A model generated the notes under the pieces. It had not been told where the DNA came from. It saw nothing but the letters and a program-made list of their open reading frames with translations, and ran no database searches. DNA of 64,000 bases from Dehalococcoidia bacterium. GTDB taxonomy: Bacteria > Chloroflexota > Dehalococcoidia > Lucifugimonadales > UBA1123. Where the stretch lies: contig OZ247432.1 of NCBI GenBank assembly GCA_965232905.1, positions 95,668 to 159,667 of the forward strand. Reading direction: 5' to 3'. Position numbers and translations under genes: made by a program. Within the stretch, counting starts at the first letter, position 1. Every line of letters starts with the position of its first letter. Shown one piece after another: positions 1-64,000 of this stretch.

Positions 1-1032
1 CATCGGGGAGATGTGCATCTCTTCGACCATGACCTGGGGGATGTACGCGAAGTCGTCAAAGTTGGCGTTCGTCATCCCGGAGTCCATTCCGGTCACGAAC
101 TTCACGCCACGGTCCCACATGTCTCTCAGAATCTCGAATCGCCGTGCAGGGTCACCCATGCCCTGTCCACCGCCAGCCCTGACACGGCCACGCAACGCAT
201 TCAGCCGTCCAAGCGCGAGTGTAGGATCGACGTAGATGCCCTTCTCCGCGATCATGTCGGCGTAGTCGGTATCGTAGTCGTACATATCCTCTTCGTTTTC
301 GGCGAGCCACGAGCAGTGGATCAGGTTGTGGATTCCCGCATCCACGCAGTTCCTGACTCCGGCTGAGGCGTGGCAGTGAGCGGCAACTCGGAGACCAAGT
401 CGTTCGGCGTCAGTGACTGCAGCCTTCAGGGTCTCGACCGGGTACTGTGGCGCCCGGACGTTTGTGCCCGGCGTAAACCCGCCGCCGGTGGACATGACCT
501 TGATGCAGTCCGCGCCGAGCTTGAACTGATTGCGAATCGCGGTGACAACCTCATCGGCGGTGTCGGCTTCTGTGCCGAACATGTTGCAGTGACCGCCTGT
601 AGTCGTTATCGGAGTGCCGGCGGCGAGCAGCCTGGGCCCGGGTATGATGCCATTCTCAATGGCAGACTTGATTGGGAGGATAACCTGGTTCCTACTTCCC
701 AGGTCGCGCATCGTTGTTACGCCGGAACTGAGGGCAGCTCGAACTGCCCTGGTCCCGCGCATGATAAAGGTCTCGTTACTCTCGGTGGTGATGTGCGTGT
801 AGGCGTCGGCCTGGGCGCTACAGTGGATGTGGGAGTGCATCTCGATGAAGCCGGGCATCAGCGTGCCGCCGGCAACGTCGATTACGTCGACATCTTCGCG
901 CTCGCCAATCTGGAGCTTGTCCTGAGTGGTCACCTCCGAGATTCGTCCGTCCTTTACGACTACGGCCGCGTTCTCAACAGGATCGTTGCCTGTGCCGTCG
1001 ATCAGGCGGTCGGCCTTCAACACTAGCTTCAT
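1..1032 (-). CDS. amidohydrolase-superfamily metallohydrolase (imidazolonepropionase/prolidase-like); C-terminus lies outside the window
   Basis: Absent from the ORF track because it has no in-window stop. My reverse-strand translation from ATG 1032..1030 reads MKLVLKADRLIDGTGNDPVENAAVVVKDGRISEV...GGTLMPGFIEMHSHIH...VAAHCH and stays open to nt 1. The HxH motif and later His residues are typical of the family. Plus-strand ORFs 13..366, 370..1026 and 926..1654 are shadows. Confidence 0.8.
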   Translation of the reverse strand, partial: MKLVLKADRLIDGTGNDPVENAAVVVKDGRISEVTTQDKLQIGEREDVDVIDVAGGTLMPGFIEMHSHIHCSAQADAYTHITTESNETFIMRGTRAVRAALSSGVTTMRDLGSRNQVILPIKSAIENGIIPGPRLLAAGTPITTTGGHCNMFGTEADTADEVVTAIRNQFKLGADCIKVMSTGGGFTPGTNVRAPQYPVETLKAAVTDAERLGLRVAAHCHASAGVRNCVDAGIHNLIHCSWLAENEEDMYDYDTDYADMIAEKGIYVDPTLALGRLNALRGRVRAGGGQGMGDPARRFEILRDMWDRGVKFVTGMDSGMTNANFDDFAYIPQVMVEEMHISPM

Positions 1033-1099
1033 CTTGCTTCGCCCTCCACCGGTGGCGCGGGTCTTATCCGCGGGCCTTGTTCGAACTCTTACTTTGGGC

Positions 1100-1576
1100 T
1101 TACGAGGCGGGAATTGCCGACCTTGCGATCTCCAGCAACTCTTCTTCGGAGTCGTCCAGGTCCACGGGGTCGCCGTGAGGCTGCGGGACCGGGAAGCCAG
1201 TCTTGTAGTAGACCTCGATGGTGTTTCCCTCGGGGTCGGACGCATACATCCCGAACGCGTTGCCGTGGCTCACGGTACGCTGAATCTTCACTCCCTCGCT
1301 CTTGAAGACGGTGTGGAACTCCTTGAGTTCGGCGAGAGTGTCAACCTTGAACGAAAGCTGCTGGATGACCTGAGCGTCCGCACCTCCAGTGCGCCCCTGC
1401 ATGATCACGAACTCGTGATGCTCCTCGTCGGGATGGGCGCTGAGGAAGACCATGCCTCGGCCTTCGATGTCCTCGTCTGCTATCTCAAGTCCCATTACGC
1501 GAGAGTAGAAGTCGCGCTGCTTCATCAAGTCGTGAACGAAGATTCCTACGTGTCCGAGTCCGCTGACTTTTGGCAT
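1100..1576 (-). CDS. VOC-family protein (glyoxalase / extradiol dioxygenase fold)
   Basis: 158 aa. LGHVGIFVHDLMKQRDFYSRVMGL and the later HGNAFGMYASDPEGNTIEVY are typical paired beta-alpha-beta-beta-beta VOC modules. Confidence 0.75.
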   Translation of the reverse strand: MPKVSGLGHVGIFVHDLMKQRDFYSRVMGLEIADEDIEGRGMVFLSAHPDEEHHEFVIMQGRTGGADAQVIQQLSFKVDTLAELKEFHTVFKSEGVKIQRTVSHGNAFGMYASDPEGNTIEVYYKTGFPVPQPHGDPVDLDDSEEELLEIARSAIPAS

Positions 1577-1662
1577 GACGTACTCTCCTTTGTATCGTGT
1601 TTGAGGCGTCTAAAGGCGCCGATTCTCAGGTTGTTGGAGTCTATATTAGCTTGAATCCATTA

Positions 1663-2340
1663 TCAAGCTGAGCAGTCCCGACGGTCCGATGCCATGGCGG
1701 CCAGGTCCGGGAAGGGAGTTGTTGCCAGGCTGTCCAGGATGACATCGGCCTTACTCAGGTTGTGGAACTTCGTGACGGGGTTTGGAACGGCGACGGTGAA
1801 GAGGCCTGCTGACGTCGCGGCTGCTACGCCGCTGGCGGAGTCTTCGATCGCGATGGCGTGATCGGGTTCGGTCTTCAGGTCGTGCAGCGCAGCCAGGTAG
1901 ATCTCTGGGTTGGGCTTGACGTTGACCACGTCGTCCCTTGTCTTGAGCACGTCGAATTTCTCGTACAGCCCAAGCTCCCTGAGGTTCGAGCTCACCCAGC
2001 CGATGTCCGAGTTCGAGGCGAGCCCAATCCGGAATCCACTGGCTCGCGCCTCTGACAGATAGTCCTGCACTCCGGGCAGAATCGTGTTACCGGCAACGTG
2101 CTCCCGGTACATCGCTCTGCGTTCTTCCATGAGGCTCTGCCTGTCGAACAAGAGGCCCGTCTGCTTCTCCAGGTCCAGGTGAAAGTCGAAGTAGTCCGCG
2201 CCGCCAATGTAGGTGGCGAACATCTCCAGGTCCAGGTGTACGCCGTGCCTGGAGTACATCTCCTCCCATGAGGAGTACAGGGGCGTCTCGGTATCCAGCA
2301 CGACGCCGTCGAAGTCGAATACTATCGCCAGGTTAGGCAT
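1663..2340 (-). CDS. HAD-superfamily hydrolase, subfamily IA (beta-phosphoglucomutase/phosphatase-like)
   Basis: Has the N-terminal DxD nucleophile motif IVFDFDGVVLDTE, then LASNS and a C-terminal IEDSASGVAAA motif. Confidence 0.85.
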   Translation of the reverse strand: MPNLAIVFDFDGVVLDTETPLYSSWEEMYSRHGVHLDLEMFATYIGGADYFDFHLDLEKQTGLLFDRQSLMEERRAMYREHVAGNTILPGVQDYLSEARASGFRIGLASNSDIGWVSSNLRELGLYEKFDVLKTRDDVVNVKPNPEIYLAALHDLKTEPDHAIAIEDSASGVAAATSAGLFTVAVPNPVTKFHNLSKADVILDSLATTPFPDLAAMASDRRDCSA

Positions 2341-2379
2341 CGGTCTCGCTTTCCGTCGTCTATAATCAGTCGGTCTGCC

Positions 2380-3297
2380 ATGTCCAGAATAGCGAAAATA
2401 ATGCTCTGTGCGCTCGCCCTGGTGGTCGTTGTCTCGTGCGGTGAGGCCGCGCCTGAGCCAACGCCAACAGAGACGCCTGAACCAACGGCTACCCCTACAC
2501 CGTCTCCGACAATCACGCCCACTCCGATGCCTACGGCTACGCCGACCCCATCTCCTACGGCGACTCCCACACCGCAGCCGACGGCGACGCCGCCTGTCCC
2601 GACTGCGACTCCTGATACGGACTCCAGGGACGTCGGGGAGGACTCTGAAGCTGGAGAGAGCGGTCCTGGGGCGGAGCAGGTCCTCGCTAACTCAGCGGAG
2701 GCGATGTCCCAGGTCGAGTCGTTCGCTTTCGAGGTAACCGGACACCTGCTGGTGGACTCCACGGACAGCGAAATCCAGATTCCCATCACGTACAGCGGGT
2801 TCTCTGCTGCCCCGGACAGCAGCGAGGCCAGCCTCGTACTCAACGTGTTCTTCTTCTCGCTACAGATCGACCTCATTATCATTGGTGACAGGGTCTGGAC
2901 GACCAATCCTCAGACCGAAGTGTGGGAGGAGGCTCCGCCGGGAACTATCGCTCTGCCCAATCCTGCACTGCTCATGGGCGGCGACACTACGGCGCTGTTA
3001 GATCCTGCCATAGAGGGAACTGAATTACTGGATGATGTTGAGACACTTCACCTAACGGGCACTCCGCAGATCGAGGCGCTGAGCGGCCTGGGTGATGAGA
3101 TTGAGTCAGCAGACGTTTGGATAGGCGCTGAGGACTGGCTGGTGTACAGGATCAACGCGCGCGGCGAAATTGACCTCGACGCGCTTGGTCTGCCTCTTGC
3201 GAGCGCAGGAATTACAGGAACGGCCGATCTGGTGCTGGAGATTCGCCTCTCAGACTTCGGTACTCCTGTCGAAATAGACCCGCCCGATACGAACTAG
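2380..3297 (+). CDS. secreted lipoprotein with Pro/Thr-rich tether and LolA/LppX-LprAFG-like globular domain
   Basis: Signal peptide with lipobox (ALVVVVSCGE). About 58 aa of TPxPT low complexity follow, then a roughly 220-aa domain. The fold assignment is tentative. Confidence 0.6.
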   Translation: MSRIAKIMLCALALVVVVSCGEAAPEPTPTETPEPTATPTPSPTITPTPMPTATPTPSPTATPTPQPTATPPVPTATPDTDSRDVGEDSEAGESGPGAEQVLANSAEAMSQVESFAFEVTGHLLVDSTDSEIQIPITYSGFSAAPDSSEASLVLNVFFFSLQIDLIIIGDRVWTTNPQTEVWEEAPPGTIALPNPALLMGGDTTALLDPAIEGTELLDDVETLHLTGTPQIEALSGLGDEIESADVWIGAEDWLVYRINARGEIDLDALGLPLASAGITGTADLVLEIRLSDFGTPVEIDPPDTN

Positions 3298-3714
3298 CTA
3301 GAGGTTCTCCGCTCGCTCTGCGGCGAGCTGTCTGACCTGCTCTACGATCTCCGAGGTCGTAGCTCCGGGGCCGTACACGGCCCGGACGCCCATCGCCTCT
3401 AGCTCGACCCTGTCGGACTCTGGGATGATGCCGCCAGCGACGACAGCGACATCGTCCATCTCGTTGAGCTTCAGGCCCTCGAAAATCTGCGGGAACAGGT
3501 CGAGGTGTGCCCCGGACAGGATGCTCAGGCCTATGACGTCGACGTCCTCCTCGAGAGCGGCCTCGACTATCATCATCGGCGTCTGTCTGATGCCGGTGTA
3601 GATGACCTCCATACCGGCGTCACGTAGCGCGCGAGCGATGATCTTGGCCCCTCTGTCGTGGCCGTCGAGTCCGGGTTTCGCGACCAGCACTCGTACGGGG
3701 TATTGATTCGACAC
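3298..3714 (-). CDS. methylmalonyl-CoA mutase, separate cobalamin-binding chain
   Basis: 138 aa. [33 protein letters not shown] contains the DxHxxG B12-binding motif. Confidence 0.9.
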
Positions 3715-3719
3715 GTCAG

Positions 3720-4148
3720 CTACCTCCGTGCGGTGTCCTGGTCCACCAGCTCGATTAGCACGCCCCTCGTCGAGCGCGGATGGATGAACCCGATCATGCC
3801 GGACAGTCCATCGCGCGGCGCGTTGTCTATGGTCCGGACGCCGTGTTCGTTTAACGCATCGAGGCTGGCCTGGAGGTCATCGACCTCGAAGGCGATGTGG
3901 TGGACTCCCTCACCCCTTCGCTCTATGAACTTCGCAACGCCACCTTCCGGGTCGGTCGGCTGGATGAGTTCAAGCTGCGATCCACCAATGCGTACAAGGG
4001 CGGCCCTCACTGCCTGGTCTTCTATGTCTTCGACCTCGGACTCGCCGGTGCCGAACACGTCACGGTAGAACGCGAGCGTCTCATCGATATCGCTCACGGC
4101 GATGGCGACATGGTTTATGTGTCGGGCAGTGCAGGGGGAATCAGCCAA
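3720..4148 (-). CDS. mce: methylmalonyl-CoA epimerase
   Basis: 142 aa VOC fold. [23 protein letters not shown] ... [12 protein letters not shown] ... [15 protein letters not shown]. Lies 6 nt upstream of the B12-binding chain. Confidence 0.85.
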
Positions 4149-4159
4149 TCTGGTTCTCC

Positions 4160-5314
4160 TTAGTCTCTCAGCAGGTTGCGGGCGATGATGAGGCGCTGGA
4201 TCTCAGACGTGCCCTCGTAGATCTCCTGGACCTTGGCATCGCGATAGTAGCGTTCGACGTTCGTTGGCGCGAAGTAGCCAACCCCGCCGTGCATCTGCAC
4301 AGCCTTGTCGGCGCACTCGACGGCGACGCGCGAGCAGTATAGCTTCGCCATGGATGCCTCGGTGACGAACGGCAGGCCCTCGTCCTTGAGCGTAGCTGCC
4401 TTCATAGTGAGCAGCCGGGCTGCCTCGATGCTGGTGGCCATATCGACCAGGTACCACTGCATCCCCTGGAACTCGGAGAGCTTCTGTCCGAAGGCCTCGC
4501 GCTCCTTGATGTAGGCGAGGGCTGCATCATAAGACGCCTGGGCGATACCGACGCACTGTGCTGCAATGGCCATCCGGCTGGCATTGAGCACCTCCATCGT
4601 CATTCGGAAGCCATCGCCCTCGTCGCCCATGCGGTTCTCGTCGGGCACCGGGCAGTCCTCGAAGACGACCTCGGCCGCAGACGACGCCCTGATCCCCATC
4701 TTGCCGTGAAGCGGGTTGATGGTGATGCCCGGAGTGTCGCACTCGAGGATGAACGAGTTGATGCCTCGGGAGCCGAGGCTGCGGTCTTTGGAGGCCATCA
4801 CGACCATCGTGTTAGCCTCGGGCGCGTTGGTGATGAAGGTCTTGGCGCCGTTGAGGACGTACCCACCGTTGGACCTTGTGCCCATGGTGGTCATCGCGGC
4901 GGCATCGGAGCCCGCACCCGGTTCAGTAAGCGCGAAAGCACCGATCCTCTCTCCGGCCACGAGCGGCGGAATGAACTCGCGTTTTTGTCCCTCAGTGCCG
5001 AACATGTTGATGTACTGGGTGCATAGCGACAGGTGCGCTCCAAGCACAGTCGCTGTCGCCGCGCATCCCCGAGAGATCTCTTCGACCGCGATCACGAGCT
5101 GGCGTGTGGTGCCCCCGCTGCCCCCGCTGCCCCCGTACTCCTCGCCGATGCCGAGGCCCAGCAGTCCGAGCTCGGCCAGCCCCTTCATGTTCTCCCAAGG
5201 GAACTCTGCGGTCTCGTCGTATCCGGCGGCTCGTGGAGCGAGCTCAGCATCGGCGAACTCACGCACGAGGTTCCGCAGCATCATCTCTTCTTCGTTGAGT
5301 AGCAGTTCGGTCAT
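4160..5314 (-). CDS. acyl-CoA dehydrogenase (short/branched-chain type)
   Basis: 384 aa. GAFALTEPGAGSDAAAM, the FITNA motif, and a C-terminal YEGTSEIQRLIIAR with the catalytic Glu context. Confidence 0.9.
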   Translation of the reverse strand: MTELLLNEEEMMLRNLVREFADAELAPRAAGYDETAEFPWENMKGLAELGLLGLGIGEEYGGSGGSGGTTRQLVIAVEEISRGCAATATVLGAHLSLCTQYINMFGTEGQKREFIPPLVAGERIGAFALTEPGAGSDAAAMTTMGTRSNGGYVLNGAKTFITNAPEANTMVVMASKDRSLGSRGINSFILECDTPGITINPLHGKMGIRASSAAEVVFEDCPVPDENRMGDEGDGFRMTMEVLNASRMAIAAQCVGIAQASYDAALAYIKEREAFGQKLSEFQGMQWYLVDMATSIEAARLLTMKAATLKDEGLPFVTEASMAKLYCSRVAVECADKAVQMHGGVGYFAPTNVERYYRDAKVQEIYEGTSEIQRLIIARNLLRD

Positions 5315-5428
5315 CGTCTAGGCTCCGGAGTGAGTCTTCTTGAACAGAGTCGTGTCGATTCCACTCGTGCCAACTATATCAAACGTGGGTACTGTGAATG
5401 CCAGATACGCGGGCAGTCCCAGCGACTC

Positions 5429-5770
5429 TTAGGAAGGTTGGGGACCGTGCTTGTTCTCGCCTTGGTTGCCTGGAAGCACCATGAGAATCAACACGATGAT
5501 CCATCCGACGAACGGTATGAGTATTACGAGTTGCAACCATCCGCTCTTATTGTGGTCGTGCAGTCTGCGCGCACCAACAGCCAGGTGAGGGACGATCGTT
5601 GCCAGTCCGTACAGGACCGCAACTATTGTGAACATGTCTGCGACAGCTGTAGCCAGCACCGCAATTACGAATGAGATAACGAAATGAAAGAGCAACCAAA
5701 GCCAGAACTCTCTTCTGGATGCCCGTCCTTCGAATACTGCGTATTTCTGTAGAACTTCTATATATGGCAA
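5429..5770 (-). CDS. DUF805-family small inner-membrane protein
   Basis: 113 aa. GRASRREFWLWLLF and ARRLHDHNKSGW are signature stretches. Three predicted TM helices. Confidence 0.7.
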   Translation of the reverse strand: MPYIEVLQKYAVFEGRASRREFWLWLLFHFVISFVIAVLATAVADMFTIVAVLYGLATIVPHLAVGARRLHDHNKSGWLQLVILIPFVGWIIVLILMVLPGNQGENKHGPQPS

Positions 5771-5809
5771 CGCGTGTACTCCTATAGGGTGACTGATTCT
5801 GCTCTCCGG

Positions 5810-7465
5810 CTAGAACGGTGCGAACTCGTGCTGTTCGCCGAAGACCGTCCTGAAGACGTCCGAGATCTCGCCTAGTGTAGCGTACGCCTCCACGGCCTCA
5901 ATGATCGCAGGCATGACGTTTTCGGAGCCACGAGCCACATCCTCGATGCGTGCGAGCGCCGCGCTGACCTCCGAGTCGTCTCGATCCCGTCTCACCTGGG
6001 CTAGCCTGTCCAGTTGGTTCTGTGTTTCCAGCCGGCCAATCGTCTGCAGGCGCTCGATCGGGGGGGTAGGAGCCTGGAACCTGTTGACGCCCACGACAAC
6101 CCGCTCCTCGGACTCGACCATCTGCTGGTGTTTGAATGCGCTCTCGTGGATCTCCTGTATCTGGTAGCCCCTGTCGAGCGCCGAAAGCGCGCCGCCAAGG
6201 TCATCTATCTGCTGGATGTACTCGAACGCCTTCTCCTCGACCTCGTCGGTCAGGCTCTCCACGTAGTAGGAACCCGCAAGCGGATCGACCGTGTTGGCGA
6301 CACCCATCTCGTAGGCGAGTATCTGCTGGGTGCGAAGCGAGAGCTGCACCGACTCCTCGGTCGGGAGAGCAAGAGCCTCGTCCTTGGAGTTGACGTGCAG
6401 TGACTGCGTTCCGCCGAGAATGGCCGCGAGGGCCTGGATCGTCGTGCGGATTGTGTTGTTGTCCGGCTGCTGGGCTGTCAGGGTGACGCCTGCAGTCTGT
6501 GTGTGGAAACGGCACGTCCATGACCGGGGGTTCTCCGCTCCGAAACGCTCGCGCATGATCTTGGCCCACATCCGGCGGGCCGCTCTGAACTTGGCGATCT
6601 CCTCGAACAGGTGGCTCTGCGCGACGAAGAAGAAGCTCAAGCGAGGAGCGAACCTGTCGACGTCGAGTCCAGCGTCCACGGCTGCCTGCACGTAGGCGAT
6701 CGCGTTGGAGAATGTGAATGCCAACTCCTGAGCAGCCGTCGCACCGGCCTCGGCCATGTGGTAGCCGCTGATGCTGATGGTGTTCCATCGCGGCACGTAT
6801 TCCGAGCAGTACTCGAACGTGTCCGTTACCAGGCGCATGGAGGGCTTCGGCGGGTAGATGTACGTTCCCCGCGCGATGTATTCCTTGAGAATGTCGTTCT
6901 GTATCGTGCCGTTGAGACCGGTGGGATCGACACCCTCCTTCTTGGCGACCGCGATGTACAGGGCGAGCAGTATCGGAGCCGTCGCGTTGATCGTCATCGA
7001 CGTGCTTACGCGGTCGAGTGGAATACCGTCGAACAGCGTTTCCATGTCGCCCAGGCTGCTGATCGGAACACCGGTGCGTCCGATCTCACCCTGCGCCATG
7101 GGGTGGTCCGAGTCGTAACCCGTCTGCGTGGGCAGGTCGAATGCAACGCTGAGCCCTGTCTGCCCGTGTTCGATCAGGTAGTGGTATCGCCGGTTGGACT
7201 CTTCCGGAGAGGCCAGCCCCGCGTACTGACGCATCGTCCAGAGACGTCCACGGTACATGGTCGGCTGAACGCCACGCGTGTAGGGATACTCTCCGGGGTA
7301 ACCGAGACCGTCGGAGTAGTCGGCTCCATCTCGGTCCTCCGGCGTGTAGAGAACGTCCTCACTAATGCCTGAGGCCGTCTCGAATGAGTCCTGTCGCTCT
7401 CCAAAGCGCTTGAGGACAGGGTCGAGAGTGGACTCTGTCCACTCCTGCTTGTTCTCGCTGGGCAT
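5810..7465 (-). CDS. methylmalonyl-CoA mutase, catalytic (N-terminal TIM-barrel) chain
   Basis: 551 aa. [45 protein letters not shown] and [18 protein letters not shown] are classic MCM large-chain blocks. There is no B12 domain at the C-terminus. Confidence 0.92.
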
Positions 7466-7575
7466 GGTTGCCCTCCAATCAACTCCTGACAGGGTCTGAT
7501 AACATGTCTGAGACGGTCACATTCTAGCACTCTCCACCTACAGCCTCGACGAGCAGAGACACCCCGAGACTCTCG

Positions 7576-8613
7576 ATGACGCAGAGCGAACGAATCATAT
7601 CCGGCAGCGCCCAGGACGACGATCATAGCCTAGACAGCAGCCTGCGTCCGCGCAGACTGCGTGACTACGTCGGCCAGGAGCTGCTGAAGTCGAACCTCGA
7701 CATCTCGATCAAGGCTGCACTGCAACGTAGCGAGCCCCTCGACCACTGCCTGCTGTACGGCCCTCCCGGCCTGGGCAAGACGACACTGGCTAACATTCTC
7801 GGCGTGGAGATGGGCGTGAGGGTCAGGACGACGTCCGGGCCGGCCATCGAGCGTCCGGGCGACATGGTCGCCATCCTCACGCAGCTCCAGGAGAATGACA
7901 TTCTCTTCGTGGACGAGGTCCACCGGCTGAGCCGCGTCGTCGAGGAGGTGCTATACCCTGCGATGGAGGACCGCTTCGTGTCATGGGTGATCGACAAGGG
8001 CCTCAAGGCGCGGTCGATGAACCTGAGCATCAAGCCGTTCACACTGGTCGGGGCTACCACGCGGTTCGGGATGGTCAGCGCTCCCCTGAGAGACAGGTTC
8101 GGACAGGTGCACCGTCTCGACTTCTACGATGGCTCTGCCATGAGGACCATCGTCTCCCGCTCCGCCAGGATCATGGAAATAGAAGCCGAAGAAGACGGGG
8201 TCATCGAGATCGCCCGCCGCTCGCGCGGGACTCCCCGCGTAGCCAACAGGCTGCTTAGGCGTGTGCGAGACTACGCCCAGGTTGTCGCTGACAACATGAT
8301 CACTGCCGACGTAGCCCGCGAGGCGCTCAACAGGCTACAGGTGGACGAAATAGGGCTTGATGACATCGATAGGCGCGTACTTGGATCGATAGTGGAGAAG
8401 TTCGCCGGAGGACCTGTCGGGTTGGGTACGCTCGCAGCATCCATCAGCGAGGACCCGGACACCATCGAGGACGTCTACGAGCCGTACCTGCTCCAGCTAG
8501 GCTTCCTCGAGCGCACCCAACGGGGCCGGGTCGCCACCCGCAACGCTTACGAACACCTCGGGCTTGAGTTTGAGTCAGGGCCAGTGGAGACACCGCAGGG
8601 CAGGTTCTTCTAG
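7576..8613 (+). CDS. ruvB: Holliday junction branch-migration helicase RuvB
   Basis: 345 aa. [12 protein letters not shown], Walker [10 protein letters not shown], Walker [11 protein letters not shown], and [20 protein letters not shown]. Confidence 0.95.
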
Positions 8614-8680
8614 CTTTCGATTCGATCGCCAACGAAGCGCCTAGTTAACCCTGTAGCGGCCGACGATTTAGGCTGCCGTC

Positions 8681-9148
8681 CTATACCAGGGAATCGCTGC
8701 GGACATCTCCGTCACGCATGATGTGAAGGAGTTCTACACCGGCCTCGCCAATAGGGGGACCAAGCAGCAGTCTGCGGTGGCAATTGGCGGGGTCACCTTC
8801 GGAGCAGAGGATGACAGTCCGACGGTGGGAAGCCATGTCGATGAGTTCGTCGATGGCATCCTGAAACCCGTCCATCAAACGCATTTTGTCGTAGTCGGGC
8901 TTGCCACTGGAGTCGTATATCGCCTCATCCGCAGACCTGCCTCCAAGCGGGCCACCCATGAACTGGTATCCGACCGCAATCGAATCGAGCAGTCCTGGAA
9001 ACCTACGGCGGTTGGAGAACGGCGCGAACCTGGAGACCGGCTTTGACCTGACATCGACGAGTAGCTCTATCTCATTATCGATGAGCAGTTGAGAAAATGT
9101 GTCCCAGTCGTGGTTACTGTGTCCGATGGAGAAGATGCGGGTAGTCAC
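8681..9148 (-). CDS. DUF488-family protein
   Basis: 155 aa. IFSIGHSNHDWDTF...LVDVRSKPVSRFAPF...CSEGDPANCHRRLL matches the DUF488 pattern. Confidence 0.75.
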   Translation of the reverse strand: MTTRIFSIGHSNHDWDTFSQLLIDNEIELLVDVRSKPVSRFAPFSNRRRFPGLLDSIAVGYQFMGGPLGGRSADEAIYDSSGKPDYDKMRLMDGFQDAIDELIDMASHRRTVILCSEGDPANCHRRLLLGPPIGEAGVELLHIMRDGDVRSDSLV

Positions 9149-9231
9149 GATTAGTTCCCTGATGGCTATGAGTCTCAGGCGATAGTTTATACTTGTCGCT
9201 ATCTCAAGACACTGACTAAAGGAGGATTGAA

Positions 9232-9519
9232 ATGGCCGGATACGTAATCGCTGACGTGGATGTGACTGACCCTGAGCTGTTTGCTGAGTACCGCAAGCTG
9301 GTGTCGGCTACGGTTGAGCAGTATGGCGGGAAGTACCTCGTGCGTGGGGGAGATTCGGTGGTTGCGGAAGGGGACTGGACACCAACCAGGACAGTCGTAA
9401 TCGAGTTCGAGAGCTACGAACGCGCCAAGGAATGGTACTACTCTGACGAATACGCTCCGGCCTTGAAGATGCGGATCGAGGCTGCCAACTCCAGCGTCAT
9501 CATCGTTGACGGAGAGTAA
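9232..9519 (+). CDS. DUF1330-family protein
   Basis: 95 aa. AGYVIADVDVTDPELFAEY...VIEFESYERAKEWYYSDEY. A perfect AAGGAGG Shine-Dalgarno lies 7 nt upstream. Confidence 0.8.
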   Translation: MAGYVIADVDVTDPELFAEYRKLVSATVEQYGGKYLVRGGDSVVAEGDWTPTRTVVIEFESYERAKEWYYSDEYAPALKMRIEAANSSVIIVDGE

Positions 9520-9572
9520 GCGGTGAACTAACTTGGCCCAGGCGTCCCGGACGGGTAGGGAGAGGTGAAGAC

Positions 9573-12053
9573 ATGGCTGACTATGACCCTCTGGACCTTA
9601 GCGAGCACAGGAATGGAGGTCTGGACGCACTCGAACGAGGGGCCACGGCCGAGATCGGCCCGAGGCACTTCAGGGGACTCCCATTCGACATAGGTAGCGA
9701 TCCCAGTAGTTGCTTCGTATCGCTTGAAGGCGAAAACGAATCGGTAACGATCCCCGTAGGTCGCTCTGCCCACAGGGTCATCTTCGCTCACAGGCTTGTG
9801 ACCACAGAGATGGTCGATGGAGGCCCGGTTGGCGTGCATGTCGCCGATTATGTCTTCACGCTTGCGAATGGCGAGAAACACGCCGTGCCGATCAGGGAGC
9901 GCTTCGAGATTAGCGCTGTGCCCATGGACTCGTTTCAGGGCGGTGCTGGACTTCCATTCCTGGCCGTTACGGACGGCAAGCACGAGTTGTTCCATCGTAC
10001 CGTTGGTCCCTGGCAGGAGATCGGGCGTCGACAGACCGAGTATCTCCAGGCCACGGCTAAGAGCTACTTCCTGTGGACTTGGTCGAACCCTGAGCCGGGC
10101 GTAGCTATCGAGTCAATTCAGATCGTTCCCAAGGGCCCCGCGTTCGTGGTGGCGGGAGTCACGCTCGGTCACGTCGATGAGCATCCGTTTGCGCGCCAGG
10201 GGCGTCGCGAGGCCAGGATCACCATTACCGACCCGGTGCTGTCAGCCACGCCGTTCGATGTCGATGTCGAAATTGACAGGGGGGACTCGACATACGCGTT
10301 CCCCCTGCCCAAGGACCCTGACGAGGGCTTCGTCTCCGGGTATCACAGGGGATTCGGCGAGGAGCCCAACAAACAGGCGAGTCCTTCGTACGCAGAGATC
10401 TCGGCAGTGCCGTCGGCGACCGTGTCGATCAAGCAGAATGGCGAAACCGTCGGGCAGGTCCCATGGGGAGAGGTCGAGGAGAAGGGTAAGGCTGAGACTC
10501 CCAGGGTCCGTGTGGAGCTGGCAGACCCCGGCCGCAACTGGGTGAAGGTCACAGTCGTGGACGACGACACCGGCAGGCCCGTGCCGTGCCGGGTGCACTT
10601 CAGGTCGCCGGACGGGATCCCGTACCAGCCGCACGGTCATCACAACCAGGTGAACTCCAACCTGGAGACGTGGCACATCGACATCGGCGGCGATGTGCGC
10701 ATGGGGCAGATTACCTACGCGTACATCGACGGCAGGTGCGAGGGCTGGCTACCGCGCGGCGACGTGATCGTAGACGTTGCACGCGGCTTCGAGTACGAGC
10801 CGCTGCGTACCAAGGTGCGGATAGAGCCCGGCCAGCAGAGGCTGGAGCTGCGCATCAAGCGCTGGACGGACATGAATGCCCGTCGCTGGTACAGCGGAGA
10901 CTCGCACGTACACTTTCTCTCAACCCAGGGGGCGCACCTCGAATCAAGGGGCGAGGACCTCAACGTGGTCAATCTGCTGCAGGCGCAGTGGGGCAGCCTG
11001 TTCACAAACACCGAGGACTTCACAGGCAGGGCCAGTGTTCTCCAGAGCGGCAACAACATCGTCTATGTCTCGCAGGAGAACCGGCAGCACTTCATGGGGC
11101 ACATGATCCTGTGGGGGCTGAAGGAGCCTGTGATGCCCTGGTCCTCGGATGGGCCGAGCGAGGCAGAGATCGGCGGTCACATGGAGACCACCATGGCGCA
11201 CTGGGCCGATGAAGCGCACGCGCAGGGAGCGTGGGTCATCAATCCGCACTTCCCGAGTCCCAACGGCGAACCGGCAGCACTTGTCGCGACAGGGCGACTC
11301 GACGGCGTGGAGATGCTTCGCCAGGCGCGCCCGAACCACATGGAGTACTATCGCTACCTCAACTGCGGATACCGCCTGCCGCTTGTCGGAGGGACGGACA
11401 AGATGAGCAGCGACGTTCCTGTCGGGCTGTACCGCACGTACGCTCGGCTGCCGGACGAGCAGGAGTTCTCCTACGAAAACTGGTGCCGCTCGGTAGCGGC
11501 CGGCAGGACGTTCCTGAGTGGCGGACCGATAATCCACCTGTCGGTCGACGGCAGGGAGGTCGGTGACACTCTGGCCATCTCAGGGCCAGGAACTGTTGAA
11601 GTCGAGGCGTGGGCTGAGAGCGTGCTGCCAGTCTTCTCGCTGGAGATCGTGCAGAACGGCCGGGTAGTCGCGAGGACAGACAGTCGCGGAGGCGCTCGGC
11701 GGCTCGAGTTACGCGAGAAGATCAGGGTCGACGGCCACTCGTGGATCGCAGCTCGTACAGGAGCTTACGACTACTTCGACATCATCCAGCACCACGACGT
11801 CTGGAACAGAGGCGTCTTCGCGCACACGTCGCCGGTGTACGTGGCCTGCGGCGGCGAGTGGGACATGTTCGACCCTGCGACCGCTCAGTACATGCTGACG
11901 CTGATCGAGGGCGATCTGGCCTACATCGAGCAGACCGCCGGGGTGCGGCCGGTTGGATCGGTCACTCACCGCCACGGCGAACACGATCACCTGGCCTATC
12001 TGCAACGGCCGTTCCTCGAGGCCAGGGACGCGATACTCAGCAGGATGAAGTAG
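9573..12053 (+). CDS. large cytoplasmic metallohydrolase, C-terminal PHP/CehA-McbA-like domain with uncharacterised N-terminal half
   Basis: 826 aa with no signal peptide. WYSGDSHVHFLSTQGAHLE ... NPHFPSP ... LVGGTDKMS resemble PHP-type metal ligand blocks. The first roughly 430 aa have no motif I recognise. SD is GGAGAGGTG. Confidence 0.55.
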   Translation: MADYDPLDLSEHRNGGLDALERGATAEIGPRHFRGLPFDIGSDPSSCFVSLEGENESVTIPVGRSAHRVIFAHRLVTTEMVDGGPVGVHVADYVFTLANGEKHAVPIRERFEISAVPMDSFQGGAGLPFLAVTDGKHELFHRTVGPWQEIGRRQTEYLQATAKSYFLWTWSNPEPGVAIESIQIVPKGPAFVVAGVTLGHVDEHPFARQGRREARITITDPVLSATPFDVDVEIDRGDSTYAFPLPKDPDEGFVSGYHRGFGEEPNKQASPSYAEISAVPSATVSIKQNGETVGQVPWGEVEEKGKAETPRVRVELADPGRNWVKVTVVDDDTGRPVPCRVHFRSPDGIPYQPHGHHNQVNSNLETWHIDIGGDVRMGQITYAYIDGRCEGWLPRGDVIVDVARGFEYEPLRTKVRIEPGQQRLELRIKRWTDMNARRWYSGDSHVHFLSTQGAHLESRGEDLNVVNLLQAQWGSLFTNTEDFTGRASVLQSGNNIVYVSQENRQHFMGHMILWGLKEPVMPWSSDGPSEAEIGGHMETTMAHWADEAHAQGAWVINPHFPSPNGEPAALVATGRLDGVEMLRQARPNHMEYYRYLNCGYRLPLVGGTDKMSSDVPVGLYRTYARLPDEQEFSYENWCRSVAAGRTFLSGGPIIHLSVDGREVGDTLAISGPGTVEVEAWAESVLPVFSLEIVQNGRVVARTDSRGGARRLELREKIRVDGHSWIAARTGAYDYFDIIQHHDVWNRGVFAHTSPVYVACGGEWDMFDPATAQYMLTLIEGDLAYIEQTAGVRPVGSVTHRHGEHDHLAYLQRPFLEARDAILSRMK

Positions 12054-12059
12054 TGTGAA

Positions 12060-12090
12060 GTGGCCCCTCGCTTCGATAGCAAGGGGCCAC
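12060..12090. terminator. bidirectional stem-loop between convergent genes
   Basis: GTGGCCCCT (12060..12068) pairs perfectly with AGGGGCCAC (12082..12090). The stem is 9 bp and the loop 13 nt. It sits 7 nt after the stop of the 826-aa gene. No clear U-tract. Confidence 0.5.
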
Positions 12091-12122
12091 TCACGTCCAC
12101 TGTGAGCTTTCCTGGAGCGGCG

Positions 12123-14102
12123 TCAGCGTCCCGCAGCGACCGCTGCGTCAATCGCGTATATCGCGCCGTTCACTGACGTGAAGTGCACGACGCCGTCCGA
12201 CACCGTGTATGTACGGACACCTGAGAAGAACCCCTTGTTGAATCCCCAGAGTGGCTCGCCCGTCAGTGCGTCGAGCGCGAGCAGGTAGCCATCTGACGAT
12301 TCCAGGTGGAGGATTCCATTCGCGACCTCCAGGGATTGCAGCATGTTGTCCCCAAGGCCCAGGGACCAGCGGACATCTCCGGTCTGCTGGTCAAGGCGGT
12401 AGAGTATCCCGAACTCCGACGCTACGAAAACCGCGCCTTCAGTGACAACCGGGGCAGTTCCGGCCATTGAGTCCAGCTCAAAAGTCCAGGCCTGCTCACC
12501 GGTCGCTGCGTCCAGCCCGTATATGTGAAGGTCAGGGGCGAGGAAGTACATGCCTCCATCTATCACCGGGGTGAAGCCGCGGGCGGGGAACATTCCGGTG
12601 CTGAACTTCCACAGCTCCTCGCCGGTCTCGAGGTCGAGCGCATAGGCCGAGTTCACTGCCGTAACGTAAACGACATCTCCGACTACCACGGGAGGAGTGT
12701 CTGTTCCCACTTCGCCCCGGAAGCTCCAGACGGACTCCCCAGTCTGAGCGTTCAGGGCCTGGAGTCCGCCCTGATCGTCGATCGTGAGCAGCGTGTCGCC
12801 TGCAAGCGCCGCTCCGATCCCGAACTCCCAGCCGGTGTCGAAGGGATAGTACTCGGACGAGACCCAGAGCTCGGCGCCGTTTGCGGCGTCGAGGGCGTGC
12901 ATCTTGCGTCCACCTTCCATGATCGTCGGCACATAGACGGTGCCGTCGCCCGCGAGTGGAGCGTACTGGACCGGGCTACCTGTGTCGTGCTGCCACAGGA
13001 GGTCTCCGGTTGCCGCGTCCAGGGCGTACAGCATGTTGTCGTTTGAGCCGACGTACACCTTGCCGTCAGATACGACGGCTGGCGACCTCACAACGTCGCC
13101 TGTCTCGAATGTCCAGATAGGCGATCCGTTTTCGGCGTCAAGTGCGTACACGTTGCGATCGTCCGCTCCGACATATACCACACCGTCCGAAATGGTAGGC
13201 GCATTCATTGCCCATCCCGGCGCACCGAACTGCCAGAGTGTGGCCTCGATGGGGAGAGGAGGATGCTCGCTGGGCGGCGGCCCAGTCATCCCGCCAGGAG
13301 GCGGAGCGCCCATGGAAGGAGGAGCACACATCTCGATGCCCATGGCAAAGTCCATGAATGCCTGGTTGGGCATCTGGCCCGACGCGGGATCCTGTAGTGC
13401 GGCGCCTAACACTTCGCCGATGTCCGTGTTGGCAAGCAGCTCCTCGATGCACTCCCTGGCTTCCGGTGGGACTTCACCCTGACCGGCATCGCCCAGCAGC
13501 ACTTCGTTCACCGTCAGCGAGAACATCATCGCTCCGGGCAGGGCCATCGCGGTGTCGGGACTCAGGCAGCCTATCACTGCTGGAGCCCATGCTGGCTCCT
13601 CGGGCGATATTGGCTTCGCAAATATGTCCTGCAACTGGTCTTTGCCCAGGTCTGCATCCAGGCAGTCCTGCTCAGTTGCTGAAAGCTGCTTGAACAGGTC
13701 ACCCCAGACTATCGCGACAGAGTCCGTATCTGGCTGTGTCTGTGTCGGCTGGGCTGGCGTCGGAACGGCTGCTGGTGCCTGGGGCGTCGGAGAAGAAATA
13801 GCCGTCGCCGGAGCGCGGGTGGGTCTGGGCGCAGGAATAGGGGTGCTTGGGGCCATGGTAGGTGCCACCGTCGGGGGCGGGAGAGACGCGGTTGGGGCTG
13901 GAAGTGGGGCCTCACGGGAGACCGGGGGCGCCGTTTCGATTGGAACAGCGGTAGGAGCCGCCGCAGGCGAGGCGGGCTGTTGAGGTGGCGGAGGTGGCTG
14001 CTCTTCCGCACAGGCCACCATGAGCCACACAAGGATGAGCAGCGCCACGCCTGGACCTGCTGTCCAGCGGAAAGGCCTGAATGCCGAGGGACCGATCCTC
14101 AT
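12123..14102 (-). CDS. exported PQQ-like (BamB-type) beta-propeller repeat protein with Pro/Ala-rich tether
   Basis: Start re-assigned to ATG 14102..14100, giving MRIGPSAFRPF...LILVWLMVACAEE (signal peptide plus lipobox). The C-terminal roughly 400 aa are repeated G.VYV....G.LYALDA.TGE..W blades. The ORF-track 837-aa version runs through the divergent promoter into the opposite-strand gene. Confidence 0.8.
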   Translation of the reverse strand: MRIGPSAFRPFRWTAGPGVALLILVWLMVACAEEQPPPPPQQPASPAAAPTAVPIETAPPVSREAPLPAPTASLPPPTVAPTMAPSTPIPAPRPTRAPATAISSPTPQAPAAVPTPAQPTQTQPDTDSVAIVWGDLFKQLSATEQDCLDADLGKDQLQDIFAKPISPEEPAWAPAVIGCLSPDTAMALPGAMMFSLTVNEVLLGDAGQGEVPPEARECIEELLANTDIGEVLGAALQDPASGQMPNQAFMDFAMGIEMCAPPSMGAPPPGGMTGPPPSEHPPLPIEATLWQFGAPGWAMNAPTISDGVVYVGADDRNVYALDAENGSPIWTFETGDVVRSPAVVSDGKVYVGSNDNMLYALDAATGDLLWQHDTGSPVQYAPLAGDGTVYVPTIMEGGRKMHALDAANGAELWVSSEYYPFDTGWEFGIGAALAGDTLLTIDDQGGLQALNAQTGESVWSFRGEVGTDTPPVVVGDVVYVTAVNSAYALDLETGEELWKFSTGMFPARGFTPVIDGGMYFLAPDLHIYGLDAATGEQAWTFELDSMAGTAPVVTEGAVFVASEFGILYRLDQQTGDVRWSLGLGDNMLQSLEVANGILHLESSDGYLLALDALTGEPLWGFNKGFFSGVRTYTVSDGVVHFTSVNGAIYAIDAAVAAGR

Positions 14103-14224
14103 AGTGACTGACTCCTGACAGGGCTTTTGATTAATTCTAGGTCTAGGTCTTTGTTTAGTCATTGGGTTATTTGGTTCTATACGCAGAGATTGAATAACGC
14201 GGATTGTGGAGGCTTCCTGGCGGG

Positions 14225-14252
14225 TTGTCCTGCTCTCTCTATCCTGTACAAT
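14225..14252 (+). promoter_or_regulatory. candidate sigma70-type promoter for the PEP carboxylase gene
   Basis: TTGTCC (14225..14230), a 16-nt spacer, then TACAAT (14247..14252). It is followed by a leader hairpin TGTAACG/CGTTACA (14283..14304) abutting the GGGGG SD. Confidence 0.3.
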
Positions 14253-14315
14253 CAAACCCGATAAAAACTGCTGCCGAACGTGTGTAACGCACAGCATCGT
14301 TACAGGGGGTGTGTC

Positions 14316-15791
14316 ATGGCCTTGATTCCCAAAGTGATGAGTACCCAACACCCGGACAACGCCACCCCGGCGCCATTCGCCGACGACCTGGGTGTGCTGA
14401 AAGGGGACGGGGAGGTCGATGAGGCGGTGGACGTTTTCGCCCTGGGTTGCGACGAGCAGATGTGGGACTCGGAGGGGAAAGAGGCGGACAACCAAGTCGT
14501 ACGTAAGCTGCTCACCGGATACCCCGACTTCTTCCAGGAGAAGGCCCAGCTCGGCCTCGACGTTGCCCTTACGCTGCGGGTGCCGAATCCGCGGGTGGAG
14601 CAGGACATGCGCAAGTCGATGGTTGAGGCCCTCCACAGCGTGTCATCTTCCTGGGACATGGCGCAGGGCTTCTACGGCGACGGTCACGTAGCTCCCATCC
14701 AGGAGGTGATCCTTCCGCTCACGACATCCGCCGAAGAGATCGCGATGGTTGAGGCCTACTACCGAAACGTGATCGTGGGCCAGGAAAACCAGACGGTGCT
14801 CTACGGGCAGTCGGTCAAGGACTGGGTTGGAGAGTTCTACCCAAAGACGATCCGGGTGATTCCGCTCATAGAGGACATGGAGCACCTGTTTTACTGCGAC
14901 CGCATCGTAGAGGAGTACCTGCACGACCGCGACCTGCCCTACCAGCGGGTGTTCCTGGCGAGAAGCGACCCGGCCCTCAACTACGGAATGGTGGCCGCTG
15001 AACTCATCCTGAAGGTGGGGCTGCTCCGGCTGCACAATCTCGAAGTGAAGCTGGGCCTGCCTTTGTATCCGATAATCGGGGCGGGATCCGTCCCGTTCCG
15101 CGGTCACCTGGGCCCCGTGAATGTCGAACGCTCCCTGCAGGAGTATCCCAGCGCCCAGACCTTCACCGTGCAGTCGGCGTTCAAGTACGACTATGACCGG
15201 GAAACCGTCAGCCAAGGCATACAGAAGATTCTGGACCATAAGCGGACAGAGCCCACTTTCATCGATCAGGACCGCGCCAGGGAGATTATCGACAAGTCCA
15301 CCGACGAGTACCAGGCGCGCGTGCAGGAGATGACCGATGTCATCCGGACTATCTCGTCCCATGTCCCCAGGCGACGCGAACGCAAGATGCACGTCGGCCT
15401 GTTCGGCTACGGACGTTCTCTCGGCGGAGTTGGAGGAGTTACTCTACCGAGGGCAATCGGCTTCGCGGCCTCGCTGTACTCGATTGGAGTGCCGCCGGAG
15501 CTGTTGGGGCTGGCCTGTCTGACTGAAGACGACCTGAGCTTCATTCGTGAGGTGTATCCAAACCTGGATGGGGACCTGCGCGCAGCCCTACGATTTACAA
15601 ATGAGCGGCACGTGAGGGAATTGCTTGGTGACCCGTACATGAGCCTGGTCGGTCAGTTCACTGACGAGATAGATCGAGTGCACGAGGGACTCACCAGCGC
15701 GATCTGGGCTAGTGTTGGACAAGAAGACGCCACGATGAACGTCTTCCATTACGTAGAAGAGGCTGCCCACCTGCGACGGTTCCTCGGCTAG
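14316..15791 (+). CDS. archaeal-type phosphoenolpyruvate carboxylase (PepcA family)
   Basis: Start moved to ATG 14316. MALIPKVMSTQHPDNA is the hallmark N-terminus of the roughly 500-aa archaeal-type PEPC. At 491 aa, the length fits. Confidence 0.8.
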   Translation: MALIPKVMSTQHPDNATPAPFADDLGVLKGDGEVDEAVDVFALGCDEQMWDSEGKEADNQVVRKLLTGYPDFFQEKAQLGLDVALTLRVPNPRVEQDMRKSMVEALHSVSSSWDMAQGFYGDGHVAPIQEVILPLTTSAEEIAMVEAYYRNVIVGQENQTVLYGQSVKDWVGEFYPKTIRVIPLIEDMEHLFYCDRIVEEYLHDRDLPYQRVFLARSDPALNYGMVAAELILKVGLLRLHNLEVKLGLPLYPIIGAGSVPFRGHLGPVNVERSLQEYPSAQTFTVQSAFKYDYDRETVSQGIQKILDHKRTEPTFIDQDRAREIIDKSTDEYQARVQEMTDVIRTISSHVPRRRERKMHVGLFGYGRSLGGVGGVTLPRAIGFAASLYSIGVPPELLGLACLTEDDLSFIREVYPNLDGDLRAALRFTNERHVRELLGDPYMSLVGQFTDEIDRVHEGLTSAIWASVGQEDATMNVFHYVEEAAHLRRFLG

Positions 15792-15831
15792 CGAGCCCCT
15801 GCTGGAAGGGTGCTAAGGCCTGCGGCGAAGA

Positions 15832-16392
15832 TCAGGCGGGGGTCACCAGCTCCCGCTGGCTGAGATCGATACGTTCGACGCCATTCTCTATCTGCTCGGC
15901 GACCAGAAGGCAGATGTGCTCGTAGGGTGCGTCGGTATCGGCCGTGAAGTGCCCGGGCCAGACCTTCGCCCGCTTGGCCTCTGGTGTTCCCCACCACATG
16001 CTCCAGTGGTTGCGAGGCGGCTCCTCGTCGAGCAGCAGATTGTGAATGGCGAAGAAAGTGCAGCCGTCGTAGGTCTCTCCAGCCCATCCGTTGCGGGCTG
16101 TAATGGAGCAGGCCTTGTGTAGCACGCCGGCGTTCACGCCCTCTGCGAACTTGACCTCGAGCCGTCCGCCATCGGCCCGTCTCACTAGTATGTAGCGCGT
16201 GTAGTGGTGTCCCTGATCGCTCGTCCTTATGAAGGGGCCGGCGACTTCATAGTCCTGACGGCTGATCTGGAGGTATCCGCGGTCATCTTCGCTGAACATG
16301 CTCATGTCCACCTGTCTGGCCTGTGGGTCCCCTTGCTCTTGTCCTCTGTTAATCTTCAGGGCACTTTGAGTGTCAAGCACATTATAGAGCAT
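15832..16392 (-). CDS. hypothetical protein (no recognisable family)
   Basis: 186-aa ORF. Internal ATGs at 16305 or 16299 (MSMFSED...), preceded by GGTGG, are alternative starts. The sequence looks globular, with no TM segment or signal peptide. Confidence 0.5.
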   Translation of the reverse strand: MLYNVLDTQSALKINRGQEQGDPQARQVDMSMFSEDDRGYLQISRQDYEVAGPFIRTSDQGHHYTRYILVRRADGGRLEVKFAEGVNAGVLHKACSITARNGWAGETYDGCTFFAIHNLLLDEEPPRNHWSMWWGTPEAKRAKVWPGHFTADTDAPYEHICLLVAEQIENGVERIDLSQRELVTPA

Positions 16393-16654
16393 CTGTCAAC
16401 GGAAATCTATCAACTCTAACAATGTGACTGTGATTTTACACCAATATAAGACACTGCATAGCACTTTGCCTGTATGTTGTTCCGGCTAGAGTTCACCGGG
16501 ATGCGGTCCGATTGCTGGCCTCTTTGTATCGCAACAATCAGTCCCGACGAATAGAGAACGGCCACCGACTCAGCCCTCCCGTACTACGGCTGCTCCTACT
16601 GCGCCTGTCGCCGACTATTGTGTACTATTCGGAAAAAGATCGGGAGGATTCTCT

Positions 16655-17020
16655 ATGAATTGGAAGCAGAGCGAGTCCGAGGACGTCATCAGGACGGCTG
16701 GAATTCACGATGGAGATGGAGTCATAACGCGCCGGAGGTTCTTCCTGGAGGAGACGCGCCTCCCCGTGCGCATCGAAGTATGGGAACTGCCGCCAGGGGC
16801 GAGCGAGGGATCTCACATTCATGAAGGCGAGAACACGCTGGAGGAGTTCTACTACTTCCTCTCCGGCCAGGGGGTTATGTGGATGGGAGAGGAGGAGTTA
16901 TCTGTAGGGCCGGGAGACGCCGTGATGGCGCCTCCCGGTGTAGACCATGGATTTCGTACCGTAGGGGACGAGACCCTGAAGCTGGTAATAGCGTGGGGCA
17001 AGCCCCTCGATAGCGTTTAG
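16655..17020 (+). CDS. cupin-domain protein
   Basis: 121 aa. GSHIHEGENTLEEFYYFLSGQG ... GDAVMAPPGVDHGFRT are cupin motifs 1 and 2. A GGGAGG SD lies 8 nt upstream. Confidence 0.8.
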   Translation: MNWKQSESEDVIRTAGIHDGDGVITRRRFFLEETRLPVRIEVWELPPGASEGSHIHEGENTLEEFYYFLSGQGVMWMGEEELSVGPGDAVMAPPGVDHGFRTVGDETLKLVIAWGKPLDSV

Positions 17021-17034
17021 TCCGGCGACCTGAC

Positions 17035-17553
17035 CTAGATTCCCAGTACCCAGTAGATGAGCAGGATGACGATGAAAGAGGGAATGGAGGCGATGAGGAT
17101 GACGAAGAACGCACGCCACGTCGATGAGAAATCCAGGCTCTGCCTGATTGCTACCACCATGGCTGCCAGCTGCCAGATGAACGACAGCACCAGAACAATT
17201 CCGCCGACAACAGGGATGAACACCAAAATGTTCAGAATTCCTGGCGACTGGGCAAAGCCTGTGCATCGTGCAACCTGGCCCCAGTCGGCTTCTGTGCTCG
17301 CAGTCTTGAGTATCGTCGTCCCAACCAGAAGGGCCAGGAGAGCCCAGATGACCCATCCGACGAGTCCTCGTATCACTCCGAACAGCAGTCCATCCAGGAT
17401 GGTGGAATCGCCGCTCAGTATGCCGCCTATGCCGCTGGCGATTGCAACTATTACCACGACGAGCAGCGCCTGAATCATGGCGCCGCTATCGCGCTCGACC
17501 TCCTCGTAGGTGTCGGAACTCAACCGGGCTGCGCCCAACATTCTTCCTATCAT
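17035..17553 (-). CDS. Yip1-domain integral membrane protein
   Basis: 172 aa. N-terminal YEEVERDSGAMIQALLVVV followed by about 5 TM helices, the typical Yip1/YIF layout. Confidence 0.65.
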   Translation of the reverse strand: MIGRMLGAARLSSDTYEEVERDSGAMIQALLVVVIVAIASGIGGILSGDSTILDGLLFGVIRGLVGWVIWALLALLVGTTILKTASTEADWGQVARCTGFAQSPGILNILVFIPVVGGIVLVLSFIWQLAAMVVAIRQSLDFSSTWRAFFVILIASIPSFIVILLIYWVLGI

Positions 17554-17663
17554 CGGTTAGCCCTCCTCTTATGATCCACGGGTCTGCCTCGGAAGGGGGC
17601 GGTGTGCCCCCACGCTCAGATATGGTAGCGCATGTGACGGATTTTAGGTAAATGTTGGGCCGA

Positions 17664-17681
17664 CGTTACCATTCGGTAACG
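17664..17681 (-). terminator. short stem-loop just downstream of the kinase gene
   Basis: CGTTACC / GGTAACG forms a 7-bp stem with a 4-nt loop, 12 nt past the stop at 17693. A second GGGGGC/GCCCCC hairpin lies about 50 nt further on. No U-tract. Confidence 0.3.
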
Positions 17682-17692
17682 CGAAGACCGAC

Positions 17693-18910
17693 TTACCCAA
17701 TGACTTCGTTTACCAGCGCGAGACCCTCTTCGAGTCTATCGTGCCAGTCGTCGCGCGGACGGCGGATCGCGTTGGTGCACACCCTAAACAGGCAGACCGC
17801 CTCACGAAGGGCGAGTTCCCGCTCACTCCACCTGAACCGGTCGAGGGCCGCGCTCCGGAAGATCTGGTGGTACGCCCCCCTTGCGTCCGCCTCGCGGCTG
17901 CTCCCGAAGTGTGACGCCCACCGCAGGTGCGCCAGGAAGTTTCCCACGTCCAGCATGGGGTCTCCCGGCCCGGCCTCCTCGAAGTCCACGACTGCTATCC
18001 TGCCATCCCGCAGGACGAGCATCTGGTCGTCGTAGAAGTCGTTGTGCGCGATGACACCTGGACGCCAGTCCCTCACGAACGGGTCGAGCGCCTTGGTGGC
18101 ATCTTTGAGGCTGCGCGCGGCTTCAGAATCGTCGCGAGCGTTGTGCCTGAAGCTGCGCCTTGCCCTCCGGTACGCGCTGGCCAGGTTGAACGGACGGCCT
18201 TTGTGCCCATTGGGAGAGGTTTTCCATAGCGGCTCCAGCCCATCGAGTAGCAGCATGGGGTCCGGCATCCTGCCCCGGCGCAGCCTCTGACGGAGGTTCC
18301 TCCCAGGAATCTCAGACAGCCAAATCACGCCGCCTTCAGGCCAGTGCCCCGCGAGACGTGGGACAACGAACCCCGACTGACCCATCAACTCATGCGCCGC
18401 AAGAAACGTAGACGCTGCCGTAGGGCGCATTACGCGCACGAAGAGCCGGACTCTTCCAGCGGTGTGACGAAGCACGGCCCTGTTCGCCGGCCTGTAGCGC
18501 ACCAGTTGCACACGAGCCGTCCGCATCCGGACCGCCAGTACGTGCCTATTTAGTAACGTGAAAGCGGCCTCAGGGTCGGATGCCTCAGGCAGCCCCGGCA
18601 GTCTTGGGTCTTCCGGGAACTGGAATACGTTAACCGGTCCGTCCCGCTCGACCATTGCCGCAAACTGCTGCGAGGGCAGGTACTCGTCGGGGTGCCACTC
18701 CACCTCGTAGCTGACTATGGCGCTCCTGCCGAGGCTGTGACTGAACTGGCGAACGCGGATCCGTTCAGGAGTGGGCTCGTGTCCGCCGAACTGTCGAAAG
18801 GCACTGTAGACCCAATCGGGATCGAACAGACTGGCTAGCTCCGGAATGCCCTTGTCATCCGGGAAGGCTATCCGCGGATACTGTGATACAGCGGCGGGCG
18901 ATGTGGTCAT
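17693..18910 (-). CDS. aminoglycoside-phosphotransferase (APH/CotS)-like protein kinase-fold enzyme
   Basis: 405 aa. IAHNDFYDDQMLV (catalytic-loop-like) and VVDFEEAGPGDPMLDVGNFLAHL (DFG-equivalent). Starts 5 nt after the stop of the repeat-protein gene. Confidence 0.75.
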   Translation of the reverse strand: MTTSPAAVSQYPRIAFPDDKGIPELASLFDPDWVYSAFRQFGGHEPTPERIRVRQFSHSLGRSAIVSYEVEWHPDEYLPSQQFAAMVERDGPVNVFQFPEDPRLPGLPEASDPEAAFTLLNRHVLAVRMRTARVQLVRYRPANRAVLRHTAGRVRLFVRVMRPTAASTFLAAHELMGQSGFVVPRLAGHWPEGGVIWLSEIPGRNLRQRLRRGRMPDPMLLLDGLEPLWKTSPNGHKGRPFNLASAYRRARRSFRHNARDDSEAARSLKDATKALDPFVRDWRPGVIAHNDFYDDQMLVLRDGRIAVVDFEEAGPGDPMLDVGNFLAHLRWASHFGSSREADARGAYHQIFRSAALDRFRWSERELALREAVCLFRVCTNAIRRPRDDWHDRLEEGLALVNEVIG

Positions 18911-18915
18911 CTCTA

Positions 18916-21162
18916 TCAGCTGCTGACGTCGCTCTCGTCGCTATCCACGTCGCTGTCCTCCGAGACCGACGGGTCGCTCGGTGGGGGCGGCGTATCTACG
19001 CCATCAGAGTCAGTGCCATCGTTGTCAGTAGGAGTGGGCGTGTCGATGCCATCCGAGTCAGTACCGTCGTTATCCGTTGGCGTAGGCGTGTCTATCCCGT
19101 CCGAGTCAGTGCCGTCGTTGTCAGTGGGGGTTGGTGTATCGATGCCGTCGGAGTCGGTACCGTCATTGTCAGTAGGTGTTGGTGTATCGATGCCGTCGGA
19201 GTCTGTTCCATCGTTGTCGGTGGGAGTTGGTGTATCAATACCGTCGGAGTCAGTCCCATCGTTGTCAGTAGGAGTAGGCGTGTCGATGCCATCGGAGTCA
19301 GTGCCGTCGTTGTCCGTGGGGGTTGGTGTATCGATGCCGTCGGAGTCGGTTCCGTCGTTGTCGGTAGGGGTAGGGGTATCGATGCCGTCGGAGTCGGTCC
19401 CATCGTTGTCAGTAGGAGTAGGCGTGTCGATCCCGTCGGAGTCTGTGCCGTCGTTATCAGTAGGAGTAGGCGTGTCAATGCCGTCGGAGTCAGTACCGTC
19501 GTTGTCTGTCGGAGTGGGGGTGTCTATGCCGTCAGAGTCTGTGCCGTCGTTGTCGGTCGGAGTCGGGGTGTCTATTCCATCAGAGTCAGTGCCGTCGTTG
19601 TCGGTCGGAGTCGGGGTGTCTATTCCATCAGAGTCAGTGCCATCGTTGTCAGTCGGAGTCGGGGTGTCTATGCCGTCGGAGTCAGTGCCATCGTTATCAG
19701 TCGGAGTCGGGGTGTCTATTCCATCGGAGTCAGTGCCATCGTTGTCGGTTGGGGTTGGAGTATCGATGCCGTCGGAGTCAGTACCATCATTGTCGGTGGG
19801 AGTAGGAGTGGGTGTGTCATCTGTATCGGTGTCGTCATCGACGTCTGGAGTTGGAGTCGGTCTTACCACCGGAGTAGACGTCGCCACCGGTGTGGATGTG
19901 GCATTAGTCTCCTCGCTGGTGCTCAGCATGGCGCTCTCGCTCTTGCCCAGCCCTCCTCCAACGAGGTTCTTGATCCACTTGCCTTCAGGGGTCACCTCAG
20001 TGATCAATTCCCCTGGCTGCCCAGTGTTGCCGCCTCGGTAGAGGTCGAAGCCCTGGGAGGACAACGCATAGACGCGGATTTCGTACTCCGTTCCTGCTTC
20101 GAGCCCCGGGATCGTCAGCACTGTACCGCTGGTTACCCCGGACACGACCGCGAACGTGGGCGTCTCGCCGGGCTTTCTCCACCCAATCCTGAGTTTGCCG
20201 TTGGAGGCGGCTGGCAGCGTCACCTGGATATCGAGTTCGCCGGATCGAGCGTCCACCAGGGACATTGCGCCTGGCGTCAGGGGAGGTGGGGTCCGGTCCG
20301 AAATCGTGTAGAGGCTGAACTCCTGGTCCTGGCTTACTCCGTCAACGGTTGCGGTGACCGTACACACCGTCTCTGATTGGGTGTTCGGCCCGTGAACGTG
20401 GCCCTGGGAATTGGACGCCAGCGTCAGCTTACCGTTCTCGACACTGGCTGAGTCGTAGTAGTCGCCCCTCGCCTCGTCACAGGACTTCAGAGTGAATGCG
20501 GCGCTCCCGGTGCCAGAGGATAGGTAGTCGGCCAGATCAACCTCGGCCCCGCTGCCGTAACTGGTGAGCACCCTGTAGGAGGCGTCGGCGTCGAAGATGC
20601 TAGATGTGCTTCTGTCCGAGACCGGTGCGCTGTTGGCCGTGAGCGCCGTGTCGATCTCCCTGGTTATCACTTCACCACCCGGGCTTGGGGCGTTTCGTGT
20701 CACCAGCACGTTCGTAAAGCTGACAGTTGCCGGTGCGTCGAACTCCATGCTTGGGACCGCCTGGAGGACGTTGGAGTCCGGGGTGTTCACTCCATCCGAG
20801 TCGGTGCCGTCATTGTCGGTGGGGGTCGGAGTATCGATGCCGTCAGAGTCGGTGCCGTCGTTATCAGTGGGAGTAGGCGTGTCTATGCCGTCAGAGTCAG
20901 TCCCATCGTTGTCGGTGGGAGTAGGTGTGTCGATTCCGTCAGAGTCAGTACCGTCATTATCCGTTTGCGGAATGTTCAGGACGCCATCGCCCTCTCCATC
21001 CTCCTCGTCATCACCGATGACACCCAGACGAGAGGGCGCGACGATGCCTTCGGGGGGATCGAACTTGGGGGTGACATTGGCGACCACCGCACCACTGGTC
21101 ACCAAAGCCAGGGAGAGGGCAAGCGACAGGGTAGCTACAACAAATGAAAACAGACTTTTCAT
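18916..21162 (-). CDS. secreted acidic repeat protein: signal peptide, 4 DxDG repeats, central beta-rich region with FN3-like domain, 17 DxDG repeats, Ser/Asp/Glu tail
   Basis: 748 aa. N-terminal MKSLFSFVVATLSLALSLALVTSGAVVA. The unit TDNDGTDSDGIDTPTP is iterated. TEYEIRVYALS is typical of an FN3 F-strand. A GAGGAG SD lies 8 nt upstream. Confidence 0.85.
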   Translation of the reverse strand: MKSLFSFVVATLSLALSLALVTSGAVVANVTPKFDPPEGIVAPSRLGVIGDDEEDGEGDGVLNIPQTDNDGTDSDGIDTPTPTDNDGTDSDGIDTPTPTDNDGTDSDGIDTPTPTDNDGTDSDGVNTPDSNVLQAVPSMEFDAPATVSFTNVLVTRNAPSPGGEVITREIDTALTANSAPVSDRSTSSIFDADASYRVLTSYGSGAEVDLADYLSSGTGSAAFTLKSCDEARGDYYDSASVENGKLTLASNSQGHVHGPNTQSETVCTVTATVDGVSQDQEFSLYTISDRTPPPLTPGAMSLVDARSGELDIQVTLPAASNGKLRIGWRKPGETPTFAVVSGVTSGTVLTIPGLEAGTEYEIRVYALSSQGFDLYRGGNTGQPGELITEVTPEGKWIKNLVGGGLGKSESAMLSTSEETNATSTPVATSTPVVRPTPTPDVDDDTDTDDTPTPTPTDNDGTDSDGIDTPTPTDNDGTDSDGIDTPTPTDNDGTDSDGIDTPTPTDNDGTDSDGIDTPTPTDNDGTDSDGIDTPTPTDNDGTDSDGIDTPTPTDNDGTDSDGIDTPTPTDNDGTDSDGIDTPTPTDNDGTDSDGIDTPTPTDNDGTDSDGIDTPTPTDNDGTDSDGIDTPTPTDNDGTDSDGIDTPTPTDNDGTDSDGIDTPTPTDNDGTDSDGIDTPTPTDNDGTDSDGIDTPTPTDNDGTDSDGIDTPTPTDNDGTDSDGVDTPPPPSDPSVSEDSDVDSDESDVSS
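18998..19813 (-). repeat. in-frame tandem array, about 17 copies of a 48-bp unit (16 aa, TDNDGTDSDGIDTPTP)
   Basis: The period is counted from the translation and from the antisense-frame ORF (PSESVPSLSVGVGVS[MI] x16 plus a partial). Units are identical as peptide but differ at many third-codon positions. Boundaries are good to within a few nt. Confidence 0.9.
20788..20964 (-). repeat. second in-frame array, about 3.7 copies of the same 48-bp unit near the N-terminus
   Basis: Translation is QTDNDGTDSDGIDTPTP x3 followed by TDNDGTDSDGVNTP. Confidence 0.85.
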
Positions 21163-21483
21163 TTACCGTGCTCCTCATTGACTGTTGAAGAGGAAGTTAA
21201 CGTCTGGCTCGTCTCCAATCGTACATCAAAGCTAAAGACACGTACAGCATCCAACTCACCCCGCGCTTACAGAAGATCAACCCGACCATGGTTTGCACGC
21301 CTGCTCACGCTCACCAACCGCAGTGAACTCTGAGCGGGTGGGACACCGATCGACCTGCACTGGCGACGTCGAACCTCGGCCTGTAAAACTCACTGTTCGT
21401 GTCTCAGAATCCGGGAACATTTCCTCATCATGTAGCGTCTGTAAAGATGTAACCGCCGGAAATGCGGACTGAGAGGTGCCCGG

Positions 21484-22641
21484 ATGTTCAACAGAACGAA
21501 GACAGTGCTGCGTACGGACATAGTCGCCCTGCTCGTGTTCCTGCTGGTCTCTGCGTGCCAGAATCAGCTTGACCCGGCGAACTCCGTGCTGGAACTGCCG
21601 TCGGGCAGGGATCCCAACGCCTCGGTAAGCGGCACGGTGACGTACAGGGAAAGAATCAGCCTGTCGCCCGGAGCAAAGCTTGTCGTCGAGATTCGCGACG
21701 TGTCATACCAGGATGCTGCCGCACCACTCATCGCTCGCCAGACGATCTCAGCTCCGGGACAGGTACCCATAGAGTACAGGGTCGGCTACAACCGCGATGA
21801 CGTAGACTCTCGGAGCATCTATTCGGTGAGCGCGAAGATCGTCGAGTCGGACGGCAGGCTCGCTTTCACAAACGACACCGCACACGAAGTGATCACCCGA
21901 GGGAATCCCAACAGGGTTGACATGGTTCTTGTGCTGGTTCAGCCTCCTCCCGACATGGCAGGGGCCAACGAAGACTGGCGTTCATGGGTGGAGACTCCGG
22001 CACGAGTGACCTGGGCGAACCTGATTCCGAATGAACCTGAGCAGTTCCTGCGGATTGGATTCCTCCAGTCGACCATCGAGGGTTGCGCTCGACCGGGCAG
22101 CCAGTCTCTAGAGGTACAGGGGAACAACATCGTCGCCAGCGTTACCCTGATGCAGCCGCCGCCGACGGAGTGGGCGATTCCGTGTGACGATGAAGTGGTA
22201 GAGCTGGATGCCGTCGAGCAGATAGAAGATCCCCTGGAACCCGGGCAGACTCACACGGTGATCGTTAACGGGCAGGTCACTACGACCTTTTCCATACCTG
22301 AGGCAAGCCTTGGGTATACGTCCATGGCTGAGTCTCCCATTGAGAGGGCAGAAGTCAGATCGTGGGAAGGGATGACAATCGAGTACGAGCTACTGGTCGT
22401 GTCAGGGCTATCGAAGGGCAGCTCATGCTCGCAGTTCAACGGCTACGAGATACGCCGGAGCGAGTCCGACACGGTCGAAGTGAGGATTACACACCATGAG
22501 GTCTCAGACCCGATGGTGGCCTGCACGGCAGACTATCCGACAGTTGAGACGACCGTACCACTGGGTTCTAACTTCGAGCCGGGTGTGGAGTACACTGTTG
22601 TGGTCAACTCAGACACCTCAGAGAAGTTTGTCGCCCAGTAG
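21484..22641 (+). CDS. lipoprotein with N-terminal YbaY-like domain and two related Cys-pair C-terminal domains
   Basis: 385 aa. Lipobox LLVSAC. VSGTVTYRERISLSPGAKLVVEIRDVSYQDAAAPLIA...IYSVSAKI matches the YbaY/YscW-type lipoprotein domain. Confidence 0.65.
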   Translation: MFNRTKTVLRTDIVALLVFLLVSACQNQLDPANSVLELPSGRDPNASVSGTVTYRERISLSPGAKLVVEIRDVSYQDAAAPLIARQTISAPGQVPIEYRVGYNRDDVDSRSIYSVSAKIVESDGRLAFTNDTAHEVITRGNPNRVDMVLVLVQPPPDMAGANEDWRSWVETPARVTWANLIPNEPEQFLRIGFLQSTIEGCARPGSQSLEVQGNNIVASVTLMQPPPTEWAIPCDDEVVELDAVEQIEDPLEPGQTHTVIVNGQVTTTFSIPEASLGYTSMAESPIERAEVRSWEGMTIEYELLVVSGLSKGSSCSQFNGYEIRRSESDTVEVRITHHEVSDPMVACTADYPTVETTVPLGSNFEPGVEYTVVVNSDTSEKFVAQ

Positions 22642-22686
22642 ATCGAGCCTATGTTCCTCTCCTGGGCGCACAACGGGAGTGGATCA

Positions 22687-23448
22687 ATGACGGACGGTCT
22701 GGAGATTCAAGGCAGGGTAGCTATCGTCACGGGAGCGGGCCGTGGGATGGGGAGGGCAGTGGCCCTGAGGCTGGCGGCAGGTGGCGCAAGTGTGGTGGTC
22801 AATGACCTGTGTCTTGAGGACGCCGACCGAGTTGCCGGGGAGTTGAAGGCTGCTGGAACGAAGTCGCTTGCCGTTGAAGGCGATGTCACAAGTTCCGAAG
22901 ACGTCCGCCGCATGGTGAAGAACACGACTGACGAGTTCGGCGCTGTACACATTCTGATCAACAACGCGGGGGTGCTTAGGCCAACTCCGGTCATCGACAT
23001 CGAAGAAGATGAGTGGGACTTCGTGATTGATGTCAACTTGAAAGGTACCTACCTGTTCAGCCGGGCCGTCCTTCCTGTCATGCGCGCCGAGGGTTGGGGC
23101 CGGATCGTCAACTTCTCATCGACCGCCGGGAAGAACATCAGCACAGTCGGCGGGGCACACTACACGGCCGCCAAGGCAGGAATCCTGGGCTTCACCCGGC
23201 ACCTTGCCAAGGAGGAAGCCGGCCACGGCATAACGGTCAACTCGGTCTGCCCAGGGCTCATCGACACAGAGATGGTGCGAGACACGATTTCGGCGGAGCG
23301 AGCCGAGGCATACGCGGCCAGTTTTCCGATCCAGCGACTGGGAGAGCCGGAAGAGGTCGCCGAGTTGGTGGCTTTCCTCGCTTCGGACAGGGCAGCCTAC
23401 ATCACTGGAGCATCGCTGGACATCAATGGTGGAGACCTGATGATCTAG
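22687..23448 (+). CDS. SDR-family oxidoreductase (FabG-like 3-oxoacyl reductase)
   Basis: Start moved to ATG 22687 (GGGAG 9 nt upstream). TGAGRGMG cofactor motif, NNAG, and a YTAAK catalytic Tyr-Lys. Confidence 0.88.
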   Translation: MTDGLEIQGRVAIVTGAGRGMGRAVALRLAAGGASVVVNDLCLEDADRVAGELKAAGTKSLAVEGDVTSSEDVRRMVKNTTDEFGAVHILINNAGVLRPTPVIDIEEDEWDFVIDVNLKGTYLFSRAVLPVMRAEGWGRIVNFSSTAGKNISTVGGAHYTAAKAGILGFTRHLAKEEAGHGITVNSVCPGLIDTEMVRDTISAERAEAYAASFPIQRLGEPEEVAELVAFLASDRAAYITGASLDINGGDLMI

Positions 23449-23589
23449 GTGCGCGGCCTGCCTGCGCACCGCCAGACCACATGGACTTCCTGCGCCGAAG
23501 TGGGCTGATGCCTTAGGACTGAAGTGTTTCTTGACCTTGACGGAATCTCCCAACTGTGTCCGTAAGGGTGCAGGAATATTCGCGATATA

Positions 23590-23604
23590 TTAAAGTAACC
23601 TTAA
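23590..23604. promoter_or_regulatory. imperfect palindrome in the AT-rich region upstream of marR (possible operator)
   Basis: TTAAAGTAACCTTAA = TTAAnGTnACnTTAA, with 12 of 14 arm positions self-complementary. It lies in the lowest-GC stretch of this region, about 80 nt upstream of the MarR start. Confidence 0.25.
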
Positions 23605-23683
23605 TCATAATAATACGATCTATCGAATGAACTGGAACTTTCGGTGATCCAATGAAGATGAGAGCAGGATCTGGGCGCGTGAA

Positions 23684-24160
23684 GTGGTAGACGACTATAG
23701 ACAGACACTGGAAGTCCGGTTTATCAATGTGGCGGAGCAGCTGAACCGCCAGATACACAGCGGACAGATGGACGAGTGGGAGGGACTGGACATGACCATT
23801 CCCCAGATAAGGACACTTGTACTTCTAGAGCGAATGGGTCCGGTGCGGATGACTGACATCTCGATCTACATCGGGAGGGCCCTCTCAGCTACCACAACTG
23901 TTGTGGATCGACTGGTAGAAAAAGACCTTGTGGACCGTGCCCCCGACACTAATGACAGAAGGCTCGTGATGTGTGAGTTGACCGACACGGGGAGGCAAGC
24001 TCTCGAGAGATTCTGGCGTATTGAACGTGATCGTCTCCAGATGGTTGCAGACCTCCTGGATGACGGAGAACTGGAGAGGGCGGTAGACGGCCTGGAACTG
24101 GTTAGCAACGCGGGTGCCGAGGCTCTCCGGACATTGGCTGCCATGCAGTTCACTGACTGA
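23684..24160 (+). CDS. MarR-family transcriptional regulator
   Basis: 158 aa (GTG start). LTIPQIRTLVLLERMGPVRMTDISIYIGRALSATTTVVDRLVEKDLVDRAPDTNDRR is a winged-HTH MarR core. Confidence 0.85.
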   Translation: MVDDYRQTLEVRFINVAEQLNRQIHSGQMDEWEGLDMTIPQIRTLVLLERMGPVRMTDISIYIGRALSATTTVVDRLVEKDLVDRAPDTNDRRLVMCELTDTGRQALERFWRIERDRLQMVADLLDDGELERAVDGLELVSNAGAEALRTLAAMQFTD

Positions 24161-24339
24161 GTGACTTGGCTGGAAGTGTCTGACTCCGGCTTCCTGTCAC
24201 GCGGCCAATGCTATCAGCGTACCATCTGGAAACTGCTGCAGAGGCGCAAAACTCCTGAATTGGACGAACTGTTTGGGTTTTTGTGTCCCGGCGCTGCAAA
24301 ACTCATTGTGTCTAGGACTGGATTGGTTTATAAACTGAC

Positions 24340-24357
24340 TGAATCACATTTGATTCA
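24340..24357. promoter_or_regulatory. perfect 7-bp inverted repeat TGAATCA-N4-TGATTCA upstream of the repeat lipoprotein gene
   Basis: Read directly from the sequence. It ends 27 nt before ATG 24385 and is a candidate operator for the adjacent MarR. Confidence 0.35.
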
Positions 24358-24384
24358 CAGATCCCTGACGCGTATAGAGGTCTC

Positions 24385-24885
24385 ATGAGCCACAGAAAAC
24401 CAAGTTTCACCTTCAGCCTCCTGCTGTTTGCCCTCGCAGTCCCTGCTTTACTGCTGGCCTGCGACGAGGCAGACGAGGGGTTATCTCGAGAGATCGTCCA
24501 GGAGATAGCGCGATCGGAGATTGCCAGTTTTCCAGAGCCTGATGTCTTCGGCCTCTCAAGGGACGAAGTGGGTGAGATTGTAGAAGCGAAGATCGCTGAA
24601 ATGCCTGAACCTGAGACCGGCCTGGACCGCGAGGAAGTAGAAGAAGTTGTGCAGGCCGCCATGAGAGGTCTGCTTGTTCCCAAGCCAAGCCTGACCCGCA
24701 CGGAAATCGAGGAGATCGTTCAGGCTGAGGTAGGCAGAATCCCAGAACCGGAGCCGGGCCTGACGCGTGAGGAAGTGGAAGAGATCGTACAGGCGGCGGT
24801 AGCGGACATCCCCAAGCCAGAACCAGGCCTGACGCGTGAGGAAGTGGAAGAGATCGTCAAGTCACTGATGGATGACTCACAGTGA
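24385..24885 (+). CDS. lipoprotein composed of about six 22-24-aa acidic helical repeats (PEPxxGL[TS]REEVEEIV)
   Basis: 166 aa. Signal peptide plus lipobox (ALLLACDE). The remainder consists only of the repeat units. Confidence 0.7.
   Translation: MSHRKPSFTFSLLLFALAVPALLLACDEADEGLSREIVQEIARSEIASFPEPDVFGLSRDEVGEIVEAKIAEMPEPETGLDREEVEEVVQAAMRGLLVPKPSLTRTEIEEIVQAEVGRIPEPEPGLTREEVEEIVQAAVADIPKPEPGLTREEVEEIVKSLMDDSQ
24757..24857 (+). repeat. 32-bp perfect direct repeat, two copies 69 bp apart, within the lipoprotein gene
   Basis: GGCCTGACGCGTGAGGAAGTGGAAGAGATCGT occurs at 24757..24788 and 24826..24857, matching the 23-aa unit spacing. Confidence 0.85.
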
Positions 24886-25049
24886 CGTAACTCCCTCGGC
24901 GGGTGAGACACATCCGGGAACGTGTCGCTCTTCAGCCACGATGGTCGTGAGTTTGTGCCCGAATGGTACTTTGAGGAGTCTCAGCGACCGCGTCTACCTA
25001 CGTTAAACTGCACTGACGACCGGATCACATGCCTAGACTCTGCCGGTCC

Positions 25050-25078
25050 TTGTTGCTGCCAATGGTCTTCGCTATAAT
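25050..25078 (+). promoter_or_regulatory. candidate sigma70-type promoter for the fused ABC exporter gene
   Basis: TTGTTG (25050..25055), a 17-nt spacer, then consensus TATAAT (25073..25078), 45 nt upstream of ATG 25123. Confidence 0.45.
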
Positions 25079-25122
25079 CGTGCCGCTAAGTTGGGGGAGT
25101 TGGCACCCATGGGGGTTAAGCG

Positions 25123-28100
25123 ATGTACTTCGACTGGCGACTTTTTGGGCTGACTCGCGGAGTGCGACTCAGGATACTGCTTGCTGCAGTACTGGGCCTG
25201 ATCGCGGTGGGAGCCGGAGTAGCCCGGTTGGCCGTGTCCGGCGTGGTAATCTACCAGGTTCTTACCGGGCAGGCAGGCTTTTCGTCTCTTGCACTGCCTC
25301 TTTCGGTCATCGCCGGGTTGATTGTCATCCGCGGCATCTTCCAATATTGGCAGTACGCAGTCAGCCATCACACCGCGAACATCGTCAAGATCAACCTCCG
25401 CCGTGACGTGTATGAGCACGCGCTGAAACTGGGCCCGGGATACTTCGACCGCAACCGCACGGGAGACGTCGTGCTCACCCTGGTCGAAGGTATCGAACGC
25501 CTGGAGACATTCTTTGGGCAGTACCTGTCCCAGATCATCGTGTCTGCGATTGCGCCGATCGCGATCTTCGCCTACATGGTGACGCTGGATGTCTACATCG
25601 CGCTCATCTTCCTTGTGTTCTCATTCCTCACCCTCGCAGTGCCGGCCATGTTCTATACGTGGAACCGCGATAGCAGCTTCAGGCGTCGGGAATCATACGG
25701 AGAGCTCGGAGCGGACTTCCTTGATAGCGTGCAGGGGTTGTCCACACTCAAGGCCTTTGGACAGAGTGAGAGTAGAGGCAGGGCTCTGGCGGAGCGCGCC
25801 AACAATCTCTACCGCAGCACCATGGGCGTTGTTGCCGCCAACGGCGCGACGAGCGGCGCCTCGATCTTCTTTATGGCAACTGGCGCAGCCGTCGCCCTGG
25901 CAGTGGGGGCGGTCAGAGTCAGCAACGGAGACATGGAGCTCCGTCCTCTGCTGATCGTGCTCATGCTTGGCGTGGAGATATTCAGGCCGATGCGCGAGCT
26001 GACCAACCTGTATCACCAGGGGATGACGGTTATCTCTTCGTCCCAGAGCGTATTCGCGATCATGGACGAGCCCGTCTCAGTCGAGGAGTCCGAGTCGGCC
26101 CTCAGTGGCGCGGCTCCTGAGCTCAGTCCGGATGTCTCGTTCGAGAATGTGACGTTCGGCTACGAGGGGGGGCACAGACAGGCGCTGGAGAACGTCTCAT
26201 TCGACCTCCGCGAGGGAGAGACTCTCGGAGTGGTGGGAGCGAGCGGGGCAGGGAAGTCGACGCTCGTTTGGTTGATGTACAGGTTCTACGATCCTCAGGC
26301 AGGGTCGATCAGGCTGGGCGGACATGACCTGCGCGATCTTCCACTCAACACCATCAGGGACAGCATATCGGTCGTCACACAGGACACTTACCTGTTCCAC
26401 GGGACCGTCGCCGAGAATCTGCGTTTCGGTAAGCCGGGCGCGACACAGGAGGAGCTCGAGGAGGCCGCTCGTGCAGCGAACGCGCATGAGTTCATCACAC
26501 ACCTGCCGCACGGGTACGACACTATAGTCGGGGAGCGAGCTGTTCGGCTGTCTGGTGGGCAGAGGCAGAGACTGGCAATTGCGAGAGCGGTCCTTAAGGA
26601 CGCACCGATCCTTCTCCTAGACGAGGCACTCTCAAGCGTGGACGCGGAGAACGAGACTGTCATCCAGGCCGCGCTCGATCGCCTCATGGAGAATAGGACG
26701 ACACTCGTGATAGCTCACCGGCTATCCAGCGTAATCAATGCTGACCGAATCCTGGTGCTGGACGAGGGACAGGCCGTCGAGATCGGCTCCCACGACGAGC
26801 TAATGGCCGCCGATGGGACTTACGCCGGCCTGATGAGGCAGCAGACAGAGGTGAGTGGAGGCGAGGTCGTCACTATAGACAGGCATCTGGCACGTCCCAA
26901 TGTGCCCACCGACCACGAGCCGGACCTTTCACAATTCGCGGCCGGCCACGGCCATCACCACCCGCCGCCATCGGCTTCTGAAGATGACAGCGGACAGATC
27001 AGCGTGCGGTCACTCAACGTCTGGATTCGGCTGTTCGGACTGGTCCGGCCGGTCAGGTTCCAGTTCCTGATCACACTCGTGCTTGGAATGCTTCATCACG
27101 GATCGATCATAGTGCTGGGCGCACTGAGCGCGCTGCTGGTCGGCGCGGTGTTCCGCGACGAGCCACTTACGACGCTGGTGGTGCTCGTGTGCATCTTCGC
27201 GCCCCTGTCGTCGCTGCTCTTCTACCTGGAGTCCTGGCAGGCGCATGACATGGCATTCCGGCTGCTGGCGAGAATGCGGATCGACCTCTATAACAAGCTG
27301 GAGCCGCTCGCGCCGGCGTACATGGTGAGGCGCAGGTCGGGCGACTTCGTCAGCGTCGTTGGGGGAGACGTGGAGACTGTCGAGTACTTCTTCGCCCACG
27401 CCATCTCGCCCATGATCGTCGCAATTCTGATACCGGGTGGTCTGCTGGTGGCGCTGGCTTTCATAGCCTGGCCAATCGCTGCCGTGCTGGCCCCGTTCCT
27501 TATTGCAGTGGCGGTCAGCCCCTACTTCGCGAATACCCGAATCGAACGTCTCGGAGACGAGATCAGAGGGCGCATGGGAGACATCCACGCCTTCATGGTC
27601 GACAGCATCCAGGGAATGCGGGAAATCTCGGCGTTCAGACGCGGCTGTGACCGCAACGAAGAGTTGACCCAGAAGGGTTGGGACTACGCCGGACACCTGG
27701 TGCGCTTCCAGAAGTCGCAGGCCTTCCAGATTGGCTTCATGGAGGCCATGATGGGGCTTGGCGGTCTCGCCGTGCTGGCCATGGGCGTATGGCTCGTGCT
27801 CGATGGGCAGATCGAGCGAACTTACCTGCCCCTCGTGAGCGTGCTGGCCCTGGCGTCATTCAGCCCGGTGACGGAGCTGGCGCGCACCATGAAGCAGATG
27901 ATGGAGACGCTGGCCGCATCCCGCAGGATACTCGCTGTCCACGACGAAGAGGTGGCGGTGAAGGACGGTCCAGGCGTGTTCGGGGAAGCCGCTGAGCCAT
28001 TCTCTCAGACCCCCTCAATCGACTTCGAGGACGTTGAATTCGCGTACTCGCACGGCGACCCGCAGGCGCTTGAAGACGTTTCATTCGAGATCGGATCGGG

Positions 28101-28761
28101 ACAGACCGTGGCAGTCGTGGGCCGCTCAGGCGCGGGCAAGACCACCAGCGCATATCTCATGATGCGGTTCTGGGACCCGAACCGGGGCAGAATCTCGCTG
28201 GAAGAACACAGTCTGGACCAATTCCGACTCGACGATCTGCGGAGCCGAATCGCTCTGGTCGCCCAGGACACTTACCTGTTCAACAACACGATCCGCGAGA
28301 ACATTCGCCTGGGCCGTCACGACGCCACTGACTTTGAGGTCGAGGAGGCCGCGGGGCAGGCCAACGCGGCAGAGTTCATAGACTCTTTCCCTGAGGGCTA
28401 CGACACACTTGTCGGGGAGAGGGGGATGCAGCTTTCCGGCGGTCAGAGGCAAAGGATCGCGATTGCCCGTGCAATCCTCAAGAATGCTCCGGTACTGATT
28501 CTCGACGAAGCGACTTCGCACCTGGACGCCATCAGCGAGACGACGGTCCGGGATGCGCTGAACAGACTCATGGAGGGTCGCACTACGGTCGTGATAGCAC
28601 ACCGGCTGTCGACGATTCGCGACGCCGACAACATACTTGTCCTCGACGATGGGCAGGTGGTTGAGCAGGGTACGCACACGCAGCTCCTGGAGCGTGGCGG
28701 CCTGTATGCCCAGCTAGTGTCAGCCCAGATGGTTGGAACGGCGCCGGGAGGACCAGACTAA
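25123..28761 (+). CDS. fused two-half ABC exporter (TMD-NBD-TMD-NBD; CydD/CydC-like organisation)
   Basis: 1212 aa. It has two Walker A motifs (GASGAGKST; GRSGAGKTT), two LSGGQRQR signatures and two LDEA Walker B motifs. A His/Pro-rich linker GHGHHHPPPSASEDD joins the halves. Confidence 0.85.
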   Translation: MYFDWRLFGLTRGVRLRILLAAVLGLIAVGAGVARLAVSGVVIYQVLTGQAGFSSLALPLSVIAGLIVIRGIFQYWQYAVSHHTANIVKINLRRDVYEHALKLGPGYFDRNRTGDVVLTLVEGIERLETFFGQYLSQIIVSAIAPIAIFAYMVTLDVYIALIFLVFSFLTLAVPAMFYTWNRDSSFRRRESYGELGADFLDSVQGLSTLKAFGQSESRGRALAERANNLYRSTMGVVAANGATSGASIFFMATGAAVALAVGAVRVSNGDMELRPLLIVLMLGVEIFRPMRELTNLYHQGMTVISSSQSVFAIMDEPVSVEESESALSGAAPELSPDVSFENVTFGYEGGHRQALENVSFDLREGETLGVVGASGAGKSTLVWLMYRFYDPQAGSIRLGGHDLRDLPLNTIRDSISVVTQDTYLFHGTVAENLRFGKPGATQEELEEAARAANAHEFITHLPHGYDTIVGERAVRLSGGQRQRLAIARAVLKDAPILLLDEALSSVDAENETVIQAALDRLMENRTTLVIAHRLSSVINADRILVLDEGQAVEIGSHDELMAADGTYAGLMRQQTEVSGGEVVTIDRHLARPNVPTDHEPDLSQFAAGHGHHHPPPSASEDDSGQISVRSLNVWIRLFGLVRPVRFQFLITLVLGMLHHGSIIVLGALSALLVGAVFRDEPLTTLVVLVCIFAPLSSLLFYLESWQAHDMAFRLLARMRIDLYNKLEPLAPAYMVRRRSGDFVSVVGGDVETVEYFFAHAISPMIVAILIPGGLLVALAFIAWPIAAVLAPFLIAVAVSPYFANTRIERLGDEIRGRMGDIHAFMVDSIQGMREISAFRRGCDRNEELTQKGWDYAGHLVRFQKSQAFQIGFMEAMMGLGGLAVLAMGVWLVLDGQIERTYLPLVSVLALASFSPVTELARTMKQMMETLAASRRILAVHDEEVAVKDGPGVFGEAAEPFSQTPSIDFEDVEFAYSHGDPQALEDVSFEIGSGQTVAVVGRSGAGKTTSAYLMMRFWDPNRGRISLEEHSLDQFRLDDLRSRIALVAQDTYLFNNTIRENIRLGRHDATDFEVEEAAGQANAAEFIDSFPEGYDTLVGERGMQLSGGQRQRIAIARAILKNAPVLILDEATSHLDAISETTVRDALNRLMEGRTTVVIAHRLSTIRDADNILVLDDGQVVEQGTHTQLLERGGLYAQLVSAQMVGTAPGGPD

Positions 28762-28783
28762 GTCTGATTCGGCAGGGCTGCCT

Positions 28784-28802
28784 CTCGCTCCTGAGGAGCG
28801 AG
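28784..28802. terminator. GC-rich stem-loop between convergent ABC genes
   Basis: CTCGCTCC / GGAGCGAG forms an 8-bp stem with a 3-nt loop, inside the 43-nt gap between stops 28761 and 28805. No U-tract. Confidence 0.35.
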
Positions 28803-28804
28803 GC

Positions 28805-30652
28805 CTAGTGGCCGTTTCTAGCTGCGGGGAGCGCCGCGTCAATGGCGGCGTAGTTCATCTTGTACAGGTGAGCGTACAGCCCGTCGTCGGCCATCAGCTT
28901 GTCGTGATTGCCGATCTCCATGACTTCGCCGAAGTTCAGGACGACAATCTTGTCCGCGCCCCGTATGGTGGAGAGCCTGTGAGCGATCACGACGGCAGTG
29001 CGACCCTTGAGCAACCCTTCGAGCGCACGTTGGATGAGGACCTCGGTGTAGCTGTCGATGTTCGCAGTCGCCTCGTCCAGGATCAGAATCTTGGGGTCAG
29101 CGACAATCGCGCGCGCAAAGCTGATTAGCTGGCGCTGGCCGATGCTCAGATTTCCACCGCGCTCAGCGAGGAACGTATCGTAGCCGTTCTCGAGCGCCAT
29201 GATGAAGTCGTGGGCGCCTACTGCCTGCGCGGCTTCAAACATCTGCTCGTCGGTGGCTTCAGTGTGGTTGTACTTGATGTTCTCCCTAACCGTGCCTGAG
29301 AACAGGTAGGGCTCCTGGAGTACCATGCTCATCTGGTTGGCGAGGCTGCTCCTCACTACCTGCCTGACGTCATGGCCGTCGATGGAAACGGTTCCGCGGC
29401 CTGGCTCGACATCATAGAAACGCGACATCAGGCTTATAAATGTTGTCTTGCCGGCGCCGGTGGGTCCGACGACTGCTACGACCTCGCCCGGCTCTATGTG
29501 GACGTTTACGTCTTTCAGAACGTCTTCGCCTTCGACATAGCTGAAGCTGACGTTCTTGAACTCGATCTCGCCCTTGATGTTAGGAAGCACTGGCGCGTCT
29601 TCTTCGTCGACCAGATCGGGTTCCCAGTCAAGCAGGTCGAATATACGGGAGCCGGACGCCATTGAGCGCTGGAGCTGTGTGTACATCATCGTCAGGTTGC
29701 GGATCGGATCGAAGAACCGTTGGATGTAGAGAATAAAGGCGACAAGTGTGCCGATTTCCAGGGCTCCGCCGCCGATCAGGCGGGCGCCGAAGAAGAGGGC
29801 CAGCCCGATTGCCACTGCGGTCAGGATGTCGACTGCAGGGATAAGGCCTGCGGACAGCCGGCTTGCGGTCATGTTGGCCTCACGATGATCAACGTTCAGA
29901 TCGTTGAACCCGTCGAGGTTGCGGTCCTGCCGGTTCATGGCCTGGACCACCCGGATGCCTGTGATGTTCTGGTTTAGCTCGCCGTTCACAATCGAGATGG
30001 TCCGGCGGACTTCCACGAAAGCCTTACGTGCGAGGGGCTGCCACACCAACATCGTAAGTATGAGGAGAGGCAGCACGGCCAGGGTGATCAAACCCAGTTG
30101 GAAGTCCAGGATCAACAGGGCAACGATGATTCCGATCAGGCCGAGCAGCTCTCCCAACGTCATTACGACGAGGGCGGCAAACTCCTGGAGCTGACCGACG
30201 TCCCCCTGGACTCGGGACATCATCCGGCCCACTTCGGTCCTGTCGTAGAACGAGACCGACTGTTTCTGGACATGGTGGAAAACATCGCGCCGCAGGTTGT
30301 ACAGGATTCCCTGTCCGACCTTTTCCATCGAAAACTGCATGATGAAGTTCATTACCCAGTTCAGTGCGGCGATCGCAATGAACAGGATGAACATGAACGT
30401 CAGGCCGGCGTAGTCGCCCACCTCGATAAAGCGGTCGATTCCGATTTTGATTGCCCAGGGAATCGCGACCTGAGTGCCAGTGTAGACAAGCATGGCTAAC
30501 GCTGAAATGATGGCCAACTTCTTGAAGGGCAGTATGTAGGGCAGAAGCTTTAGTACGACACGCTGATCGTAAACGGCGCCAAACATCTCCTCGTCGGGAT
30601 GTCCCCGCCGGGCGCTGCCCCCACCGAATCCCATTCCGCCGCCCATCATCAT
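28805..30652 (-). CDS. ABC exporter half-transporter (TMD-NBD), consensus Walker B but non-canonical signature
   Basis: 615 aa. GPTGAGKTT, ILILDEATANID (catalytic Glu present), and signature LSIGQRQ instead of LSGGQ. Confidence 0.88.
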   Translation of the reverse strand: MMMGGGMGFGGGSARRGHPDEEMFGAVYDQRVVLKLLPYILPFKKLAIISALAMLVYTGTQVAIPWAIKIGIDRFIEVGDYAGLTFMFILFIAIAALNWVMNFIMQFSMEKVGQGILYNLRRDVFHHVQKQSVSFYDRTEVGRMMSRVQGDVGQLQEFAALVVMTLGELLGLIGIIVALLILDFQLGLITLAVLPLLILTMLVWQPLARKAFVEVRRTISIVNGELNQNITGIRVVQAMNRQDRNLDGFNDLNVDHREANMTASRLSAGLIPAVDILTAVAIGLALFFGARLIGGGALEIGTLVAFILYIQRFFDPIRNLTMMYTQLQRSMASGSRIFDLLDWEPDLVDEEDAPVLPNIKGEIEFKNVSFSYVEGEDVLKDVNVHIEPGEVVAVVGPTGAGKTTFISLMSRFYDVEPGRGTVSIDGHDVRQVVRSSLANQMSMVLQEPYLFSGTVRENIKYNHTEATDEQMFEAAQAVGAHDFIMALENGYDTFLAERGGNLSIGQRQLISFARAIVADPKILILDEATANIDSYTEVLIQRALEGLLKGRTAVVIAHRLSTIRGADKIVVLNFGEVMEIGNHDKLMADDGLYAHLYKMNYAAIDAALPAARNGH

Positions 30653-30707
30653 GGGAGTTCAGTCCTTTCGTGCGCGACTTGTGTGCAGAAACTATGCATC
30701 TTGCTCA

Positions 30708-32495
30708 CTAGCTTCCCGTAGCCGGGATGGGCGATTCCAGTTCACGCATTACTTCTTCCTGAGGTCGGAGCTGGAGGTCGTAGATCTCCTTGTAGAGCCC
30801 GTCATGCTCCACGAGTTCCTGGTGGGTGCCCTGCTCCGCAATCTGACCCTCTCTCATGACAATGATCTTGTCGGCGCGGTGCACTGTACTGAGACGGTGG
30901 GCAATCACGAACGTAGTCCTGCCCTCCATGACGGACTCCATGGCCATCCTGATCTGCGATTCGGTCTGCGCGTCAACGCTGGAAGTGGAGTCGTCGAGTA
31001 TGAGGACCGGAGGGTCGAGCAGCACGGCGCGAGCGATGGACATACGCTGGCGCTGACCGCCCGACAGAGTGGAGCCACGCTCTCCGACGTGAGTGTCGTA
31101 GCCGTCAGGCAGCGACTCAATGAATTCGTGCATCTGGGCAATCTTTGCTGCCCTTTCGATCATCTCCTGGGTAGCGTCGACATTTCCGTAGGCGATGTTT
31201 TCACGGATCGATGTGGTGAACAGGAAGACATCCTGCTGAACGATGCCGATGTTGCGTCTCAGAGACTCCAGACTGACATTCCGTATGTCGGAGCCATCGA
31301 TGGATATCCAGCCGCCTGTGGCGTCATAGAAGCGGGGTATCAAGTTGACGACGCTGGACTTACCGCTTCCCGGTGGTCCAAGCAGAGCGACAACCTCACC
31401 GGGCTGGGCATCCAGGTTCAGGCCTCTCAGGACGCGCCTGGTATGGTCATAGCTGAATGTAACATTGTGGAACCTGACACGACCTCGTGGTCTCCGCAGC
31501 TCGCGCGCGTTGACGTCGTCCTCGACAGGTGACTTGGCGTCGAGAATCTCGAACAGACGCTGTCCGGCGGACGCGGCACGGGCATACGAGTTCACGAGCC
31601 AGCCAGCCATTCGCACGGGCATCTGAAGCATCTGCAGGTAGAAGATGAACTCAGCCAACTCGCCAACTGACATGTCGCCGCTCATTACGCGCCGACCGCC
31701 GAAGAAGAGGATCAGTCCCATCGCCATCAGGAACGTGAAGAGCATGAAAGAGGTGCTGGAGGCCCGCATCTTCTCGGCCTCTATGAAGTGGGCCGAGACC
31801 TCGCGATTGCGGCGCTCAAACTTCGTCTCTTCATGAGCTTCAGCGGCAAACGCCTTCACCACTCGTATACCAGTGAAGTTCTCCTGGAGCACCGTGCTCA
31901 TTTCGGCCATCTTCTCCTGGACGATGAGCCAGATGTTGCGCATCTTCAGCCGGATCATCGCGGAGTAGATCATTACGACCGGCATGAAGCTGGCGCTGAT
32001 GAGGCCGAGCCTCCAGTCCTTTACGAACAGGATTATGGCGACGACCAAGAAGAGCAGGAGGAAGTACGGAGTACGGACCAGGCCCATGTTGATGAACATT
32101 CGGATGTTCTCGACATCAGTGATGGCCCGAGACATGAGCGCGCCGGTGTGGTAGCGGTCATGAAAGCCGAAGCTCATGTGCTGTACGTGGTTGTACAGGG
32201 AGTTTCTTATGTCGTACGAGACCATCTGGGAAAGCGCCTCACCCAGGTAGGTCTGGAAGTACGAGAGCACACCCCTGATGACGCTCAGCCCCAGGATGAT
32301 GGCAGAAATGGTGAAGATCGCGTCAAGACTGGTTGAACCAGTCTCGAACATCTCTTTGATTTCGTCGACAGCCTGCCCCATGTATCGGGGCATGAGAACA
32401 AACGCAATAAGCGCTCCGACCATGCTGATGTAGGCTCCAATGAGCCTCCACTTGTGGTTGAGCGCTATACCGATGATGCGGGCGATTTCTATCAT
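30708..32495 (-). CDS. ABC exporter half-transporter (TMD-NBD), catalytic Glu replaced by Asp
   Basis: 595 aa. GPPGSGKSS, canonical LSGGQRQR, and Walker B VLILDDSTSSVD (D in place of E). Confidence 0.88.
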   Translation of the reverse strand: MIEIARIIGIALNHKWRLIGAYISMVGALIAFVLMPRYMGQAVDEIKEMFETGSTSLDAIFTISAIILGLSVIRGVLSYFQTYLGEALSQMVSYDIRNSLYNHVQHMSFGFHDRYHTGALMSRAITDVENIRMFINMGLVRTPYFLLLFLVVAIILFVKDWRLGLISASFMPVVMIYSAMIRLKMRNIWLIVQEKMAEMSTVLQENFTGIRVVKAFAAEAHEETKFERRNREVSAHFIEAEKMRASSTSFMLFTFLMAMGLILFFGGRRVMSGDMSVGELAEFIFYLQMLQMPVRMAGWLVNSYARAASAGQRLFEILDAKSPVEDDVNARELRRPRGRVRFHNVTFSYDHTRRVLRGLNLDAQPGEVVALLGPPGSGKSSVVNLIPRFYDATGGWISIDGSDIRNVSLESLRRNIGIVQQDVFLFTTSIRENIAYGNVDATQEMIERAAKIAQMHEFIESLPDGYDTHVGERGSTLSGGQRQRMSIARAVLLDPPVLILDDSTSSVDAQTESQIRMAMESVMEGRTTFVIAHRLSTVHRADKIIVMREGQIAEQGTHQELVEHDGLYKEIYDLQLRPQEEVMRELESPIPATGS

Positions 32496-32716
32496 AAGAT
32501 GTTCGCTGGAGCGATCCTCCTCGCCGAGCTCCGGGAGAGGAACGCATCCCCTAGCGAAACTGTTTCACCTGCCTCTAGCGGTGCATTGTACAACCCTTGC
32601 ATGGGGTTAATGCAAGGTTAACGTCTAGTTGATTTCCCAAAAAAGGTTTCAGGAATCAGCTATGGCGCGTCCGGGAATTCCATGCGGCTAACTTGCGGGA
32701 ACGGAATTCGGGTTGC

Positions 32717-33973
32717 CTACTCGTAGCGCAGTGCGTCTATGGGATGGAGCCTGGCGGCTCGGAGCGCAGGGTAGATCCCGAAGAAGAGCCCGATGCCTAT
32801 GGACACGCCCAGCGCCAGGATCGTTATCTGGGCATCGATGGATGTCTCCAATGTCGGACCGCCGAGGAAGTCCTGCCCATTCATCGCCATGGTTATAAGA
32901 CCCCCAAGAGCCAGCCCGACCAGCCCGCCGCCGAAACTCAGCACGGCGGCTTCTGTCACGAACTGGAGCATGATGTCGCGACGCTTCGCTCCCATTGCCT
33001 TTCGGATGCCGATCTCACGCGTGCGCTCCGTAACGGTGACGAACATGATGTTCATTATGCCGATACCGCCCACAAGCAGGCTGATGGCAGCAATGCTGCC
33101 CAGGAAGATAGTGAACGCGCCGATCGCGCTCTCAATCGCCTCCAGTGCCTGTTCTTGTGTGGTGATGGTGAAGTCGTCTGCTTCGACGATGCGGTGTCGC
33201 AGCCGCAGAATGTCCCTGACCTCGCGCTCCGCGCTCTTGGCGACTTCGCTGGATTCCGCCTGAACGTTGATGCTGCCGACCTGGATCTCGCCTTTGGAGT
33301 TTGGGTGGAATTGCAGCCGGTAGTGAGCTGTAGTCAGGGGGATCATTATGTTCCGGTCCAGGAACCCGAAGAACCCGCCCTCCTTGCTCTCCAGGACCCC
33401 GATAATTGTGAACGGCTTGTCGTTCAGCTTGATAGTCTGCCCGACCGGACTTCTAAGTCCAAATAGCGACTCCGAAATGCCCGCGCCAAGAACGGCTACC
33501 GACGCGGCATCGCGAACGTGGACAGGGGCAATGAACTCGCCCTGCTCAGCGACATACAGTCGGACGTCGTCGTAGTCCGCAGTGACGCCAAGAATCGTCG
33601 TATCGTCCGAGCGTCTGCCATACTCTACGCGTGCCCAGGTGTTGATCTCCGGGGCAACGGCGACTACAGATGGTGCGTTGACGGGATCGAGGAGCGCATA
33701 GGCGTCATCAAGCGTCAGTGTGTCTTCATCTCCACCCCCCCCGAAGAACGCCCCGAAACCCTCGTCATCGCTCGAACCGGGTGTGACCGTGATCAGGTTC
33801 GTCCCGAGTGACTCGAACTCCGACGTAATCGACTTCTGCACTCCCTGACCGAGCGAGATCAGGACAATCACTGCGGTTACGCCAATGACTATGCCGAGCA
33901 GCGTAAGCGCTGCTCGAAGCTTGTTCGATGCCAGCGAAGACAGCGCCGTGAGCATTATGTCCAGGGGATTCAC
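32717..33973 (-). CDS. MacB/FtsX-type ABC permease with large extracytoplasmic domain
   Basis: Start re-assigned to GTG 33973..33971, which overlaps the upstream TGA as GTGA. The N-terminus VNPLDIMLTALSSLASNKLRAALTLLGIVIGV is typical MacB. C-terminal FtsX block with 4 TM helices. Confidence 0.85.
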   Translation of the reverse strand: MNPLDIMLTALSSLASNKLRAALTLLGIVIGVTAVIVLISLGQGVQKSITSEFESLGTNLITVTPGSSDDEGFGAFFGGGGDEDTLTLDDAYALLDPVNAPSVVAVAPEINTWARVEYGRRSDDTTILGVTADYDDVRLYVAEQGEFIAPVHVRDAASVAVLGAGISESLFGLRSPVGQTIKLNDKPFTIIGVLESKEGGFFGFLDRNIMIPLTTAHYRLQFHPNSKGEIQVGSINVQAESSEVAKSAEREVRDILRLRHRIVEADDFTITTQEQALEAIESAIGAFTIFLGSIAAISLLVGGIGIMNIMFVTVTERTREIGIRKAMGAKRRDIMLQFVTEAAVLSFGGGLVGLALGGLITMAMNGQDFLGGPTLETSIDAQITILALGVSIGIGLFFGIYPALRAARLHPIDALRYE

Positions 33974-34740
33974 GCTATAGAAGGCTCCGTGGACTGCAGT
34001 GGGCCTTGCCCGGCGGCACTCCTTGCACCGCCCGGCCACTGCTCCCCGCCGGGGCCCCAGGTATCCCGGTGACTGTCACCCACAACGCGACCATCGAGCA
34101 TGGAAATGATCCGGTTGGTCTCGGCCGCGATGTCGAACTCATGCGTCACGATCATCAGGGTGAGTCCCTGCTCACGGTTGAGGTCCTTGAGCAGAGTCAT
34201 GATCTCCTCGCTGGACGTGCTGTCCAGGTTCCCGGTGGGCTCATCGGCCAGCATGATGCTCGGTTCCTTGACGAGAGCCCTGGCTATTCCCACACGCTGC
34301 TGCTGACCGCCGGACAGCTCGGTCGGCTTGTGGTTGGCCCGGTCTCCGAGCCCGACCATCTCGAGCGCTTCCATCGCGCGGCGCCTCCGGTCAGTCCCAC
34401 TGTTGTACATCAGGGGAAGCTCGACATTGGCACGCGCCGATAGCCTTGGCAGCAGATTGTAGGTCTGGAATACGAAACCGATCTGCCTGCCTCGAATCTC
34501 CGAGAGGCGGCTGTCCGACATCTTGCTGATGTCCTGGCCTTCCAGCTCGTAGCGTCCGCTTGTAGGGGCGTCCAGGCAGCCGACGAGATTCATGAGCGTG
34601 GACTTGCCCGAGCCTGAAGGGCCGATAACCGCTACCATCTCGCCCTCTTCGATCTCCAGGGAGACTCCCTGCAGGGCGCCCACCTCGACCTCGCCCATCC
34701 TGTAGATCTTCGTCACGTCTTCCAGTGTAATCAGGGCCAT
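33970..34740 (-). CDS. MacB/LolD-type ABC ATPase
   Basis: 256 aa. GPSGSGKST, LSGGQQQRVGIARAL, IMLADEPTGNLD. Carries a C-terminal extension of about 35 aa. Confidence 0.92.
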   Translation of the reverse strand: MALITLEDVTKIYRMGEVEVGALQGVSLEIEEGEMVAVIGPSGSGKSTLMNLVGCLDAPTSGRYELEGQDISKMSDSRLSEIRGRQIGFVFQTYNLLPRLSARANVELPLMYNSGTDRRRRAMEALEMVGLGDRANHKPTELSGGQQQRVGIARALVKEPSIMLADEPTGNLDSTSSEEIMTLLKDLNREQGLTLMIVTHEFDIAAETNRIISMLDGRVVGDSHRDTWGPGGEQWPGGARSAAGQGPLQSTEPSIA

Positions 34741-34762
34741 TACAAGAGTACCTCAGTTATTC

Positions 34763-37237
34763 CTACTGCTCGCGCGGTCCGGGACCGCCGTTGTCTTCGT
34801 CGTCCTCGTTGAAGAACTGAACATCCTGGCCTTCTGGCGCAACCGCGACCACCATGTCTCCCTCGTTCAGGCCTTCGGTTACGATGGTCCAGAAGTCATC
34901 GCTGTTGCCAAGTTTGACCGGGGTTTCAACTGACTCCTCGTTGACCATCAGGTGAACAATCGGGTTGTCGAAACTGCCACGAATGGCGTTTACGGGAATC
35001 AGGAGAACGTCCGTCTCGCGACTGAGGACGATCCTTGCCACGGCGCTCAGGCCCTCCGGCGCTTGGACGTCCTGTGGAAGCTCTATCTCAACGCGAATGG
35101 GGTAGCTGACGACGCTCTGCTGCTCCAGGGGTTCAGCTCCGACGAACGACACCTTGCCTGATATGGTCTGATCGGGCAGCGCGTCCATCTTGACCTCTGC
35201 CTCCACTCCCACCTCAATCGAGAGCACGTCTATCTCATCGACTGAGCCGTCAACCTCCACCACTCCGGTGTCCACGAGCACAGCAACCACGTCATTCGCC
35301 TCGACATCCTCACCCTCTTCGGCGTCCACGCGAGAGACGAAACCATCCGAAGGTGCCCTGAGCCCGGATGCGTCGGCAAGCCGCTCCTGGGACTCTTCCA
35401 GGAGTGTCTGAGCACTCTCCACTTTCGCGGTGAGCAGGTCAAGGTCGACGCTATCGGGGTCGTTCAGCAGCTCTTCGAGTTCTTCCTGCCTCTTTTCGAG
35501 AGCCAGTTGTGCTACGGTCGCCGCGTGCAGCGCGGTCTGATAGTCAGAACGGTCCTGCCCTGAAAGGAGCTCGGCCTGCTGTGACTTCAGGTCTTCAAGA
35601 TTGGCCCGCGCAAGCTCGACTTTGGCTGTGAGGTCGTCGGCTATGGCGGAATTCTTTAGTTCTGTCAGGTCGGCAAGGCTCTCTCTTGCCTCCGCGAAGT
35701 TCGCCCGTGCGACTTCGATCTCCACCGCCTTGGCGGCGATCTCCAGTTCGTCTATTGGGTCTGTCAGGTCTGCGAGGCTCTGCCTGGCATCATTGAGGTC
35801 TTCTTCGGCAACCCGTACGGCCGACTGCATCTGGGATCGAAAGACTGGATCCACCGGCTCTGTAAGCTCTTCGATGCGGTCTTCAGCATTCTCGATTGCA
35901 GACCGCGATGAGTCTATTCTCTCCTGAGCTGATGCGAGGGCATTGAGTGCGTCAGAGTCGGCACTGGCACTTCCATCAATGGCATCCTGGTACGCTTCGC
36001 CAGCCGTCCTGAACTCCTCTTCTATGCAGATGGTTCCGAATGGAGGAGGGTCGTTGCGCTCGCACGTTGCCTCCAGGTCCTGTCTCGAAAAGTGCAGCCA
36101 CACATGGACCTGGGACTCGTTCCATGCGGTGCCTGGATCGTCGAGCGGAATAGACTCGCCGAAGGCCAGCCCCCGTCCTCTACCATCTGGCGAGAACAGC
36201 AAATCGAGGTCGACTCCGTAGTCTGCAAACGCGACACGGTAGTCAGGGTTGAGCGAGTCAGCCGGCTGGACAATGCCCAGCCACGTGTTGAACGTGTCGG
36301 CATAGGCTTGGCCTGCATCGTTCAGCGCGTCCCGGGCTTCCCTGGTAGCGACCTCACCGCTGCGTTGAGCGACGGCATAGTCCGCCTGCGCGTTGGTGAG
36401 ATTCGTCCTGGCTGTCTCCAGGTCCTGGCGCGCGTTATCCAGGTCTCGAGAGACGTCTTCATCGTTTACGCCCGCTTCGTACTTTTCCAGAGCTTCGACA
36501 GCGTCTTCGAGGGCGACCTCAGCTCTGGCGACTCTGTCGGTCGCGTGAGCGACCTCGAGCGCAGTTGGTGAGCCTTCAAGATCAGCGAGGGCGCGTTCAG
36601 CCTCGATGACATTGCGAGCGGCCTGGGCTATGTCCAACTCTGAGGGGCTCTCCATCTCGTCAGCAAGTGCATCTTCGGCGTCTTGCAGCGCCCGTGCTGC
36701 TGCTGCGACCTGTTCCGCCATTGCTGAGAGCTGCAAGCCCGTGGGGGAGATCACGTCGTCGAGAGCCTCGGTGGCGTCATCGAGAGTGTCCTGTGCAACT
36801 GCGACCGCCTGCCTCGCTTCGGCTACGGATAGGTCAGGAGGTGAGACCAGATCGTCCAGCTCGTCCTGTGCGTCTCGTACCGCAGCACTCGCCTCAGTGA
36901 CTTCCCGTTCGAGGCGTGCGATGGTTTCGGCGTCCAGTCGAGCGATGATGTCACCCGCCGAGACGCGCTCACCCTCCTTTACCAGTACCTCCGCCACCAC
37001 GCCCTGCGACCCGAAGGTCATATTCTCCCGCTCCGGGAAGCTGATGCTGCCGCTTATTGAGATCTCGTTTACCAGGTCGCCGCGCCGTACGTTGACGAGC
37101 TGCTGGTCTTCTTCAAGCCCCGTCGTGTCTGGGCTCGTTGCATTGCGATAGGTGACGAAAGAGCCAACGACGATGACGACAAGGACAACGACCAAGGCGA
37201 TGATCTGCCATCGCCTCAGTCGGGTTAGGAATCTCAT
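34763..37237 (-). CDS. MacA/HlyD-family periplasmic adaptor with about 520-aa coiled-coil/tip insertion
   Basis: 824 aa. N-terminal TM helix. The lipoyl-like halves sit at aa 50-103 and 626-656 (LRAPSDGFVSRV), followed by beta-barrel and MP domains. Everything between the halves is heptad-like Ala/Glu/Asp-rich sequence around a roughly 100-aa non-helical segment. Confidence 0.8.
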   Translation of the reverse strand: MRFLTRLRRWQIIALVVVLVVIVVGSFVTYRNATSPDTTGLEEDQQLVNVRRGDLVNEISISGSISFPERENMTFGSQGVVAEVLVKEGERVSAGDIIARLDAETIARLEREVTEASAAVRDAQDELDDLVSPPDLSVAEARQAVAVAQDTLDDATEALDDVISPTGLQLSAMAEQVAAAARALQDAEDALADEMESPSELDIAQAARNVIEAERALADLEGSPTALEVAHATDRVARAEVALEDAVEALEKYEAGVNDEDVSRDLDNARQDLETARTNLTNAQADYAVAQRSGEVATREARDALNDAGQAYADTFNTWLGIVQPADSLNPDYRVAFADYGVDLDLLFSPDGRGRGLAFGESIPLDDPGTAWNESQVHVWLHFSRQDLEATCERNDPPPFGTICIEEEFRTAGEAYQDAIDGSASADSDALNALASAQERIDSSRSAIENAEDRIEELTEPVDPVFRSQMQSAVRVAEEDLNDARQSLADLTDPIDELEIAAKAVEIEVARANFAEARESLADLTELKNSAIADDLTAKVELARANLEDLKSQQAELLSGQDRSDYQTALHAATVAQLALEKRQEELEELLNDPDSVDLDLLTAKVESAQTLLEESQERLADASGLRAPSDGFVSRVDAEEGEDVEANDVVAVLVDTGVVEVDGSVDEIDVLSIEVGVEAEVKMDALPDQTISGKVSFVGAEPLEQQSVVSYPIRVEIELPQDVQAPEGLSAVARIVLSRETDVLLIPVNAIRGSFDNPIVHLMVNEESVETPVKLGNSDDFWTIVTEGLNEGDMVVAVAPEGQDVQFFNEDDEDNGGPGPREQ

Positions 37238-37282
37238 TGGGTGTGCGCTCCAGTACTCTGGTCGATTGGTGTTATCTGAATT

Positions 37283-38152
37283 CTACCGGCCCCGACGAGG
37301 ATGATTGACCGGAAAGACCAGGTACGGGCGACTGTCAGGCGCGGTGGTCTTCATTGCGTGGATAAGCATCCAGTACCGTAATTCTGTGCCTCTGAAGACC
37401 TGCTCCGCCCGGCGTCGGTCTTGTGGCGAGAGCCTTGAAAGTATGTGCCTAACCTTGGACCTGAATACCTCGCGGTCCTGCTCCAGACCTCGTACGAGAA
37501 GCTCGGCCCTGGTCTGCCCAATGGTTGCGGGCGGCCTTGTGGGCATCTCGACCGGATTCACGGCAACAGAGACGCCGGCATAACGCGCGCAGCGGACCAG
37601 ATTGTCGTTCATCCGCCGAACGGTAACATCGGCTCTTGTGAACTGACCTCGCTCTATAAGCTTGCCAACCTCTTTGCCCCTCACCTCGGCGAGCGCGGCC
37701 TCGAAATTCGCCCTGCCGTCGTCCGAGCGCGGGAGTCTTCCTTCGACGTTCTCCTTGGCGGTCTTCACCCAGTAGAGAGGCTCTCCCGGGACGGATTCGG
37801 ACGACGCGGCAGTAGCTACGCCTGCTCCCATTACGAACACCAGTATGGACGCCAGGCCAACTGCAATCGGACGGGCCACAGGGAGCCATCTGAATTGGAA
37901 CCACGACATCCTGCGTCTGGGTCTGGAGGACCGCTGCTGAACTGCCTCGGAGAATCTGAGGAAGTTGCGATCTCTGGCCTGAGGATCGGGCCTGACTTCT
38001 TCAGCCGCATTGATCGTCGCAAGGGCAACGTGAAGTAGAGGCTCCAGTTCGCCGGCCTGCTGAGGGTAGCGACGAAGACAATCGTGAATGTCCTCGCCCT
38101 TTACAAGTCGGTCGAGGCAGTCGTTAAGTGCTTCGCTGAACTCCTGGCTCAT
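37283..38152 (-). CDS. membrane-anchored anti-sigma-like protein (DUF5667-type extracytoplasmic domain)
   Basis: 289 aa. Cytoplasmic N-terminal helix bundle, one TM helix (IAVGLASILVFVMGAGVA), then PGEPLYWVKTAKENV, which is typical of DUF5667. Lies 31 nt downstream of the ECF sigma gene. Confidence 0.6.
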   Translation of the reverse strand: MSQEFSEALNDCLDRLVKGEDIHDCLRRYPQQAGELEPLLHVALATINAAEEVRPDPQARDRNFLRFSEAVQQRSSRPRRRMSWFQFRWLPVARPIAVGLASILVFVMGAGVATAASSESVPGEPLYWVKTAKENVEGRLPRSDDGRANFEAALAEVRGKEVGKLIERGQFTRADVTVRRMNDNLVRCARYAGVSVAVNPVEMPTRPPATIGQTRAELLVRGLEQDREVFRSKVRHILSRLSPQDRRRAEQVFRGTELRYWMLIHAMKTTAPDSRPYLVFPVNHPRRGR

Positions 38153-38183
38153 CTCGCACCTCTCGGATTAGAAAGGCAACCGG

Positions 38184-38783
38184 TCATAGCTCGGGCTCCG
38201 GTGTCACTACTGCAAATGGGCCCGGATTGGTCATCAGATTCCTCAGCTTTCGAATGCCGGCGTGTTGGAGCGCCTTGACGGCGTTATCCTTTCTGCCAAC
38301 TGCATCGGCAGTCTCGGCTATCGAGAGGCCGGCCACGAAACGCAGCGTAATGACCTCGCGCTGGAGGTCTGTGAGGCTGGTCATCGCTTCAACGACCTCG
38401 CCCATACTCCAGCTTATCTGGGCCTGGTTTTCCATCTCTCCATCTTTTTCACTTGAGAAGTGCAGCACCTTGTCCAGGGGAACAGTAGGCTTTCTACCCT
38501 TGCGCCGGAAGTTGTCGACCACAAGGTTGTGTGCGATGCGATACAGCCACGACGTGAATGGAAATCCCTGGAACTTGAACTTGTCTATCGACTCCAGCAT
38601 TCTCAGGAACACCTCTCCTGTGAGGTCCTCCGCCTCGAGCCTGTTGCCGCACTTGAATGAGACGTACCTGAAGATCTGGTCGTAGTATCTTTCGTATAGT
38701 TCGGCAAACGCCGATTGGTCACCCGCCTGAGCGCGCCTGACGATGTCTTCGACGATCTCGCGATTCGCCTGCTTCTCTTGCAT
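38184..38783 (-). CDS. ECF-type (group 4) sigma-70 family sigma factor
   Basis: Start taken as ATG 38783 (MQEKQANREIV...). Region 2 is FRYVSFKCGNRLEAEDLTGEVFLRM...WLYRIAHNLVVD. Region 4 is LTDLQREVITLRFVAGLSIAETA. The ORF-track GTG at 38843 has no SD. Confidence 0.85.
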   Translation of the reverse strand: MQEKQANREIVEDIVRRAQAGDQSAFAELYERYYDQIFRYVSFKCGNRLEAEDLTGEVFLRMLESIDKFKFQGFPFTSWLYRIAHNLVVDNFRRKGRKPTVPLDKVLHFSSEKDGEMENQAQISWSMGEVVEAMTSLTDLQREVITLRFVAGLSIAETADAVGRKDNAVKALQHAGIRKLRNLMTNPGPFAVVTPEPEL

Positions 38784-39062
38784 TGCTACCTTGGATCCTG
38801 GTGGGAGCTGCCGCAGCGAAGGCACACTTCGACATGCGCTCACCTGCTGTAACGTGGTGGCCCGGTGTTAGGTTAGTTGATTGGATGCACCAGGCACCTG
38901 AGGAGATTTTAGCTGAACTGAGCGGTTGACGCCCTGCGAATGTAGCGTGTTGTCTGTGCCAGCTTGGTGTTTGGGACTGTCAATCGTGCTAACATTGCGC
39001 CGTTGGCCGATTTGTTACGATGAGCCGGTCTGAGCCAACTGTACAGGATTGAAGGGTAGGAC

Positions 39063-40571
39063 TTGAGCATACTTTCGGCGCTTAGGCCGTTGGTGCACAG
39101 CAGGAGCCGCAAGGAGACGCTTCTCGCGTTGACTGCGGCCTACATGCTCGTCCAGCTCTCGAGTCTACCAGTCGCAATCGCGCTTCCAACCCTCGCCAAG
39201 GCTTTCGATACAGGTGTCGACGATGCCGCGTGGATAGTCATCATCTACCTGATGATGCTTGGGGCATTCGTGCTACTTGGCGCTCGAATGGGGGACAGGT
39301 ACGGACATGCCCGGGTCTTCTTCCTGGGCATCATACTGTCCACTGCCGGATCGGGGATGATTGCGCTCTCACAGGAGCTATGGCACATAGTCGCCTGGCG
39401 TGCGGTTGCGGGACTAGGCTCAGCCATGGTGATGGGCAACGCTAACGCGATTCTTGCCGCCAACTTTGGCCCCAACGAGCGCGGACGGGCATTCGCGGTG
39501 CCTATCATCGGCGCGCGGTTCGGTACGCTAATCGGCCTTGCCTTCTTTGGAGTGATGCTCCAGTTCGTCAGCTGGCAAATGGTGTTCTTGTCGTTCGTCC
39601 CACTTGGGCTTCTCTCTATCGTGGCGTGCATTCCAATGGTGCGCAGCCAGGCCACCGTTAAATCCGAGCGCGATGACGGCCCGATAGACTGGCTTGGCGG
39701 CGTGCTGTTGGTAGCTGCCGGTGTGGTGCTGGTGCTGTCCGGGTCGCACCTCCATTCGGGCGAGGAGTCTTACGTATCCTCCGATGCGCTGTCTTACCAC
39801 CTGCCGATGCACTTCCTGTTTATTCTGATGCTGGGTGTGTTCTTCCTGGTCGAGCGTAAGGTGTCGAATCCCATAGTGGATGTTCGCCACTTCAAAGAAG
39901 GCCCGTTCTCCCTGTCGCTGGCCACGAACGTCACTTACCACTTTTCCATGCTGGCGACGATGACTTTGGTGCCTATCCTTGTTGAAGAAGGATTCGGTAT
40001 GGCGCCCCTGTATGTGACCGTCGTGCTGCTTCCCAGCCAGACGCTCGGGTTATTCATGCCGATGGTTGCCGGGTGGGTTTACGACAGGTACCAGCCCAGG
40101 CTTATGCGGCCTATCATGTTGATTGTGATCGCGGGCGGTTTCCTGGTCCTGAGCTTCGCAGCTTCTCAAATCCCATTCTGGGCTCTGCCCCTGCTCATGA
40201 TCCCAATTTCGGTGGGAACGAACATGTTTAATCCCATAAACAACGCAACTGTGATGAACTCACTTCCGTTGCAGCATCGCGGTGTTGCATCAGGGATGAT
40301 GGAGACGACACGCGAGATGGGCCACGCCCTCGGTGCGACGACAGCCGCCGCCATGCTCGCCCTCGCGTTGCCAACTGGTGTCTCCTTGCTCTCGGAGGCC
40401 AGTGCACAGGGCTTCTACATTCAGGGTTTCCAGCTGTCCAGTCTGATGGTTGTTTTCGTATTGTGCTTCGGAGCGCTGCTGGCGTTCTTCCACCGCGCGC
40501 CGACGTTTGGAAGACCACCGGCTCCGAGTCGGCCGGTGGAGGGCGCCGCGTCGACGGCGGGCGGCGACTGA
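39063..40571 (+). CDS. MFS transporter, 14-TM DHA2 (EmrB/QacA)-like drug:H+ antiporter
   Basis: 502 aa (TTG start). It has GARMGDRYGHARVF (motif A-like) and about 14 hydrophobic spans. Confidence 0.8.
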   Translation: MSILSALRPLVHSRSRKETLLALTAAYMLVQLSSLPVAIALPTLAKAFDTGVDDAAWIVIIYLMMLGAFVLLGARMGDRYGHARVFFLGIILSTAGSGMIALSQELWHIVAWRAVAGLGSAMVMGNANAILAANFGPNERGRAFAVPIIGARFGTLIGLAFFGVMLQFVSWQMVFLSFVPLGLLSIVACIPMVRSQATVKSERDDGPIDWLGGVLLVAAGVVLVLSGSHLHSGEESYVSSDALSYHLPMHFLFILMLGVFFLVERKVSNPIVDVRHFKEGPFSLSLATNVTYHFSMLATMTLVPILVEEGFGMAPLYVTVVLLPSQTLGLFMPMVAGWVYDRYQPRLMRPIMLIVIAGGFLVLSFAASQIPFWALPLLMIPISVGTNMFNPINNATVMNSLPLQHRGVASGMMETTREMGHALGATTAAAMLALALPTGVSLLSEASAQGFYIQGFQLSSLMVVFVLCFGALLAFFHRAPTFGRPPAPSRPVEGAASTAGGD

Positions 40572-40614
40572 GGGAAGCGCCCGTGCCGTCCCGCTGGACC
40601 TCGGCGGACCAGAT

Positions 40615-41652
40615 ATGAAGACTTCAGACTTCGACTACTACCTGCCTCCAGAGTTGATCGCCCAGAAGCCCGTTGAGCCGCGAGACCACTCGCGCCTGAT
40701 GCTTCTGAATCGAAAGACTGGTCACACAACTCACAGGATGTTCTACGATCTACCAGACTCGCTATGTGAAGGCGATCTTCTCGTATTCAATGACAGCAGG
40801 GTCTTTCCGGCGCGTCTTTACGGGAGATCAGAGACGTCTGGTCGTGACATCGAGCTGCTGCTGCTGTCACGCACTGGCAATGGCGAATGGAGGGCGCTTG
40901 TGAAGCCGGGTCGCCGGTTGCGCACCGGGGCACGCTTCGTTGTGTCCGGGAAAGACGGTAGGGGAGAGACGACCGGGGAGGTCGTAGACATGGAGCCTGC
41001 CGGGTCGAGACTGGTGCGATTCGAGTCAGAGCCGGACCTGATGAAGATCGGTCACATTCCTCTGCCGCCGTACATACACGAGGAGTTGCAGAACAGCGAC
41101 CGCTATCAGACCGTGTACTCTGACGCTGAGGGAAGCGTGGCCGCACCAACCGCCGGACTTCACTTCAGCGATTCGCTGCTTGAACGTCTGGATGATATGG
41201 GAGTGAGGCGAGCATTCGTCACTCTTCACGTAGGATGGGACTCGTTCAGACCTGTCACGTCCGAAGACCCTTTTGATCACGACATGCACGCTGAGCAGTG
41301 GGAACTGTCGAGTGAGGCCGCGGACGAGATAAACTCGGCACGAGCCGAGAATCGCCGGATTATCTCCGTCGGGACCACAGCAGTTAGACTCCTGGAAAAC
41401 GCGGCGCTCGTGAATGACAGTACGGATCAGTTGGTAACTCCCGGGGCAGGGTGGGTCGACCTGTTTATATCGCCTGGCTTCGAGTTCAGGGTGATAGACG
41501 GACTCGTGACGAATTTCCATCTGCCCAAGTCGACTCTGCTAATGCTCGTGTCAGCCTTCGCCAGCAGAGAAATCATCCTGAACGCCTACGAGGCTGCTGT
41601 CAGTGAGAGATACCGGTTCTACAGCTTCGGCGACGCGATGCTGATCCATTGA
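40615..41652 (+). CDS. queA: S-adenosylmethionine:tRNA ribosyltransferase-isomerase
   Basis: Start moved to ATG 40615. MKTSDFDYYLPPELIAQKPVEPRDHSRLMLL and GTTAVRLLE are QueA hallmarks. The ORF-track extension overlaps the MFS gene. Confidence 0.93.
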   Translation: MKTSDFDYYLPPELIAQKPVEPRDHSRLMLLNRKTGHTTHRMFYDLPDSLCEGDLLVFNDSRVFPARLYGRSETSGRDIELLLLSRTGNGEWRALVKPGRRLRTGARFVVSGKDGRGETTGEVVDMEPAGSRLVRFESEPDLMKIGHIPLPPYIHEELQNSDRYQTVYSDAEGSVAAPTAGLHFSDSLLERLDDMGVRRAFVTLHVGWDSFRPVTSEDPFDHDMHAEQWELSSEAADEINSARAENRRIISVGTTAVRLLENAALVNDSTDQLVTPGAGWVDLFISPGFEFRVIDGLVTNFHLPKSTLLMLVSAFASREIILNAYEAAVSERYRFYSFGDAMLIH

Positions 41653-41660
41653 TGAGATAG

Positions 41661-42611
41661 ATGTTCACAGCGACTCACACATTCAGGCCACAGCCTCCGT
41701 ACGACTTCAACGCCTCAGCGAGTTTCGCGGTATATGGCCGGAGCAGATACGCCGCCGACACGTTAGTCGATGGTGTGTTCTCGAGAGGACTGGAGATTGG
41801 TGGAAAGTCGGTAGCATTCAGCGTCCGATCCACTGGTGAGATCGAACGACCGGAGTTAGAGGTCACGCTTGCCGGTGACGTGCTGACCTACGAGGAGCAG
41901 TCGAGTGTCGTTGATGTCGCGGCCAGGTCTGTCGGCGCTCACGGCAATCTTCACGGCTTCTACGAGTCGCTGGATACGGATGACCCGATGACTGATTTTG
42001 CGACTCAGTTTCGAGGTCTTGGGATTCCGCAGGCCGTGTCGCCGTTCGAGGGGCTCGTTTCGTCCATCCTGGGTCAGCAGATCAGCAACGAGGTCGCCCG
42101 TGTGCTAAGGGACCTGCTCGTGGACACGCTCGGAAGGGCGGTTTCAGCAGGTGGCTCGGACTGCCGCCTATTTCCTTCGCCGATGGCGATCGCAGAGGCT
42201 GGCACTGATGCGTTGCGTGGGATCAAGTTCAGCGCGAGGAAGGCCGAGTACGTCGTCGACATCTCGGAGAGTGTGGCTTCTGGAGACCTCGACCTGGACG
42301 CGATGGCTGACCTGCCGGACGAGTCTATTGTCGAGGAACTCGTCAAGCTTAGGGGCGTGGGCCCTTGGACGGCCCACTGGCTCCTGATTCGCGCATTCGA
42401 CCGCCCGGACGGCTTCCCGGAAGGCGACCTCGCCGTTCAGCGATCTCTCGGATCGCTCTACAATGGGGGTGAGCGTCTGACCCCGAAGGAGGCTGTCGAA
42501 CTCTCGGCCCGATGGCGTCCGTTCAGAAGCTATCTCGTGACTTACATGTTTGCCGCAGCCCGTAATGGTCTGATTCAGGGGAGTCGACCCGGTCGGGCTA
42601 TTGGCCCTTAG
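41661..42611 (+). CDS. HhH-GPD DNA glycosylase (AlkA-like 3-methyladenine DNA glycosylase II)
   Basis: 316 aa. LVKLRGVGPWTAHWLLIRAF...FPEGDLAVQRSL is a helix-hairpin-helix plus catalytic Asp. Confidence 0.8.
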   Translation: MFTATHTFRPQPPYDFNASASFAVYGRSRYAADTLVDGVFSRGLEIGGKSVAFSVRSTGEIERPELEVTLAGDVLTYEEQSSVVDVAARSVGAHGNLHGFYESLDTDDPMTDFATQFRGLGIPQAVSPFEGLVSSILGQQISNEVARVLRDLLVDTLGRAVSAGGSDCRLFPSPMAIAEAGTDALRGIKFSARKAEYVVDISESVASGDLDLDAMADLPDESIVEELVKLRGVGPWTAHWLLIRAFDRPDGFPEGDLAVQRSLGSLYNGGERLTPKEAVELSARWRPFRSYLVTYMFAAARNGLIQGSRPGRAIGP

Positions 42612-42631
42612 AATACTGAGAGGAGTTTTCG

Positions 42632-43501
42632 ATGTCAGGTGTGTACCCGGAAGACAAGTGGGTGTTCGTAAATGGCCTGTGGCTTCACTACCTGGACTGG
42701 GGCGGTGACAGGACGAAGAAGCCCCTGATACTGATGCACGGCATCGGAGGACATGCGCACCAGTTCGACGAGTTCGCCCCTCACATGACTGACAAGTGGC
42801 ATGTGGTCGCCTTGGACGCTCGAGGGTGTGGCGACAGCGACTGGAGCCGTGAAGGCTACTCAGCCCAGTCGTTCGCAACCGACGTTGGGCTGTTCGCCCA
42901 GGCTACCGGGCTGTATCCGTTCGACTACTACGGGCACTCGCAGGGCTCCAGGATGGGGATGCCACTTGGAGCATACTACGGGCATCTCATCGATGGCCTG
43001 GTACTGGGTGACTACGGCCCCATGCCTGACCCGTCTCCGGCCGGAAGACAGACCGCGGCGTCTCGTATGCAGAGCGGTAACCGGGAGCGCCCCAGGGGCT
43101 TCTTCAGTGACCAGATGGCGTTCGACTGGCACCGTGAAGACGACCAAGAGGCCAGCGACGACAAGATATGGGCGACTGTCAGGCACACGTACCGCACAAA
43201 CTGGGATGGCATTCTCGTGCCGAAGACCGATCCTGAGATGAGATGGCTGCTGGGCAGGACTGCGCTCAAAGAGGGCCCTTTCATGTGGGACTGTGTCGCG
43301 AAGATCAGATGCCGTACGTTGGTGCTACGGGGAGAGGTAAGTGCAGTGCTGGACGAGCCGCAGGCCCGTAAGATGGTGGCTACGATTCCAGACGGAAATG
43401 GAACATTCGGCGAGATCCCAGGTGTGGGGCACGGCCTCCACAACGAAGACATGGAAGCAACGGTAGGGATCATCCGGGAATTCTTCGAGGAAGGCGAGTA
43501 G
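42632..43501 (+). CDS. alpha/beta-fold hydrolase
   Basis: 289 aa. LILMHGIGGHAHQF, nucleophile elbow GHSQGS, and a C-terminal GVGHGLHNED. Confidence 0.85.
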   Translation: MSGVYPEDKWVFVNGLWLHYLDWGGDRTKKPLILMHGIGGHAHQFDEFAPHMTDKWHVVALDARGCGDSDWSREGYSAQSFATDVGLFAQATGLYPFDYYGHSQGSRMGMPLGAYYGHLIDGLVLGDYGPMPDPSPAGRQTAASRMQSGNRERPRGFFSDQMAFDWHREDDQEASDDKIWATVRHTYRTNWDGILVPKTDPEMRWLLGRTALKEGPFMWDCVAKIRCRTLVLRGEVSAVLDEPQARKMVATIPDGNGTFGEIPGVGHGLHNEDMEATVGIIREFFEEGE

Positions 43502-43613
43502 TTCGAACTGGCCTGTTCTCGCTCTCTAACTTGACCGCTTTCAGGACTTCTGGATACCATCTTCGGAACTTCCACACTTAGAGGTTCAGCGCACAGAGAA
43601 TACCGAGGAAGCA

Positions 43614-44528
43614 GTGTACCTGGTTAGATTCATACTGATGTGTGCAGACGCCGTGAACGAATTTCTCGGCAAGAACTGCCAGTATATTGCGGGCGCCATC
43701 GCTTTCTACACGCTGTTCTCGATGTTTCCACTCGTACTCGCGATGGTCTCCATCTGGGGTTTCTTCTTTCCCCTCGAGGTGGAACGCGCGACCATGGCGG
43801 AGCAGATGGCAGAGATCATCCCTGTCTCCTCGGACTTCATTGGCGAGACGATGCGGGGTGTGGTGTCTGCGAGGACCATAACCGGGGTCGCAGCGGTGTT
43901 TGCCCTGATATGGGCGTCCTCTGCAGCGTTCGGAGCGATTCGCAAGGGCATCAACGCGGCGTGGGGCGTCACAAGGACCAGGCCATTTATCAGGGAGAGG
44001 CTCATCGACCTGGGACTGGCCTCGGGCGCCGGGATCCTGATGGTCTTCCTGCTGTTCGTGACGCCAATGGTCGGCACAATTCAGTATCTGGTAAAGACCG
44101 CATTCCCAGATGTTACGTATGAACTAATAGGTAATCTAATCACTGTGGTCGCCTCGCCAATGATCACATTTGGGACTCTGCTGCTGCTGTACAAACATCT
44201 GCCGAACACCGATGTAACCTTCAGGGACGTCTGGATGGGCGCCCTGGTCGCCTCACTGGCAATAGATGGAGCTACCTGGGGTTTCATCTGGTACGTAAAT
44301 ACATTCCCCACGTACAACGTGGTTTACGGCCCAATAGGTGCAATCATGGCCCTGCTGAGCTGGGTGTACGTCTCGGCAATCATCCTGCTGTTTGGCGCCC
44401 TGGCCACTTCCAGGTATGCGCAACGTGTGGACCAGATGGGTGGGGAAGTGCGCGGACTGAGATTGCTGTGGACAGGAGTCTCGCGAGTCAGGATGAGGGC
44501 ATGGGATTCCGGTGAAGTCGGGGCGTAG
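43614..44528 (+). CDS. YihY/BrkB-family membrane protein
   Basis: 304 aa. AGAIAFYTLFSMFPLVLAM and 6 TM helices are typical of the family. Confidence 0.75.
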   Translation: MYLVRFILMCADAVNEFLGKNCQYIAGAIAFYTLFSMFPLVLAMVSIWGFFFPLEVERATMAEQMAEIIPVSSDFIGETMRGVVSARTITGVAAVFALIWASSAAFGAIRKGINAAWGVTRTRPFIRERLIDLGLASGAGILMVFLLFVTPMVGTIQYLVKTAFPDVTYELIGNLITVVASPMITFGTLLLLYKHLPNTDVTFRDVWMGALVASLAIDGATWGFIWYVNTFPTYNVVYGPIGAIMALLSWVYVSAIILLFGALATSRYAQRVDQMGGEVRGLRLLWTGVSRVRMRAWDSGEVGA

Positions 44529-44541
44529 CTGGGCATGGCCC

Positions 44542-45651
44542 ATGGCGGCAGCCTTGTCGACCTGCGTGCTTGCACTGGCGTGCGGATTCTCTTCACCCGC
44601 ACCGGCTGCTACTCCGACGCCCACGCCGACTGAAGTGCCGCCAACGGTTGCCCCCGCTGCGCCGCTTCCTCCTCAGTCACAGGCCGGACCCAGCACCAAC
44701 GGCTATCAGGGCCCACCTGGAATAATGCAACTGCCCTCGATCGCCGACCTTGTAACCAGTGTCCAACCTTCCGTGGTCTCGATATTTGTCGAGTCAGTCA
44801 ACCAGGGGCTATTCTTCGACTTCACGGACCAGGGAGCCGGCTCTGGGGTGGTTGTCAGGTCGGACGGGTACGTCGTCACGAACTTCCACGTAATCCATGA
44901 CGTCGTTGGCATCAAGGTCCACCTGCCGGACGGTAGGACCTACGACGCACAGGTCGTGGGTTGGGATATCGTCACAGACCTCGCAGTTCTGAAGATCGAA
45001 GCTGAAGATGCTCTTCCCGTGATCGACTGGGGCGATTCAGATGACATTAGGGTCGGTGACTGGGTAGTCGCTGTGGGCAACGCCCTTGCCCTTAAGGGAG
45101 GACCCACGGTCACCCTGGGAATCGTAAGCGCGCGTGGGCGCACGGTTCGGACGGAAAGGGAGCCGCTCTACGACATGATCCAGACCGACGCGGCCATCAA
45201 TGACGGCAATAGCGGCGGGCCACTCGTGGACATGGACGGCGATGTCATCGGCATCAGCACCGCCGTGGAGCGGCGCGCCCAGGGAATAGGGTTCGCGATA
45301 AGCTCTGAGACGGCGCTTCCGATCATCGACAGCCTTATAGAGCATGGGCGTGTGGTCAGGCCGCTGATGGGGATGAACGGAGAAGACGTTACGGCTGCCA
45401 TAGCCAACAGACTCGACCTGAACGTGGATGAAGGCGTGGTGATTACCCGAATCTCGAGGGCAGGCCCAGCGTTCAATGCGGGTCTCCAGGTGGGCGACGT
45501 GGTTGTCAGCATGGACGGGATACCAACCTCAGATATGGGTGGGTTCCTCACGCTCCTGTGGAGCTACGAAGTAGGAGATTCCGTCCAGGTCAACTACATG
45601 CGGGACAACAAGCAGTTCGAGACATCAGTGGACTTGGTCGAGCGCCCGTAA
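44542..45651 (+). CDS. HtrA/DegP-family serine protease with one PDZ domain
   Basis: The ATG 44542 start gives MAAALSTCVLALACGF (lipobox), then a PT-rich tether. Catalytic blocks are VTNFHVI, DLAVLKI and GNSGGPLVDMDGDVIGI. The GTG at 44512 is an alternative start. Confidence 0.88.
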   Translation: MAAALSTCVLALACGFSSPAPAATPTPTPTEVPPTVAPAAPLPPQSQAGPSTNGYQGPPGIMQLPSIADLVTSVQPSVVSIFVESVNQGLFFDFTDQGAGSGVVVRSDGYVVTNFHVIHDVVGIKVHLPDGRTYDAQVVGWDIVTDLAVLKIEAEDALPVIDWGDSDDIRVGDWVVAVGNALALKGGPTVTLGIVSARGRTVRTEREPLYDMIQTDAAINDGNSGGPLVDMDGDVIGISTAVERRAQGIGFAISSETALPIIDSLIEHGRVVRPLMGMNGEDVTAAIANRLDLNVDEGVVITRISRAGPAFNAGLQVGDVVVSMDGIPTSDMGGFLTLLWSYEVGDSVQVNYMRDNKQFETSVDLVERP

Positions 45652-45680
45652 GAAGACTTCCCCGACGTTAGGTAGTCTCG

Positions 45681-46820
45681 TCAGTACTCCTGGAAGAGTC
45701 GTCCCCACGGCGTCTTCATCGCCTCTTCCACACGCTTCCTGCCGACCACCTTCAGCCAGTAAGCGTTGTGGTACAGGTTCGATGCAGCGTACGCCCAAGG
45801 CGTGATGAAAGACCTCAGCAGGATGTTCTCCAGGGACTTAAGAGGTCCCCAGTAGATCAGCTTCTGGCCACGGCTTGCGAAAGTATTCTCAGCGGCGCTG
45901 AAGCCCCAGTTCACCTCTTCGATGTCTGATCCAACCAACTCGATCTCATCGAACCTGCCACTTCCGAGTCCATGCTCGTCGGCGATTCGAATGAAAGGTA
46001 TCGACATGGGGTCGAAGCCCATCAGCTTCGCTGAAACCGCATCGATCGCGACCTGGTCGGCTGATGCAAGAATCACGTTCTTGGTGTGCCAGCGCATGGC
46101 GCGAGGACCGGGTCCATCACCTGCGAATGTGCCGTCGGTAACGGCGAAGATGCCGGGGTGTATCTCCTTCTGAATTCTCAGCAAGTCGACAAGCGTCTCG
46201 TGAATCACGGAGTGCGTCCAGTGTCGCTGGTAGTTCAGCAGGCCGCCAAAGGCGTTCTTCATCGCGCCTGTCATGGTGGTGAACACATGGGTCTTGACCG
46301 TCGGGAGATGCACGATGTTCTTGTCCATCAGCATCCGCGGGATCTGGAAGCCGTTTGGGTAGACCTTGTCGAGGACCAGCATGGGGGATTTCGGCACGAA
46401 GTCCACCCACTCCACATCCTCCAGGAATACCGAATCTAGCCCGTGACTCTCCGTTACTGCCTCGTGCTTGTTGTTGGCCGCCCCCTCCCTCGGGTCGACG
46501 ACCACCGTTCCGTTGTGGACAGGGGTAAGGCGGTCGTAGCCCGCCGCCGTGAGGCCGCGAATCACGCCGTCGAGCTGCCAGGGAGACGAAGAGCAGGCAG
46601 GGTAGTAGTGCTGCCAGGAGATGTTGATCTTGAGCAGGGTCTCTATGCCCGGTGGGAGGGCGGACCGGACGCCCGCCAGCTCCATCGCGTGCTGTATGTC
46701 GTCGAGCACCGTTTCCGGGCTGGTGTATACGACGGCGACCCTGGATCTGTTCAGGGTCGCCGAAGACTGGGCCGATGACGCAGCCCTTTCAGGTCTTTCC
46801 GATGGAGTGTGAGTGGCCAA
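45681..46820 (-). CDS. DUF362-domain protein
   Basis: 379 aa. HLPTVKTHVFTTMTGAMKNAFGGLL and AIDAVSAKLMGFDP are typical DUF362 blocks. Confidence 0.7.
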   Translation of the reverse strand: MATHTPSERPERAASSAQSSATLNRSRVAVVYTSPETVLDDIQHAMELAGVRSALPPGIETLLKINISWQHYYPACSSSPWQLDGVIRGLTAAGYDRLTPVHNGTVVVDPREGAANNKHEAVTESHGLDSVFLEDVEWVDFVPKSPMLVLDKVYPNGFQIPRMLMDKNIVHLPTVKTHVFTTMTGAMKNAFGGLLNYQRHWTHSVIHETLVDLLRIQKEIHPGIFAVTDGTFAGDGPGPRAMRWHTKNVILASADQVAIDAVSAKLMGFDPMSIPFIRIADEHGLGSGRFDEIELVGSDIEEVNWGFSAAENTFASRGQKLIYWGPLKSLENILLRSFITPWAYAASNLYHNAYWLKVVGRKRVEEAMKTPWGRLFQEY

Positions 46821-46831
46821 GGACTCGTTAC

Positions 46832-48370
46832 CTATTCAAGGAAGTCCTTGAGCTTCTTCGAGCGGTTGGGATGCCTGAGCTTCCTGAGAGCCTTCGCCTC
46901 GATCTGCCTAATACGCTCCCTTGTGACACCGAAGTCGCGTCCAACCTCTTCCAACGTGCGTGCGCGGCCGTCTTCCAGCCCGAACCTCAACTGGAGGACC
47001 TGTGCCTCTCTGTCGCTCAGGGTGTAGAGAACGTCATCCACCTGCTCCCTGAGGAGCTGGTACGAGGCCGCCTCGGCAGGGGCCAGTGCTGTGGTGTCCT
47101 CGATGAAGTCGCCCAGGTGGCTGTCTTCTTCCTCGCCGATCGGCGTATTGAGGGACACCGGCTCCTGGGATATCTTGAGGATCTCCCTGACCCTGTCGGC
47201 TGGGATTTCCATGCCCTTGCCGATCTCCTCGCTAGTAGGCTCACGGCCATATTCCTGCACGAGTCGACGGGTGACCCTCAGGAGCTTGTTGATGGTCTCA
47301 ACCATGTGGACCGGGATGCGGATCGTACGGGCCTGATCGGCAATCGCGCGAGTAATGGCCTGCCTGATCCACCATGTGGCGTAGGTTGAGAACTTGTAAC
47401 CCTTGCGATAGTCAAACTTCTCGACGGCGCGAATCAGCCCGATGTTGCCCTCCTGGATCAGGTCCAGCAGTGACATTCCACGTCCGATGTACTTCTTGGC
47501 GACGCTGACCACCAGCCTCAGGTTTGCTTCGGCAAGGTGACGCTGCGAGCGGTCGCTCGTGTCCTTGGCCATCTCGATGTGATGGTAGAAGACGATCTCG
47601 TAAGACTCGAGTGCACCGTTAAACTCGGGCGTACCGACGACGTTAGACATGTCTCTGATGTTGAAGTCGGACTTAAGCGCTTCCAGTACCGACGTTGGTA
47701 GGAGTCGGCTGCTGAGCGAGAATACCTGCAGCTGCTCTTTGGCAACGTCAGGGTCGGTGTTCAACGCGTCAGCCAGGAAGTTCACTACTTCCTGGGGAAG
47801 CTCGCCGTCGAGCGCGTCTCGAATGTCGGGGTGCGCAATCGTCTCAGAGAGACGGCCAGAGTATGGGATTGCGTGATACCTGGCGATGGCGCTGGCGACC
47901 TCGTGATGGGCAGCGATGTACTGGAGGAAGTGGGCAACGATCATCCAGGCTCGCGGCTGCCTGCCGTCAGGGGCCGACAGCATCTCCTCGACCTTGTCGA
48001 TATGCCTTCCCTCTTCGAAGTGGCGGGCGAGTTCCCGCTCCTCGGCGGCCTTGAGAAGGTTGACCCTGCCGATTTCGCGAAGGTACATACGGACCGGGTC
48101 GTCGATCATCTCAACGTTGCCCATGTCCTTTTCCCACTCTGCGGGAGCGGCAGTGGTGTTGCTGTCCGCTCGCCGTTGGGCCGCCCCGTTTCGCGAGGCC
48201 CGCATGGCGTCGTACACACCTTCTGAGCGCTCCGGCGACAGGTCCTCACCTGTCCTGAACCCGTCCTCGGTCGAGCGGGTGGTGCTGATCAGGTCTGCTG
48301 TGGTCGAGACCTCTGATACGAGCCCTCGGAATACATCGTCGCCGCTGTCGGTGCTGATGCTTCTGTTCAT
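46832..48370 (-). CDS. rpoD: primary RNA polymerase sigma factor
   Basis: 512 aa. [66 protein letters not shown], and region 4.2 [17 protein letters not shown]. Confidence 0.95.
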
Positions 48371-48458
48371 ATAGGCAACCCCACTGTATGTGACTTATAT
48401 CCGGTCGGCCAATTCTAAACGCGGTACTTCACTCGAGTCCTTGAATGGTTTTCTTGGA

Positions 48459-50270
48459 TTAGCTGGACCGTACATTCTGTAGTTCCCGGAGTCTCTGGTT
48501 GATCTGCTGTACCTGGGGCTCCAACTCTCTTTGTGGAGCCACTGCGGGAGTATCTGTCTGTACGATACTCAATTGGAGTTCCTGGAAGTGTCTTTTCGCT
48601 AGGCGATTAAGGCATTGCTTTCGGATAGATTCGCGTTCTATTGACGACATTGGAGGGAGTTCAATCTGTTCCAGCCGAACTAGGAGACCGCCCAAAACGG
48701 AATCCAGTCCCTCCTTGAGTGTCGCAATTGTAGGGTAGGTCAGCATCGAGGTAAACAGTTGGCGGTTTTCCGTGTGACGGAAGATTTGAGGATCGGTGCC
48801 TCGTACGTCCTCCAGTAGGTTCGGATTCTGAACCAGAAGGGCCAGAACGTACTCCTCGACAGGCTCGACCTTCTCCTCGGTGAGGAGATTTGGGCTGACT
48901 TCGACACCTGCGCCGACATCCTCTCGGCCCGTCTCTCGCTGCCGGCGACCGCCCTGGCTTCGCTGGGTCCCCAGTGACGCTCTCAAGGTGTCGAGAGGAA
49001 CATTGAGCTGGTCTGCCAGCTTGTTCCAGTACTCGTACTGGTCCATCTCGTCTAGTTGGTTTATCAGGCGGGCGAGCTCGCGGGCGATGTTCGCCCTGCT
49101 GTCGGGGATGGACAGATCGGTTCGTTTCACAAGTGCTGGAATCACGAAGTCCAGAAGTGGCTGTGCGCCGGCTACGGTCTCTTCCCACCTCTTGGAGTCG
49201 TTTCTAATGAGCGCGTCAGGATCCTGGCCCTCAGGAAGCTCGGCAATCTTCAGTTCGGGAGGCCTGTACTGGCTCAGCACGCTCTGGCTTGCGGGACTGC
49301 GTCTGCCCACTGCGCTGCGGAATACTCGCCAGGACGATTCAAGACTTCGAAGCGTGGCCTCCTGGCCGGCGGCGTCCGGGTCGAGGGCGAGCACATAGCT
49401 CTGCGCGAGGGTTCGCAGCTGTGCCACCTGGTTCTCGGTGAGGGCAGTACCCATCGAGGCTACAACATTCGTGAAGCCGTGCTCATGCGCCGCGATGGCG
49501 TCCATGTAGCCTTCGACGATCACAGCCGTACCGGACTGACGAATGGTGGAAGAGGCCATGTGCAGAGCGTAGAGCGTGTTCCGTTTGTCGAATGCCTCAG
49601 TCGCCGCGGTGTTGATATACTTGGGATTCGAATCGTCCAGCGCACGCGCTCCGAATCCGATGACATTCCCGTCACGGTCGCAGATCGGGAACATCAGACG
49701 GCCCCGGAAGAAGTCGTAAGGTCGGCCGTCGTCTGTCTGTCTGACCAGCCCTGCTCCAAGGGCAGCCTCACGAGTGACCCCGAATGTCTTGAAGTGCTGG
49801 ACTAGGCCGTCCCACGAGTCGGGGCTGAGTCCGAGCTGGAACTTGTTCCGAGCCTCCTTGCTAACGCCTCGTTCGTCCAGGTAGTCCCGGGCTGACTTTC
49901 CCAGTGCCGACTCTAGAGTCTGCTGGTAAAACTCCGCTGCTGCGTTGTTGGCGCTCTGCGCAGCGTTAAAAGCCGAGCGGTCTCGACTGGGCTGAAGCTC
50001 GACGCCTGCCTTCTGGGCGAGCGTTCTCAACGCGTCCCGGAATTCCATGTTCTCGGCGCGCATGACGAAGCTGAAGATGTCCCCGCCAACGGCACATGCG
50101 CCGAAGCATCGCCAGCTCTGTCTCTCAGGACTGACGACGAAAGACGGTGTCCGCTCCGTGTGGAACGGGCAGTTCGCCTTCAGCGTCCTCCCGGACTGCT
50201 GGAACGTAACGTAGGGAGCGACAACTTCGACTATGTCGAGCTTCGCCCGTATGTCGTCTATGACACTCAT
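48459..50270 (-). CDS. dnaG: DNA primase
   Basis: 603 aa. CHC2 zinc finger [25 protein letters not shown], and a TOPRIM block [11 protein letters not shown]. Its ATG overlaps the stop of the upstream small ORF (ATGA). Confidence 0.95.
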   Translation of the reverse strand: [603 protein letters not shown]

Positions 50271-50638
50271 CTATCGATGTCGGCCTCAGCCTGTTCGTAC
50301 GCGTACCGCGTGATCTCGCTCAGAGGTTCGCGAACGCCCTTCATGTGCCATGCAATGTGGTCGATGGTGGAGCTCAGGTCAACCAGTGTGTCGCCGATCT
50401 CGTCCCAATCGTCGTCGACCTTGAGGAACGCCCGAAACTGATCAACGAGGGAGTTCTGCGCGCTCCAGAGGTCGCCGAGGTCGGTGCAAACCTGGGCGAG
50501 CTGTTCATCCAGCTCATCGGGCAGGCCCATCTCCTTCAGCTTGATTACGACGCTGTGCGCCATGACGGACGCGCGCCGGGCCTGATCGAGACCCGGGTCT
50601 CGATCGAGGTGCTTATCGAGGTTAACTTCTGAGTCCAA
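50267..50638 (-). CDS. hypothetical acidic helical protein, translationally coupled to dnaG
   Basis: 123 aa. TTG start preceded by GGAAAGG 7 nt upstream. The stop overlaps the dnaG ATG by 4 nt. No recognisable family. Confidence 0.6.
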   Translation of the reverse strand: MDSEVNLDKHLDRDPGLDQARRASVMAHSVVIKLKEMGLPDELDEQLAQVCTDLGDLWSAQNSLVDQFRAFLKVDDDWDEIGDTLVDLSSTIDHIAWHMKGVREPLSEITRYAYEQAEADIDR

Positions 50639-50663
50639 ATGCTGGCCTTTCCGTTTGGCAGGT

Positions 50664-50918
50664 TCAGTTGAGTCCGACGGCGTAGTGGGTAATGTAGGTC
50701 ATCCACAGGTCGCGGACGGACTCCAGGGCTGCGGGTTGGAACTCGGGATCAAGTTCGTTCACGTTCTCGAACACACCCTTCCACAGTTCGTCCACCTCCG
50801 CCTTCCAGGGGGCGTACTCAAGGCCGTGAGCGTCGCGCTGCATCGCCTCAAGGTGCTCTTTTATCATCCTGACACGGTTGCCCACCGTGCGTACCCTTAT
50901 GCGGTCTTGTGGAGTCAA
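50664..50918 (-). CDS. hypothetical small protein between dgt and dnaG
   Basis: 84 aa. TTG start 2 nt after the dgt stop. An alternative ATG at 50867 would give 67 aa. Helical-looking with no recognisable family. Confidence 0.45.
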   Translation of the reverse strand: MTPQDRIRVRTVGNRVRMIKEHLEAMQRDAHGLEYAPWKAEVDELWKGVFENVNELDPEFQPAALESVRDLWMTYITHYAVGLN

Positions 50919-50920
50919 GT

Positions 50921-52075
50921 TTATGTCCGCTCCTTGAAGGGCCGGGTTATTTCGGGATCGATACTCTCGGCGACTCTCATCGCGTAGTGGTCGGTCATCC
51001 CGGAGATGAAGTCTACGACTGCTTCGTCCTCGGATCGGCTGCGGTTGTCGTACTCGGGTGGAATCTCATCGCGGCTGTTATCGAAGTGGGAGTACAACAG
51101 CCTCATGATTTCACGAGCAGCCACTCCCTGTTGCGACCTGTCAGTGGGGAGATAGACCTCGTCGAACATGAACTCGCGAAGAGTGTAGAAGGCGCCCCTG
51201 ACCTCGTCGCCCATGGATATCACGGGAGCTTCGCTTTCGGGTATGTCGTCAGCACCTGAAGCTGACCACGAAGCTGCAATGATGTCTGAGACCATTGTGT
51301 TGATGCGCTCAGCGTGGGTCTTGCCCAGCACTTCAGCCACCTGACCCGGGAGTCGGTTTTGCGTAAGCACCCCGGCGCGGAAGGCGTCTGCGAGGTCGTG
51401 GTTCAGGTATGCCACCGCGTCTGAGAGACGGCAGATTTGTCCCTCCAGGCTCAGGTCCTCAACCGATTCGACCCCTAGAAAGTCACCTCTCGGCTTCGAG
51501 TGGCGCAGGATGCCCTGGCGGACTTCCCACGTGAGGTTGAGGCCTTGCCCCTCTTTCTCCAGCCGGTCGACTATCCTGAGGCTCTGCTCGCTGTGCCGGT
51601 AACCGCCGTGGTACAGGGCGTTGAGCTCGTCTTCGCCGACATGACCGAATGGCGTGTGGCCTAGGTCGTGCCCCGTGGCGATCGCCTCGGTGAGGTCTTC
51701 GTTAAGGTTCAACGCCCTCGCGATGGTCCTCGCGATCTGGGCAACTTCAAGCGTGTGCGTCAGCCTCGTGGCGTAGTGGTCTCCCAAAGGGGCGATGAAG
51801 ACCTGTGTCTTGTGCTTCAGCCTGCGAAAGGCCTTCGTATGCAGAATGCGGTCTCGGTCGCGCTGGTACTCCGACCGCATTGGAGAGGCAGTCTCAGGCG
51901 TCCTGCGGCCCCTGCTGGTGGCCGACCTCTGGGCAAATGGTGAGAGGCGGCTTTCTCGTTCATCCAGGCGCGAAGCTATCGCGTCCGAAATGTGAGAGGG
52001 CAGTCTGTGGGTGATTGCAGTCCGCGTCGAGATAGGTTCGGGCCTCCCATAGTGACCGAGAGGTTGCAACACCAC
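50921..52075 (-). CDS. dgt: dGTP triphosphohydrolase-like HD-domain protein
   Basis: 384 aa. YQRDRDRILHTKAFRRLKHKTQVF and RLTHTLEVAQIAR...GHDLGHTPFGH are HD motifs. Confidence 0.88.
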   Translation of the reverse strand: MVLQPLGHYGRPEPISTRTAITHRLPSHISDAIASRLDERESRLSPFAQRSATSRGRRTPETASPMRSEYQRDRDRILHTKAFRRLKHKTQVFIAPLGDHYATRLTHTLEVAQIARTIARALNLNEDLTEAIATGHDLGHTPFGHVGEDELNALYHGGYRHSEQSLRIVDRLEKEGQGLNLTWEVRQGILRHSKPRGDFLGVESVEDLSLEGQICRLSDAVAYLNHDLADAFRAGVLTQNRLPGQVAEVLGKTHAERINTMVSDIIAASWSASGADDIPESEAPVISMGDEVRGAFYTLREFMFDEVYLPTDRSQQGVAAREIMRLLYSHFDNSRDEIPPEYDNRSRSEDEAVVDFISGMTDHYAMRVAESIDPEITRPFKERT

Positions 52076-52091
52076 CTCGATCCGATGCCGT

Positions 52092-52118
52092 ATTTTAGCA
52101 TAGGCGTCAAAATGTCAA
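52092..52118 (-). promoter_or_regulatory. candidate promoter of the dgt-dnaG-rpoD operon
   Basis: The minus strand reads TTGACA (52118..52113), a 15-nt spacer, TGc, then TAAAAT (52097..52092). That is a perfect -35 and an extended -10-like TGn. The spacer is short and the leader would be only about 10 nt. Confidence 0.35.
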
Positions 52119-52184
52119 GCTATGTGTCCCGACCCGTGTTTTCGGACACATCTGTTGCACCGCGACCACGCTACGCCACCGGAC

Positions 52185-53081
52185 CTATTCGCCGCTTATC
52201 TTCACCCCTGCCATATCCTCGATGAAGTTGGCTATTGCCGAGTGGTCGGCATTGCCCTTGCCCTCATTCATTAGAGAGACGATCATCTGCTGGACGAGTG
52301 ACGTCACTGGCAGTCCTACGCCGAGCTCCTTGCCGGTCTGGATCGCGTTGTTGAGGTCCTTGTTGTGGAGGGCTATCCTGAATCCCGGCTCGAAGTTGCC
52401 TTCGATCATCATGGGCCCCTTCGCGTTGAGGACGGTAGAGCCGGCGAGACCGCCCCTGATCGCCTCGAACACCGTGTTGGGGTCAAGTCCGGCCTTCCTG
52501 GCAAGTGTCAGAGCCTCTCCAACTGCCTCTATGTTCGCCGCAACGATGATCTGGTTCGCGAGCTTCGTGGTGTTGCCAGCCCCGTAGTCGCCGCAGAGTA
52601 CGATGCTGGAACCCACCGCTTCGAGCAGCCCCATGTGGGCATCGAACACTTCCTTCTTGCCGCCGACCATGATCGCCAGTGTGGCTGATATGGCTCCCGG
52701 CTCACCACCGGATACGGGCGCATCAAGGAATTCAACGCCCTGCGCTTCGCAGGCGGCTGCAATCTTCTGGGAGCTCGCGGGCGCGATGGAGCTCATGTCG
52801 ATGACCACCGAACCCTCAGTGGCGCCTTCGAGAACTCCGTTGGGTCCAAGTATGGCCGCTTCGGAGTCGGCCGAGTCAGGGACCATTGTGATTACGGTCG
52901 GAGACGATGCGGCTACCTCAGCCGATGAGGATGCTGGCCTGGCGCCGTCGCTGACTATCTCCTCGACTGCCGTGCCGACCACGTCGTAAACCGTAAGCGA
53001 GTATCCGGCCTTCATTAGATTGCGGGCCATGGGCCTGCCCATGATGCCCAGTCCGATGAATCCCACGTCGCCGCTTGGCAT
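52185..53081 (-). CDS. NAD(P)-dependent beta-hydroxyacid dehydrogenase (2-hydroxy-3-oxopropionate / 3-hydroxyisobutyrate reductase family)
   Basis: 298 aa. N-terminal GFIGLGIMGRPMARNL Rossmann motif, DAPVSGG, and KDLNNA. Confidence 0.88.
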   Translation of the reverse strand: MPSGDVGFIGLGIMGRPMARNLMKAGYSLTVYDVVGTAVEEIVSDGARPASSSAEVAASSPTVITMVPDSADSEAAILGPNGVLEGATEGSVVIDMSSIAPASSQKIAAACEAQGVEFLDAPVSGGEPGAISATLAIMVGGKKEVFDAHMGLLEAVGSSIVLCGDYGAGNTTKLANQIIVAANIEAVGEALTLARKAGLDPNTVFEAIRGGLAGSTVLNAKGPMMIEGNFEPGFRIALHNKDLNNAIQTGKELGVGLPVTSLVQQMIVSLMNEGKGNADHSAIANFIEDMAGVKISGE

Positions 53082-53278
53082 GTTGATCTCCTTCCATCAG
53101 TTCGAGTTGAGGGTGCATTGTGTTAAGTCACTTGTGACTGGCTGAAAGGTTAATCCGTACCATGTTGCCGGTCAAGTAGAGGTATGTGTCGGGGATTGAC
53201 TGCCCAAACTGTCCTAGCTACCATTCGTATGCTTTCTCAGGTTTAGCTACGGCCTAATCATCACGGTCAGCGGGGACT

Positions 53279-53599
53279 ATGAGCAACGAAATTCCAGGTT
53301 GGCCCCGGGTTCAGCAGCTTCTGCACGACATCATGGGCCGGTGGGAGCGCAAGGAGGGCCGTAAGGGGCTTCCGGGCATCCACGAGTATGAGTGGGCGAC
53401 TCCAGCCGATCTCGCCAACGACGAGGCGATGGGCATGAAGTTTATCGAGCCAGGCACACCGGCTGAGGAGACGGCGCTGATCATCTCCCTACGCAAGGGC
53501 TTCGGCTCCATCCCAAGAATGCCAATGGGCGGTCCGTTTATAAAGGCGGATGAGATCGACGAGATTTCCCGCTGGATCGACGCCGGGATGCCGGAATAG
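53279..53599 (+). CDS. hypothetical protein, first gene of the nitrile-hydratase-family operon
   Basis: 106 aa with no recognised motif. The stop lies 1 nt before the next ATG. Confidence 0.55.
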   Translation: MSNEIPGWPRVQQLLHDIMGRWERKEGRKGLPGIHEYEWATPADLANDEAMGMKFIEPGTPAEETALIISLRKGFGSIPRMPMGGPFIKADEIDEISRWIDAGMPE

Positions 53600-53600
53600 G

Positions 53601-54044
53601 ATGTCCAACTTGGACGACAGGCCCAGCAGCAGCGTCAGCCTAACTTGGCAGAACGGGTTCAGGTTCGGCTCCACAGACTCCCACGGTCACACCCTCACTC
53701 TCGACGCCCCGCAATCGGAGGGTGACTCGTTCGAGGGATTCATGCCAGGGGACATGCTGCTCACGGCTCTTGCGGGCTGCAGCGGTATAGACATCGTCAA
53801 CATCCTCAGTAGGCAGCGCCAGCAGGTTATGGGCCTGGAAATCAGCGTGAACGGACGTCAGAATCCCGATCCCCCGTGGGCGTGGGAAGACGTCTCGATT
53901 CACTACACACTTCGAGGAAGCGACCTGAACCCACGCCTTGTGGAGCGGGCAATCGATCTGTCTGAGAACAGGTACTGCTCAATTGGGGCCACCATAGGCG
54001 GTGTGACCCGGGTGAGCAGTACCTTTGAAATAGTAGAAGGCTAA
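53601..54044 (+). CDS. OsmC/Ohr-family protein
   Basis: Start moved to ATG 53601. MPGDMLLTALAGCSGIDIV ... ENRYCSIGATI contains the two conserved Cys of OsmC-type peroxiredoxins. Confidence 0.8.
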   Translation: MSNLDDRPSSSVSLTWQNGFRFGSTDSHGHTLTLDAPQSEGDSFEGFMPGDMLLTALAGCSGIDIVNILSRQRQQVMGLEISVNGRQNPDPPWAWEDVSIHYTLRGSDLNPRLVERAIDLSENRYCSIGATIGGVTRVSSTFEIVEG

Positions 54045-54062
54045 TTGACAAAGGAGCAATCT

Positions 54063-54758
54063 GTGACCGATATCACACCAATCGATTCCGAACTGCTGGA
54101 AACCCTCCGAGCAATTCCTTCCTGCTCGATCGCAAACGCGATTGAGACCTTTAACGTACAGCCCAGAAACGTTGGCTTCATGGGCCCAGAGATCAAGAGC
54201 ATCTTCCCGAACATGGGTCACATGATCGGCTACGCCGTGACTGCCAAGATCGTGGCTGATGCGCCGCCGTCGGGTCACATGAACGTTTCCAGGACTGAGT
54301 GGGTCGACGAGATCATGAAGGTCCCCGGCCCTCGCGTGCTTGTGCTGGAGGACCTCGACTACCCAAACCCGATCGGATCGTTCTGGGGAGAGGTGCAGGC
54401 AAACTTGCACAGGGCGCTCGGGGCAGTCGGCACTGTCACCAATGGCGGCGTAAGGGACCTCGATGAGATGCAGGAAGCCGGATTCTTCGCCTTCGCCTCG
54501 TGCGTACTGGTATCTCATGCCTATGTCCACATCACGGATGTGGGCGTACCGGTGAAAATCGGTGGGCTCGAAGTTAATTCAGGCGACATCATCCAAGGCG
54601 ACCAGCACGGTGTCATAAAGATTCCTCGCGACATCGCGGCTGAGATTCCTGGCGCAGTCAAGCGGGTGGAAGACAATGAACAGGAGATGATCGGCTACGC
54701 TAACTCCGAAGGTTTCACGGTCGAGGGTCTCAAGGAGATGCTGGCCCAGCGTTACTAG
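54063..54758 (+). CDS. RraA-family protein (RraA / 4-hydroxy-4-methyl-2-oxoglutarate aldolase fold)
   Basis: GTG 54063 is preferred (AAGGAG 6 nt upstream). SCSIANAIE ... VLVLED...GSFWGEVQA ... TNGGVRDLDE resemble RraA/HMG-aldolase blocks. Confidence 0.7.
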   Translation: MTDITPIDSELLETLRAIPSCSIANAIETFNVQPRNVGFMGPEIKSIFPNMGHMIGYAVTAKIVADAPPSGHMNVSRTEWVDEIMKVPGPRVLVLEDLDYPNPIGSFWGEVQANLHRALGAVGTVTNGGVRDLDEMQEAGFFAFASCVLVSHAYVHITDVGVPVKIGGLEVNSGDIIQGDQHGVIKIPRDIAAEIPGAVKRVEDNEQEMIGYANSEGFTVEGLKEMLAQRY

Positions 54759-54774
54759 AAGACGGACAGAGTAG

Positions 54775-55770
54775 ATGGAGCCAGCTATGTCGTCTCCCAA
54801 GGTAGCGTTTATCACCGGACTGCCAGAGAAGGTCGTGGATGTGGTGCTCGGGTATAACCCCGAGGGCTGGAACACCGAGGTCGTCTATCGGGACACCCCG
54901 CTTGAAGACCAGAAGCGCATCGTTGCTGATGCCGACTTCATCATGGTCTATCGCGCGTCCCTTCACGACGACGTTTTGAGGGCGGCAACCGGCGTTCGAA
55001 TAGTTCAGGTCTTGTCTGCAGGATACGACAGCATGAACCTGCGCCTGATGCGCGATCTGGACGTCCCCTGCTGCAACAACGGCGGGGCGAACTCGCGGGC
55101 CGTAGCAGACCACTCAGTGCTGCTCATGCTGGCTGTGTACAAGCAGCTTACGGCGTCCGACGTGTCGACTCGCGAGGGTCGCTGGGGCCAGCCTATCACC
55201 GGGCTCAACACGTTTGAGATGGCGGACAAGCTAGTTGGGATCCTCGGACTCGGAAACATCGGACGGCGGGTCGCCCGCCGCGTGCAGGGATTCGAGTCCA
55301 GGGTCCAGTACTACGACCTGTTCCCGCTGGCTCCAGAAGTCGAGACGGAACTTGGCGTCGCGCGGGTGGGCATCCGCGAACTGTTCGAGACATCGGACAT
55401 AATCTCCGTTCACACGCCGCTCACACCTGGCACACGACACATTGTCAGCCGGGAGCTGATTGGACTGATGAAGCCAACGGCCGTTCTTGTGAACACCAGC
55501 CGGGGGCCTGTGGTGGATGAGTCTGCGCTCATCGATGCACTGCGCGAGGGCAGCATCGCCGCGGCCGGTCTGGACGTATTCGAGAAAGAACCCGTTGAGC
55601 AAGACAACCCTCTCCTGTCCATGGACAACGTTGTCGTCACGCCTCACTCTGCGGGCACGACATGGGACACATGGTTCAGGAGGGCGGAATTCGCATACGA
55701 AAACATGCAGGGCGTCTGGAACGGCGACGCCCCCATGGCTGTTGCACAAGACTACGACATAGAGGACTAG
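54775..55770 (+). CDS. D-isomer-specific 2-hydroxyacid dehydrogenase (PGDH/GyaR-like)
   Basis: 331 aa. GILGLGNIGRRVARR NAD motif, VNTSRGPVVDE, and HSAGTT with the catalytic His. An alternative ATG at 54787 has a GGAG upstream. Confidence 0.88.
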   Translation: MEPAMSSPKVAFITGLPEKVVDVVLGYNPEGWNTEVVYRDTPLEDQKRIVADADFIMVYRASLHDDVLRAATGVRIVQVLSAGYDSMNLRLMRDLDVPCCNNGGANSRAVADHSVLLMLAVYKQLTASDVSTREGRWGQPITGLNTFEMADKLVGILGLGNIGRRVARRVQGFESRVQYYDLFPLAPEVETELGVARVGIRELFETSDIISVHTPLTPGTRHIVSRELIGLMKPTAVLVNTSRGPVVDESALIDALREGSIAAAGLDVFEKEPVEQDNPLLSMDNVVVTPHSAGTTWDTWFRRAEFAYENMQGVWNGDAPMAVAQDYDIED

Positions 55771-55784
55771 GAACAGGAGAGCAG

Positions 55785-56102
55785 ATGGACCCCGTAATCA
55801 AGAGCGTTGACGGCGCCGCCAACCCGGTGCTTGGACCCGACGACGGCGTACCGAACTACGTAATGCTGTGGGTGCAGCACCCTCCCGGAGGCACCAGCGC
55901 CCAGCACATTCACCCCTGGGAGCACCAGGCATACATCGTCGAGGGCGAAGGCGTGCTGTGGGTTGAGGGAGAGGAGTTCCCGATAAAGGCCGGAGACGCC
56001 GTGCTCGTACCACCGGACCGGGAGCACCAGTTCAGGAACACCGGGGACGTCACGCTCAGTCGCGTGACCGTCAACCCGCTAAGCTCAGTCGGGCATGAGT
56101 AG
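55785..56102 (+). CDS. cupin-domain protein
   Basis: Start moved to ATG 55785. 105 aa. HIHPWEHQAYIVEGEG ... GDAVLVPPDREHQFRNTG. The stop overlaps the next ATG by 8 nt. Confidence 0.8.
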   Translation: MDPVIKSVDGAANPVLGPDDGVPNYVMLWVQHPPGGTSAQHIHPWEHQAYIVEGEGVLWVEGEEFPIKAGDAVLVPPDREHQFRNTGDVTLSRVTVNPLSSVGHE

Positions 56103-56397
56103 CGCTCACGACATGGGCGGACGACCCAGCGATGACCCCATCGACCAGTCCACACACGAGTGGGCGGACTGGGAGCACCTCACAAACGCGCTCGTCGGTG
56201 CCCTGCGCAACCACGATCTCATGAACGTGGATGAGCTTCGTCGCGGAATCGAGTCGATGGCTCCCGAAGAGTACCAGGCATCCACGTACTACGAACGCTG
56301 GTCTGCGTCGCTCGAGACCTTGCTGGTCGAGAAGGGAATTCTGGCAACCGACGAGATAGACGCGCGCGCCGCACGGGTGGACGAGCGATGGGAGTAG
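56095..56397 (+). CDS. nitrile hydratase beta subunit, N-terminal half, encoded as a separate polypeptide
   Basis: 100 aa. HDMGG near the N-terminus and YYERWSASLETLLVEKGILATDEI match the conserved helical N-domain of NHase beta. Confidence 0.8.
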   Translation: MSSAHDMGGRPSDDPIDQSTHEWADWEHLTNALVGALRNHDLMNVDELRRGIESMAPEEYQASTYYERWSASLETLLVEKGILATDEIDARAARVDERWE

Positions 56398-56699
56398 TCT
56401 TCTCTGCTGAGCCGGGTCTGTTCGAAGTGGGTGACCCGGTTACAATCAGGTCTGACCAAGTCGACCATCACCACCGCACACCGTGGTTCATCAAGGGCAA
56501 GCCTGGGATAGTTCGGGCAGTTAGCGGCCCCTTCTTCAACCCTGAATCGCGAGCGCACGGCGGAGACGGCGTGCCCAAGCGCCTGCTATACCAGGTCGAA
56601 TTCGACCCGGACGTGGTGTGGGGAGAGCGGTATCATGAAGGCAATAGGGACCTGCTGCTGGTAGATGTCTACGAGCAGTGGTTGGAGCCGAGGGGATAG
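56388..56699 (+). CDS. nitrile hydratase beta subunit, C-terminal (SH3-like) half, encoded as a separate polypeptide
   Basis: 103 aa. FEVGDPVTIRS...HHRTPWFIKGKPGIVRAV...PESRAHG...LYQVEFDPDVVWG...VDVYEQWLEP tracks the NHase beta C-domain. Its ATG overlaps the upstream stop by 10 nt. Confidence 0.8.
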   Translation: MGVVFSAEPGLFEVGDPVTIRSDQVDHHHRTPWFIKGKPGIVRAVSGPFFNPESRAHGGDGVPKRLLYQVEFDPDVVWGERYHEGNRDLLLVDVYEQWLEPRG

Positions 56700-56700
56700 C

Positions 56701-57354
56701 ATGAGCGACGACCATCATGATGAAAGTGAACACGAGGGAATGCAACCAGACACCTCCATAAGCTTCCGGGCAAAGCGGGCGATCGCGATCCATGAGTTGC
56801 TCGTGGAAAAGGGCGTAGTCGCCGCTGGGGAAGTGGAGGAACAGGCAAATCGGGTGCGCTCGAGATCGCCACTGGACGGCGCAAAGGTTGTCGCAAGGAC
56901 ATGGGTTGACCCCGAGTTCAAGTCCAGGCTGCTTGCCGACGCACGGTCAGCGGTTGGCGAAATGGGCTACTCGTTGACCCACGATGCCGAACTCGCGGTG
57001 TTGGAAAACACCGGAGACGTTCATCACCTTGTCGTATGTACCCTGTGTTCATGCTATCCGACCGCCCTGCTTGGTCCTCCGCCCGACTGGTACAAGAGCT
57101 TCGCCTACAGGAAGCGTGCAGTCGTGGAACCGCGCGCGGTCATGAGCGAGTTCGGGCTCGATTTGAGCGATGATGTTCAGGTCCGCGTGGTGGACAGCAC
57201 CGCCGATCTCCGCTACCTCGTACTGCCCCGGCGTCCCGATGGGACTGAAGGCATGTCCGAGGAAGAGTTGTCGGAGCTGGTAACACGGGACAGCATGATA
57301 GGCGTGTCAGAGGCTCTGCGGCCGGAAGCGGCAATGCCTGTAGAGGCCGACTAG
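56701..57354 (+). CDS. nitrile hydratase alpha subunit, cobalt-type metal site
   Basis: Start at ATG 56701, 1 nt after the upstream stop. 217 aa. VVCTLCSCYP is the C-T-L-C-S-C-Y claw-setting motif. Confidence 0.88.
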   Translation: MSDDHHDESEHEGMQPDTSISFRAKRAIAIHELLVEKGVVAAGEVEEQANRVRSRSPLDGAKVVARTWVDPEFKSRLLADARSAVGEMGYSLTHDAELAVLENTGDVHHLVVCTLCSCYPTALLGPPPDWYKSFAYRKRAVVEPRAVMSEFGLDLSDDVQVRVVDSTADLRYLVLPRRPDGTEGMSEEELSELVTRDSMIGVSEALRPEAAMPVEAD

Positions 57355-57366
57355 GGAGGCTCAGTA

Positions 57367-58986
57367 ATGGCAACAGTCACCGGCGCTCAGGCCCTTGTGC
57401 GACAGCTGATCGCCGAGGGAGTCGACACAATCTTCGCCCTTCCCGGTGTGCAGATCATGGCGGCGTTCGACGCCTTCTACGAGTACCAGGATGAAATTCG
57501 TCTCGTTCACGTACGGCACGAGCAGGCCACGACGTACATGGCGGACGGCTACGCCAAGGCGACCGGCAAGGTCGGCGTTGCCATGGCCGTGCCTGGGCCT
57601 GGTGCAATCAACGCTGGCTCTGGACTCGGAACTGCGTTTGCGACATCAACTCCGGTACTTCTTATATCTGGCCAGATAGACAGCCAGTCACTCGGCAGGC
57701 GTGAGGGTCAACTTCACGAGGTCGAAGACCAGCTCGACGTGTTCCGCCCGCTGACCAAGTGGGTACATCGCGTCACGCGCGTAGAGGAGATTCCCGGAGC
57801 CGTCCACGAGGCGTTCAGGCACCTGAAGACTGGCCGACCCAGGCCGGTCGAGCTGGAAATTCCACCGGACACCCTCGCGGCGACGGGTGAGGCAGAGACG
57901 ATTCCTGCAGAAGATTACCCACCTGAGTCGGCAGGAGAAGACGAAATCGCGCAGGCCGCCGATATTCTGGCGTCTGCTGAGCGCCCCGCAATACTCGTTG
58001 GCGGAGGAGCCCGCATTTCCGGAGCAGGGGACGAAGCGCTGCAGCTTGCCGAATTCCTTCAGGCCCCACTGATGGGGACTCAGGACTCCAAGGGCGTGGT
58101 GCCGGAGAACAGCCCGTACTACGTCGGCACCAACTACGCCAGTGTGGGCCCTGCTGACGTCGTGTTTCCAGACACCGACGTGCTCCTGGCAATAGGCACC
58201 AGGCTGCTCTTCAGGGAGCTGCCCGAAGGAGATCAACCGAGGATCATACACATCGACATAGACCCAGACGAGATTGGACGTAATCTCCCGACTGAACTTG
58301 GCATCGTGGCGGACGCCAAGACTGCCTCTGCACAGTTGCTCGACACGCTCAGGGAGTCTTCTCAGCCGAAATCTTCTGACGCCGACAGGATCGCTCGTTT
58401 CCGGTCAGACTTCGCCTCGAGGATGCGGGCCCTGGTCCCGCCACAGGCGCAGATGATCGAAGACATGCGCGCCGCGCTGCCCGATGACGCTGTCGTCGTC
58501 AGCGGCGTGACCAACATCGGTTACTGGAGCAACGTCTTCTTCGAGGTTCGGGAACCCCAGACTTATATCACGTCTGGATACTTCGGCACGCTTGGATATG
58601 CATTTCCGACCGCCCTCGGCGCGCAGGTAGGTCGTCCCGACAGGAAGGTCATAGCCCTGTGTGGCGACGGCGGATTCATGTACAGCCCGCAGGAACTCTC
58701 CTCGGCTATGAGGCATGGAATCAACGCAGTTGCCGTGGTGTTCAACAACAATGCCTTCGGCGCGTCGGAGTGGGACCAGACTCACAGGTACGGCGGCAAC
58801 TTCATTGGCACCGACCTTCATAACCCGGACTTTGTGCAGTTGGCGGAGTCATTCGGCGCCGTTGGGATGAGGACTGACCCTGAAGGATTTGGAGAGATGC
58901 TTGAAGTCGCCCTGAATGCAGACGCGCCAGTGCTTCTCGAGGTCGTTGTTCCTAACATGATGCCTCCATTCCAGATCGTGGAGTAG
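57367..58986 (+). CDS. thiamine-diphosphate-dependent enzyme (acetolactate synthase / benzoylformate decarboxylase superfamily)
   Basis: 539 aa. The N-terminal Pyr domain has the HEQATTYMADGYA catalytic Glu context. The C-terminal ThDP motif is GDGGFMYSPQELSSAMRHGINAVAVVFNNNAFG. Confidence 0.85.
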   Translation: MATVTGAQALVRQLIAEGVDTIFALPGVQIMAAFDAFYEYQDEIRLVHVRHEQATTYMADGYAKATGKVGVAMAVPGPGAINAGSGLGTAFATSTPVLLISGQIDSQSLGRREGQLHEVEDQLDVFRPLTKWVHRVTRVEEIPGAVHEAFRHLKTGRPRPVELEIPPDTLAATGEAETIPAEDYPPESAGEDEIAQAADILASAERPAILVGGGARISGAGDEALQLAEFLQAPLMGTQDSKGVVPENSPYYVGTNYASVGPADVVFPDTDVLLAIGTRLLFRELPEGDQPRIIHIDIDPDEIGRNLPTELGIVADAKTASAQLLDTLRESSQPKSSDADRIARFRSDFASRMRALVPPQAQMIEDMRAALPDDAVVVSGVTNIGYWSNVFFEVREPQTYITSGYFGTLGYAFPTALGAQVGRPDRKVIALCGDGGFMYSPQELSSAMRHGINAVAVVFNNNAFGASEWDQTHRYGGNFIGTDLHNPDFVQLAESFGAVGMRTDPEGFGEMLEVALNADAPVLLEVVVPNMMPPFQIVE

Positions 58987-58995
58987 CGTCCGTCA

Positions 58996-60360
58996 ATGGC
59001 GCACATCCCTCCTCGCAGCAGGGGAACTCTCAGGGCCCAGGCTGACCGGTCGTACGTTTCGCGTGCGATCATCCTGCCGGTCCAGAAGTACATGCACACC
59101 GAGTCAATCGGCGGCATCGTGCTGCTCGTCGCCACTGTGGCAGCTCTCGGCTGGGCCAACTCGCCCTGGCGCGAGGAATACCATCACATTCTCGAGCTCC
59201 ACCTGCACATCGACGTCACAATCTTCGCAGTGGACCTGAGCATCGAAGAGTGGATCAACGACGGTCTGATGGCGCTGTTCTTCTTCGTGATCGGGTTGGA
59301 GATCAAGCGCGAGGTGCTGTATGGGCAACTCTCCACGCTGAGATCCGCAGCTCTGCCTGCCATAGCCGCAATTGGCGGCATGGTCGTGCCGGCCTCCATA
59401 TACCTGCTCTTGAACCTGGACGGCGATGGAATGCGGGGATGGGGAATCCCAATGGCAACGGACATCGCGTTTGCGCTTGGCGTGCTGGCGCTGCTCGGGC
59501 GTCGCATTCCAATGGAGCTCAGGGTATTCATGCTAGGCCTTGCTGTCGTAGACGACCTGGGCGCCATCGCCGTAATCGCGGTAGCGTACACGGAGACCAT
59601 CGACTTCGGACAGCTAGGGATGGCTGCCGGGCTGATAGTAGCCATGATTGTGGCTAACAGGCTGGGTCTGCGCCAGCCGGCAGTTACCGCGGCACTGGCA
59701 TTCCTGATCTGGGTTGCCGTGTTGAAGTCAGGCGTCCATGCCACCGTTGCTGGGGTGCTGATAGCCGGACTCACGCCAGCAATGTCCATGGTCAGTAGGG
59801 AAGAGTTCGCTAACGAATCGGAAGCTCTACTGGCCGAGTATAGGACCGCCATGGCCGCCGGTGACCACGAGCGGGCGGACGCGATTCTCGGTGAGGTCGA
59901 GGAGATCAGTCAGGCTACCGAGGCGCCCCTGGAACGTCTGGAGCGTCTTATCCACCCCTGGTCAAGCTACGTGATTCTACCTCTATTTGCGCTTGCGAAC
60001 GCCGGAATCGAGTTCTCCCATGGCAGCTTCAGTCAGGCTATATCAAGCAGTGTGACCATTGGTGTATTTGCAGGGCTCGTACTAGGGAAACTCGTTGGGA
60101 TAACTCTATTCCCGTTCGTGGCTTCTCGTTTGGGCATCGTCGAACTGCCGAGAGGTATTTCGTGGCTGCACGTGACAGGTGTGGCACTGGTGGGCGGGAT
60201 TGGATTCACCGTGGCGATTTTCGTCACGGGTCTGGCCTTTGACGACCATGTGATCGTCGACAATGCGAAGATGGGCATCCTTGCAGCCTCGCTCGTAGCT
60301 GGACTGGTTGGCTACGGCGTACTCAGGCTCGCAGCCAGGTCTGCCTCCTCGACCGACTAA
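58996..60360 (+). CDS. nhaA: Na+/H+ antiporter NhaA
   Basis: 454 aa. WINDGLMALFFFVIGLEIKRE and GIPMATDIAFALGVL contain the conserved Asp pair region. Confidence 0.9.
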   Translation: MAHIPPRSRGTLRAQADRSYVSRAIILPVQKYMHTESIGGIVLLVATVAALGWANSPWREEYHHILELHLHIDVTIFAVDLSIEEWINDGLMALFFFVIGLEIKREVLYGQLSTLRSAALPAIAAIGGMVVPASIYLLLNLDGDGMRGWGIPMATDIAFALGVLALLGRRIPMELRVFMLGLAVVDDLGAIAVIAVAYTETIDFGQLGMAAGLIVAMIVANRLGLRQPAVTAALAFLIWVAVLKSGVHATVAGVLIAGLTPAMSMVSREEFANESEALLAEYRTAMAAGDHERADAILGEVEEISQATEAPLERLERLIHPWSSYVILPLFALANAGIEFSHGSFSQAISSSVTIGVFAGLVLGKLVGITLFPFVASRLGIVELPRGISWLHVTGVALVGGIGFTVAIFVTGLAFDDHVIVDNAKMGILAASLVAGLVGYGVLRLAARSASSTD

Positions 60361-60364
60361 GCGC

Positions 60365-60520
60365 CTATCCGCGCCTGCCCCTCAGCCTGTCGAATATCAT
60401 CGCGACTCCGACCGCCACCAGCAGCAGCGGCCAGTAGGTCCCCAGGCCGCCTTCGATTATGTCCAGGCGCTCCAGTAGCAGCACTACCCCGACAATTACG
60501 AGTACTATGCCGATAAACAC
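60365..60520 (-). CDS. unannotated small two-TM membrane protein (51 aa)
   Basis: Below the ORF-track size cutoff. My translation from GTG 60520 is VFIGIVLVIVGVVLLLERLDIIEGGLGTYWPLLLVAVGVAMIFDRLRGRRG. GGGAG lies 8 nt upstream. Confidence 0.4.
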   Translation of the reverse strand: MFIGIVLVIVGVVLLLERLDIIEGGLGTYWPLLLVAVGVAMIFDRLRGRRG

Positions 60521-60561
60521 TGCTCGCTCCCGCTGGCTTTAGTGGCTCTTCCTACTTCGGG

Positions 60562-61713
60562 CTATGGGCCCTCTTCATAGTATTGTAGTGGCGACCGGGG
60601 GGCGAAGGGCTTGTACGGGTACTTGGCGAGACTGTCCTCGTCGATGTCGATTCCGATTCCAGGGGTGTCCGGTACCTTGATGTACCCGTTTTCGACCTCG
60701 AAGGGCTGCTTAGCGATGTCCCTGCCGAAGTCCTCCAGGTTCACGAAATACTCTGTTATCAGGAAGTTGGGGATCGCCGCCGACACCTGGATCGTGGCCG
60801 CCAGTCCGAGTGTCGTGCTGTTGAAGTTGTGAGGCGAGACGACGACGTAGTATGGCTCGGCCATCGCCGCGATCTCTTTGAGTTCCAGGATTCCTCCGAC
60901 GTTGCAGACGTCCGGGTTGAGAATATCTGCTGCCTGCTTCTCGAATACGTCTCGGAACTCGAACTTGGTGTAGAGCTCTTCGCCCGTGACGATCGGAATG
61001 TTCACGTCGCGCTTGACGGCTGCGAGAGCGTCGATGTTTTCGGCGAGCACGGGCTCTTCATACCAGAACGGCCTGTACCGTTCAATCTCGCGCCCGATCC
61101 TGCGCGCGTGCATCGGGGCGAGCCTCCGGTGCATTTCGATGAGAATGTCCACGTCCCAGCCGACTGCCTCGCGCACGGCTCTCACATTCTCGATTGCAGC
61201 ATTTTCGACGTCCTTGCTGACGAACGTCCGCCACGGGCCCGGTATCGGGTCGAACTTCATGGCGCTGAAGCCCATCTCGACGACTTCCTGCGCACGCTCC
61301 GCAAGCTGCTCAGGACCGCCGCCACCGCCTCCCCAGCCGTTGGCGTAAACCCTGATCTTGTCACGGCAGGCGCCGCCGAGGAGCATGTGCACCGGCATAC
61401 CCGCGACCTTGCCGGTGATGTCCCATAGTGCGTGCTCGATGCCGCTGACGGCGCACCAGAAGTCCATCGCCCCGCGACGTCCGGCGAAGTCGTCGTATGA
61501 CCACTGGAGAAAGTGCTTGATGTTTCGCGGGTCTCGTCCAATCAGGTACCTGCGGAGCTGATCGATGTGCGCCGTTACCTGCACGTCCCGGTCGGACTGT
61601 GTGTACGACTCACCCCAACCGTAGATGCCCTCGTCGGTCTCTACCTTGACGAAGCAGAGGTTCTTTCCGCGGCCCGGATTCGCGAGGAAGTGCTTGACGT
61701 CGGTTATCTGCAT
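60562..61713 (-). CDS. enolase-superfamily dehydratase (mandelate racemase / D-galactonate dehydratase-like)
   Basis: Start moved to ATG 61713 (AGGAGA 5 nt upstream). MQITDVKHFL...FVKVETDEGIYGWGE, and metal ligands in the DILIEMH, WYEEP and VSPHN contexts. Confidence 0.85.
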   Translation of the reverse strand: MQITDVKHFLANPGRGKNLCFVKVETDEGIYGWGESYTQSDRDVQVTAHIDQLRRYLIGRDPRNIKHFLQWSYDDFAGRRGAMDFWCAVSGIEHALWDITGKVAGMPVHMLLGGACRDKIRVYANGWGGGGGGPEQLAERAQEVVEMGFSAMKFDPIPGPWRTFVSKDVENAAIENVRAVREAVGWDVDILIEMHRRLAPMHARRIGREIERYRPFWYEEPVLAENIDALAAVKRDVNIPIVTGEELYTKFEFRDVFEKQAADILNPDVCNVGGILELKEIAAMAEPYYVVVSPHNFNSTTLGLAATIQVSAAIPNFLITEYFVNLEDFGRDIAKQPFEVENGYIKVPDTPGIGIDIDEDSLAKYPYKPFAPRSPLQYYEEGP

Positions 61714-61732
61714 GTCTGTCTCCTGCTGGGAC

Positions 61733-62497
61733 TTATTGGGCTGTCCACCCGCCGTCCAGTACAAGCTCGCTTCCCGTCATCCAGCCGGACTCGTCAGAGG
61801 CGAGGTAGAGGACTCCGTTGGCGATCTCCTCGGGCTCTCCGTAGCGCCCCATGGGTATGCGCGAGATCATCCGCTCGTAGTTGCCCGGATCGCCTCGGCG
61901 GGCCTGGGTCATCGGCGTGTTGACCGGGCCTGGGTGGACAGAGTTGCATCGTATGTCATATTCCGCGTACTGCATTGCCGTCAGTTTCGTCAGGAGCCTG
62001 ACCGCCCCTTTTGACGACTGGTACTGAGCGCTCGACATCTCAGTGCCCACGATTCCAAGCTGCGACGAGATGTTGATGATGGAGCCGCCTCCTGAGTCGA
62101 TCATGGCGGGGATGGCGACCTTCGTGCCAAGAAATACCCCCTTGGCGTTGATGTCCATCACGTGGTCCCAGTCAGCTTCCGTGGTCTCGTGCACAAGGCC
62201 CCACTGGCTCACACCGGCGTTGTTGACCAGGATGTCGAGGCGGCCGTACTCGGCAACCGTCTTTTCGATAGCCGCCTGCCATTCCGCCTCGCTTGTTACA
62301 TCGAGATGCAGGAAGAGGCAGTCGCCTCCCGCGTCACTGATCTCCTGAGCGACCGATGAACCGTCTTCCAGGACATCCCCGATGGCGACCTTAGCGCCCT
62401 CACGAGCGAAGGTCTGAGCTTCTACTGCCCCCATCCCGCGCGCGCCGCCACTTATGAATGCAACTTTGCCCTCGAGTCTCACGGTTGGCTCCCTCAA
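61733..62497 (-). CDS. SDR-family oxidoreductase
   Basis: 254 aa. SGGARGMG, NNAG, and a YQSSK catalytic motif. Confidence 0.88.
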   Translation of the reverse strand: MREPTVRLEGKVAFISGGARGMGAVEAQTFAREGAKVAIGDVLEDGSSVAQEISDAGGDCLFLHLDVTSEAEWQAAIEKTVAEYGRLDILVNNAGVSQWGLVHETTEADWDHVMDINAKGVFLGTKVAIPAMIDSGGGSIINISSQLGIVGTEMSSAQYQSSKGAVRLLTKLTAMQYAEYDIRCNSVHPGPVNTPMTQARRGDPGNYERMISRIPMGRYGEPEEIANGVLYLASDESGWMTGSELVLDGGWTAQ

Positions 62498-62518
62498 TCA
62501 CCTGAATCCTGGTTGAAG

Positions 62519-62716
62519 TTAGTCGCTGTCGTTCTGTTCCAGTTGGGCGACGTTGTTGATCATTGTCTCAGCCCAGAGTCGGAGATTGTCGTCAAGGTCT
62601 GCACCGCAGTGTGGACACTCGTAGTCCCCCTGGCAGTAGCGCATCCCGCAAGTGGGGCAGGGGGGAATGAGGTCAAGGCCGTCGATCAAGTATTGGATCT
62701 GCGCTTCAGTTGCCAT
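62519..62716 (-). CDS. small Cys4 zinc-ribbon protein
   Basis: 65 aa from ATG 62716 (MATEAQIQYL...). CPTCG-x11-CPHCG. Overlaps the kinase stop by 11 nt. Confidence 0.5.
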   Translation of the reverse strand: MATEAQIQYLIDGLDLIPPCPTCGMRYCQGDYECPHCGADLDDNLRLWAETMINNVAQLEQNDSD

Positions 62717-63647
62717 CCGTTCCCTCTCCCATGATGGCTTCAACTTCGTCGAGTGTTGGCATGCCGCTCAGGGCTCCTCGGCCCCTGAGCTTCAGTCCTG
62801 CCGTTATGGTACCCAGTCTGCCTGCTTCTGCAGTCGACAGACCGTTGAGCAGGCCGTGAATGAGCCCTCCATTGAAGGCATCGCCTGCCCCTGTCGTGTC
62901 TATGGGCCCGTCAGGTGTGAAGGCGGGTATCTCGAATACACCTTCGTTACTTCCAACCACTGCGCCGCGCTCACCGCACGTCACAGCGACCACCGGCACG
63001 CCCATGTCCATGTAGTGTTCCACGACTTCGTGCGGGTCGTCTGAACCCATAAGGGCCTGCGAGTCGTCGGGTACATTGGGTAGGAAGTAGTCGACGTACG
63101 GAATCAACTCCATTGCGGCCGCTCGCATCTCGTCTGTGCTCCAGAGCTGGTGCCTGTAATTGGGATCGAAGGAGACTTTTATTCCCCGATCTTTGGCGAT
63201 CTGCGCTGCTTTCATGACAGTCGCTCTGGCGGACTCAGAAATTGCCAGCGCCACTCCCGAGCAGTGCAGCACCCTGGCGGTGCCGATGTAATCGGGATCG
63301 AGGTCTTCGGGCTGCAGCGTACTCGGAGCGCTGCCTGAGCGGTAGTAGACGAACTCCCTGTTCCCGTCAGGCATGAGAGCGACGAAGTGGACCGCGTTGA
63401 ACCCGTCAACTCTTCTCACGCCGCTGGTGTCGATCCCTGACGACTCGAAAGTCCCGAGCAGGTAGTCGGCGAACGGGTCATCACCCAATCGGGTCACGTA
63501 CCCCGTACTGGTGCCCAGTCGCTGTGCGGCGACGCAGATGTTGAAGCTATCTCCGGCCAGCGATCGCGTGAACGTGTCGGCGGTCTCGATTGGCTCTTCG
63601 GCGAAGAGCTCGATCATGCACTCGCCGATGCTGATTAGGTCGGGCAT
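62706..63647 (-). CDS. PfkB-family sugar(-acid) kinase (2-dehydro-3-deoxygluconokinase-like)
   Basis: 313 aa. N-terminal SIGECMIEL and C-terminal DTTGAGDAFNGGLIHGLL PfkB signature. Confidence 0.88.
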   Translation of the reverse strand: MPDLISIGECMIELFAEEPIETADTFTRSLAGDSFNICVAAQRLGTSTGYVTRLGDDPFADYLLGTFESSGIDTSGVRRVDGFNAVHFVALMPDGNREFVYYRSGSAPSTLQPEDLDPDYIGTARVLHCSGVALAISESARATVMKAAQIAKDRGIKVSFDPNYRHQLWSTDEMRAAAMELIPYVDYFLPNVPDDSQALMGSDDPHEVVEHYMDMGVPVVAVTCGERGAVVGSNEGVFEIPAFTPDGPIDTTGAGDAFNGGLIHGLLNGLSTAEAGRLGTITAGLKLRGRGALSGMPTLDEVEAIMGEGTDGN

Positions 63648-63656
63648 ATGCAGGCG

Positions 63657-64000
63657 TTACTGGCGAACGTACTTGACTATACGGCGGCCGGACTTGCCTT
63701 CTTCCGGCTGCACGAAGTAGATATTGCCGTCAGAGTCCCCGGCTGCACCGTGGCAGCTCGTGAACTCCGGGCCGCCCCAGCGCGCCAGCCTGTTGCCGGC
63801 GCCGTCGAGAATGCTGAAGAACCCACCGTTGTGCTCAGCGACGTATGCGCGCTCGCTGGAGTCCATCCAGACGACGGCAGGGCCGATCAATTCCGACGGC
63901 CACTCGCTTATGTAGCCGCCGTCCTGGTCGAAGACCTGTACCCGGTCGTTCTCACGGTCGGCTACCAGTACCTGCCCATTGGCATCGACCCACACTCCGT
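63657..64000 (-). CDS. NHL-repeat beta-propeller protein, N-terminus outside the window
   Basis: The ORF is open to the window edge. Repeated VADRENDRVQVFD / YVAEHNGG / GDSDGNIYFV blades are NHL-like. Confidence 0.65.
   Translation of the reverse strand, partial: GVWVDANGQVLVADRENDRVQVFDQDGGYISEWPSELIGPAVVWMDSSERAYVAEHNGGFFSILDGAGNRLARWGGPEFTSCHGAAGDSDGNIYFVQPEEGKSGRRIVKYVRQ

Follow-up and report, generated by a model that had tools for sequence, protein, structure and literature searches.

An Exported Acidic Repeat Protein and an Adjacent APH-Fold Kinase-Like Enzyme Form an Undescribed Gene Pair in Chloroflexota

The Repeat Protein Locus

The window (the whole 64,000-nucleotide stretch of DNA that was analysed) comes from a Dehalococcoidia bacterium that is probably sponge-associated. 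Its gene 18916..21162 on the minus strand is recorded in the list of open reading frames as encoding a 748-aa signal-peptide protein, and a search of the 3.39-Mb genome shows it to be the sole carrier of a 16-aa repeat. A gene for an APH-fold kinase-like protein begins 5 nt past the repeat gene stop (TGA-TAGAG-ATG). The features of the two genes are as follows.

18916..21162, minus strand: repeat protein gene, 748 aa, exported, acidic (ORF list; stop codon TGA at 18916-18918; homologues P0001-P0046)
21076..21162, minus strand: N-terminal Sec-type signal peptide, aa 1-29, MKSLFSFVVATLSLALSLALVTSGAVVA, with the inferred cleavage site before the N that follows (read from the sequence)
20773..20964, minus strand: N-terminal array, aa 67-130, three exact 16-aa units and one degenerate unit (codon register)
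19903..20610, minus strand: conserved core, aa ~185-420, an Ig-like beta-sandwich and then FN3 (AlphaFold, Foldseek, Pfam, homologue alignment)
19798..19902, minus strand: Pro/Thr-rich and poly-Asp linker, aa 421-455, preceding the C-terminal array (read from the sequence)
18982..19797, minus strand: C-terminal array, aa 456-727, 16 exact 16-aa units and one terminal variant (codon register)
18919..18981, minus strand: acidic, Ser-rich C-terminal tail, PSDPSVSEDSDVDSDESDVSS (sequence, relatives)
17693..18910, minus strand: APH-fold kinase-like gene, 405 aa, without signal peptide (Pfam PF01636, adjacency, fusions, fold)

The exact unit of both arrays is the 16-residue peptide TDNDGTDSDGIDTPTP; the C-terminal array ends in the variant TDNDGTDSDGVDTPPP and the N-terminal array in TDNDGTDSDGVNTPDS. 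The first-pass annotation had counted 17 (+4) identical repeats, and the count was right, but only 19 of the 21 are identical, as either array closes with a variant unit; it had also placed the arrays at 18998..19813 and 20788..20964, about 16 nt out of the codon register given above. Tandem Repeats Finder (TRF) reports a 48-bp period for the C-terminal array, with 17.1 copies and 84% matches. A higher-order periodicity of 144 bp, at which TRF hinted, was rejected, as units at a lag of three are no more similar than those at a lag of two (8.15 vs 8.07). Each unit contains five Asp residues and two DxDG turns and is devoid of basic and aromatic residues. Its Asp pattern, D-N-D-G-T-D-S-D-G-I-D, corresponds to DxDGxDxDGxD and contains no Cys; Lys and Arg are absent from both arrays.

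AlphaFold predicts a helix at aa 3-23, in the signal peptide region, and a core with pLDDT mostly 85-97. The best Foldseek matches of the core are NCAM Ig-FN3 tandems, FN3 domains are also matched with probability 1.00, and both methods recover the seven-strand beta-sandwich of the FN3 fold. The Pfam fn3 model (PF00041) scores 22.4 bits against a cut-off of 25 (E=1.4e-4), and a precomputed PF00041 match is present in several homologues. The Ig-like part contains a Cys pair, C228 and C267, that is invariant in the homologue alignment. The originally proposed layout, an FN3-containing core between two arrays, is retained (with 3+1 units N-terminal and 16+1 C-terminal), with the correction that FN3 does not stand alone but is accompanied by the Ig-like domain. 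The end motif of the tail, D/S-x-SS, is also found in relatives.

Coding on the plus strand was considered and rejected: its ORFs (18883..20376 and 19013..20041) exist inside the repeat only, and the frame SVPSLSVGVGVS[M/I]PSE appears conserved only because it shares its third positions with the real gene. That frame varies (M/I) where the minus-strand peptide is constant.

Selection on the Repeat Peptide

Among the 19 exact units, 15 of 16 third codon positions are variable and no first or second position is, so the earlier observation that the units differ at wobble positions holds for every difference. Pairs of units differ by 2-13 nt (mean 8.67), compared to 9.04 differences per unit expected from random codon draws from the usage of the genome; the silent sites are therefore approximately 96% saturated. 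Fitch parsimony over the same units requires at least 75 synonymous steps and no nonsynonymous step, where neutrality would predict about 234 of the latter. The units show the near-zero dN and substantial dS that define polyubiquitin-type arrays.

The identical 16-mer occurs in nine genomes (70 units) whose cores are 51-86% identical, and the silent divergence of these units between genomes is saturated, a result that rejects the idea that they are identical because a repeat cassette was recently spread by horizontal transfer. Among 166 units, positions 1-10, 12, and 13 hardly vary at all. Strong purifying selection on the peptide, as the first-pass annotation had proposed, is supported by an upper bound on omega of about 0.013 in the array, versus 0.15 in the core of the same gene, and by the recurrence of the same peptide in relatives with cores of only 50-60% identity and in other protein architectures. 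An apparently disordered 16-residue peptide that is invariant over saturated silent sites, beside a folded core that is only about 50% identical, is an unusually clean functional signature, so something must read the motif.

A Conserved Partner Gene

The kinase gene lies directly downstream in all 17 loci with DGxDTP repeats and is absent from all 17 loci without them. Genomes of the same genus contain the kinase in 13 of 25 cases and the Ig-FN3 core in only five. Upstream of the kinase, all eight same-genus loci that are readable encode an acidic repeat protein that has a signal peptide and one or more TDNDGTDSDG-type units, whether or not the core is present; in another genus, a 46%-identical kinase is preceded by a different exported acidic repeat protein. 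Repeat, tail, and kinase also occur as natural fusions (P0052, P0058, P0060, and P0053, the last with LysM), for which independent contigs from ENA, Logan, and NCBI provided confirmation. This is the conserved kinase/repeat gene adjacency of a CotH-CotG type module, part of which could result from shared ancestry within one clade.

The 16-aa unit is also found in other exported proteins, namely LysM proteins and proteins with two FN3 domains, including one from a Caldilineaceae sponge MAG. Homologues of the core span Dehalococcoidia, Poribacteria, Acidobacteriota, Nitrospirales, and other MAG lineages typical of sponges. An exhaustive HMMER search of 1.84 billion representatives returned only 164 matches at E<=0.001, and those below approximately 40% identity are unrelated D/T-rich low-complexity proteins without TSP3 domains. 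The peptide string of the repeat was absent from the full texts of 8.4 million papers, and a topical search of the sponge, Chloroflexi, and calcium-binding literature found nothing on the repeat protein.

These observations show a two-gene module composed of a hyper-acidic exported protein of Asp/Thr/Pro repeats, in which an Ig-like and FN3 adhesion core is optional, and an APH-fold kinase-like enzyme encoded immediately downstream or fused to it. Its hosts are probably sponge-associated Chloroflexota, and the gene pair is undescribed. The obligate partner and the natural fusions make the kinase-like enzyme the candidate reader of the motif and turn an odd repeat into a testable two-component system.

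Calcium Binding and the Thrombospondin Type-3 Model

The repeat had been likened to the thrombospondin type-3 (TSP3) class on first reading, but membership of that class does not hold. The Pfam models TSP_3 (PF02412) and TSP3_bac (PF18884) have no match in the whole protein at E<=1 or in a five-unit peptide at E<=10, and neither model matched anything at E<=10 when the complete genome was searched in six frames. TSP3 repeats space their Asp residues as DxDxDGxxDxxD, with flanking Cys in the eukaryotic form, a spacing different from the Cys-free DxDGxDxDGxD of the unit. An EF-hand-like DxDxDG loop (D/N at 1, 3, and 5; G at 6; a hydrophobic residue at 8; an acidic residue at 12) was rejected as well, since by inspection it fits no register of TDNDGTDSDGIDTPTP. 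The five-unit peptide has no sequence relatives in the PDB at E<=10. The polyvalent rod proposed with the TSP3 comparison is likewise unsupported, as AlphaFold gives both arrays no secondary structure and pLDDT<50, although the models contain no Ca2+ and are for that reason weak evidence.

Judged from its sequence, binding of Ca2+ by the acidic repeat would be plausible. It is unlikely, in our view, that the arrays are a structured, TSP3-like, polyvalent Ca2+-binding rod, conserved through metal coordination alone and with an irrelevant neighboring kinase. The Asp residues and DxDG turns of the unit, with no basic or aromatic residue among them, are in favor of such a rod, as are the Calx-beta or poly-Asp tails on core homologues from outside the Chloroflexi, which suggest that a cation-binding appendage is a common theme. 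Against it are the silent profile models, the deviating Asp spacing and missing Cys, the lack of a PDB relative, and the low-confidence prediction across the arrays. Moreover, metal binding alone leaves unexplained the invariance of Thr1, Thr6, Ser8, and Thr13, nor does it account for the obligate kinase partner or the fusions.

The Kinase-Like Enzyme

The partner scores 46.7 bits with Pfam PF01636 (APH; cut-off 23.2) and is predicted with confidence to adopt the bilobal APH/ELK kinase fold (pLDDT>90). Its HND and DFE catalytic motifs, which include the catalytic HxD and the metal-binding Asp of the family, are invariant among 67 kinase-like sequences; at least 637 homologues of the enzyme exist. 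In the same alignment the Asn of HxDxxxxN is an invariant Gln, and no Lys is invariant or nearly so, which suggests that the Lys that canonically anchors ATP is absent or has been exchanged for Arg. The enzyme may thus have a chemistry other than ordinary phosphotransfer. As a stand-alone protein it has no signal peptide, whereas the repeat protein presumed to be its substrate is exported; in the fusions, the kinase follows a segment that appears to be exported, and no membrane helix separates the two.

The structural neighbors returned by Foldseek are mostly small-molecule kinases (MTR kinase, APH(9), choline kinase/LicA, and N-acetylhexosamine 1-kinase), and there is a weak match to Pfam Choline_kinase. 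Both would fit an enzyme with a small-molecule substrate (a sugar, choline, or ethanolamine, for example) that is phosphorylated and then attached to Thr/Ser of the repeat as an O-linked decoration, the repeat being a modification sequon. This would be analogous to LicA-dependent phosphocholine or to the glycosylation of staphylococcal SD repeats. O-glycosylation classically occurs in TP-rich segments. The SD repeats with their dedicated modifying enzymes SdgA and SdgB provide a precedent (PMC3794999). Nevertheless, no transferase or nucleotidyltransferase gene is conserved beside the pair, where the kinase alone is syntenic, and a covalent fusion of kinase and repeat is hard to reconcile with a cytoplasmic small-molecule kinase. 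We consider decoration by this route distinctly improbable.

Array Divergence and Proposed Unit Turnover

A comparison with related genomes, as the first-pass annotation had advised, finds the same peptide and a copy number that is different in each homologue. The source array and its closest relative, L001, show no positional orthology of units: no diagonal is seen, and nearest-neighbor distances equal chance. Within-array DNA divergence forms a series of 1.5 (L016), 2.6, 4.9, 5.7, 7.1, 8.0, and 8.7, at the lower end of which are arrays of the same peptide in other genomes that are nearly DNA-identical (mean 1.5-2.6 differences per unit). The source array itself includes the neighboring units 472, 504, and 520, which differ from one another by only 2 nt. 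Its longest exact repeat is 53 nt, versus 29 nt in column-shuffled arrays, and it contains 95 repeated 20-mers, versus 33; 0 of 1000 shuffles reach either observed value.

On the basis of these observations, arrays would gain and lose whole units by duplication and loss (birth and death), while selection would purge all amino-acid replacements and silent sites would drift. The source arrays would simply be old, with silent sites at codon-usage equilibrium, and the sister genomes would have younger arrays of the same peptide in which the DNA is still almost identical. The family would be a compact natural case of tandem-repeat birth and death under extreme purifying selection, with arrays of all ages available for comparison.

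It had also been suggested that the diverged DNA is itself selected, since identical 48-bp units would recombine or slip. Two observations fit: the three longest arrays of the clade (the source array, L001, and L002) are also the most DNA-diverged, and positional unit pairs of the N-terminal array differ at 25 sites between the source and L001, compared with 16.5 +/- 3.3 expected from flanking silent sites. The latter excess is explained equally well by unit turnover or short-tract exchange. Divergence does not rise above the neutral codon-usage equilibrium, near-identical units are tolerated in other genomes, and the source array keeps its 53-nt exact repeat and its threefold excess of repeated 20-mers. 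Selected scrambling of silent sites is therefore largely refuted already, and we regard it as very unlikely.

Still less probable is a polyprotein or RiPP-like precursor, from which 16-mers would be released, or in which they would be dehydrated after phosphorylation in the manner of LxmK and TvaE, so that one bioactive peptide is made in many copies. Multi-core precursors typically contain tandem peptides that are identical, and the peptide Ser/Thr kinases LxmK (19% identity) and TvaE are among the Foldseek neighbors of the partner and are its closest by sequence identity. However, the LxmK model (NCBIfam NF038156) scores 26.9 bits against an equivalog cut-off of 315; no cleavage motif is visible in the arrays and no protease gene is linked; lyase, cyclase, and transporter genes are likewise not conserved nearby; and the Sec signal peptide and folded Ig-FN3 core fit a surface protein. 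An assembly artefact, with a wrong copy number or chimeric units, has a negligible chance of being correct, given units that differ by approximately 18% in DNA and are thus individually addressable (which also makes array collapse unlikely), a single 3.39-Mb contig, a frame that is open throughout 816 nt, and similarly designed arrays in dozens of independent assemblies.

Proposed Function

We propose, with a probability of roughly 0.6, that the unit, above all TDNDGTDSDG[I/V]DT, is a constrained enzyme-recognition and cation-binding motif rather than a passive spacer, in arrays that evolve by birth and death. The kinase-like enzyme would recognize and modify the repeats, most likely by phosphorylating Thr/Ser that lie in an acidophilic T-D-x-D context, and perhaps the Ser-rich tail as well. 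The product would be a disordered, multivalent polyanion, displayed on the cell or released, that could bind Ca2+ or other cations of sea water or of the host matrix. A dual constraint, recognition by an enzyme and coordination of cations by every Asp, would explain why the residues are invariant. Counting against this reading are the predominance of small-molecule kinases among the structural neighbors of the enzyme, its departures from the canonical Lys and Asn, the pairing of a kinase that has no signal peptide with an exported substrate, the silence of the TSP3 and PDB searches on the repeat, the predicted disorder of the arrays, and the share that common ancestry may have in the adjacency. 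From the sequences at hand, the gene pair probably makes a modified, calcium-binding surface polyanion.

A more specific version is offered tentatively and is possible rather than probable: a new secreted-phosphoprotein system in which the APH-fold enzyme adds several phosphates to, or otherwise modifies, the T-D-x-D-G repeats of the protein with which it is co-translated. This would yield a coat or matrix protein, hyper-anionic and able to bind Ca2+, with which sponge-associated Chloroflexota would act, with or without the Ig-FN3 head, on a calcium-dependent host matrix. If the enzyme does modify the repeats, the pair would be a new way for bacteria, in this case abundant uncultured sponge symbionts, to make polyanionic, cation-binding surface material. 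Trypsin has no Lys or Arg at which to cut the arrays, so tryptic metaproteomics would not detect them, and this invisibility may explain why the system went unnoticed.

Comparison with Known Systems

Thrombospondin type-3 loops wrap Ca2+ ions. The acidic arrays resemble TSP3 repeats in their Asp-rich, DxDG-containing loops and in having no regular secondary structure, but they differ from them in profile and Asp spacing, in the absence of disulfides, and in their Thr/Pro linker and obligate kinase partner.

Polyubiquitin genes undergo birth-and-death evolution under purifying selection. They consist of protein-identical tandem units with diverged synonymous sites and a copy number that varies by lineage (PMC10457151), three properties shared by the arrays described here. 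Ubiquitin, however, is a folded 76-aa domain that is released by proteases, whereas the present unit is only 16 aa long, is of low complexity, and shows no sign of cleavage.

The staphylococcal SDR regions of ClfA/Sdr proteins are modified by the glycosyltransferases SdgA and SdgB (PMC3794999, PMC8561734). Like the arrays, they are long, acidic, low-complexity repeats in an exported adhesin, located between the ligand-binding domain and the cell, and their modification by dedicated enzymes resembles the proposed relation of kinase and repeat. They differ in having a dipeptide unit, a GlcNAc modification made by glycosyltransferases, and a tolerance for drift in length and sequence.

Among APH-fold enzymes, LxmK (class V lanthipeptides) and TvaE (thioamitides) act on peptide Ser/Thr and, of the Foldseek matches, are closest to the partner enzyme in sequence identity. 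The partner differs in scoring far under their family cut-offs, in having no lyase partner, and in its presumed substrate, which is large and Sec-exported.

Sponge symbionts encode eukaryote-like repeat proteins such as FN3, LRR, and cadherin/Calx-beta proteins (PMC3909097). The Ig-like and FN3 core resembles animal adhesion molecules; the acidic 16-mer arrays and their kinase partner fall outside the described eukaryote-like repertoire.

In CotH with CotB/CotG, as in the present pair, a dedicated kinase gene lies beside the gene for a disordered tandem-repeat protein, and the poly-phosphorylated substrates CotB/CotG become part of an extracellular layer; CotH has been proven to phosphorylate, which for the present enzyme would be expected by inference. 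CotH belongs to another kinase family than the APH (PF01636) enzyme, the repeats of CotB/CotG are basic and Ser-rich whereas those here are acidic and Thr/Asp-rich, and CotB/CotG are not Sec-exported, unlike the repeat protein. As a secreted-phosphoprotein system, the pair would be a functional bacterial counterpart of Fam20C and its acidic secretory phosphoprotein substrates.

An Exported Protein Built from a Repeated Acidic Peptide

The 16-mer motif is confined to one gene of this 3.39-Mb single-contig genome. The features of that gene, and the gene that follows it, are listed here.

Repeat gene and its partner
18916..21162 (-): repeat protein ORF, 748 aa
N-terminus (-): typical Sec signal peptide, then a short acidic stretch
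20773..20964 (-), aa 67-130: N-array, four 16-residue units
between N-array and linker (-): unique region
directly before the C-array (-): Pro/Thr and poly-Asp linker
18982..19797 (-), aa 456-727: C-array, seventeen 16-residue units
C-terminus (-): acidic Ser-rich tail, last residues DVSS
17693..18910 (-): APH-family kinase-like gene, 405 aa (PF01636, 46.7 bits)

The 17 + 4 units reported in the first-pass annotation are present, with a 48-bp period and 84% matches (TRF), but they are not all peptide-identical: exact TDNDGTDSDGIDTPTP occurs in 19 of the 21, and the sole deviants are the last unit of each array. In an AlphaFold model built on 38 homologues, aa about 185-420 form a two-domain core of high confidence, both arrays have pLDDT<50, and Foldseek matches this core to NCAM Ig-FN3 tandems and other animal adhesion receptors. 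The core thus contains the FN3 domain anticipated earlier but also an Ig-like domain. Its Cys pair, C228 and C267, is invariant in the core homologues, which fits an extracytoplasmic domain.

The Array Peptide Is under Extreme Constraint

The 19 exact units vary at 15 of their 16 third codon positions and nowhere at a first or second position; none of the changes is nonsynonymous. Pairwise DNA differences range from 2 to 13 nt (mean 8.67); random codon draws from the genome's own usage (1462 long ORFs), our neutral expectation, give 9.04 per unit, placing the silent sites about 96% of the way toward equilibrium. Fitch parsimony on a UPGMA tree of the units requires at least 75 synonymous changes, with 0 replacements in the exact units; at 36.3 nonsynonymous and 11.7 synonymous sites per unit, about 234 replacements would be expected under neutrality, and array omega is therefore below about 0.013. 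Since omega for the folded core, compared with its closest relative, L001, is 0.15 (dS 0.58), the low-complexity arrays are more than 10 times more constrained than the globular domain.

Core homologues comprise proteins P0001-P0046, with 34 loci in species-representative genomes, and the identical 16-mer is frequent in Dehalococcoidia homologues whose cores are only 51-86% identical. Together with the low omega, this supports the strong purifying selection on the peptide that had been suspected. In a set of 166 units with up to 3 mismatches, variation is confined to the PTP end, apart from I or V at position 11; positions 1-10, 12, and 13 are essentially invariant. Differences among 70 exact units from nine genomes are almost all at third positions, the one exception being a Ser with AGC in place of a TCN codon, and between-genome divergence (7.7-9.4, multi-unit arrays) equals the level within the window's array. 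HMMER, run exhaustively against 1.84 billion representatives, returned only 164 matches at E<=0.001, of which a few dozen are true high-identity carriers; the motif is thus rare and clade-restricted. A variant unit of 17-18 aa, TDNDGTDSDGIDTTGLL(A), with TGLL in place of the PTP end, forms its own arrays in loci L005/L070 and L061 (genome G019). In G019, the partner protein consists of repeats without the Ig-FN3 core (379 aa), and its reading frame and that of the kinase share 4 nt.

Two codon choices stand out. Asp at unit position 7 (T-D-S) is GAC in 69/70 exact units (nine genomes; window 18982..20964 and loci L001, L002, L005, L016, L017, and L023), while the other four Asp columns have GAT in 17-53% of units and only 78% of the Asp codons that precede TCN genome-wide are GAC; this bias is a silent-site constraint. 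In L023, Ser8 of one otherwise exact unit is AGC, not TCN, a change requiring two substitutions via a non-Ser intermediate, or a double hit, and consistent with strong selection for Ser there.

Arrays Evolve by Birth and Death

Mean differences per unit are 1.5 (L016), 2.6 (L023), 4.9, 5.7, 7.1, 8.0 (L001), and 8.7 (window) across arrays; the one peptide is found at every stage of DNA divergence. Units 472, 504, and 520 of the window array differ by 2 nt, copy number differs in each relative, and no positional orthology of units is detectable between the window and L001 despite a core dS of only 0.58. Three positional N-array pairs between these two differ at 25 sites, against 16.5 +/- 3.3 expected from flanking silent sites, an excess that would be explained by turnover of units or by short tracts with silent variants being exchanged among them. 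The mode of evolution is birth-and-death under purifying selection, not concerted evolution.

The first-pass annotation had also raised selection against DNA identity. This fails on three counts: divergence (8.67) is not above the neutral equilibrium (9.04), near-identical arrays of the same peptide exist in other genomes (L016, L023), and the window C-array holds a 53-nt exact repeat and 95 repeated 20-mers, values reached by 0 of 1000 column-shuffled arrays, for which the longest repeat is 29 nt (23-38) and the repeated 20-mers number 33.

The units do not qualify as TSP3 calcium-binding repeats, a resemblance proposed at the same time, in any of the tests applied. Pfam TSP_3 and TSP3_bac have no match at E<=10 to the protein, a five-unit peptide, or any genome frame, the repeat has no match in NCBIfam or among PDB sequences, and its Asp spacing, DxDGxDxDGxD, is unlike both the TSP3 and the EF-hand pattern. 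Cation binding by the units would still be chemically plausible, since each has five Asp in its 16 residues.

The Repeat Is Paired with a Kinase-Like Enzyme

The repeat stop and kinase start are five nt apart (TGA-TAGAG-ATG), and the kinase-like gene is the sole syntenic neighbour of the repeat gene in relatives, lying directly downstream in 17/17 loci with DGxDTP repeats and 0/17 loci without them. Within the genus, the kinase occurs in 13/25 species genomes and the Ig-FN3 core in only 5. In all same-genus kinase loci with readable upstream sequence, the preceding gene encodes a signal peptide and TDxDG/DGxDTP repeats; these proteins, about 110 to 750 aa and with or without the core, carry at least one TDNDGTDSDG-type unit near the C-terminus and an acidic Ser tail. 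Another genus has a 46%-identical kinase that is preceded by a different exported acidic repeat protein. Fusion proteins P0052, P0058, and P0060 join an N-terminal hydrophobic segment, exact 16-mer units, and the tail to the kinase, and P0053 is a LysM-containing fusion of the same kind; the fusions were confirmed on independent ENA, Logan, and NCBI contigs. The enzyme's partner is therefore the repeat region, not the adhesion core.

AlphaFold (67 sequences) models the kinase part of fusion P0058 at pLDDT>90 and its repeats at <50. Structural neighbours include MTR kinase, APH(9), and choline kinases, and the highest-identity Foldseek matches are the peptide Ser/Thr kinases LxmK (18-19%) and TvaE (14%). 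All 67 sequences keep the HND catalytic loop and the DFE metal site, but there is no conserved Lys, and Gln replaces the usual Asn; based on these residues, the chemistry may be atypical, hence "kinase-like."

Several observations concern reading frames. In a same-genus genome (G011, with L038, L040, L041, L057, and L060; also L033), the core and kinase genes are both split over two or three frames, which may reflect pseudogenisation of the whole module or assembly frameshifts. Proteins P0025 and P0062 are repeat DNA read in a shifted frame (TATASTPRRPRTTTG..., HRQRRHRH...), and at L063 (3590..5281) the stop-free frame that holds the kinase reaches back across the repeat for 564 aa; these arrays commonly show frameshift errors or gene-calling artefacts. 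The + strand ORFs 18883..20376 and 19013..20041 are long solely because the repeat lacks stops. One + strand frame reads SVPSLSVGVGVS[M/I]PSE repeats, which look conserved because this frame and the real gene have their third positions in common; such antisense ORFs could mislead gene callers. The divergent neighbour 21484..22641 (+), a lipoprotein in which a YscW-like domain (PF09619, E=4e-31) precedes two beta-rich repeats that match fn3 weakly, has no synteny in the relatives' loci compared. A 69-bp tandem repeat (24712..24857, 2.1 copies) within a small lipoprotein gene of PEPEPGLTREEVEEIVQA-type repeats is unrelated.

Distribution of the Core

The core is found in MAGs of Dehalococcoidia, Candidatus Poribacteria, Acidobacteriota, Nitrospirales, Acidimicrobiales, Alphaproteobacteria, and 'Candidatus Porisulfidus', an assemblage characteristic of sponge microbiomes, and we infer on this basis a sponge origin for this genome. 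Poribacteria are described as a dominant sponge group with an abundance of eukaryote-like repeat proteins (PMC3909097). Outside Chloroflexota, the core bears Calx-beta, LRR, or poly-Asp appendages in place of the 16-mer. Homologues P0028 and P0034, with FN3 and LRR, have long terminal (D5-6 G S S)n tails reminiscent of Asp-rich biomineralisation proteins, and appear to be another polyanionic appendage solution on the same core.

Possible Mechanism and Known Systems

The system combines extreme peptide-level constraint, birth-and-death arrays, and obligate linkage or fusion to an APH-fold enzyme. We propose that the enzyme recognises and phosphorylates the T-D-x-D-G units, the Ser-rich tail, or both, and that the modified disordered polyanion would bind Ca2+ and be displayed on the cell or released. 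Enzyme recognition and metal ligation would then impose a dual constraint under which no residue may change. Topology poses a difficulty for this proposal: the separate kinase is cytoplasmic and its partner exported, and the kinase of the fusions is preceded by an apparently exported segment from which only a basic patch separates it.

No known system considered here combines the motif, enzyme family, and export route of this one, but each shares an aspect of it. In function, the nearest parallel is CotH with CotB and CotG (PMC7821199); in mode of evolution it is polyubiquitin (PMC10457151 and established knowledge), and in architecture it is the SD-repeat region of staphylococci with SdgA and SdgB (PMC3794999).

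What the first reader, a model, noticed from the sequence alone, without database searches (positions are those of the whole stretch)
34763..37237. Giant MacA/HlyD-type adaptor: two roughly 210-residue segmented helical arms flanking a roughly 100-aa Cys-containing tip domain
Seen directly: the two halves of the lipoyl-like domain lie at aa ~50-103 and ~626-656, and 520 residues are inserted between them.
- Residues ~104-314 and ~416-625 are Ala/Glu/Asp/Leu-rich and of nearly equal length (212 versus 210 aa), as expected for an antiparallel hairpin.
- Both arms are punctuated about every 33 aa by a conserved break: L.DLVSPPDL, LDDVISPTGL, EMESPSEL and LEGSPTAL on the way up, and EELTEPVDP, LADLTDPIDEL and LLNDPDSVDL on the way down.
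- Residues ~315-415 (nt 35993..36295) are non-helical: FNTWLGIVQPADSLNPDYRV...ATCERNDPPPFGTICIEEEF, with two Cys.

Established knowledge: characterised adaptors are roughly 370-480 aa (MacA, AcrA, HlyD), and their hairpin tip docks onto TolC.

Inference: this adaptor could span a much wider or differently organised envelope. It carries its own tip module instead of docking to a TolC-like channel, and none is encoded nearby. If the arms were continuous helices, each would be about 30 nm long. The Pro breaks may instead fold them into stacked bundles.
Basis: partly seen in the sequence, partly recalled or inferred. Interest (0 to 1): 0.62.

Follow-up and report, generated by a model that had tools for sequence, protein, structure and literature searches.

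The report
Giant modular efflux adaptor with capped tip
A marine-type Dehalococcoidia bacterium with no outer membrane and no peptidoglycan genes encodes an efflux-pump adaptor whose helical hairpin is about five times the usual length, is built from paired 33-residue modules and ends in a small conserved domain of unknown fold, so it probably forms a long duct or stalk from a MacB-type pump towards the cell's protein surface layer.

Summary
The minus-strand ORF 34763..37237 encodes an 824-aa membrane-anchored adaptor (TIGR01730 above cut-off). Its lipoyl domain is split by about 520 residues: two arms of about 210 residues flanking a tip of about 95 residues.

The arms are 33-residue repeats: a roughly 30-residue heptad helix with Ala at d positions, then a Pro-Pro/N-cap break. 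Across 219 relatives the arms range from about 36 to 344 residues in steps of about 32.6. Up and down arm lengths agree (r = 0.95; 0.99 without two outliers). Breaks in the two arms lie at the same height. This points to an antiparallel, segmented hairpin.

The tip folds confidently (pLDDT 93.8) into a small alpha/beta domain with two invariant Cys. It has no Pfam, PDB-sequence or Foldseek match.

The genome lacks TolC, BamA, PBP and MurG. Its only other adaptor is a 782-aa paralogue. All 39 tip-bearing genomes tested lack PBPs, against 47% of the class.

The operon is ECF sigma, anti-sigma, adaptor, ABC ATPase, MacB permease.

Best reading: a stress-induced MacB pump whose adaptor reaches about 40 nm towards an S-layer. 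Extended geometry, hexamer and docking partner are inferred. It is a new variant of a known kind; I found no description of it in the held papers.

The parts
34763..37237 (-). Adaptor (membrane fusion protein) gene, 824 aa
   Evidence: ORF. TIGR01730 scores 108.3 bits against a cut-off of 94.9. HlyD_3, HlyD_D23 and Biotin_lipoyl_2 are above their cut-offs.
37151..37210 (-). N-terminal membrane anchor (aa ~10-29, after RxxxRRW)
   Evidence: Read directly from the translation: MRFLTRLRRWQIIALVVVLVVIVVGSFVTY.
36929..37093 (-). N-terminal barrel strand plus first half of the lipoyl domain (aa 49-103)
   Evidence: Biotin_lipoyl_2 at aa 76-102. Aligns to MacA 4dk0 residues 11-69.
36296..36928 (-). 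Ascending arm (aa 104-314): about 6.5 units of a 33-residue helix-break repeat
   Evidence: Repeat HMM hits and break motifs. Periodicity at lags 7 and 32-33. Repeat profile.
36011..36295 (-). Tip domain (aa 315-409): small alpha/beta domain with invariant Y312, W319, G321, T370, W372, W380, C392 and C404
   Evidence: Alignment A1. AF2 pLDDT 93.8, pTM 0.86. No match in Pfam, PDB sequences or Foldseek.
35363..36010 (-). Descending arm (aa 410-625): the same 33-residue repeat, with breaks in register with the ascending arm
   Evidence: Register test: 89% of break pairs are offset by -4..0 modulo 33.
35033..35362 (-). Second half of the lipoyl domain plus beta-barrel domain (aa 626-735)
   Evidence: HlyD_3 at aa 626-721 and HlyD_D23.
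34838..35032 (-). Membrane-proximal domain (aa 736-800)
   Evidence: Aligns to the C-terminal part of MacA 4dk0/4dk1 up to residue 351. TIGR01730 is matched to profile position 307 of 322.
33970..34740 (-). ABC ATPase of the pump (256 aa), 22 nt downstream of the adaptor
   Evidence: ABC_tran 5.4e-36. The position is conserved in L001-L004, L007, L008 and L010.
32717..33955 (-). MacB-type permease. The likely start is the ATG at 33955, 14 nt after the ATPase stop. The listed ORF runs from a GTG at 34039.
   Evidence: MacB_PCD 6.5e-50 and FtsX 5.6e-23. Translation.
37283..38152 (-). Anti-sigma-like membrane protein (DUF5667), 45 nt upstream of the adaptor
   Evidence: DUF5667 2.5e-09. Conserved in L001-L004.
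38184..38843 (-). ECF-type sigma factor at the head of the co-oriented gene row
   Evidence: Sigma70_r2, Sigma70_ECF and Sigma70_r4. Conserved in L001-L004.

Best explanation
The gene encodes the adaptor (membrane fusion protein) of a MacB-type ABC exporter in a Dehalococcoidia bacterium. The genome has no outer-membrane or peptidoglycan marker genes.

Shown:
- The protein has the full adaptor core: membrane anchor, split lipoyl domain, beta-barrel and membrane-proximal domain.
- It sits in a conserved gene row: ECF sigma, anti-sigma, adaptor, ATPase, MacB permease.
- Its hairpin consists of two equal arms made of 33-residue modules, each a roughly 30-residue heptad helix followed by a Pro-Pro/N-cap break.
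- In relatives, modules are gained or lost on both arms together.
- Breaks in the two arms lie at the same height.
- A conserved two-Cys tip domain of about 95 residues, with no known relative, replaces the TolC-docking hairpin turn.

Inferred:
- Six copies form a MacA/Spr0693-like ring on the MacB dimer.
- The hairpins stay extended as a segmented 12-helix tube or stalk of about 31 nm. Adding the roughly 10-nm adaptor base gives about 40 nm above the membrane.
- The ring of tip domains reaches, docks to or gates at the proteinaceous surface layer.
- Peptide or amphiphile substrates taken from the membrane surface under envelope stress would then be discharged beyond the space under that layer.
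For: Adaptor identity:
- TIGR01730 scores 108.3 bits against a cut-off of 94.9.
- HlyD_3, HlyD_D23 and Biotin_lipoyl_2 match.
- PDB sequence matches include MacA 4dk0, EmrA and Spr0693 5xu0.

Partner and operon:
- MacB_PCD + FtsX and ABC_tran genes lie next door.
- The gene order is conserved in Dehalococcoidia MAGs.

Antiparallel pairing:
- In 219 relatives the up and down arm lengths correlate with r = 0.95, or 0.992 without two outliers.
- 200 of 219 agree within 10 residues of the median up-down difference (-3 residues), against a mean of 41 and a maximum of 57 in 2000 shuffles.
- Arm lengths are quantised at about 32.6 residues.
- 89% of break pairs are in register by height, against 15% expected.
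- AF2 of the tip with 34-residue flanks gives pTM 0.86 with two long flanking helices.

Repeat anatomy:
- a positions are V/I/L and d positions are Ala, an Alacoil-like pattern typical of antiparallel pairs.

No outer-membrane or wall target:
- No OEP, Omp85, PBP or MurG in the one-contig, 95.5%-complete genome.
- 0 of 39 tip-bearing genomes have a PBP, against 188 of 401 in the class.

Envelope scale:
- SAR202 isolates are monoderm, lack peptidoglycan genes and show an S-layer-like coat (PMC10444878).
- Tepidiforma, in the same class, has a 40-nm space under its S-layer (PMC10284905).

Precedent:
- Spr0693 forms a hexameric nanotube on a MacB-like pump in a monoderm (PMC5768738).
- Both odd and even module numbers are common. 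This argues against zigzag folding, which would flip the position of the tip.
Against: - No full-length model with an alignment and no multimer model was obtained. The single-sequence model was poor (pLDDT 43.5), so extended geometry and hexamer are inferred.
- Breaks at matching heights in both helices are also what a fold-back would need. CusB's hairpin is folded back (PMC4446572).
- The genome's own paralogue has arms one module shorter (180/181 against 207/213). This speaks against a strict envelope ruler.
- Arm lengths of about 5 to 51 nm within one class are a wide range for envelope widths.
- No S-layer protein or any binding partner of the tip was identified.
- The restriction to PBP-less genomes may only reflect phylogeny, since it rests on 12 genera.
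- The substrate is unknown.
Confidence: 0.55

Rival explanations
1. Compact folded adaptor. The hairpin bends back at the in-register Pro-Pro nodes, so that successive two-helix segments pack into four-helix or larger bundles. The result would be a short, thick cage or chamber above MacB rather than a long duct.
For: - Each module ends in a helix breaker followed by an N-cap box.
- The breaks coincide in both arms.
- Hydrophobic positions lie outside the a/d core (V25, L5, L11), which suggests extra packing.
- CusB's hairpin folds back into a bundle, and a 'foldase cage' role has been proposed for hairpins in Gram-positives (PMC4446572).
Against: - The linker is only 2-3 residues long.
- Odd and even module numbers are equally tolerated, although a zigzag would move the tip from one end to the other.
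- The heptad pattern runs uninterrupted for about 30 residues.
- AF2 gives straight 35-38-residue helices next to the tip.
- The extra hydrophobic positions are equally explained by neighbour contacts in a 12-helix barrel.
Confidence: 0.22
2. Mechanotransmission lever rather than a duct. As in FtsEX with EnvC or PcsB, the MacB-type motor would move the long coiled coil to switch the tip domain. The tip would then bind or activate an extracellular partner such as a surface-layer or remodelling enzyme. No substrate would travel through a lumen.
For: - MacB-family motors work by mechanotransmission, and FtsEX controls hydrolases through coiled-coil partners (PMC5985334, PMC5768738 discussion).
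- The tip is a conserved folded domain, better conserved than the arms (0.63 against 0.56-0.57).
- The operon is under an ECF sigma/anti-sigma pair.
Against: - The protein keeps the complete ring-forming adaptor core, including beta-barrel and membrane-proximal domains. Those domains are not listed for PcsB, described only as a peptidoglycan hydrolase (PMC5768738); that PcsB and EnvC lack them is from my own knowledge and was not checked here.
- The tip has no recognisable enzymatic or binding fold.
- No candidate partner gene lies in the conserved operon.
Confidence: 0.13
3. Structural strut. The adaptor would mainly serve as a spacer or anchor that holds the surface layer at a fixed distance from the membrane, with transport secondary or lost.
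For: - Arm length is stable within genera and differs between them.
- The family occurs only in PBP-less genomes.
Against: - The gene is always coupled to an intact ATPase and MacB permease with good domain scores.
- Two paralogues of different length coexist in one genome.
- Only 40 of 401 class genomes carry the family, so it cannot be a general envelope scaffold.
Confidence: 0.07

Closest known systems
Spr0693 (Streptococcus pneumoniae, PDB 5XU0) and YknX (Bacillus): adaptors of MacAB-like pumps in monoderm bacteria
   Same: - Membrane-anchored adaptor with lipoyl, beta-barrel and helical hairpin domains.
- Encoded beside a separate ABC ATPase and a MacB/FtsX permease.
- The host has no outer membrane and no TolC.
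- yknX is listed in a study of the ECF sigma-W regulon (PMC3498285, listing); that sigma W controls the yknWXYZ operon is my own recollection. Here the operon starts with an ECF sigma.
- Weak direct sequence match to 5xu0 (E = 0.0038).
   Different: - The Spr0693 hairpin barrel is 56 A high and the whole assembly reaches about 154 A (PMC5768738). Here each arm has about 210 residues, about 31 nm if extended.
- The arms are built of 33-residue modules.
- The hairpin turn is replaced by a folded two-Cys domain of about 95 residues.
- The host also lacks peptidoglycan genes.
- No YknW-like fourth gene was seen.
E. coli / A. actinomycetemcomitans MacA of MacAB-TolC (PDB 4DK0, 3FPP, 5NIK)
   Same: - Best solved sequence relative (4dk0/4dk1, E about 2e-07).
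- Same domain order and the same type of inner-membrane partner.
   Different: - The MacA equivalog model scores 41.8 bits against a cut-off of 342.
- There is no RxxxLxxxxxxS TolC-binding motif at the distal end (motif defined in PMC3391258).
- The genome has no TolC.
- The hairpin is about five times longer.
Long-hairpin adaptors EmrA (127 A coiled coil, PDB 4TKO) and HlyD (8DCK)
   Same: - Extended antiparallel coiled coil spliced into the lipoyl loop.
- Length is changed by paired insertions in both helices (PMC4446572, PMC4158417).
   Different: - Those hairpins are continuous, at most about 13 nm long, and end in a TolC-docking turn.
- Here the unit of change is a whole 33-residue module with a Pro-Pro node.
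- Arm lengths range from about 36 to 344 residues.
- The end is a globular domain.

Membership tests
Periplasmic adaptor / membrane fusion protein (TIGR01730 RND_mfp; Pfam HlyD_3, HlyD_D23) | Family model above its curated cut-off | tested here: met
   TIGR01730 scores 108.3 bits against 94.9. HlyD_3 scores 64.2 against 22.2. HlyD_D23 scores 58.5 against 30.
Periplasmic adaptor / membrane fusion protein | Lipoyl (barrel-sandwich) domain split by a helical hairpin | tested here: met
   Biotin_lipoyl_2 lies at aa 76-102 and the second half starts at aa 626. The 520 residues between are mostly helical.
Periplasmic adaptor / membrane fusion protein | Beta-barrel and membrane-proximal domains after the hairpin | tested here: met
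   Residues 597-798 align to MacA 4dk0 residues 129-351. TIGR01730 positions 109-307 are matched.
Periplasmic adaptor / membrane fusion protein | Hexameric ring on the transporter | not testable with these tools
   No multimer prediction was available. The ring-forming residues of MacA were not mapped.
MacA (NF008606 equivalog) of MacAB-TolC | Equivalog model above cut-off | tested here: not met
   41.8 bits against a cut-off of 342.
MacA of MacAB-TolC | RxxxLxxxxxxS motif at the hairpin tip for TolC docking (PMC3391258) | tested here: not met
   The only match to R.{3}L.{6}[ST] is at aa 51, in the N-terminal strand region. The distal end is a 95-aa domain.
MacA of MacAB-TolC | TolC-family outer-membrane partner in the genome | tested here: not met
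   PF02321 gives 0 matches in the own genome, while the control genomes score. Omp85 is also absent.
MacA / YknX-type adaptors | Adjacent MacB-type permease (MacB_PCD + FtsX) and ABC ATPase | tested here: met
   Conserved in relatives.
YknX / Spr0693-type adaptor of monoderms | Short hairpin (about 56 A barrel) ending in a simple turn | tested here: not met
   The arms have about 210 residues each, and a folded tip domain is present.
HlyD type I secretion adaptor (TIGR01843) and DevB (TIGR02971) | Subfamily models above cut-off | tested here: not met
   TIGR01843 scores 55.4 against 208.65. TIGR02971 scores 46.8 against 129.
Ankyrin repeat (raised by a 33-residue periodic match) | TPLH motif and conserved Gly turns giving helix-turn-helix-loop units | tested here: not met
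   No single matched stretch is significant (best i-Evalue 0.03; the total E of 1.6e-11 sums many weak stretches). The arms have 1-2% Gly. The repeat has no Gly column and an unbroken heptad pattern.

The most novel reading that the evidence does not exclude
Peptidoglycan-less, outer-membrane-less Dehalococcoidia build a TolC-independent export chimney from the adaptor alone. It would be a length-tunable, segmented 12-helix tube of about 5 to 50 nm, adjusted one 33-residue module pair at a time. Its six new-fold, disulfide-stabilised tip domains would form the docking or gating ring in the surface layer, doing the job that TolC does in diderms.
Probability: 0.3. Interest if true: 0.75.

Novelty: new variant of a known kind. 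Interest (0 to 1): 0.62.

Why it matters
Reviews of efflux adaptors have long asked why bacteria without an outer membrane keep adaptors with helical hairpins (PMC4446572).

This family gives that question a concrete, testable form:
- The hairpin length is modular and lineage-specific.
- The TolC-docking turn is replaced by a dedicated, conserved domain.
- The hosts have neither outer-membrane nor peptidoglycan marker genes.

If the arms are extended, this would be by far the longest adaptor duct I am aware of. It would be a natural example of a protein ruler adjusted in 4.5-nm steps.

The tip domain is a small, confidently predicted fold with no relative in the libraries searched. It is a good target for structure determination and partner hunting in SAR202-type bacteria, which have recently become cultivable (PMC10444878).

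Tried and rejected
- **Single-sequence AF2 of the full protein** gave pLDDT 43.5. It is unusable beyond a rough helix map and cost one of the two structure jobs, so no full-length model with an alignment could be made.
- **Tip domain searches** found nothing significant: Pfam, a PDB profile, Foldseek against the PDB (best E 1.2, TM at most 0.38) and Foldseek against viral structures.
- **The search for related loci with the tip alignment** failed because no stretch was conserved enough. The single-protein query found only four close relatives.
- **First regex anchors** for arm lengths failed or mis-anchored by one repeat in distant members. They were replaced by HMM anchors.
- **A three-repeat profile hit ankyrins** at E = 1.6e-11. 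This was rejected as a periodicity effect: no single stretch is significant, and the Gly and TPLH features are absent.
- **Weak Rad50/SbcC, MsbA and LXG matches** to the arms are treated as coiled-coil or compositional noise.
- **Outlier P0122** (arms 240 against 512) is explained by an exact 299-residue internal duplication that includes the tip.
- **Literature searches** for a description of such adaptors in Chloroflexota or monoderms found none.
Full report
**What is there**

The finding's coordinates hold one minus-strand ORF (34763..37237, ATG start, 824 aa). It begins with a basic stretch and one hydrophobic helix (MRFLTRLRRWQIIALVVVLVVIVVGSFVTY), so the rest of the protein lies outside the cytoplasm.
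- Pfam finds the first half of a lipoyl-like domain at aa 76-102 and HlyD_3/HlyD_D23 from aa 626.
- NCBIfam's adaptor model TIGR01730 scores 108.3 bits against a cut-off of 94.9.
- The MacA, HlyD, DevB, EmrA and CusB models all stay far below their cut-offs.
- The nearest solved sequences are MacA (4dk0/4dk1), EmrA, HlyD and the pneumococcal Spr0693.

**Gene neighbourhood**

The genes lie in a co-oriented row:
- Downstream are an ABC ATPase (33970..34740) and a MacB-type permease with MacB_PCD and FtsX domains. Its likely start is 33955, 14 nt after the ATPase stop.
- Upstream are a DUF5667 anti-sigma-like protein and an ECF sigma factor.
- The order sigma, anti-sigma, adaptor, ATPase, permease recurs in four Dehalococcoidia MAGs at 72-76% adaptor identity.
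- More distant relatives keep the ATPase directly behind the adaptor.

**The arms**

- With motif anchors the arms measure 216 and 218 residues. With HMM anchors they measure 207 and 213.
- They are rich in Ala, Glu, Asp and Leu and have 1-2% Gly.
- Self-identity over 97 homologues peaks at lag 7 and at lags 32-33 and 65-66.
- A repeat HMM built from 122 units gives the 33-mer L-A-D-L-L-E-P-P-[DST]-D-L-E-V-A-x-A-x-x-x-V-A-x-A-x-V-A-L-x-x-A-x-E-A.
- Positions 13, 20, 27 and 1 are V/I/L. Positions 16, 23, 30 and 4 are Ala or Leu.
- This is an unbroken a/d heptad pattern over about 30 residues with Ala at d, the pattern of tightly packed antiparallel helix pairs.
- Positions 7-8 are Pro-Pro, followed by an S/T/D-x-x-E N-cap box. 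Each unit is therefore one helix of about 4.4 nm plus a break of 2-3 residues.
Weaker breaks lie near aa 255, 525 and 558.

**Evidence that the arms pair**

This is the main new result.
- I anchored the end of the first lipoyl half, both ends of the tip, and the start of the second lipoyl half with HMMs in 219 family members.
- Arm lengths run from 36 to 344 residues in classes about 32.6 residues apart (roughly 36, 78, 112, 145, 177, 209, 241, 273, 308, 341).
- Up and down lengths correlate with r = 0.95, or 0.992 without two outliers.
- 200 of 219 agree within 10 residues of the median up-down difference (-3 residues), against a mean of 41 and a maximum of 57 in 2000 shuffles.
- The largest outlier carries an exact 299-residue internal duplication that includes the tip.
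- The tip stays at 94-111 residues throughout, measured between the HMM anchors, which take in a few flanking residues.
- Measured from the lipoyl base, breaks in the two arms coincide. 89% of up/down break pairs differ by -4..0 residues modulo 33, against 15% expected.
- These sequences are related, so the counts are not independent events. The pattern nevertheless holds across all length classes.
- Modules are thus gained and lost on both arms together, and the nodes face each other. That is what an antiparallel hairpin made of two-helix segments predicts.

**The tip**

- An alignment of 41 diverse tips with 34-residue flanks (A1) has invariant Y312, W319, G321, T370, W372, W380, C392 and C404.
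- AF2 on this alignment gives pLDDT 93.8 and pTM 0.86.
- The model shows a long incoming helix, two short helices, a loop, another short helix, a beta-hairpin carrying the two Cys at its base, and a long outgoing helix.
- The high pTM implies a fixed arrangement of the two flanking helices.
- The domain has no match in Pfam, PDB sequences or Foldseek against the PDB or viral models. The best hits are unrelated coiled-coil hairpins at E above 1.
- A disulfide between the two Cys is an inference from their position and the extracytoplasmic location.
- In same-architecture relatives the tip is better conserved (0.63) than the arms (0.56-0.57). It is less conserved than the core domains (0.70-0.73).

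**The host envelope**

- The window lies in a single 3.39-Mb contig rated 95.5% complete.
- It has no TolC-family OEP, no Omp85/BamA, no PBP transpeptidase and no MurG. The control genomes score as expected.
- Its only other adaptor is a 782-aa paralogue with the same tip, arms of 180/181 residues and its own MacB permease.
- Close relatives are labelled Dehalococcoidia, and one homologue is labelled SAR202.
- Cultured SAR202 cells are monoderm, lack peptidoglycan genes and show an S-layer-like coat (PMC10444878).
- In Tepidiforma, of the same class, cryo-ET shows a 40-nm space between membrane and S-layer (PMC10284905).

**Distribution**

- The tip profile finds only 249 clusters (50% identity) among 1.84 billion representatives.
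- It is found in 4 of 401 genomes sampled from the phylum and 40 of 401 from the class, in 13 of 223 genera.
- Open frames run from about 520 to 1220 aa. Length is stable within genera: about 565 aa in one genus and 1020-1080 aa in another.
- None of 39 tip-bearing genomes has a PBP, against 188 of 401 in the class. This fits a link with wall-less envelopes but may simply reflect ancestry.
- Adaptor frames of 500-1000 aa are common in the class even without this tip. Great length is therefore a lineage habit, and the tip family is one branch of it.

**How it most likely works**

Shown: adaptor identity, MacB partner, operon, modular paired arms, a folded tip without known relatives, and absence of TolC and wall markers.

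Inferred:
- By analogy with MacA and Spr0693 (PMC5768738), six copies ring the MacB dimer.
- The hairpins stand side by side as a segmented 12-helix tube or stalk.
- At 0.148 nm per residue the arms span 31-32 nm. The adaptor base adds about 10 nm, since Spr0693's assembly of 154 A includes a 56 A hairpin. The total of about 40 nm matches the scale of the sub-S-layer space seen in the class.
- The tip ring would then dock to or gate at the coat, taking over the role of TolC.
- The ECF sigma at the head of the row suggests induction by envelope stress. yknX is listed in a study of the B. subtilis sigma-W regulon (PMC3498285, listing); that sigma W controls yknWXYZ is my own recollection.

**Rivals**

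- *Fold-back.* The in-register Pro-Pro nodes would also allow the hairpin to fold back into bundles, as CusB's hairpin does (PMC4446572). I rate this lower for three reasons. Odd and even module numbers are equally frequent, although folding would flip the tip's position. The linkers are very short. The helices next to the tip are predicted straight.
- *Lever.* A FtsEX-like lever role for the tip remains possible.
- *Strut.* A purely structural strut role also remains possible.
- *Against a strict ruler.* The coexistence of two paralogues differing by one module argues against a strict ruler.

**Comparison and novelty**

- The protein works like, and is a member of, the adaptor superfamily.
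- It is not MacA: the equivalog model fails, there is no RLS motif and there is no TolC.
- It differs from YknX/Spr0693 in hairpin length, modular build and tip.
- The held literature, including reviews from 2015, 2021 and 2026, does not describe such adaptors.
- Earlier AI notes of this scan describe what appears to be the same family in another marine Chloroflexota genome, and related giant adaptors. They agree with this reading but are not independent evidence.

**Verdict:** a real, conserved, uncharacterised variant of a known kind.

Noticed in passing
window 37283-38843 (-): An ECF sigma factor and a DUF5667 anti-sigma-like membrane protein head the same gene row as the adaptor and pump. 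The arrangement is conserved in four related MAGs. It suggests envelope-stress control, comparable to sigma W and yknWXYZ in Bacillus.
   Followed up: partly
own genome C1:1972782-1976409 (-), outside the window: There is a second tip-bearing adaptor (782 aa, arms 180/181, one module shorter than the query) directly followed by its own MacB-type permease. These two are the only adaptors in the genome.
   Followed up: partly
window 32717-34039 (-): The listed permease ORF starts at a GTG that overlaps the ATPase gene by 70 nt. An in-frame ATG at 33955, 14 nt after the ATPase stop and just before the first membrane helix, is the more likely start.
   Followed up: partly
protein P0122 (1169 aa, metagenomic relative): It carries an exact tandem duplication of about 299 residues that includes the whole tip domain and adjoining arm segments. 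This is either an assembly artefact or a very recent duplication that would give a two-tipped hairpin.
   Followed up: partly
arms of the adaptor, window 35363-36928 (-): A three-repeat profile of the arms scores E = 1.6e-11 against ankyrin-repeat proteins in the PDB. The score comes purely from summing weak stretches with the same 33-residue period and a shared P-x-L-x-[IV]-A ... V..LL pattern. I judged it a periodicity coincidence, not homology.
   Followed up: yes
class-wide survey: Adaptor open frames of 500-1000 aa are common across Dehalococcoidia. This includes genomes that do have PBPs and lack this tip domain, so long hairpins are a wider habit of the class with probably several different distal ends.
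   Followed up: no
window 25123-32495: Three further ABC exporter genes lie next to the MacB operon: one fused 1212-aa gene and a pair of 615 and 595 aa. Together they form an exporter-rich island.
   Followed up: no

Follow-up and report, generated by a model that had tools for sequence, protein, structure and literature searches.

Two short overlapping ORFs lie directly upstream of a nitrile hydratase (NHase) alpha gene in a Dehalococcoidia metagenome-assembled genome (MAG). Are they the halves of a beta subunit that is truly encoded in two pieces, and what kind of enzyme would they form with the alpha chain? An earlier note on this 64,000-nucleotide stretch of DNA (the window) had proposed a split-beta, three-polypeptide, cobalt-type enzyme of the NHase family. 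The positions it gave for both beta halves and alpha agree with the sequence and the ORF list (Table 1), and its assignment to the family is upheld by the scores against PF21006, PF02211 and PF02979 and by the metal-site motif. In our judgement it is highly probable that the three ORFs encode a functional three-polypeptide cobalt-type NHase of the split-beta family of AnhD/AnhE/AnhA and ToyJKL. This reading starts from what can be observed directly, namely gene structure, domain identity, residue conservation, a split that has been kept and no activator gene nearby. We regard it as a sound but fairly ordinary find.

Table 1. Features of the split-beta NHase locus, in window coordinates.
Feature	Position	Strand	Description
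Upstream co-directional genes	53279..55770	+	106-aa protein, OsmC-like, RraA-like aldolase/decarboxylase, D-2-hydroxyacid dehydrogenase (Pfam)
Cupin gene	55785..56102	+	105 aa, metal-binding; PF07883 Cupin_2, 70 bits
BetaN ORF	56095..56397	+	100 aa, 11.4 kDa (11.43); MSSAHDMGG...YYERWSASLETLLVEKG...ERWE, stop
BetaC ORF	56388..56699	+	103 aa, 11.7 kDa (11.71); MGVVFSAEPGLFEVGDPV...HHHRTPWFIKGKPG...VDVYEQWLEPRG, stop
BetaN/betaC junction	56388..56397	+	ATGGGAGTAG; 10-nt overlap, betaC frame differs from betaN
Alpha ORF	56701..57354	+	217 aa, 23.9 kDa (23.92); VVCTLCSCYP
Thiamine-diphosphate (TPP) enzyme	57367..58986	+	539 aa; PF02776/PF00205/PF02775; PRK08266 596 vs cut-off 571

The betaC start codon sits within the final codons of betaN (ATGGGAGTAG) and appears from the sequence to be placed for translational coupling. 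The earlier note had already argued that the second half has its own ATG so placed, and the same -10 overlap is found in relatives. The alpha ATG follows 1 nt past the betaC stop. A mechanical ORF list gives alpha as a 229-aa version from 56665; relatives favor the 217-aa start. The resulting order, betaN-betaC-alpha, is indeed that of thiocyanate hydrolase (SCNase, where it reads beta-alpha-gamma), as had been claimed, and also that of the anhD-anhE-anhA genes of ScNHase, the NHase of Streptomyces canus.

Both small ORFs correspond to parts of an NHase beta subunit, as first proposed. BetaN matches the N-terminal domain model (PF21006 NHase_beta_N, E 4e-25, 88.5 bits, cut-off 21.5) and positions 1-98 of the 226-position beta model TIGR03888 with 84.2 bits, where the cut-off of 152.2 applies to a whole beta. 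BetaC matches the C-terminal domain model (PF02211 NHase_beta_C, E 3e-18, 66.3 bits, cut-off 27.7) and TIGR03888 positions 136-225 (58.2 bits, against the same whole-beta cut-off). The locus has these two fragments in place of one beta chain of about 206-233 aa that would pass the TIGR03888 cut-off. The AlphaFold (AF2) models of the two proteins, with a pLDDT of 84 for betaC, have at probability 1.0 no PDB matches besides NHase beta and SCNase chains. TM-scores on the query are 0.64-0.71 for betaN against NHase beta N-domains and 0.68-0.81 for betaC, or 0.76-0.81 for all chains except the Comamonas Fe-type one. From the domain models and PDB matches, we read betaN as the arm and helical N-terminal domain of NHase beta, and betaC as its SH3-like C-terminal domain, each made as a separate polypeptide.

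The residues that matter for catalysis are distributed over both fragments. BetaN has H5-D6-x-G8-G9, R49, Y65 and W69; aligned to the Pseudomonas putida Co-NHase beta with an offset of +3, R49 corresponds to R52, Y65 to Y68 and W69 to W72. BetaC carries H28-H29-R30-x-P32, and in alignments with PDB chains this HHR-x-P aligns to HTR-x-P, so that R30 corresponds to beta-Arg157. The active-site roles of the equivalents of beta-Arg52, beta-Arg157, beta-Tyr68 and beta-Trp72 we take to be those of the established NHase literature. The beta arginine pair (R49 and R30) and the pocket aromatics (Y65 and W69), residues of the kind that the earlier note had proposed to inspect, are all present and invariant. 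Invariance extends in betaN to H5, D6, G8, G9, R49, R50, E53, Y65, Y66, E67, R68 and W69 (78 loci) and in betaC to H28, H29, R30 and P32 (74 loci).

The alpha chain that follows was correctly described as a 217-aa subunit with VVCTLCSCYP. It matches PF02979 with E 4e-78 (261.4 bits, cut-off 27.2) and passes TIGR01323 by a margin of only 2.5 bits (252.3 against a cut-off of 249.85); its best PDB match is the Bacillus smithii Co-NHase alpha (1v29_A, E 7e-65). VVCTLCSCYP occupies residues 111-120, and VCTLCSCYP is invariant in 77 loci. In the C-T-L-C-S-C-Y motif, Thr and Tyr mark Co-type centers, whereas Ser and Thr mark Fe-type centers. Among canonical Co-NHases (Bacillus smithii 1V29, Bacillus sp. 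RAPc8 / Geobacillus pallidus 2DPP, Pseudomonas putida 3QXE and Pseudonocardia thermophila 1IRE), alpha has close homologues with the identical VCTLCSCYP, the beta genes precede alpha, and the Arg52, Tyr68, Trp72 and Arg157 equivalents are kept. Unlike the window enzyme, they have an undivided, linker-containing beta of 219-233 aa, and usually an activator gene after alpha. Among fused NHases of the eukaryotic or Monosiga type, database relatives that carry betaN-betaC-alpha in one chain likewise have no long beta linker (in P0142, betaN spans 5-98 and betaC 103-195), but those are fusions where the window enzyme is a fission, and P0142 has lost the Cys cluster.

The earlier note had cautioned that a single-base indel in a normal beta gene could mimic the split. 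Fused, the two ORFs would give about 200 aa, which is close to the shortest real beta chains (206 aa in 4fm4_B), and a few database relatives are unsplit short beta chains, such as the 180-aa P0218. To this extent the locus could look like an ordinary single beta gene broken by an indel, an assembly error or a recent pseudogenising frameshift. However, in all 77 related loci with a readable junction, betaN ends at its own stop at about 100 aa and betaC has a separate start. These loci are independent assemblies, many of them chromosome-level, and span at least five bacterial lineages. The frame relationship between the two ORFs is 0, +1 or +2 depending on the clade, and the junctions are clade-specific: the -10 overlap is shared by clade A Dehalococcoidia, Gammaproteobacteria, Latescibacterota and Gemmatimonadaceae, while the remaining clades have TAGTG (-1), TGAnATG (+1) or an in-frame TAG then GTG. 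Because frames and junction sequences differ, one systematic error shared by all assemblies is excluded. Residue conservation points to strong purifying selection on both halves, and in a 5.8-billion-protein database the homologues of each are nearly all about 100 aa long (411 for betaN, the best 120 nearly all of about 100 aa; 108 for betaC, all of 89-119 aa). Finally, the canonical linker, TIGR03888 positions 99-135 (about 37 residues), is absent rather than frameshifted. The probability that an indel or assembly error created the split is virtually nil, and the split is both real and ancient.

A real split could still be undone during translation, if programmed frameshifting or stop read-through joined betaN and betaC into a normal single chain. 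The 10-nt overlap of the ORFs would allow this, as would the junctions of some Acidimicrobiia, in which both beta ORFs share a frame and are parted only by TAG then GTG; an in-frame fusion of betaC and alpha in one Latescibacterota MAG of the branch shows that the arrangement tolerates fusion. Yet neither the junction sequence nor the direction of the shift is conserved (-1, +1 and 0 all occur), a slippery heptamer is not evident in ATGGGAGTAG, and a start codon for betaC is kept in all clades. Moreover, separate small subunits have been observed as proteins in characterized homologues, by SDS-PAGE and MALDI (PMC7329996) and by native MS (PMC8574189). We consider such joining extremely improbable and continue with betaN and betaC as separate chains.

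Two Streptomyces enzymes provide the closest precedents. ScNHase (Streptomyces canus CGMCC 13662) is a cobalt-type enzyme without an activator gene, needs all three chains for activity, and has been called similar to eukaryotic NHase (PMC7329996). TNHase (ToyJKL of S. rimosus) is a dimer of heterotrimers for which no high-resolution structure has been solved (PMC8574189), and among the experimental structures in the PDB copy that we searched, none is of a split-beta NHase. The betaN, betaC and alpha masses in the window (11.43, 11.71 and 23.92 kDa) compare well with those of AnhD, AnhE and AnhA (10.41, 11.35 and 21.33 kDa; PMC7329996) and of TNHase (10, 11.4 and 21.2 kDa; PMC8574189). Like ScNHase, the window enzyme consists of betaN, betaC and alpha as three polypeptides in the same gene order, is of the Co type and has no activator gene nearby. 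It differs in its host (a Dehalococcoidia MAG rather than a soil actinomycete), in the longer, acidic and His-rich N-terminus of its alpha, and in the cupin gene translationally coupled upstream. Acetamiprid, thiacloprid and benzonitrile are substrates of ScNHase. ToyJKL is likewise a three-subunit, Co-type NHase of matching subunit sizes, but it belongs to a deazapurine biosynthetic cluster and its substrate is toyocamycin. Among the toy genes, that for alpha comes first (toyJ, toyK, toyL).

A sister group in actinobacterial MAGs, one of them a Gaiellaceae MAG, has the layout betaN95-betaC93-alpha203/210 and shares 62/44/57-63% identity (betaN/betaC/alpha) with the window proteins. From architecture, subunit sizes and this sister group, we infer that the window enzyme probably falls in the same clade as AnhDEA and ToyJKL. 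Nor is the arrangement uncommon: among the 150 top-scoring cluster representatives for betaN, about 120 are stand-alone betaN proteins, one sister group alone comprises 2,956 clusters, and stand-alone betaN proteins occupy thousands of sequence clusters altogether. Here our results depart from the earlier note. It had called the branch rare, which these numbers contradict, and had suggested a distinct lineage on the ground that both halves are shorter than the SCNase subunits, although their sizes match AnhDEA and ToyJKL. Its list of three-chain relatives was right about ToyJKL and, for architecture only, about SCNase, and it left out ScNHase, which has the same gene order. The window enzyme is neither rare nor a new lineage; its architecture has already been characterized in Streptomyces and is common in metagenomes. 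Split-beta, activator-free NHases thus form a very large, mostly uncharacterized family that extends beyond two Streptomyces enzymes and SCNase. For enzymology, the locus and its relatives offer compact, apparently self-maturing three-gene Co-NHases from uncultured marine bacteria, which could be produced without an activator. Current knowledge of how NHases work is left unchanged.

The order of the genes also raised the possibility that the locus encodes an SCNase orthologue degrading SCN- to COS and ammonia. The Thiobacillus thioparus enzyme (2DD4) has the split beta, gene order, folds and Co-type Cys cluster in common with the window enzyme, and the models fit its chains well: betaC against SCNase alpha reaches TM-scores of 0.81 on the query and 0.71 on the target, and betaN against SCNase beta 0.70 on the query. 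Because ScNHase has the same order, however, the order is not diagnostic of SCNase. The sequences point elsewhere. Alpha scores 186.9 against the thiocyanate hydrolase gamma model TIGR03887 (cut-off 291.45) while passing the NHase alpha equivalog, and its PDB matches favor NHase alpha (7e-65) over SCNase gamma (2e-45). BetaN similarly prefers NHase beta (7e-14) to SCNase beta (3e-3), and its match to the latter (2dd4_B) begins only at chain residue 47-48, past an N-terminal extension of SCNase; betaC has no sequence match to SCNase alpha at E<=0.01 in the PDB. At 100 and 103 aa, the window proteins are also shorter than SCNase beta and alpha (157 and 126 aa), and the neighborhood lacks sulfur-oxidation or cyanase genes. 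By sequence, the window enzyme is an ordinary NHase and lies far from SCNase, which it resembles in architecture alone and whose chemistry is different. That it is an SCNase orthologue is highly improbable.

As an NHase, the window enzyme could work as follows. The three chains would be made from one mRNA by coupled translation (spacings of -8, -10 and +1 nt) and would assemble, by analogy, probably as a dimer of heterotrimers. Alpha would supply the Cys-Thr-Leu-Cys-Ser-Cys cobalt site, and each beta fragment would give one arginine holding the oxidised cysteines, R49 from betaN and R30 from betaC. The pocket Tyr and Trp would come from betaN; the linker of canonical beta is simply missing. 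The assembled enzyme would then hydrate a nitrile to the corresponding amide. BetaN, which is similar to NHase activator proteins, probably doubles as a maturation chaperone for subunit swapping and metal. We infer this activity, cobalt content, quaternary structure and chaperone role for the window enzyme.

A stronger version of the last step would reduce betaN to an activator or chaperone of the P14K/NhlE type, with alpha and betaC, or alpha alone, as the active enzyme. BetaN does match the NHase accessory-protein model TIGR03889 weakly over residues 57-88 (E 3e-6), AnhD serves ScNHase as a chaperone for subunit swapping and metal (PMC7329996), and ToyJ by itself was reportedly competent for catalysis (Nelp et al. 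2014, as cited in PMC7329996). Nonetheless, the TIGR03889 score of 27.2 lies below the cut-off of 46, whereas betaN matches all 98 N-terminal positions of the beta model with 84 bits, and its HDxGG arm and active-site R49, Y65 and W69 are invariant. In ScNHase, activity fell to about 4% for AnhEA lacking AnhD and to about 0.2% for AnhDA (PMC7329996), so both beta halves are needed there. A chaperone-only betaN is thus very unlikely, and a dual role the more likely one. The 64-kb window contains no activator-like or second betaN-like ORF; an activator could lie elsewhere in the 3.39-Mb genome.

Outside the cassette, conservation depends on the host lineage. The cupin gene, entered from an AGGAGA Shine-Dalgarno sequence 6 nt before its ATG, ends 8 nt inside the start of betaN. 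In 24 Dehalococcoidia loci it is the gene next to the NHase on the upstream side. Its identity in relatives, 86-98%, exceeds that of the NHase subunits, and among the related loci compared it was not found beside the NHase in other phyla. The 221-aa top match P0121 looked like a cupin-betaN fusion, but its N-terminus resembles a helix-turn-helix rather than a cupin. Farther upstream, the order of the co-directional genes is conserved in about 25 Dehalococcoidia loci and not in other phyla; no terminator-like site was found on the + strand between 52.8 and 60.7 kb, and these genes and the NHase cassette likely form one operon. The TPP enzyme gene, which begins 12 nt past alpha and lies downstream in 10 Dehalococcoidia loci, encodes a possible pathway partner; another TPP subfamily (PRK06154) is found divergently upstream in at least four Gammaproteobacteria loci. 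Across phyla, conservation is limited to the three NHase genes, with no fourth conserved gene across about 80 loci and approximately 6 kb on either side. Base composition did not mark the locus as a recently acquired island, as GC is flat at 0.57-0.62.

The same neighborhoods bear on two alternatives to a catabolic NHase: an enzyme that tailors a secondary metabolite, as ToyJKL does in converting toyocamycin to sangivamycin, or an NHLP-type RiPP precursor. No three-chain NHase is better known than ToyJKL, and alpha partially matches the NHLP leader models (TIGR03793, 69 bits, residues 135-192). On the other hand, genes for deazapurine, RiPP or other biosynthesis are lacking on both sides of the operon, and queA (40450-41652), 15 kb away, serves ordinary tRNA modification. 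At 217 aa, alpha has the full length of an NHase alpha and an intact metal site, where a leader peptide would be about 80 aa, and the surroundings of the cassette differ between phyla. A tailoring enzyme or RiPP precursor is therefore exceedingly unlikely, and we return to a nitrile-hydrating enzyme and its possible substrate. The surrounding genes for C2-C4 hydroxy- and oxo-acids hint only weakly at a nitrile that is small and aliphatic or alpha-hydroxylated. No amidase is encoded within 30 kb, so the neighborhood does not reveal how the amide would be processed. We considered a mandelonitrile/mandelate-type pathway (cupin hydroxynitrile lyase, NHase, 2-hydroxyacid dehydrogenase, TPP decarboxylase and MR_MLE racemase) and rejected it: on the (R)-mandelonitrile lyase model the cupin reaches 27 where the cut-off is 140, the MR_MLE gene scores as a galactonate dehydratase (314 against 311), the amidase is lacking within 30 kb, and only the NHase genes are kept across phyla.

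The branch occurs in Dehalococcoidia, Gammaproteobacteria, Latescibacterota, Gemmatimonadaceae and Acidimicrobiia. Its presence in unrelated phyla suggests that the cassette has been transferred horizontally among them. Most of its members come from MAGs with names that suggest a marine-sponge source (COS/IRC/RHO/SB06xx bins, the ENGE20 sample, Langseth MAGs and OZ/OY chromosome-level MAGs), a link that further rests on PMC8826442 and PMC12117321; a literature search for the MAG accession numbers, meant to confirm this origin, gave no hits. The window host is probably marine and sponge-associated. From the MAG names, the cross-phylum tree and the tight conservation of the cupin, one may imagine the betaN-betaC-alpha cassette as a sponge-holobiont module passed among symbiont phyla and handling a host or community nitrile, with the Dehalococcoidia cupin as an obligatory partner. 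We rate this as rather unlikely. The nitriles in question could be bromotyrosine-derived, such as aeroplysinin-1, or small cyanohydrins, and the cupin might be a metallochaperone replacing the missing activator or a hydroxynitrile-lyase-like enzyme. For sponge microbiology, the distribution flags a nitrile-hydrating capacity across symbiont phyla. We rejected a link to the Aplysina cavernicola nitrile hydratase acting on aeroplysinin-1, which is Mn-dependent, gives 26- and 72-kDa bands and has peptides without NHase homology (PMC3766881).

Three closely packed plus-strand ORFs encode beta-N, beta-C and alpha, the chains of a cobalt-type, split-beta member of the nitrile hydratase (NHase) family. 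This layout had been proposed in an earlier note from conserved motifs, and every motif quoted there is present. Pfam assigns the N- and C-terminal domains of the NHase beta subunit to the 100- and 103-aa products. In TIGR03888, the model of full-length NHase beta (226 positions), beta-N covers positions 1-98 and beta-C positions 136-225. The two proteins thus represent the two structural domains of a beta subunit, with a linker of approximately 37 model positions missing between them. The beta-C ATG lies within the final beta-N codons in another frame (ATGGGAGTAG; 10-nt overlap), and the alpha ATG, preceded by a GAGGGGA Shine-Dalgarno sequence, begins 1 base past the beta-C stop. Alpha exceeds the NHase alpha equivalog cut-off (252.3 versus 249.85) and carries the cobalt-type metal site VVCTLCSCYP. 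AlphaFold models of beta-N and beta-C, built from family alignments, have pLDDT values of 77 and 84. They superpose with TM scores of 0.64-0.71 on the N-domain and 0.68-0.81 on the C-domain (0.76-0.81 without the Comamonas Fe-type chain), and the only probability-1.0 structural matches of either are NHase beta and thiocyanate hydrolase (SCNase) chains.

Features of the three-gene cassette and its surroundings in the window
Feature	Position	Strand	Description
2-Hydroxy-3-oxopropionate (tartronate semialdehyde) reductase	52185-53081	-	411 versus equivalog cut-off 397; divergent, upstream of operon
Promoter-like site	53196-53224		upstream of the 106-aa protein gene
Unknown 106-aa protein	53279-53599	+	first gene of apparent operon
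Cupin	55785-56102	+	105 aa; canonical metal-binding His and Glu motifs
beta-N	56095-56397	+	100 aa; NHase_beta_N, 88.5 bits (Pfam)
Helix motif, beta-N residues 68-82	56296-56340	+	ETLLVEKGILATDEID
beta-C	56388-56699	+	103 aa; NHase_beta_C, 66.3 bits (Pfam)
alpha	56701-57354	+	217 aa; NHase_alpha, 261 bits (Pfam)
Helix motif, alpha residues 41-55	56821-56865	+	HELLVEKGVVAAGEVE
TPP (thiamine-diphosphate) enzyme	57367-58986	+	PRK08266, uncharacterised subfamily
Galactonate dehydratase	60562-61764	-	314 versus equivalog cut-off 311; downstream of operon

A single-base indel in an ordinary beta gene could mimic such a split, as the earlier note itself cautioned. Searching 5.8 billion proteins, we found 411 homologues of beta-N, the best 120 of which are 66-89% identical to it, nearly all 100 aa long and limited to the N-domain. 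The corresponding beta-C search gave 108 homologues, every one 89-119 aa long with the C-domain only. Among 185,579 species genomes scanned, we found 80 loci, and the junction was readable in 77 related loci, including five retrieved individually. Beta-N terminates at a stop codon after 100-103 codons in every one of the 77, and the beta-C ORF behind it has a separate start. The two ORFs are found in all three relative frames, and the junction type is clade-specific. The 10-nt overlap (ATGGGnnTAG) is found in the window's clade, most Gammaproteobacteria and one Latescibacterota locus; a second Latescibacterota locus has GTG at the ATG position, and the Gemmatimonadaceae junction has the same sequence as this type. 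Other related loci have a 1-nt overlap (TAGTG), the second Dehalococcoidia clade has a 1-nt gap (TGAnATG), and in Acidimicrobiia an in-frame TAG is directly followed by GTG. Clade-specific junctions in three frames are therefore not the product of a single-base error, and an artefact is excluded. The fission is old, and the two genes have stayed separate through several remodellings of the junction.

Both fragments also retain their key residues. Across 74-78 loci, H5, D6, G8, G9, W26, E27, R49, R50, E53, Y65, Y66, E67, R68 and W69 of beta-N, H28, H29, R30 and P32 of beta-C, and the alpha motif VCTLCSCYP are invariant, indicating that beta-N and beta-C are both under purifying selection.

Some loci depart from the three-ORF arrangement or come close to doing so. 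In four Acidimicrobiia loci (L077, L081, L083 and L084, ~6294-6310), beta-N and beta-C share a frame with only TAG then GTG between them, so that one mutation of the stop to a sense codon, or read-through, would restore a single beta chain of ~200 aa without the linker. On the Latescibacterota chromosome OZ220089.1 (L047, 6294-7268), a single 324-aa ORF joins beta-C to alpha in frame and keeps the VCTLCSCYP site intact; a natural re-fusion or the loss of a stop codon could account for this. The two genes are separate in L038, the other Latescibacterota locus. The alpha gene of the metagenome contig L004 (8607-9256) occupies two ORFs of 91 and 129 aa.

The gene order had also suggested kinship with SCNase. 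The assignment to the cobalt-type, split-beta NHase family stands, and the resemblance to SCNase is one of architecture; in sequence comparisons NHase scores far better. Alpha matches Bacillus smithii NHase alpha (1v29_A) best, at E 7e-65, compared with 2e-45 for SCNase gamma, and its score against the SCNase gamma model TIGR03887 (186.9) falls under the cut-off of 291.45. For beta-N, the values are 7e-14 for NHase beta and 3e-3 for SCNase beta. The best NHase beta match of beta-C is at E 5e-9, and its sequence search gave no SCNase alpha match at E<=0.01. By sequence, then, this is an ordinary cobalt-type NHase rather than an SCNase. In NHases, the residues equivalent to beta Arg52, Tyr68, Trp72 and Arg157 have established roles, and the two arginines hold the oxidised cysteines. 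Aligned to Pseudomonas putida Co-NHase beta with an offset of +3, R49, Y65 and W69 of beta-N correspond to beta-Arg52, beta-Tyr68 and beta-Trp72. R30 of beta-C, within an HxR-x-P motif, occupies the site of the second arginine (beta-Arg157, Pseudonocardia numbering). The expected pocket residues are thus all present and invariant, and each beta fragment supplies one of the two cysteine-holding arginines.

A direct precedent, absent from those listed in the earlier note, exists in the literature. The NHase of Streptomyces canus CGMCC 13662 (ScNHase) has three subunits, encoded in the order anhD-anhE-anhA: AnhD (beta N-terminus, 10.41 kDa), AnhE (beta C-terminus, 11.35 kDa) and AnhA (alpha, 21.33 kDa) (PMC7329996). 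It contains cobalt, forms an (AnhD-AnhE-AnhA)2 complex and shows essentially no activity if any of the three chains is missing; AnhD also serves as a metal and self-subunit-swapping chaperone, and no activator gene was found in the genome (PMC7329996). Toyocamycin NHase of S. rimosus (ToyJKL, TNHase) is likewise a dimer of heterotrimers (21.2, 10 and 11.4 kDa), and as of 2021 had no high-resolution structure (PMC8574189). The window proteins share the betaN-betaC-alpha order of ScNHase and have masses of 11.43, 11.71 and 23.92 kDa. Because ScNHase and TNHase subunits are equally small, the short halves do not mark a distinct lineage, as had been suggested from comparison with SCNase, but are standard for this architecture.

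Contrary to the earlier note, the architecture is not rare either. When 1.84 billion cluster representatives were scanned exhaustively with HMMER, 1,514 matched beta-N. Among the best 150, ~120 are stand-alone beta-N proteins, ~10 are canonical betas with the linker (217-232 aa) and ~9 are single-chain betaN-betaC-alpha fusions, also without a long linker. One sister group, ~60% identical to the window beta-N, comprises 2,956 clusters; its proteins are 95-97 aa long and carry the JGI and NCBI name "nitrile hydratase (subunit beta)". Two of its loci, one of them from a Gaiellaceae MAG, read betaN(95-96)-betaC(93)-alpha(203-210) with 4-nt overlaps, are 62-63/42-44/57-63% identical to the window beta-N/beta-C/alpha and contain no activator gene. 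Its architecture, its subunit sizes and the existence of this sister group would place the window enzyme in the same clade as AnhDEA and ToyJKL. It is an added member of a known, very common kind of enzyme, in a branch that is uncharacterised. Its value rests on the lack of a solved split-beta NHase structure in the PDB copy searched, the spread of the cassette across phyla and an unexplained, coupled cupin.

The beta-N matches included unusual architectures. P0142 (394 aa), a single-chain betaN-betaC-alpha protein 44% identical to the window beta-N, has its metal-site cysteine cluster replaced (VVGTLDSSGYP) and is presumably not a metal-dependent hydratase. P0123, P0125 and P0200 (186-206 aa) have two tandem beta-N-like domains and no beta-C domain; they could be fusions of beta-N and activator.

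By analogy with the characterised homologues, the three chains would form a complex, probably a dimer of heterotrimers, that binds Co(III) and converts a nitrile to the amide by hydration, and beta-N may help maturation. Beta-N matches the activator model TIGR03889 weakly, below threshold (27 versus 46), and its helix ETLLVEKGIL resembles HELLVEKGVV in alpha. This shared motif yields weak reciprocal profile matches (E 3e-4 and 3.5e-3), and its beta-N segment is the one matching the accessory-protein model. Both features are consistent with a maturation role for beta-N. Between 30 and 64 kb we found no activator-like, amidase, aldoxime dehydratase or nitrilase gene, and the 64-kb window holds no second beta-N-like ORF.

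The surrounding operon appears to extend from ~53.2 to 60.4 kb, an interval with no plus-strand terminator-like site. It encodes, in order, the 106-aa protein, an OsmC-like protein, an RraA-like aldolase/decarboxylase family protein, a D-2-hydroxyacid dehydrogenase (top match glyoxylate reductase, under cut-off), the cupin, the NHase chains, the TPP enzyme and NhaA; an SDR gene also lies downstream. GC content is flat across the window. The 106-aa protein has no Pfam or NCBIfam match and is 77-99% identical in closer Dehalococcoidia and 62-63% in two more distant ones. The last 8 nt of the cupin gene lie within the beta-N ORF. In 24 Dehalococcoidia loci the cupin lies directly upstream of the NHase, with 86-98% identity, above that of the NHase subunits themselves. 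Its top NCBIfam match, (R)-mandelonitrile lyase, scores 27, far under the cut-off of 140.

The window gene order is kept in ~25 Dehalococcoidia loci, whereas beta-N, beta-C and alpha alone recur from phylum to phylum: the three genes move together, as a self-contained cassette. No cupin adjoins it in the loci compared from other phyla. A TPP enzyme, downstream in 10 Dehalococcoidia loci (PRK08266), is the sole recurring neighbour elsewhere, where it belongs to another subfamily; in at least four Gammaproteobacteria loci it is the uncharacterised PRK06154, divergent and upstream (e.g., L087, 7162-8796, minus strand). This recurrence is a weak hint that 2-oxo or 2-hydroxy acid chemistry follows the amide, and does not identify the substrate.

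All 80 genome loci are MAGs, mostly from Dehalococcoidia, with others from Pseudomonadales and other Gammaproteobacteria, Latescibacterota, Gemmatimonadaceae and Acidimicrobiia. Many of the names presumably indicate sponge metagenomes: COS, IRC and RHO bins, the SB06xx series, Langseth MAGs, the ENGE20 sample and chromosome-level OZ/OY MAGs such as those from the Aquatic Symbiosis Genomics project. On this reading of the names, which further analysis backs in part, the window's branch is probably sponge-associated. An approximate neighbour-joining tree of the concatenated subunits (~400 columns, no support values) groups the window's Dehalococcoidia clade with Gammaproteobacteria, Latescibacterota and Gemmatimonadaceae, and a second Dehalococcoidia clade with Acidimicrobiia, which suggests horizontal exchange between phyla sharing a habitat.

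Finally, four near-identical metagenome contigs (L001-L004) display strain-level variation. The 2-hydroxyacid dehydrogenase is shortened to 154 aa in L002 and L003 (~6414-7664), and L001 and L004 (~5513-7504) carry an insertion of DUF6978 and DUF1828 genes that separates dehydrogenase from cupin. All four carry a 927-aa MmeI-type restriction-modification enzyme inserted after nhaA (~12400-15190) that is absent at the matching place in the window.
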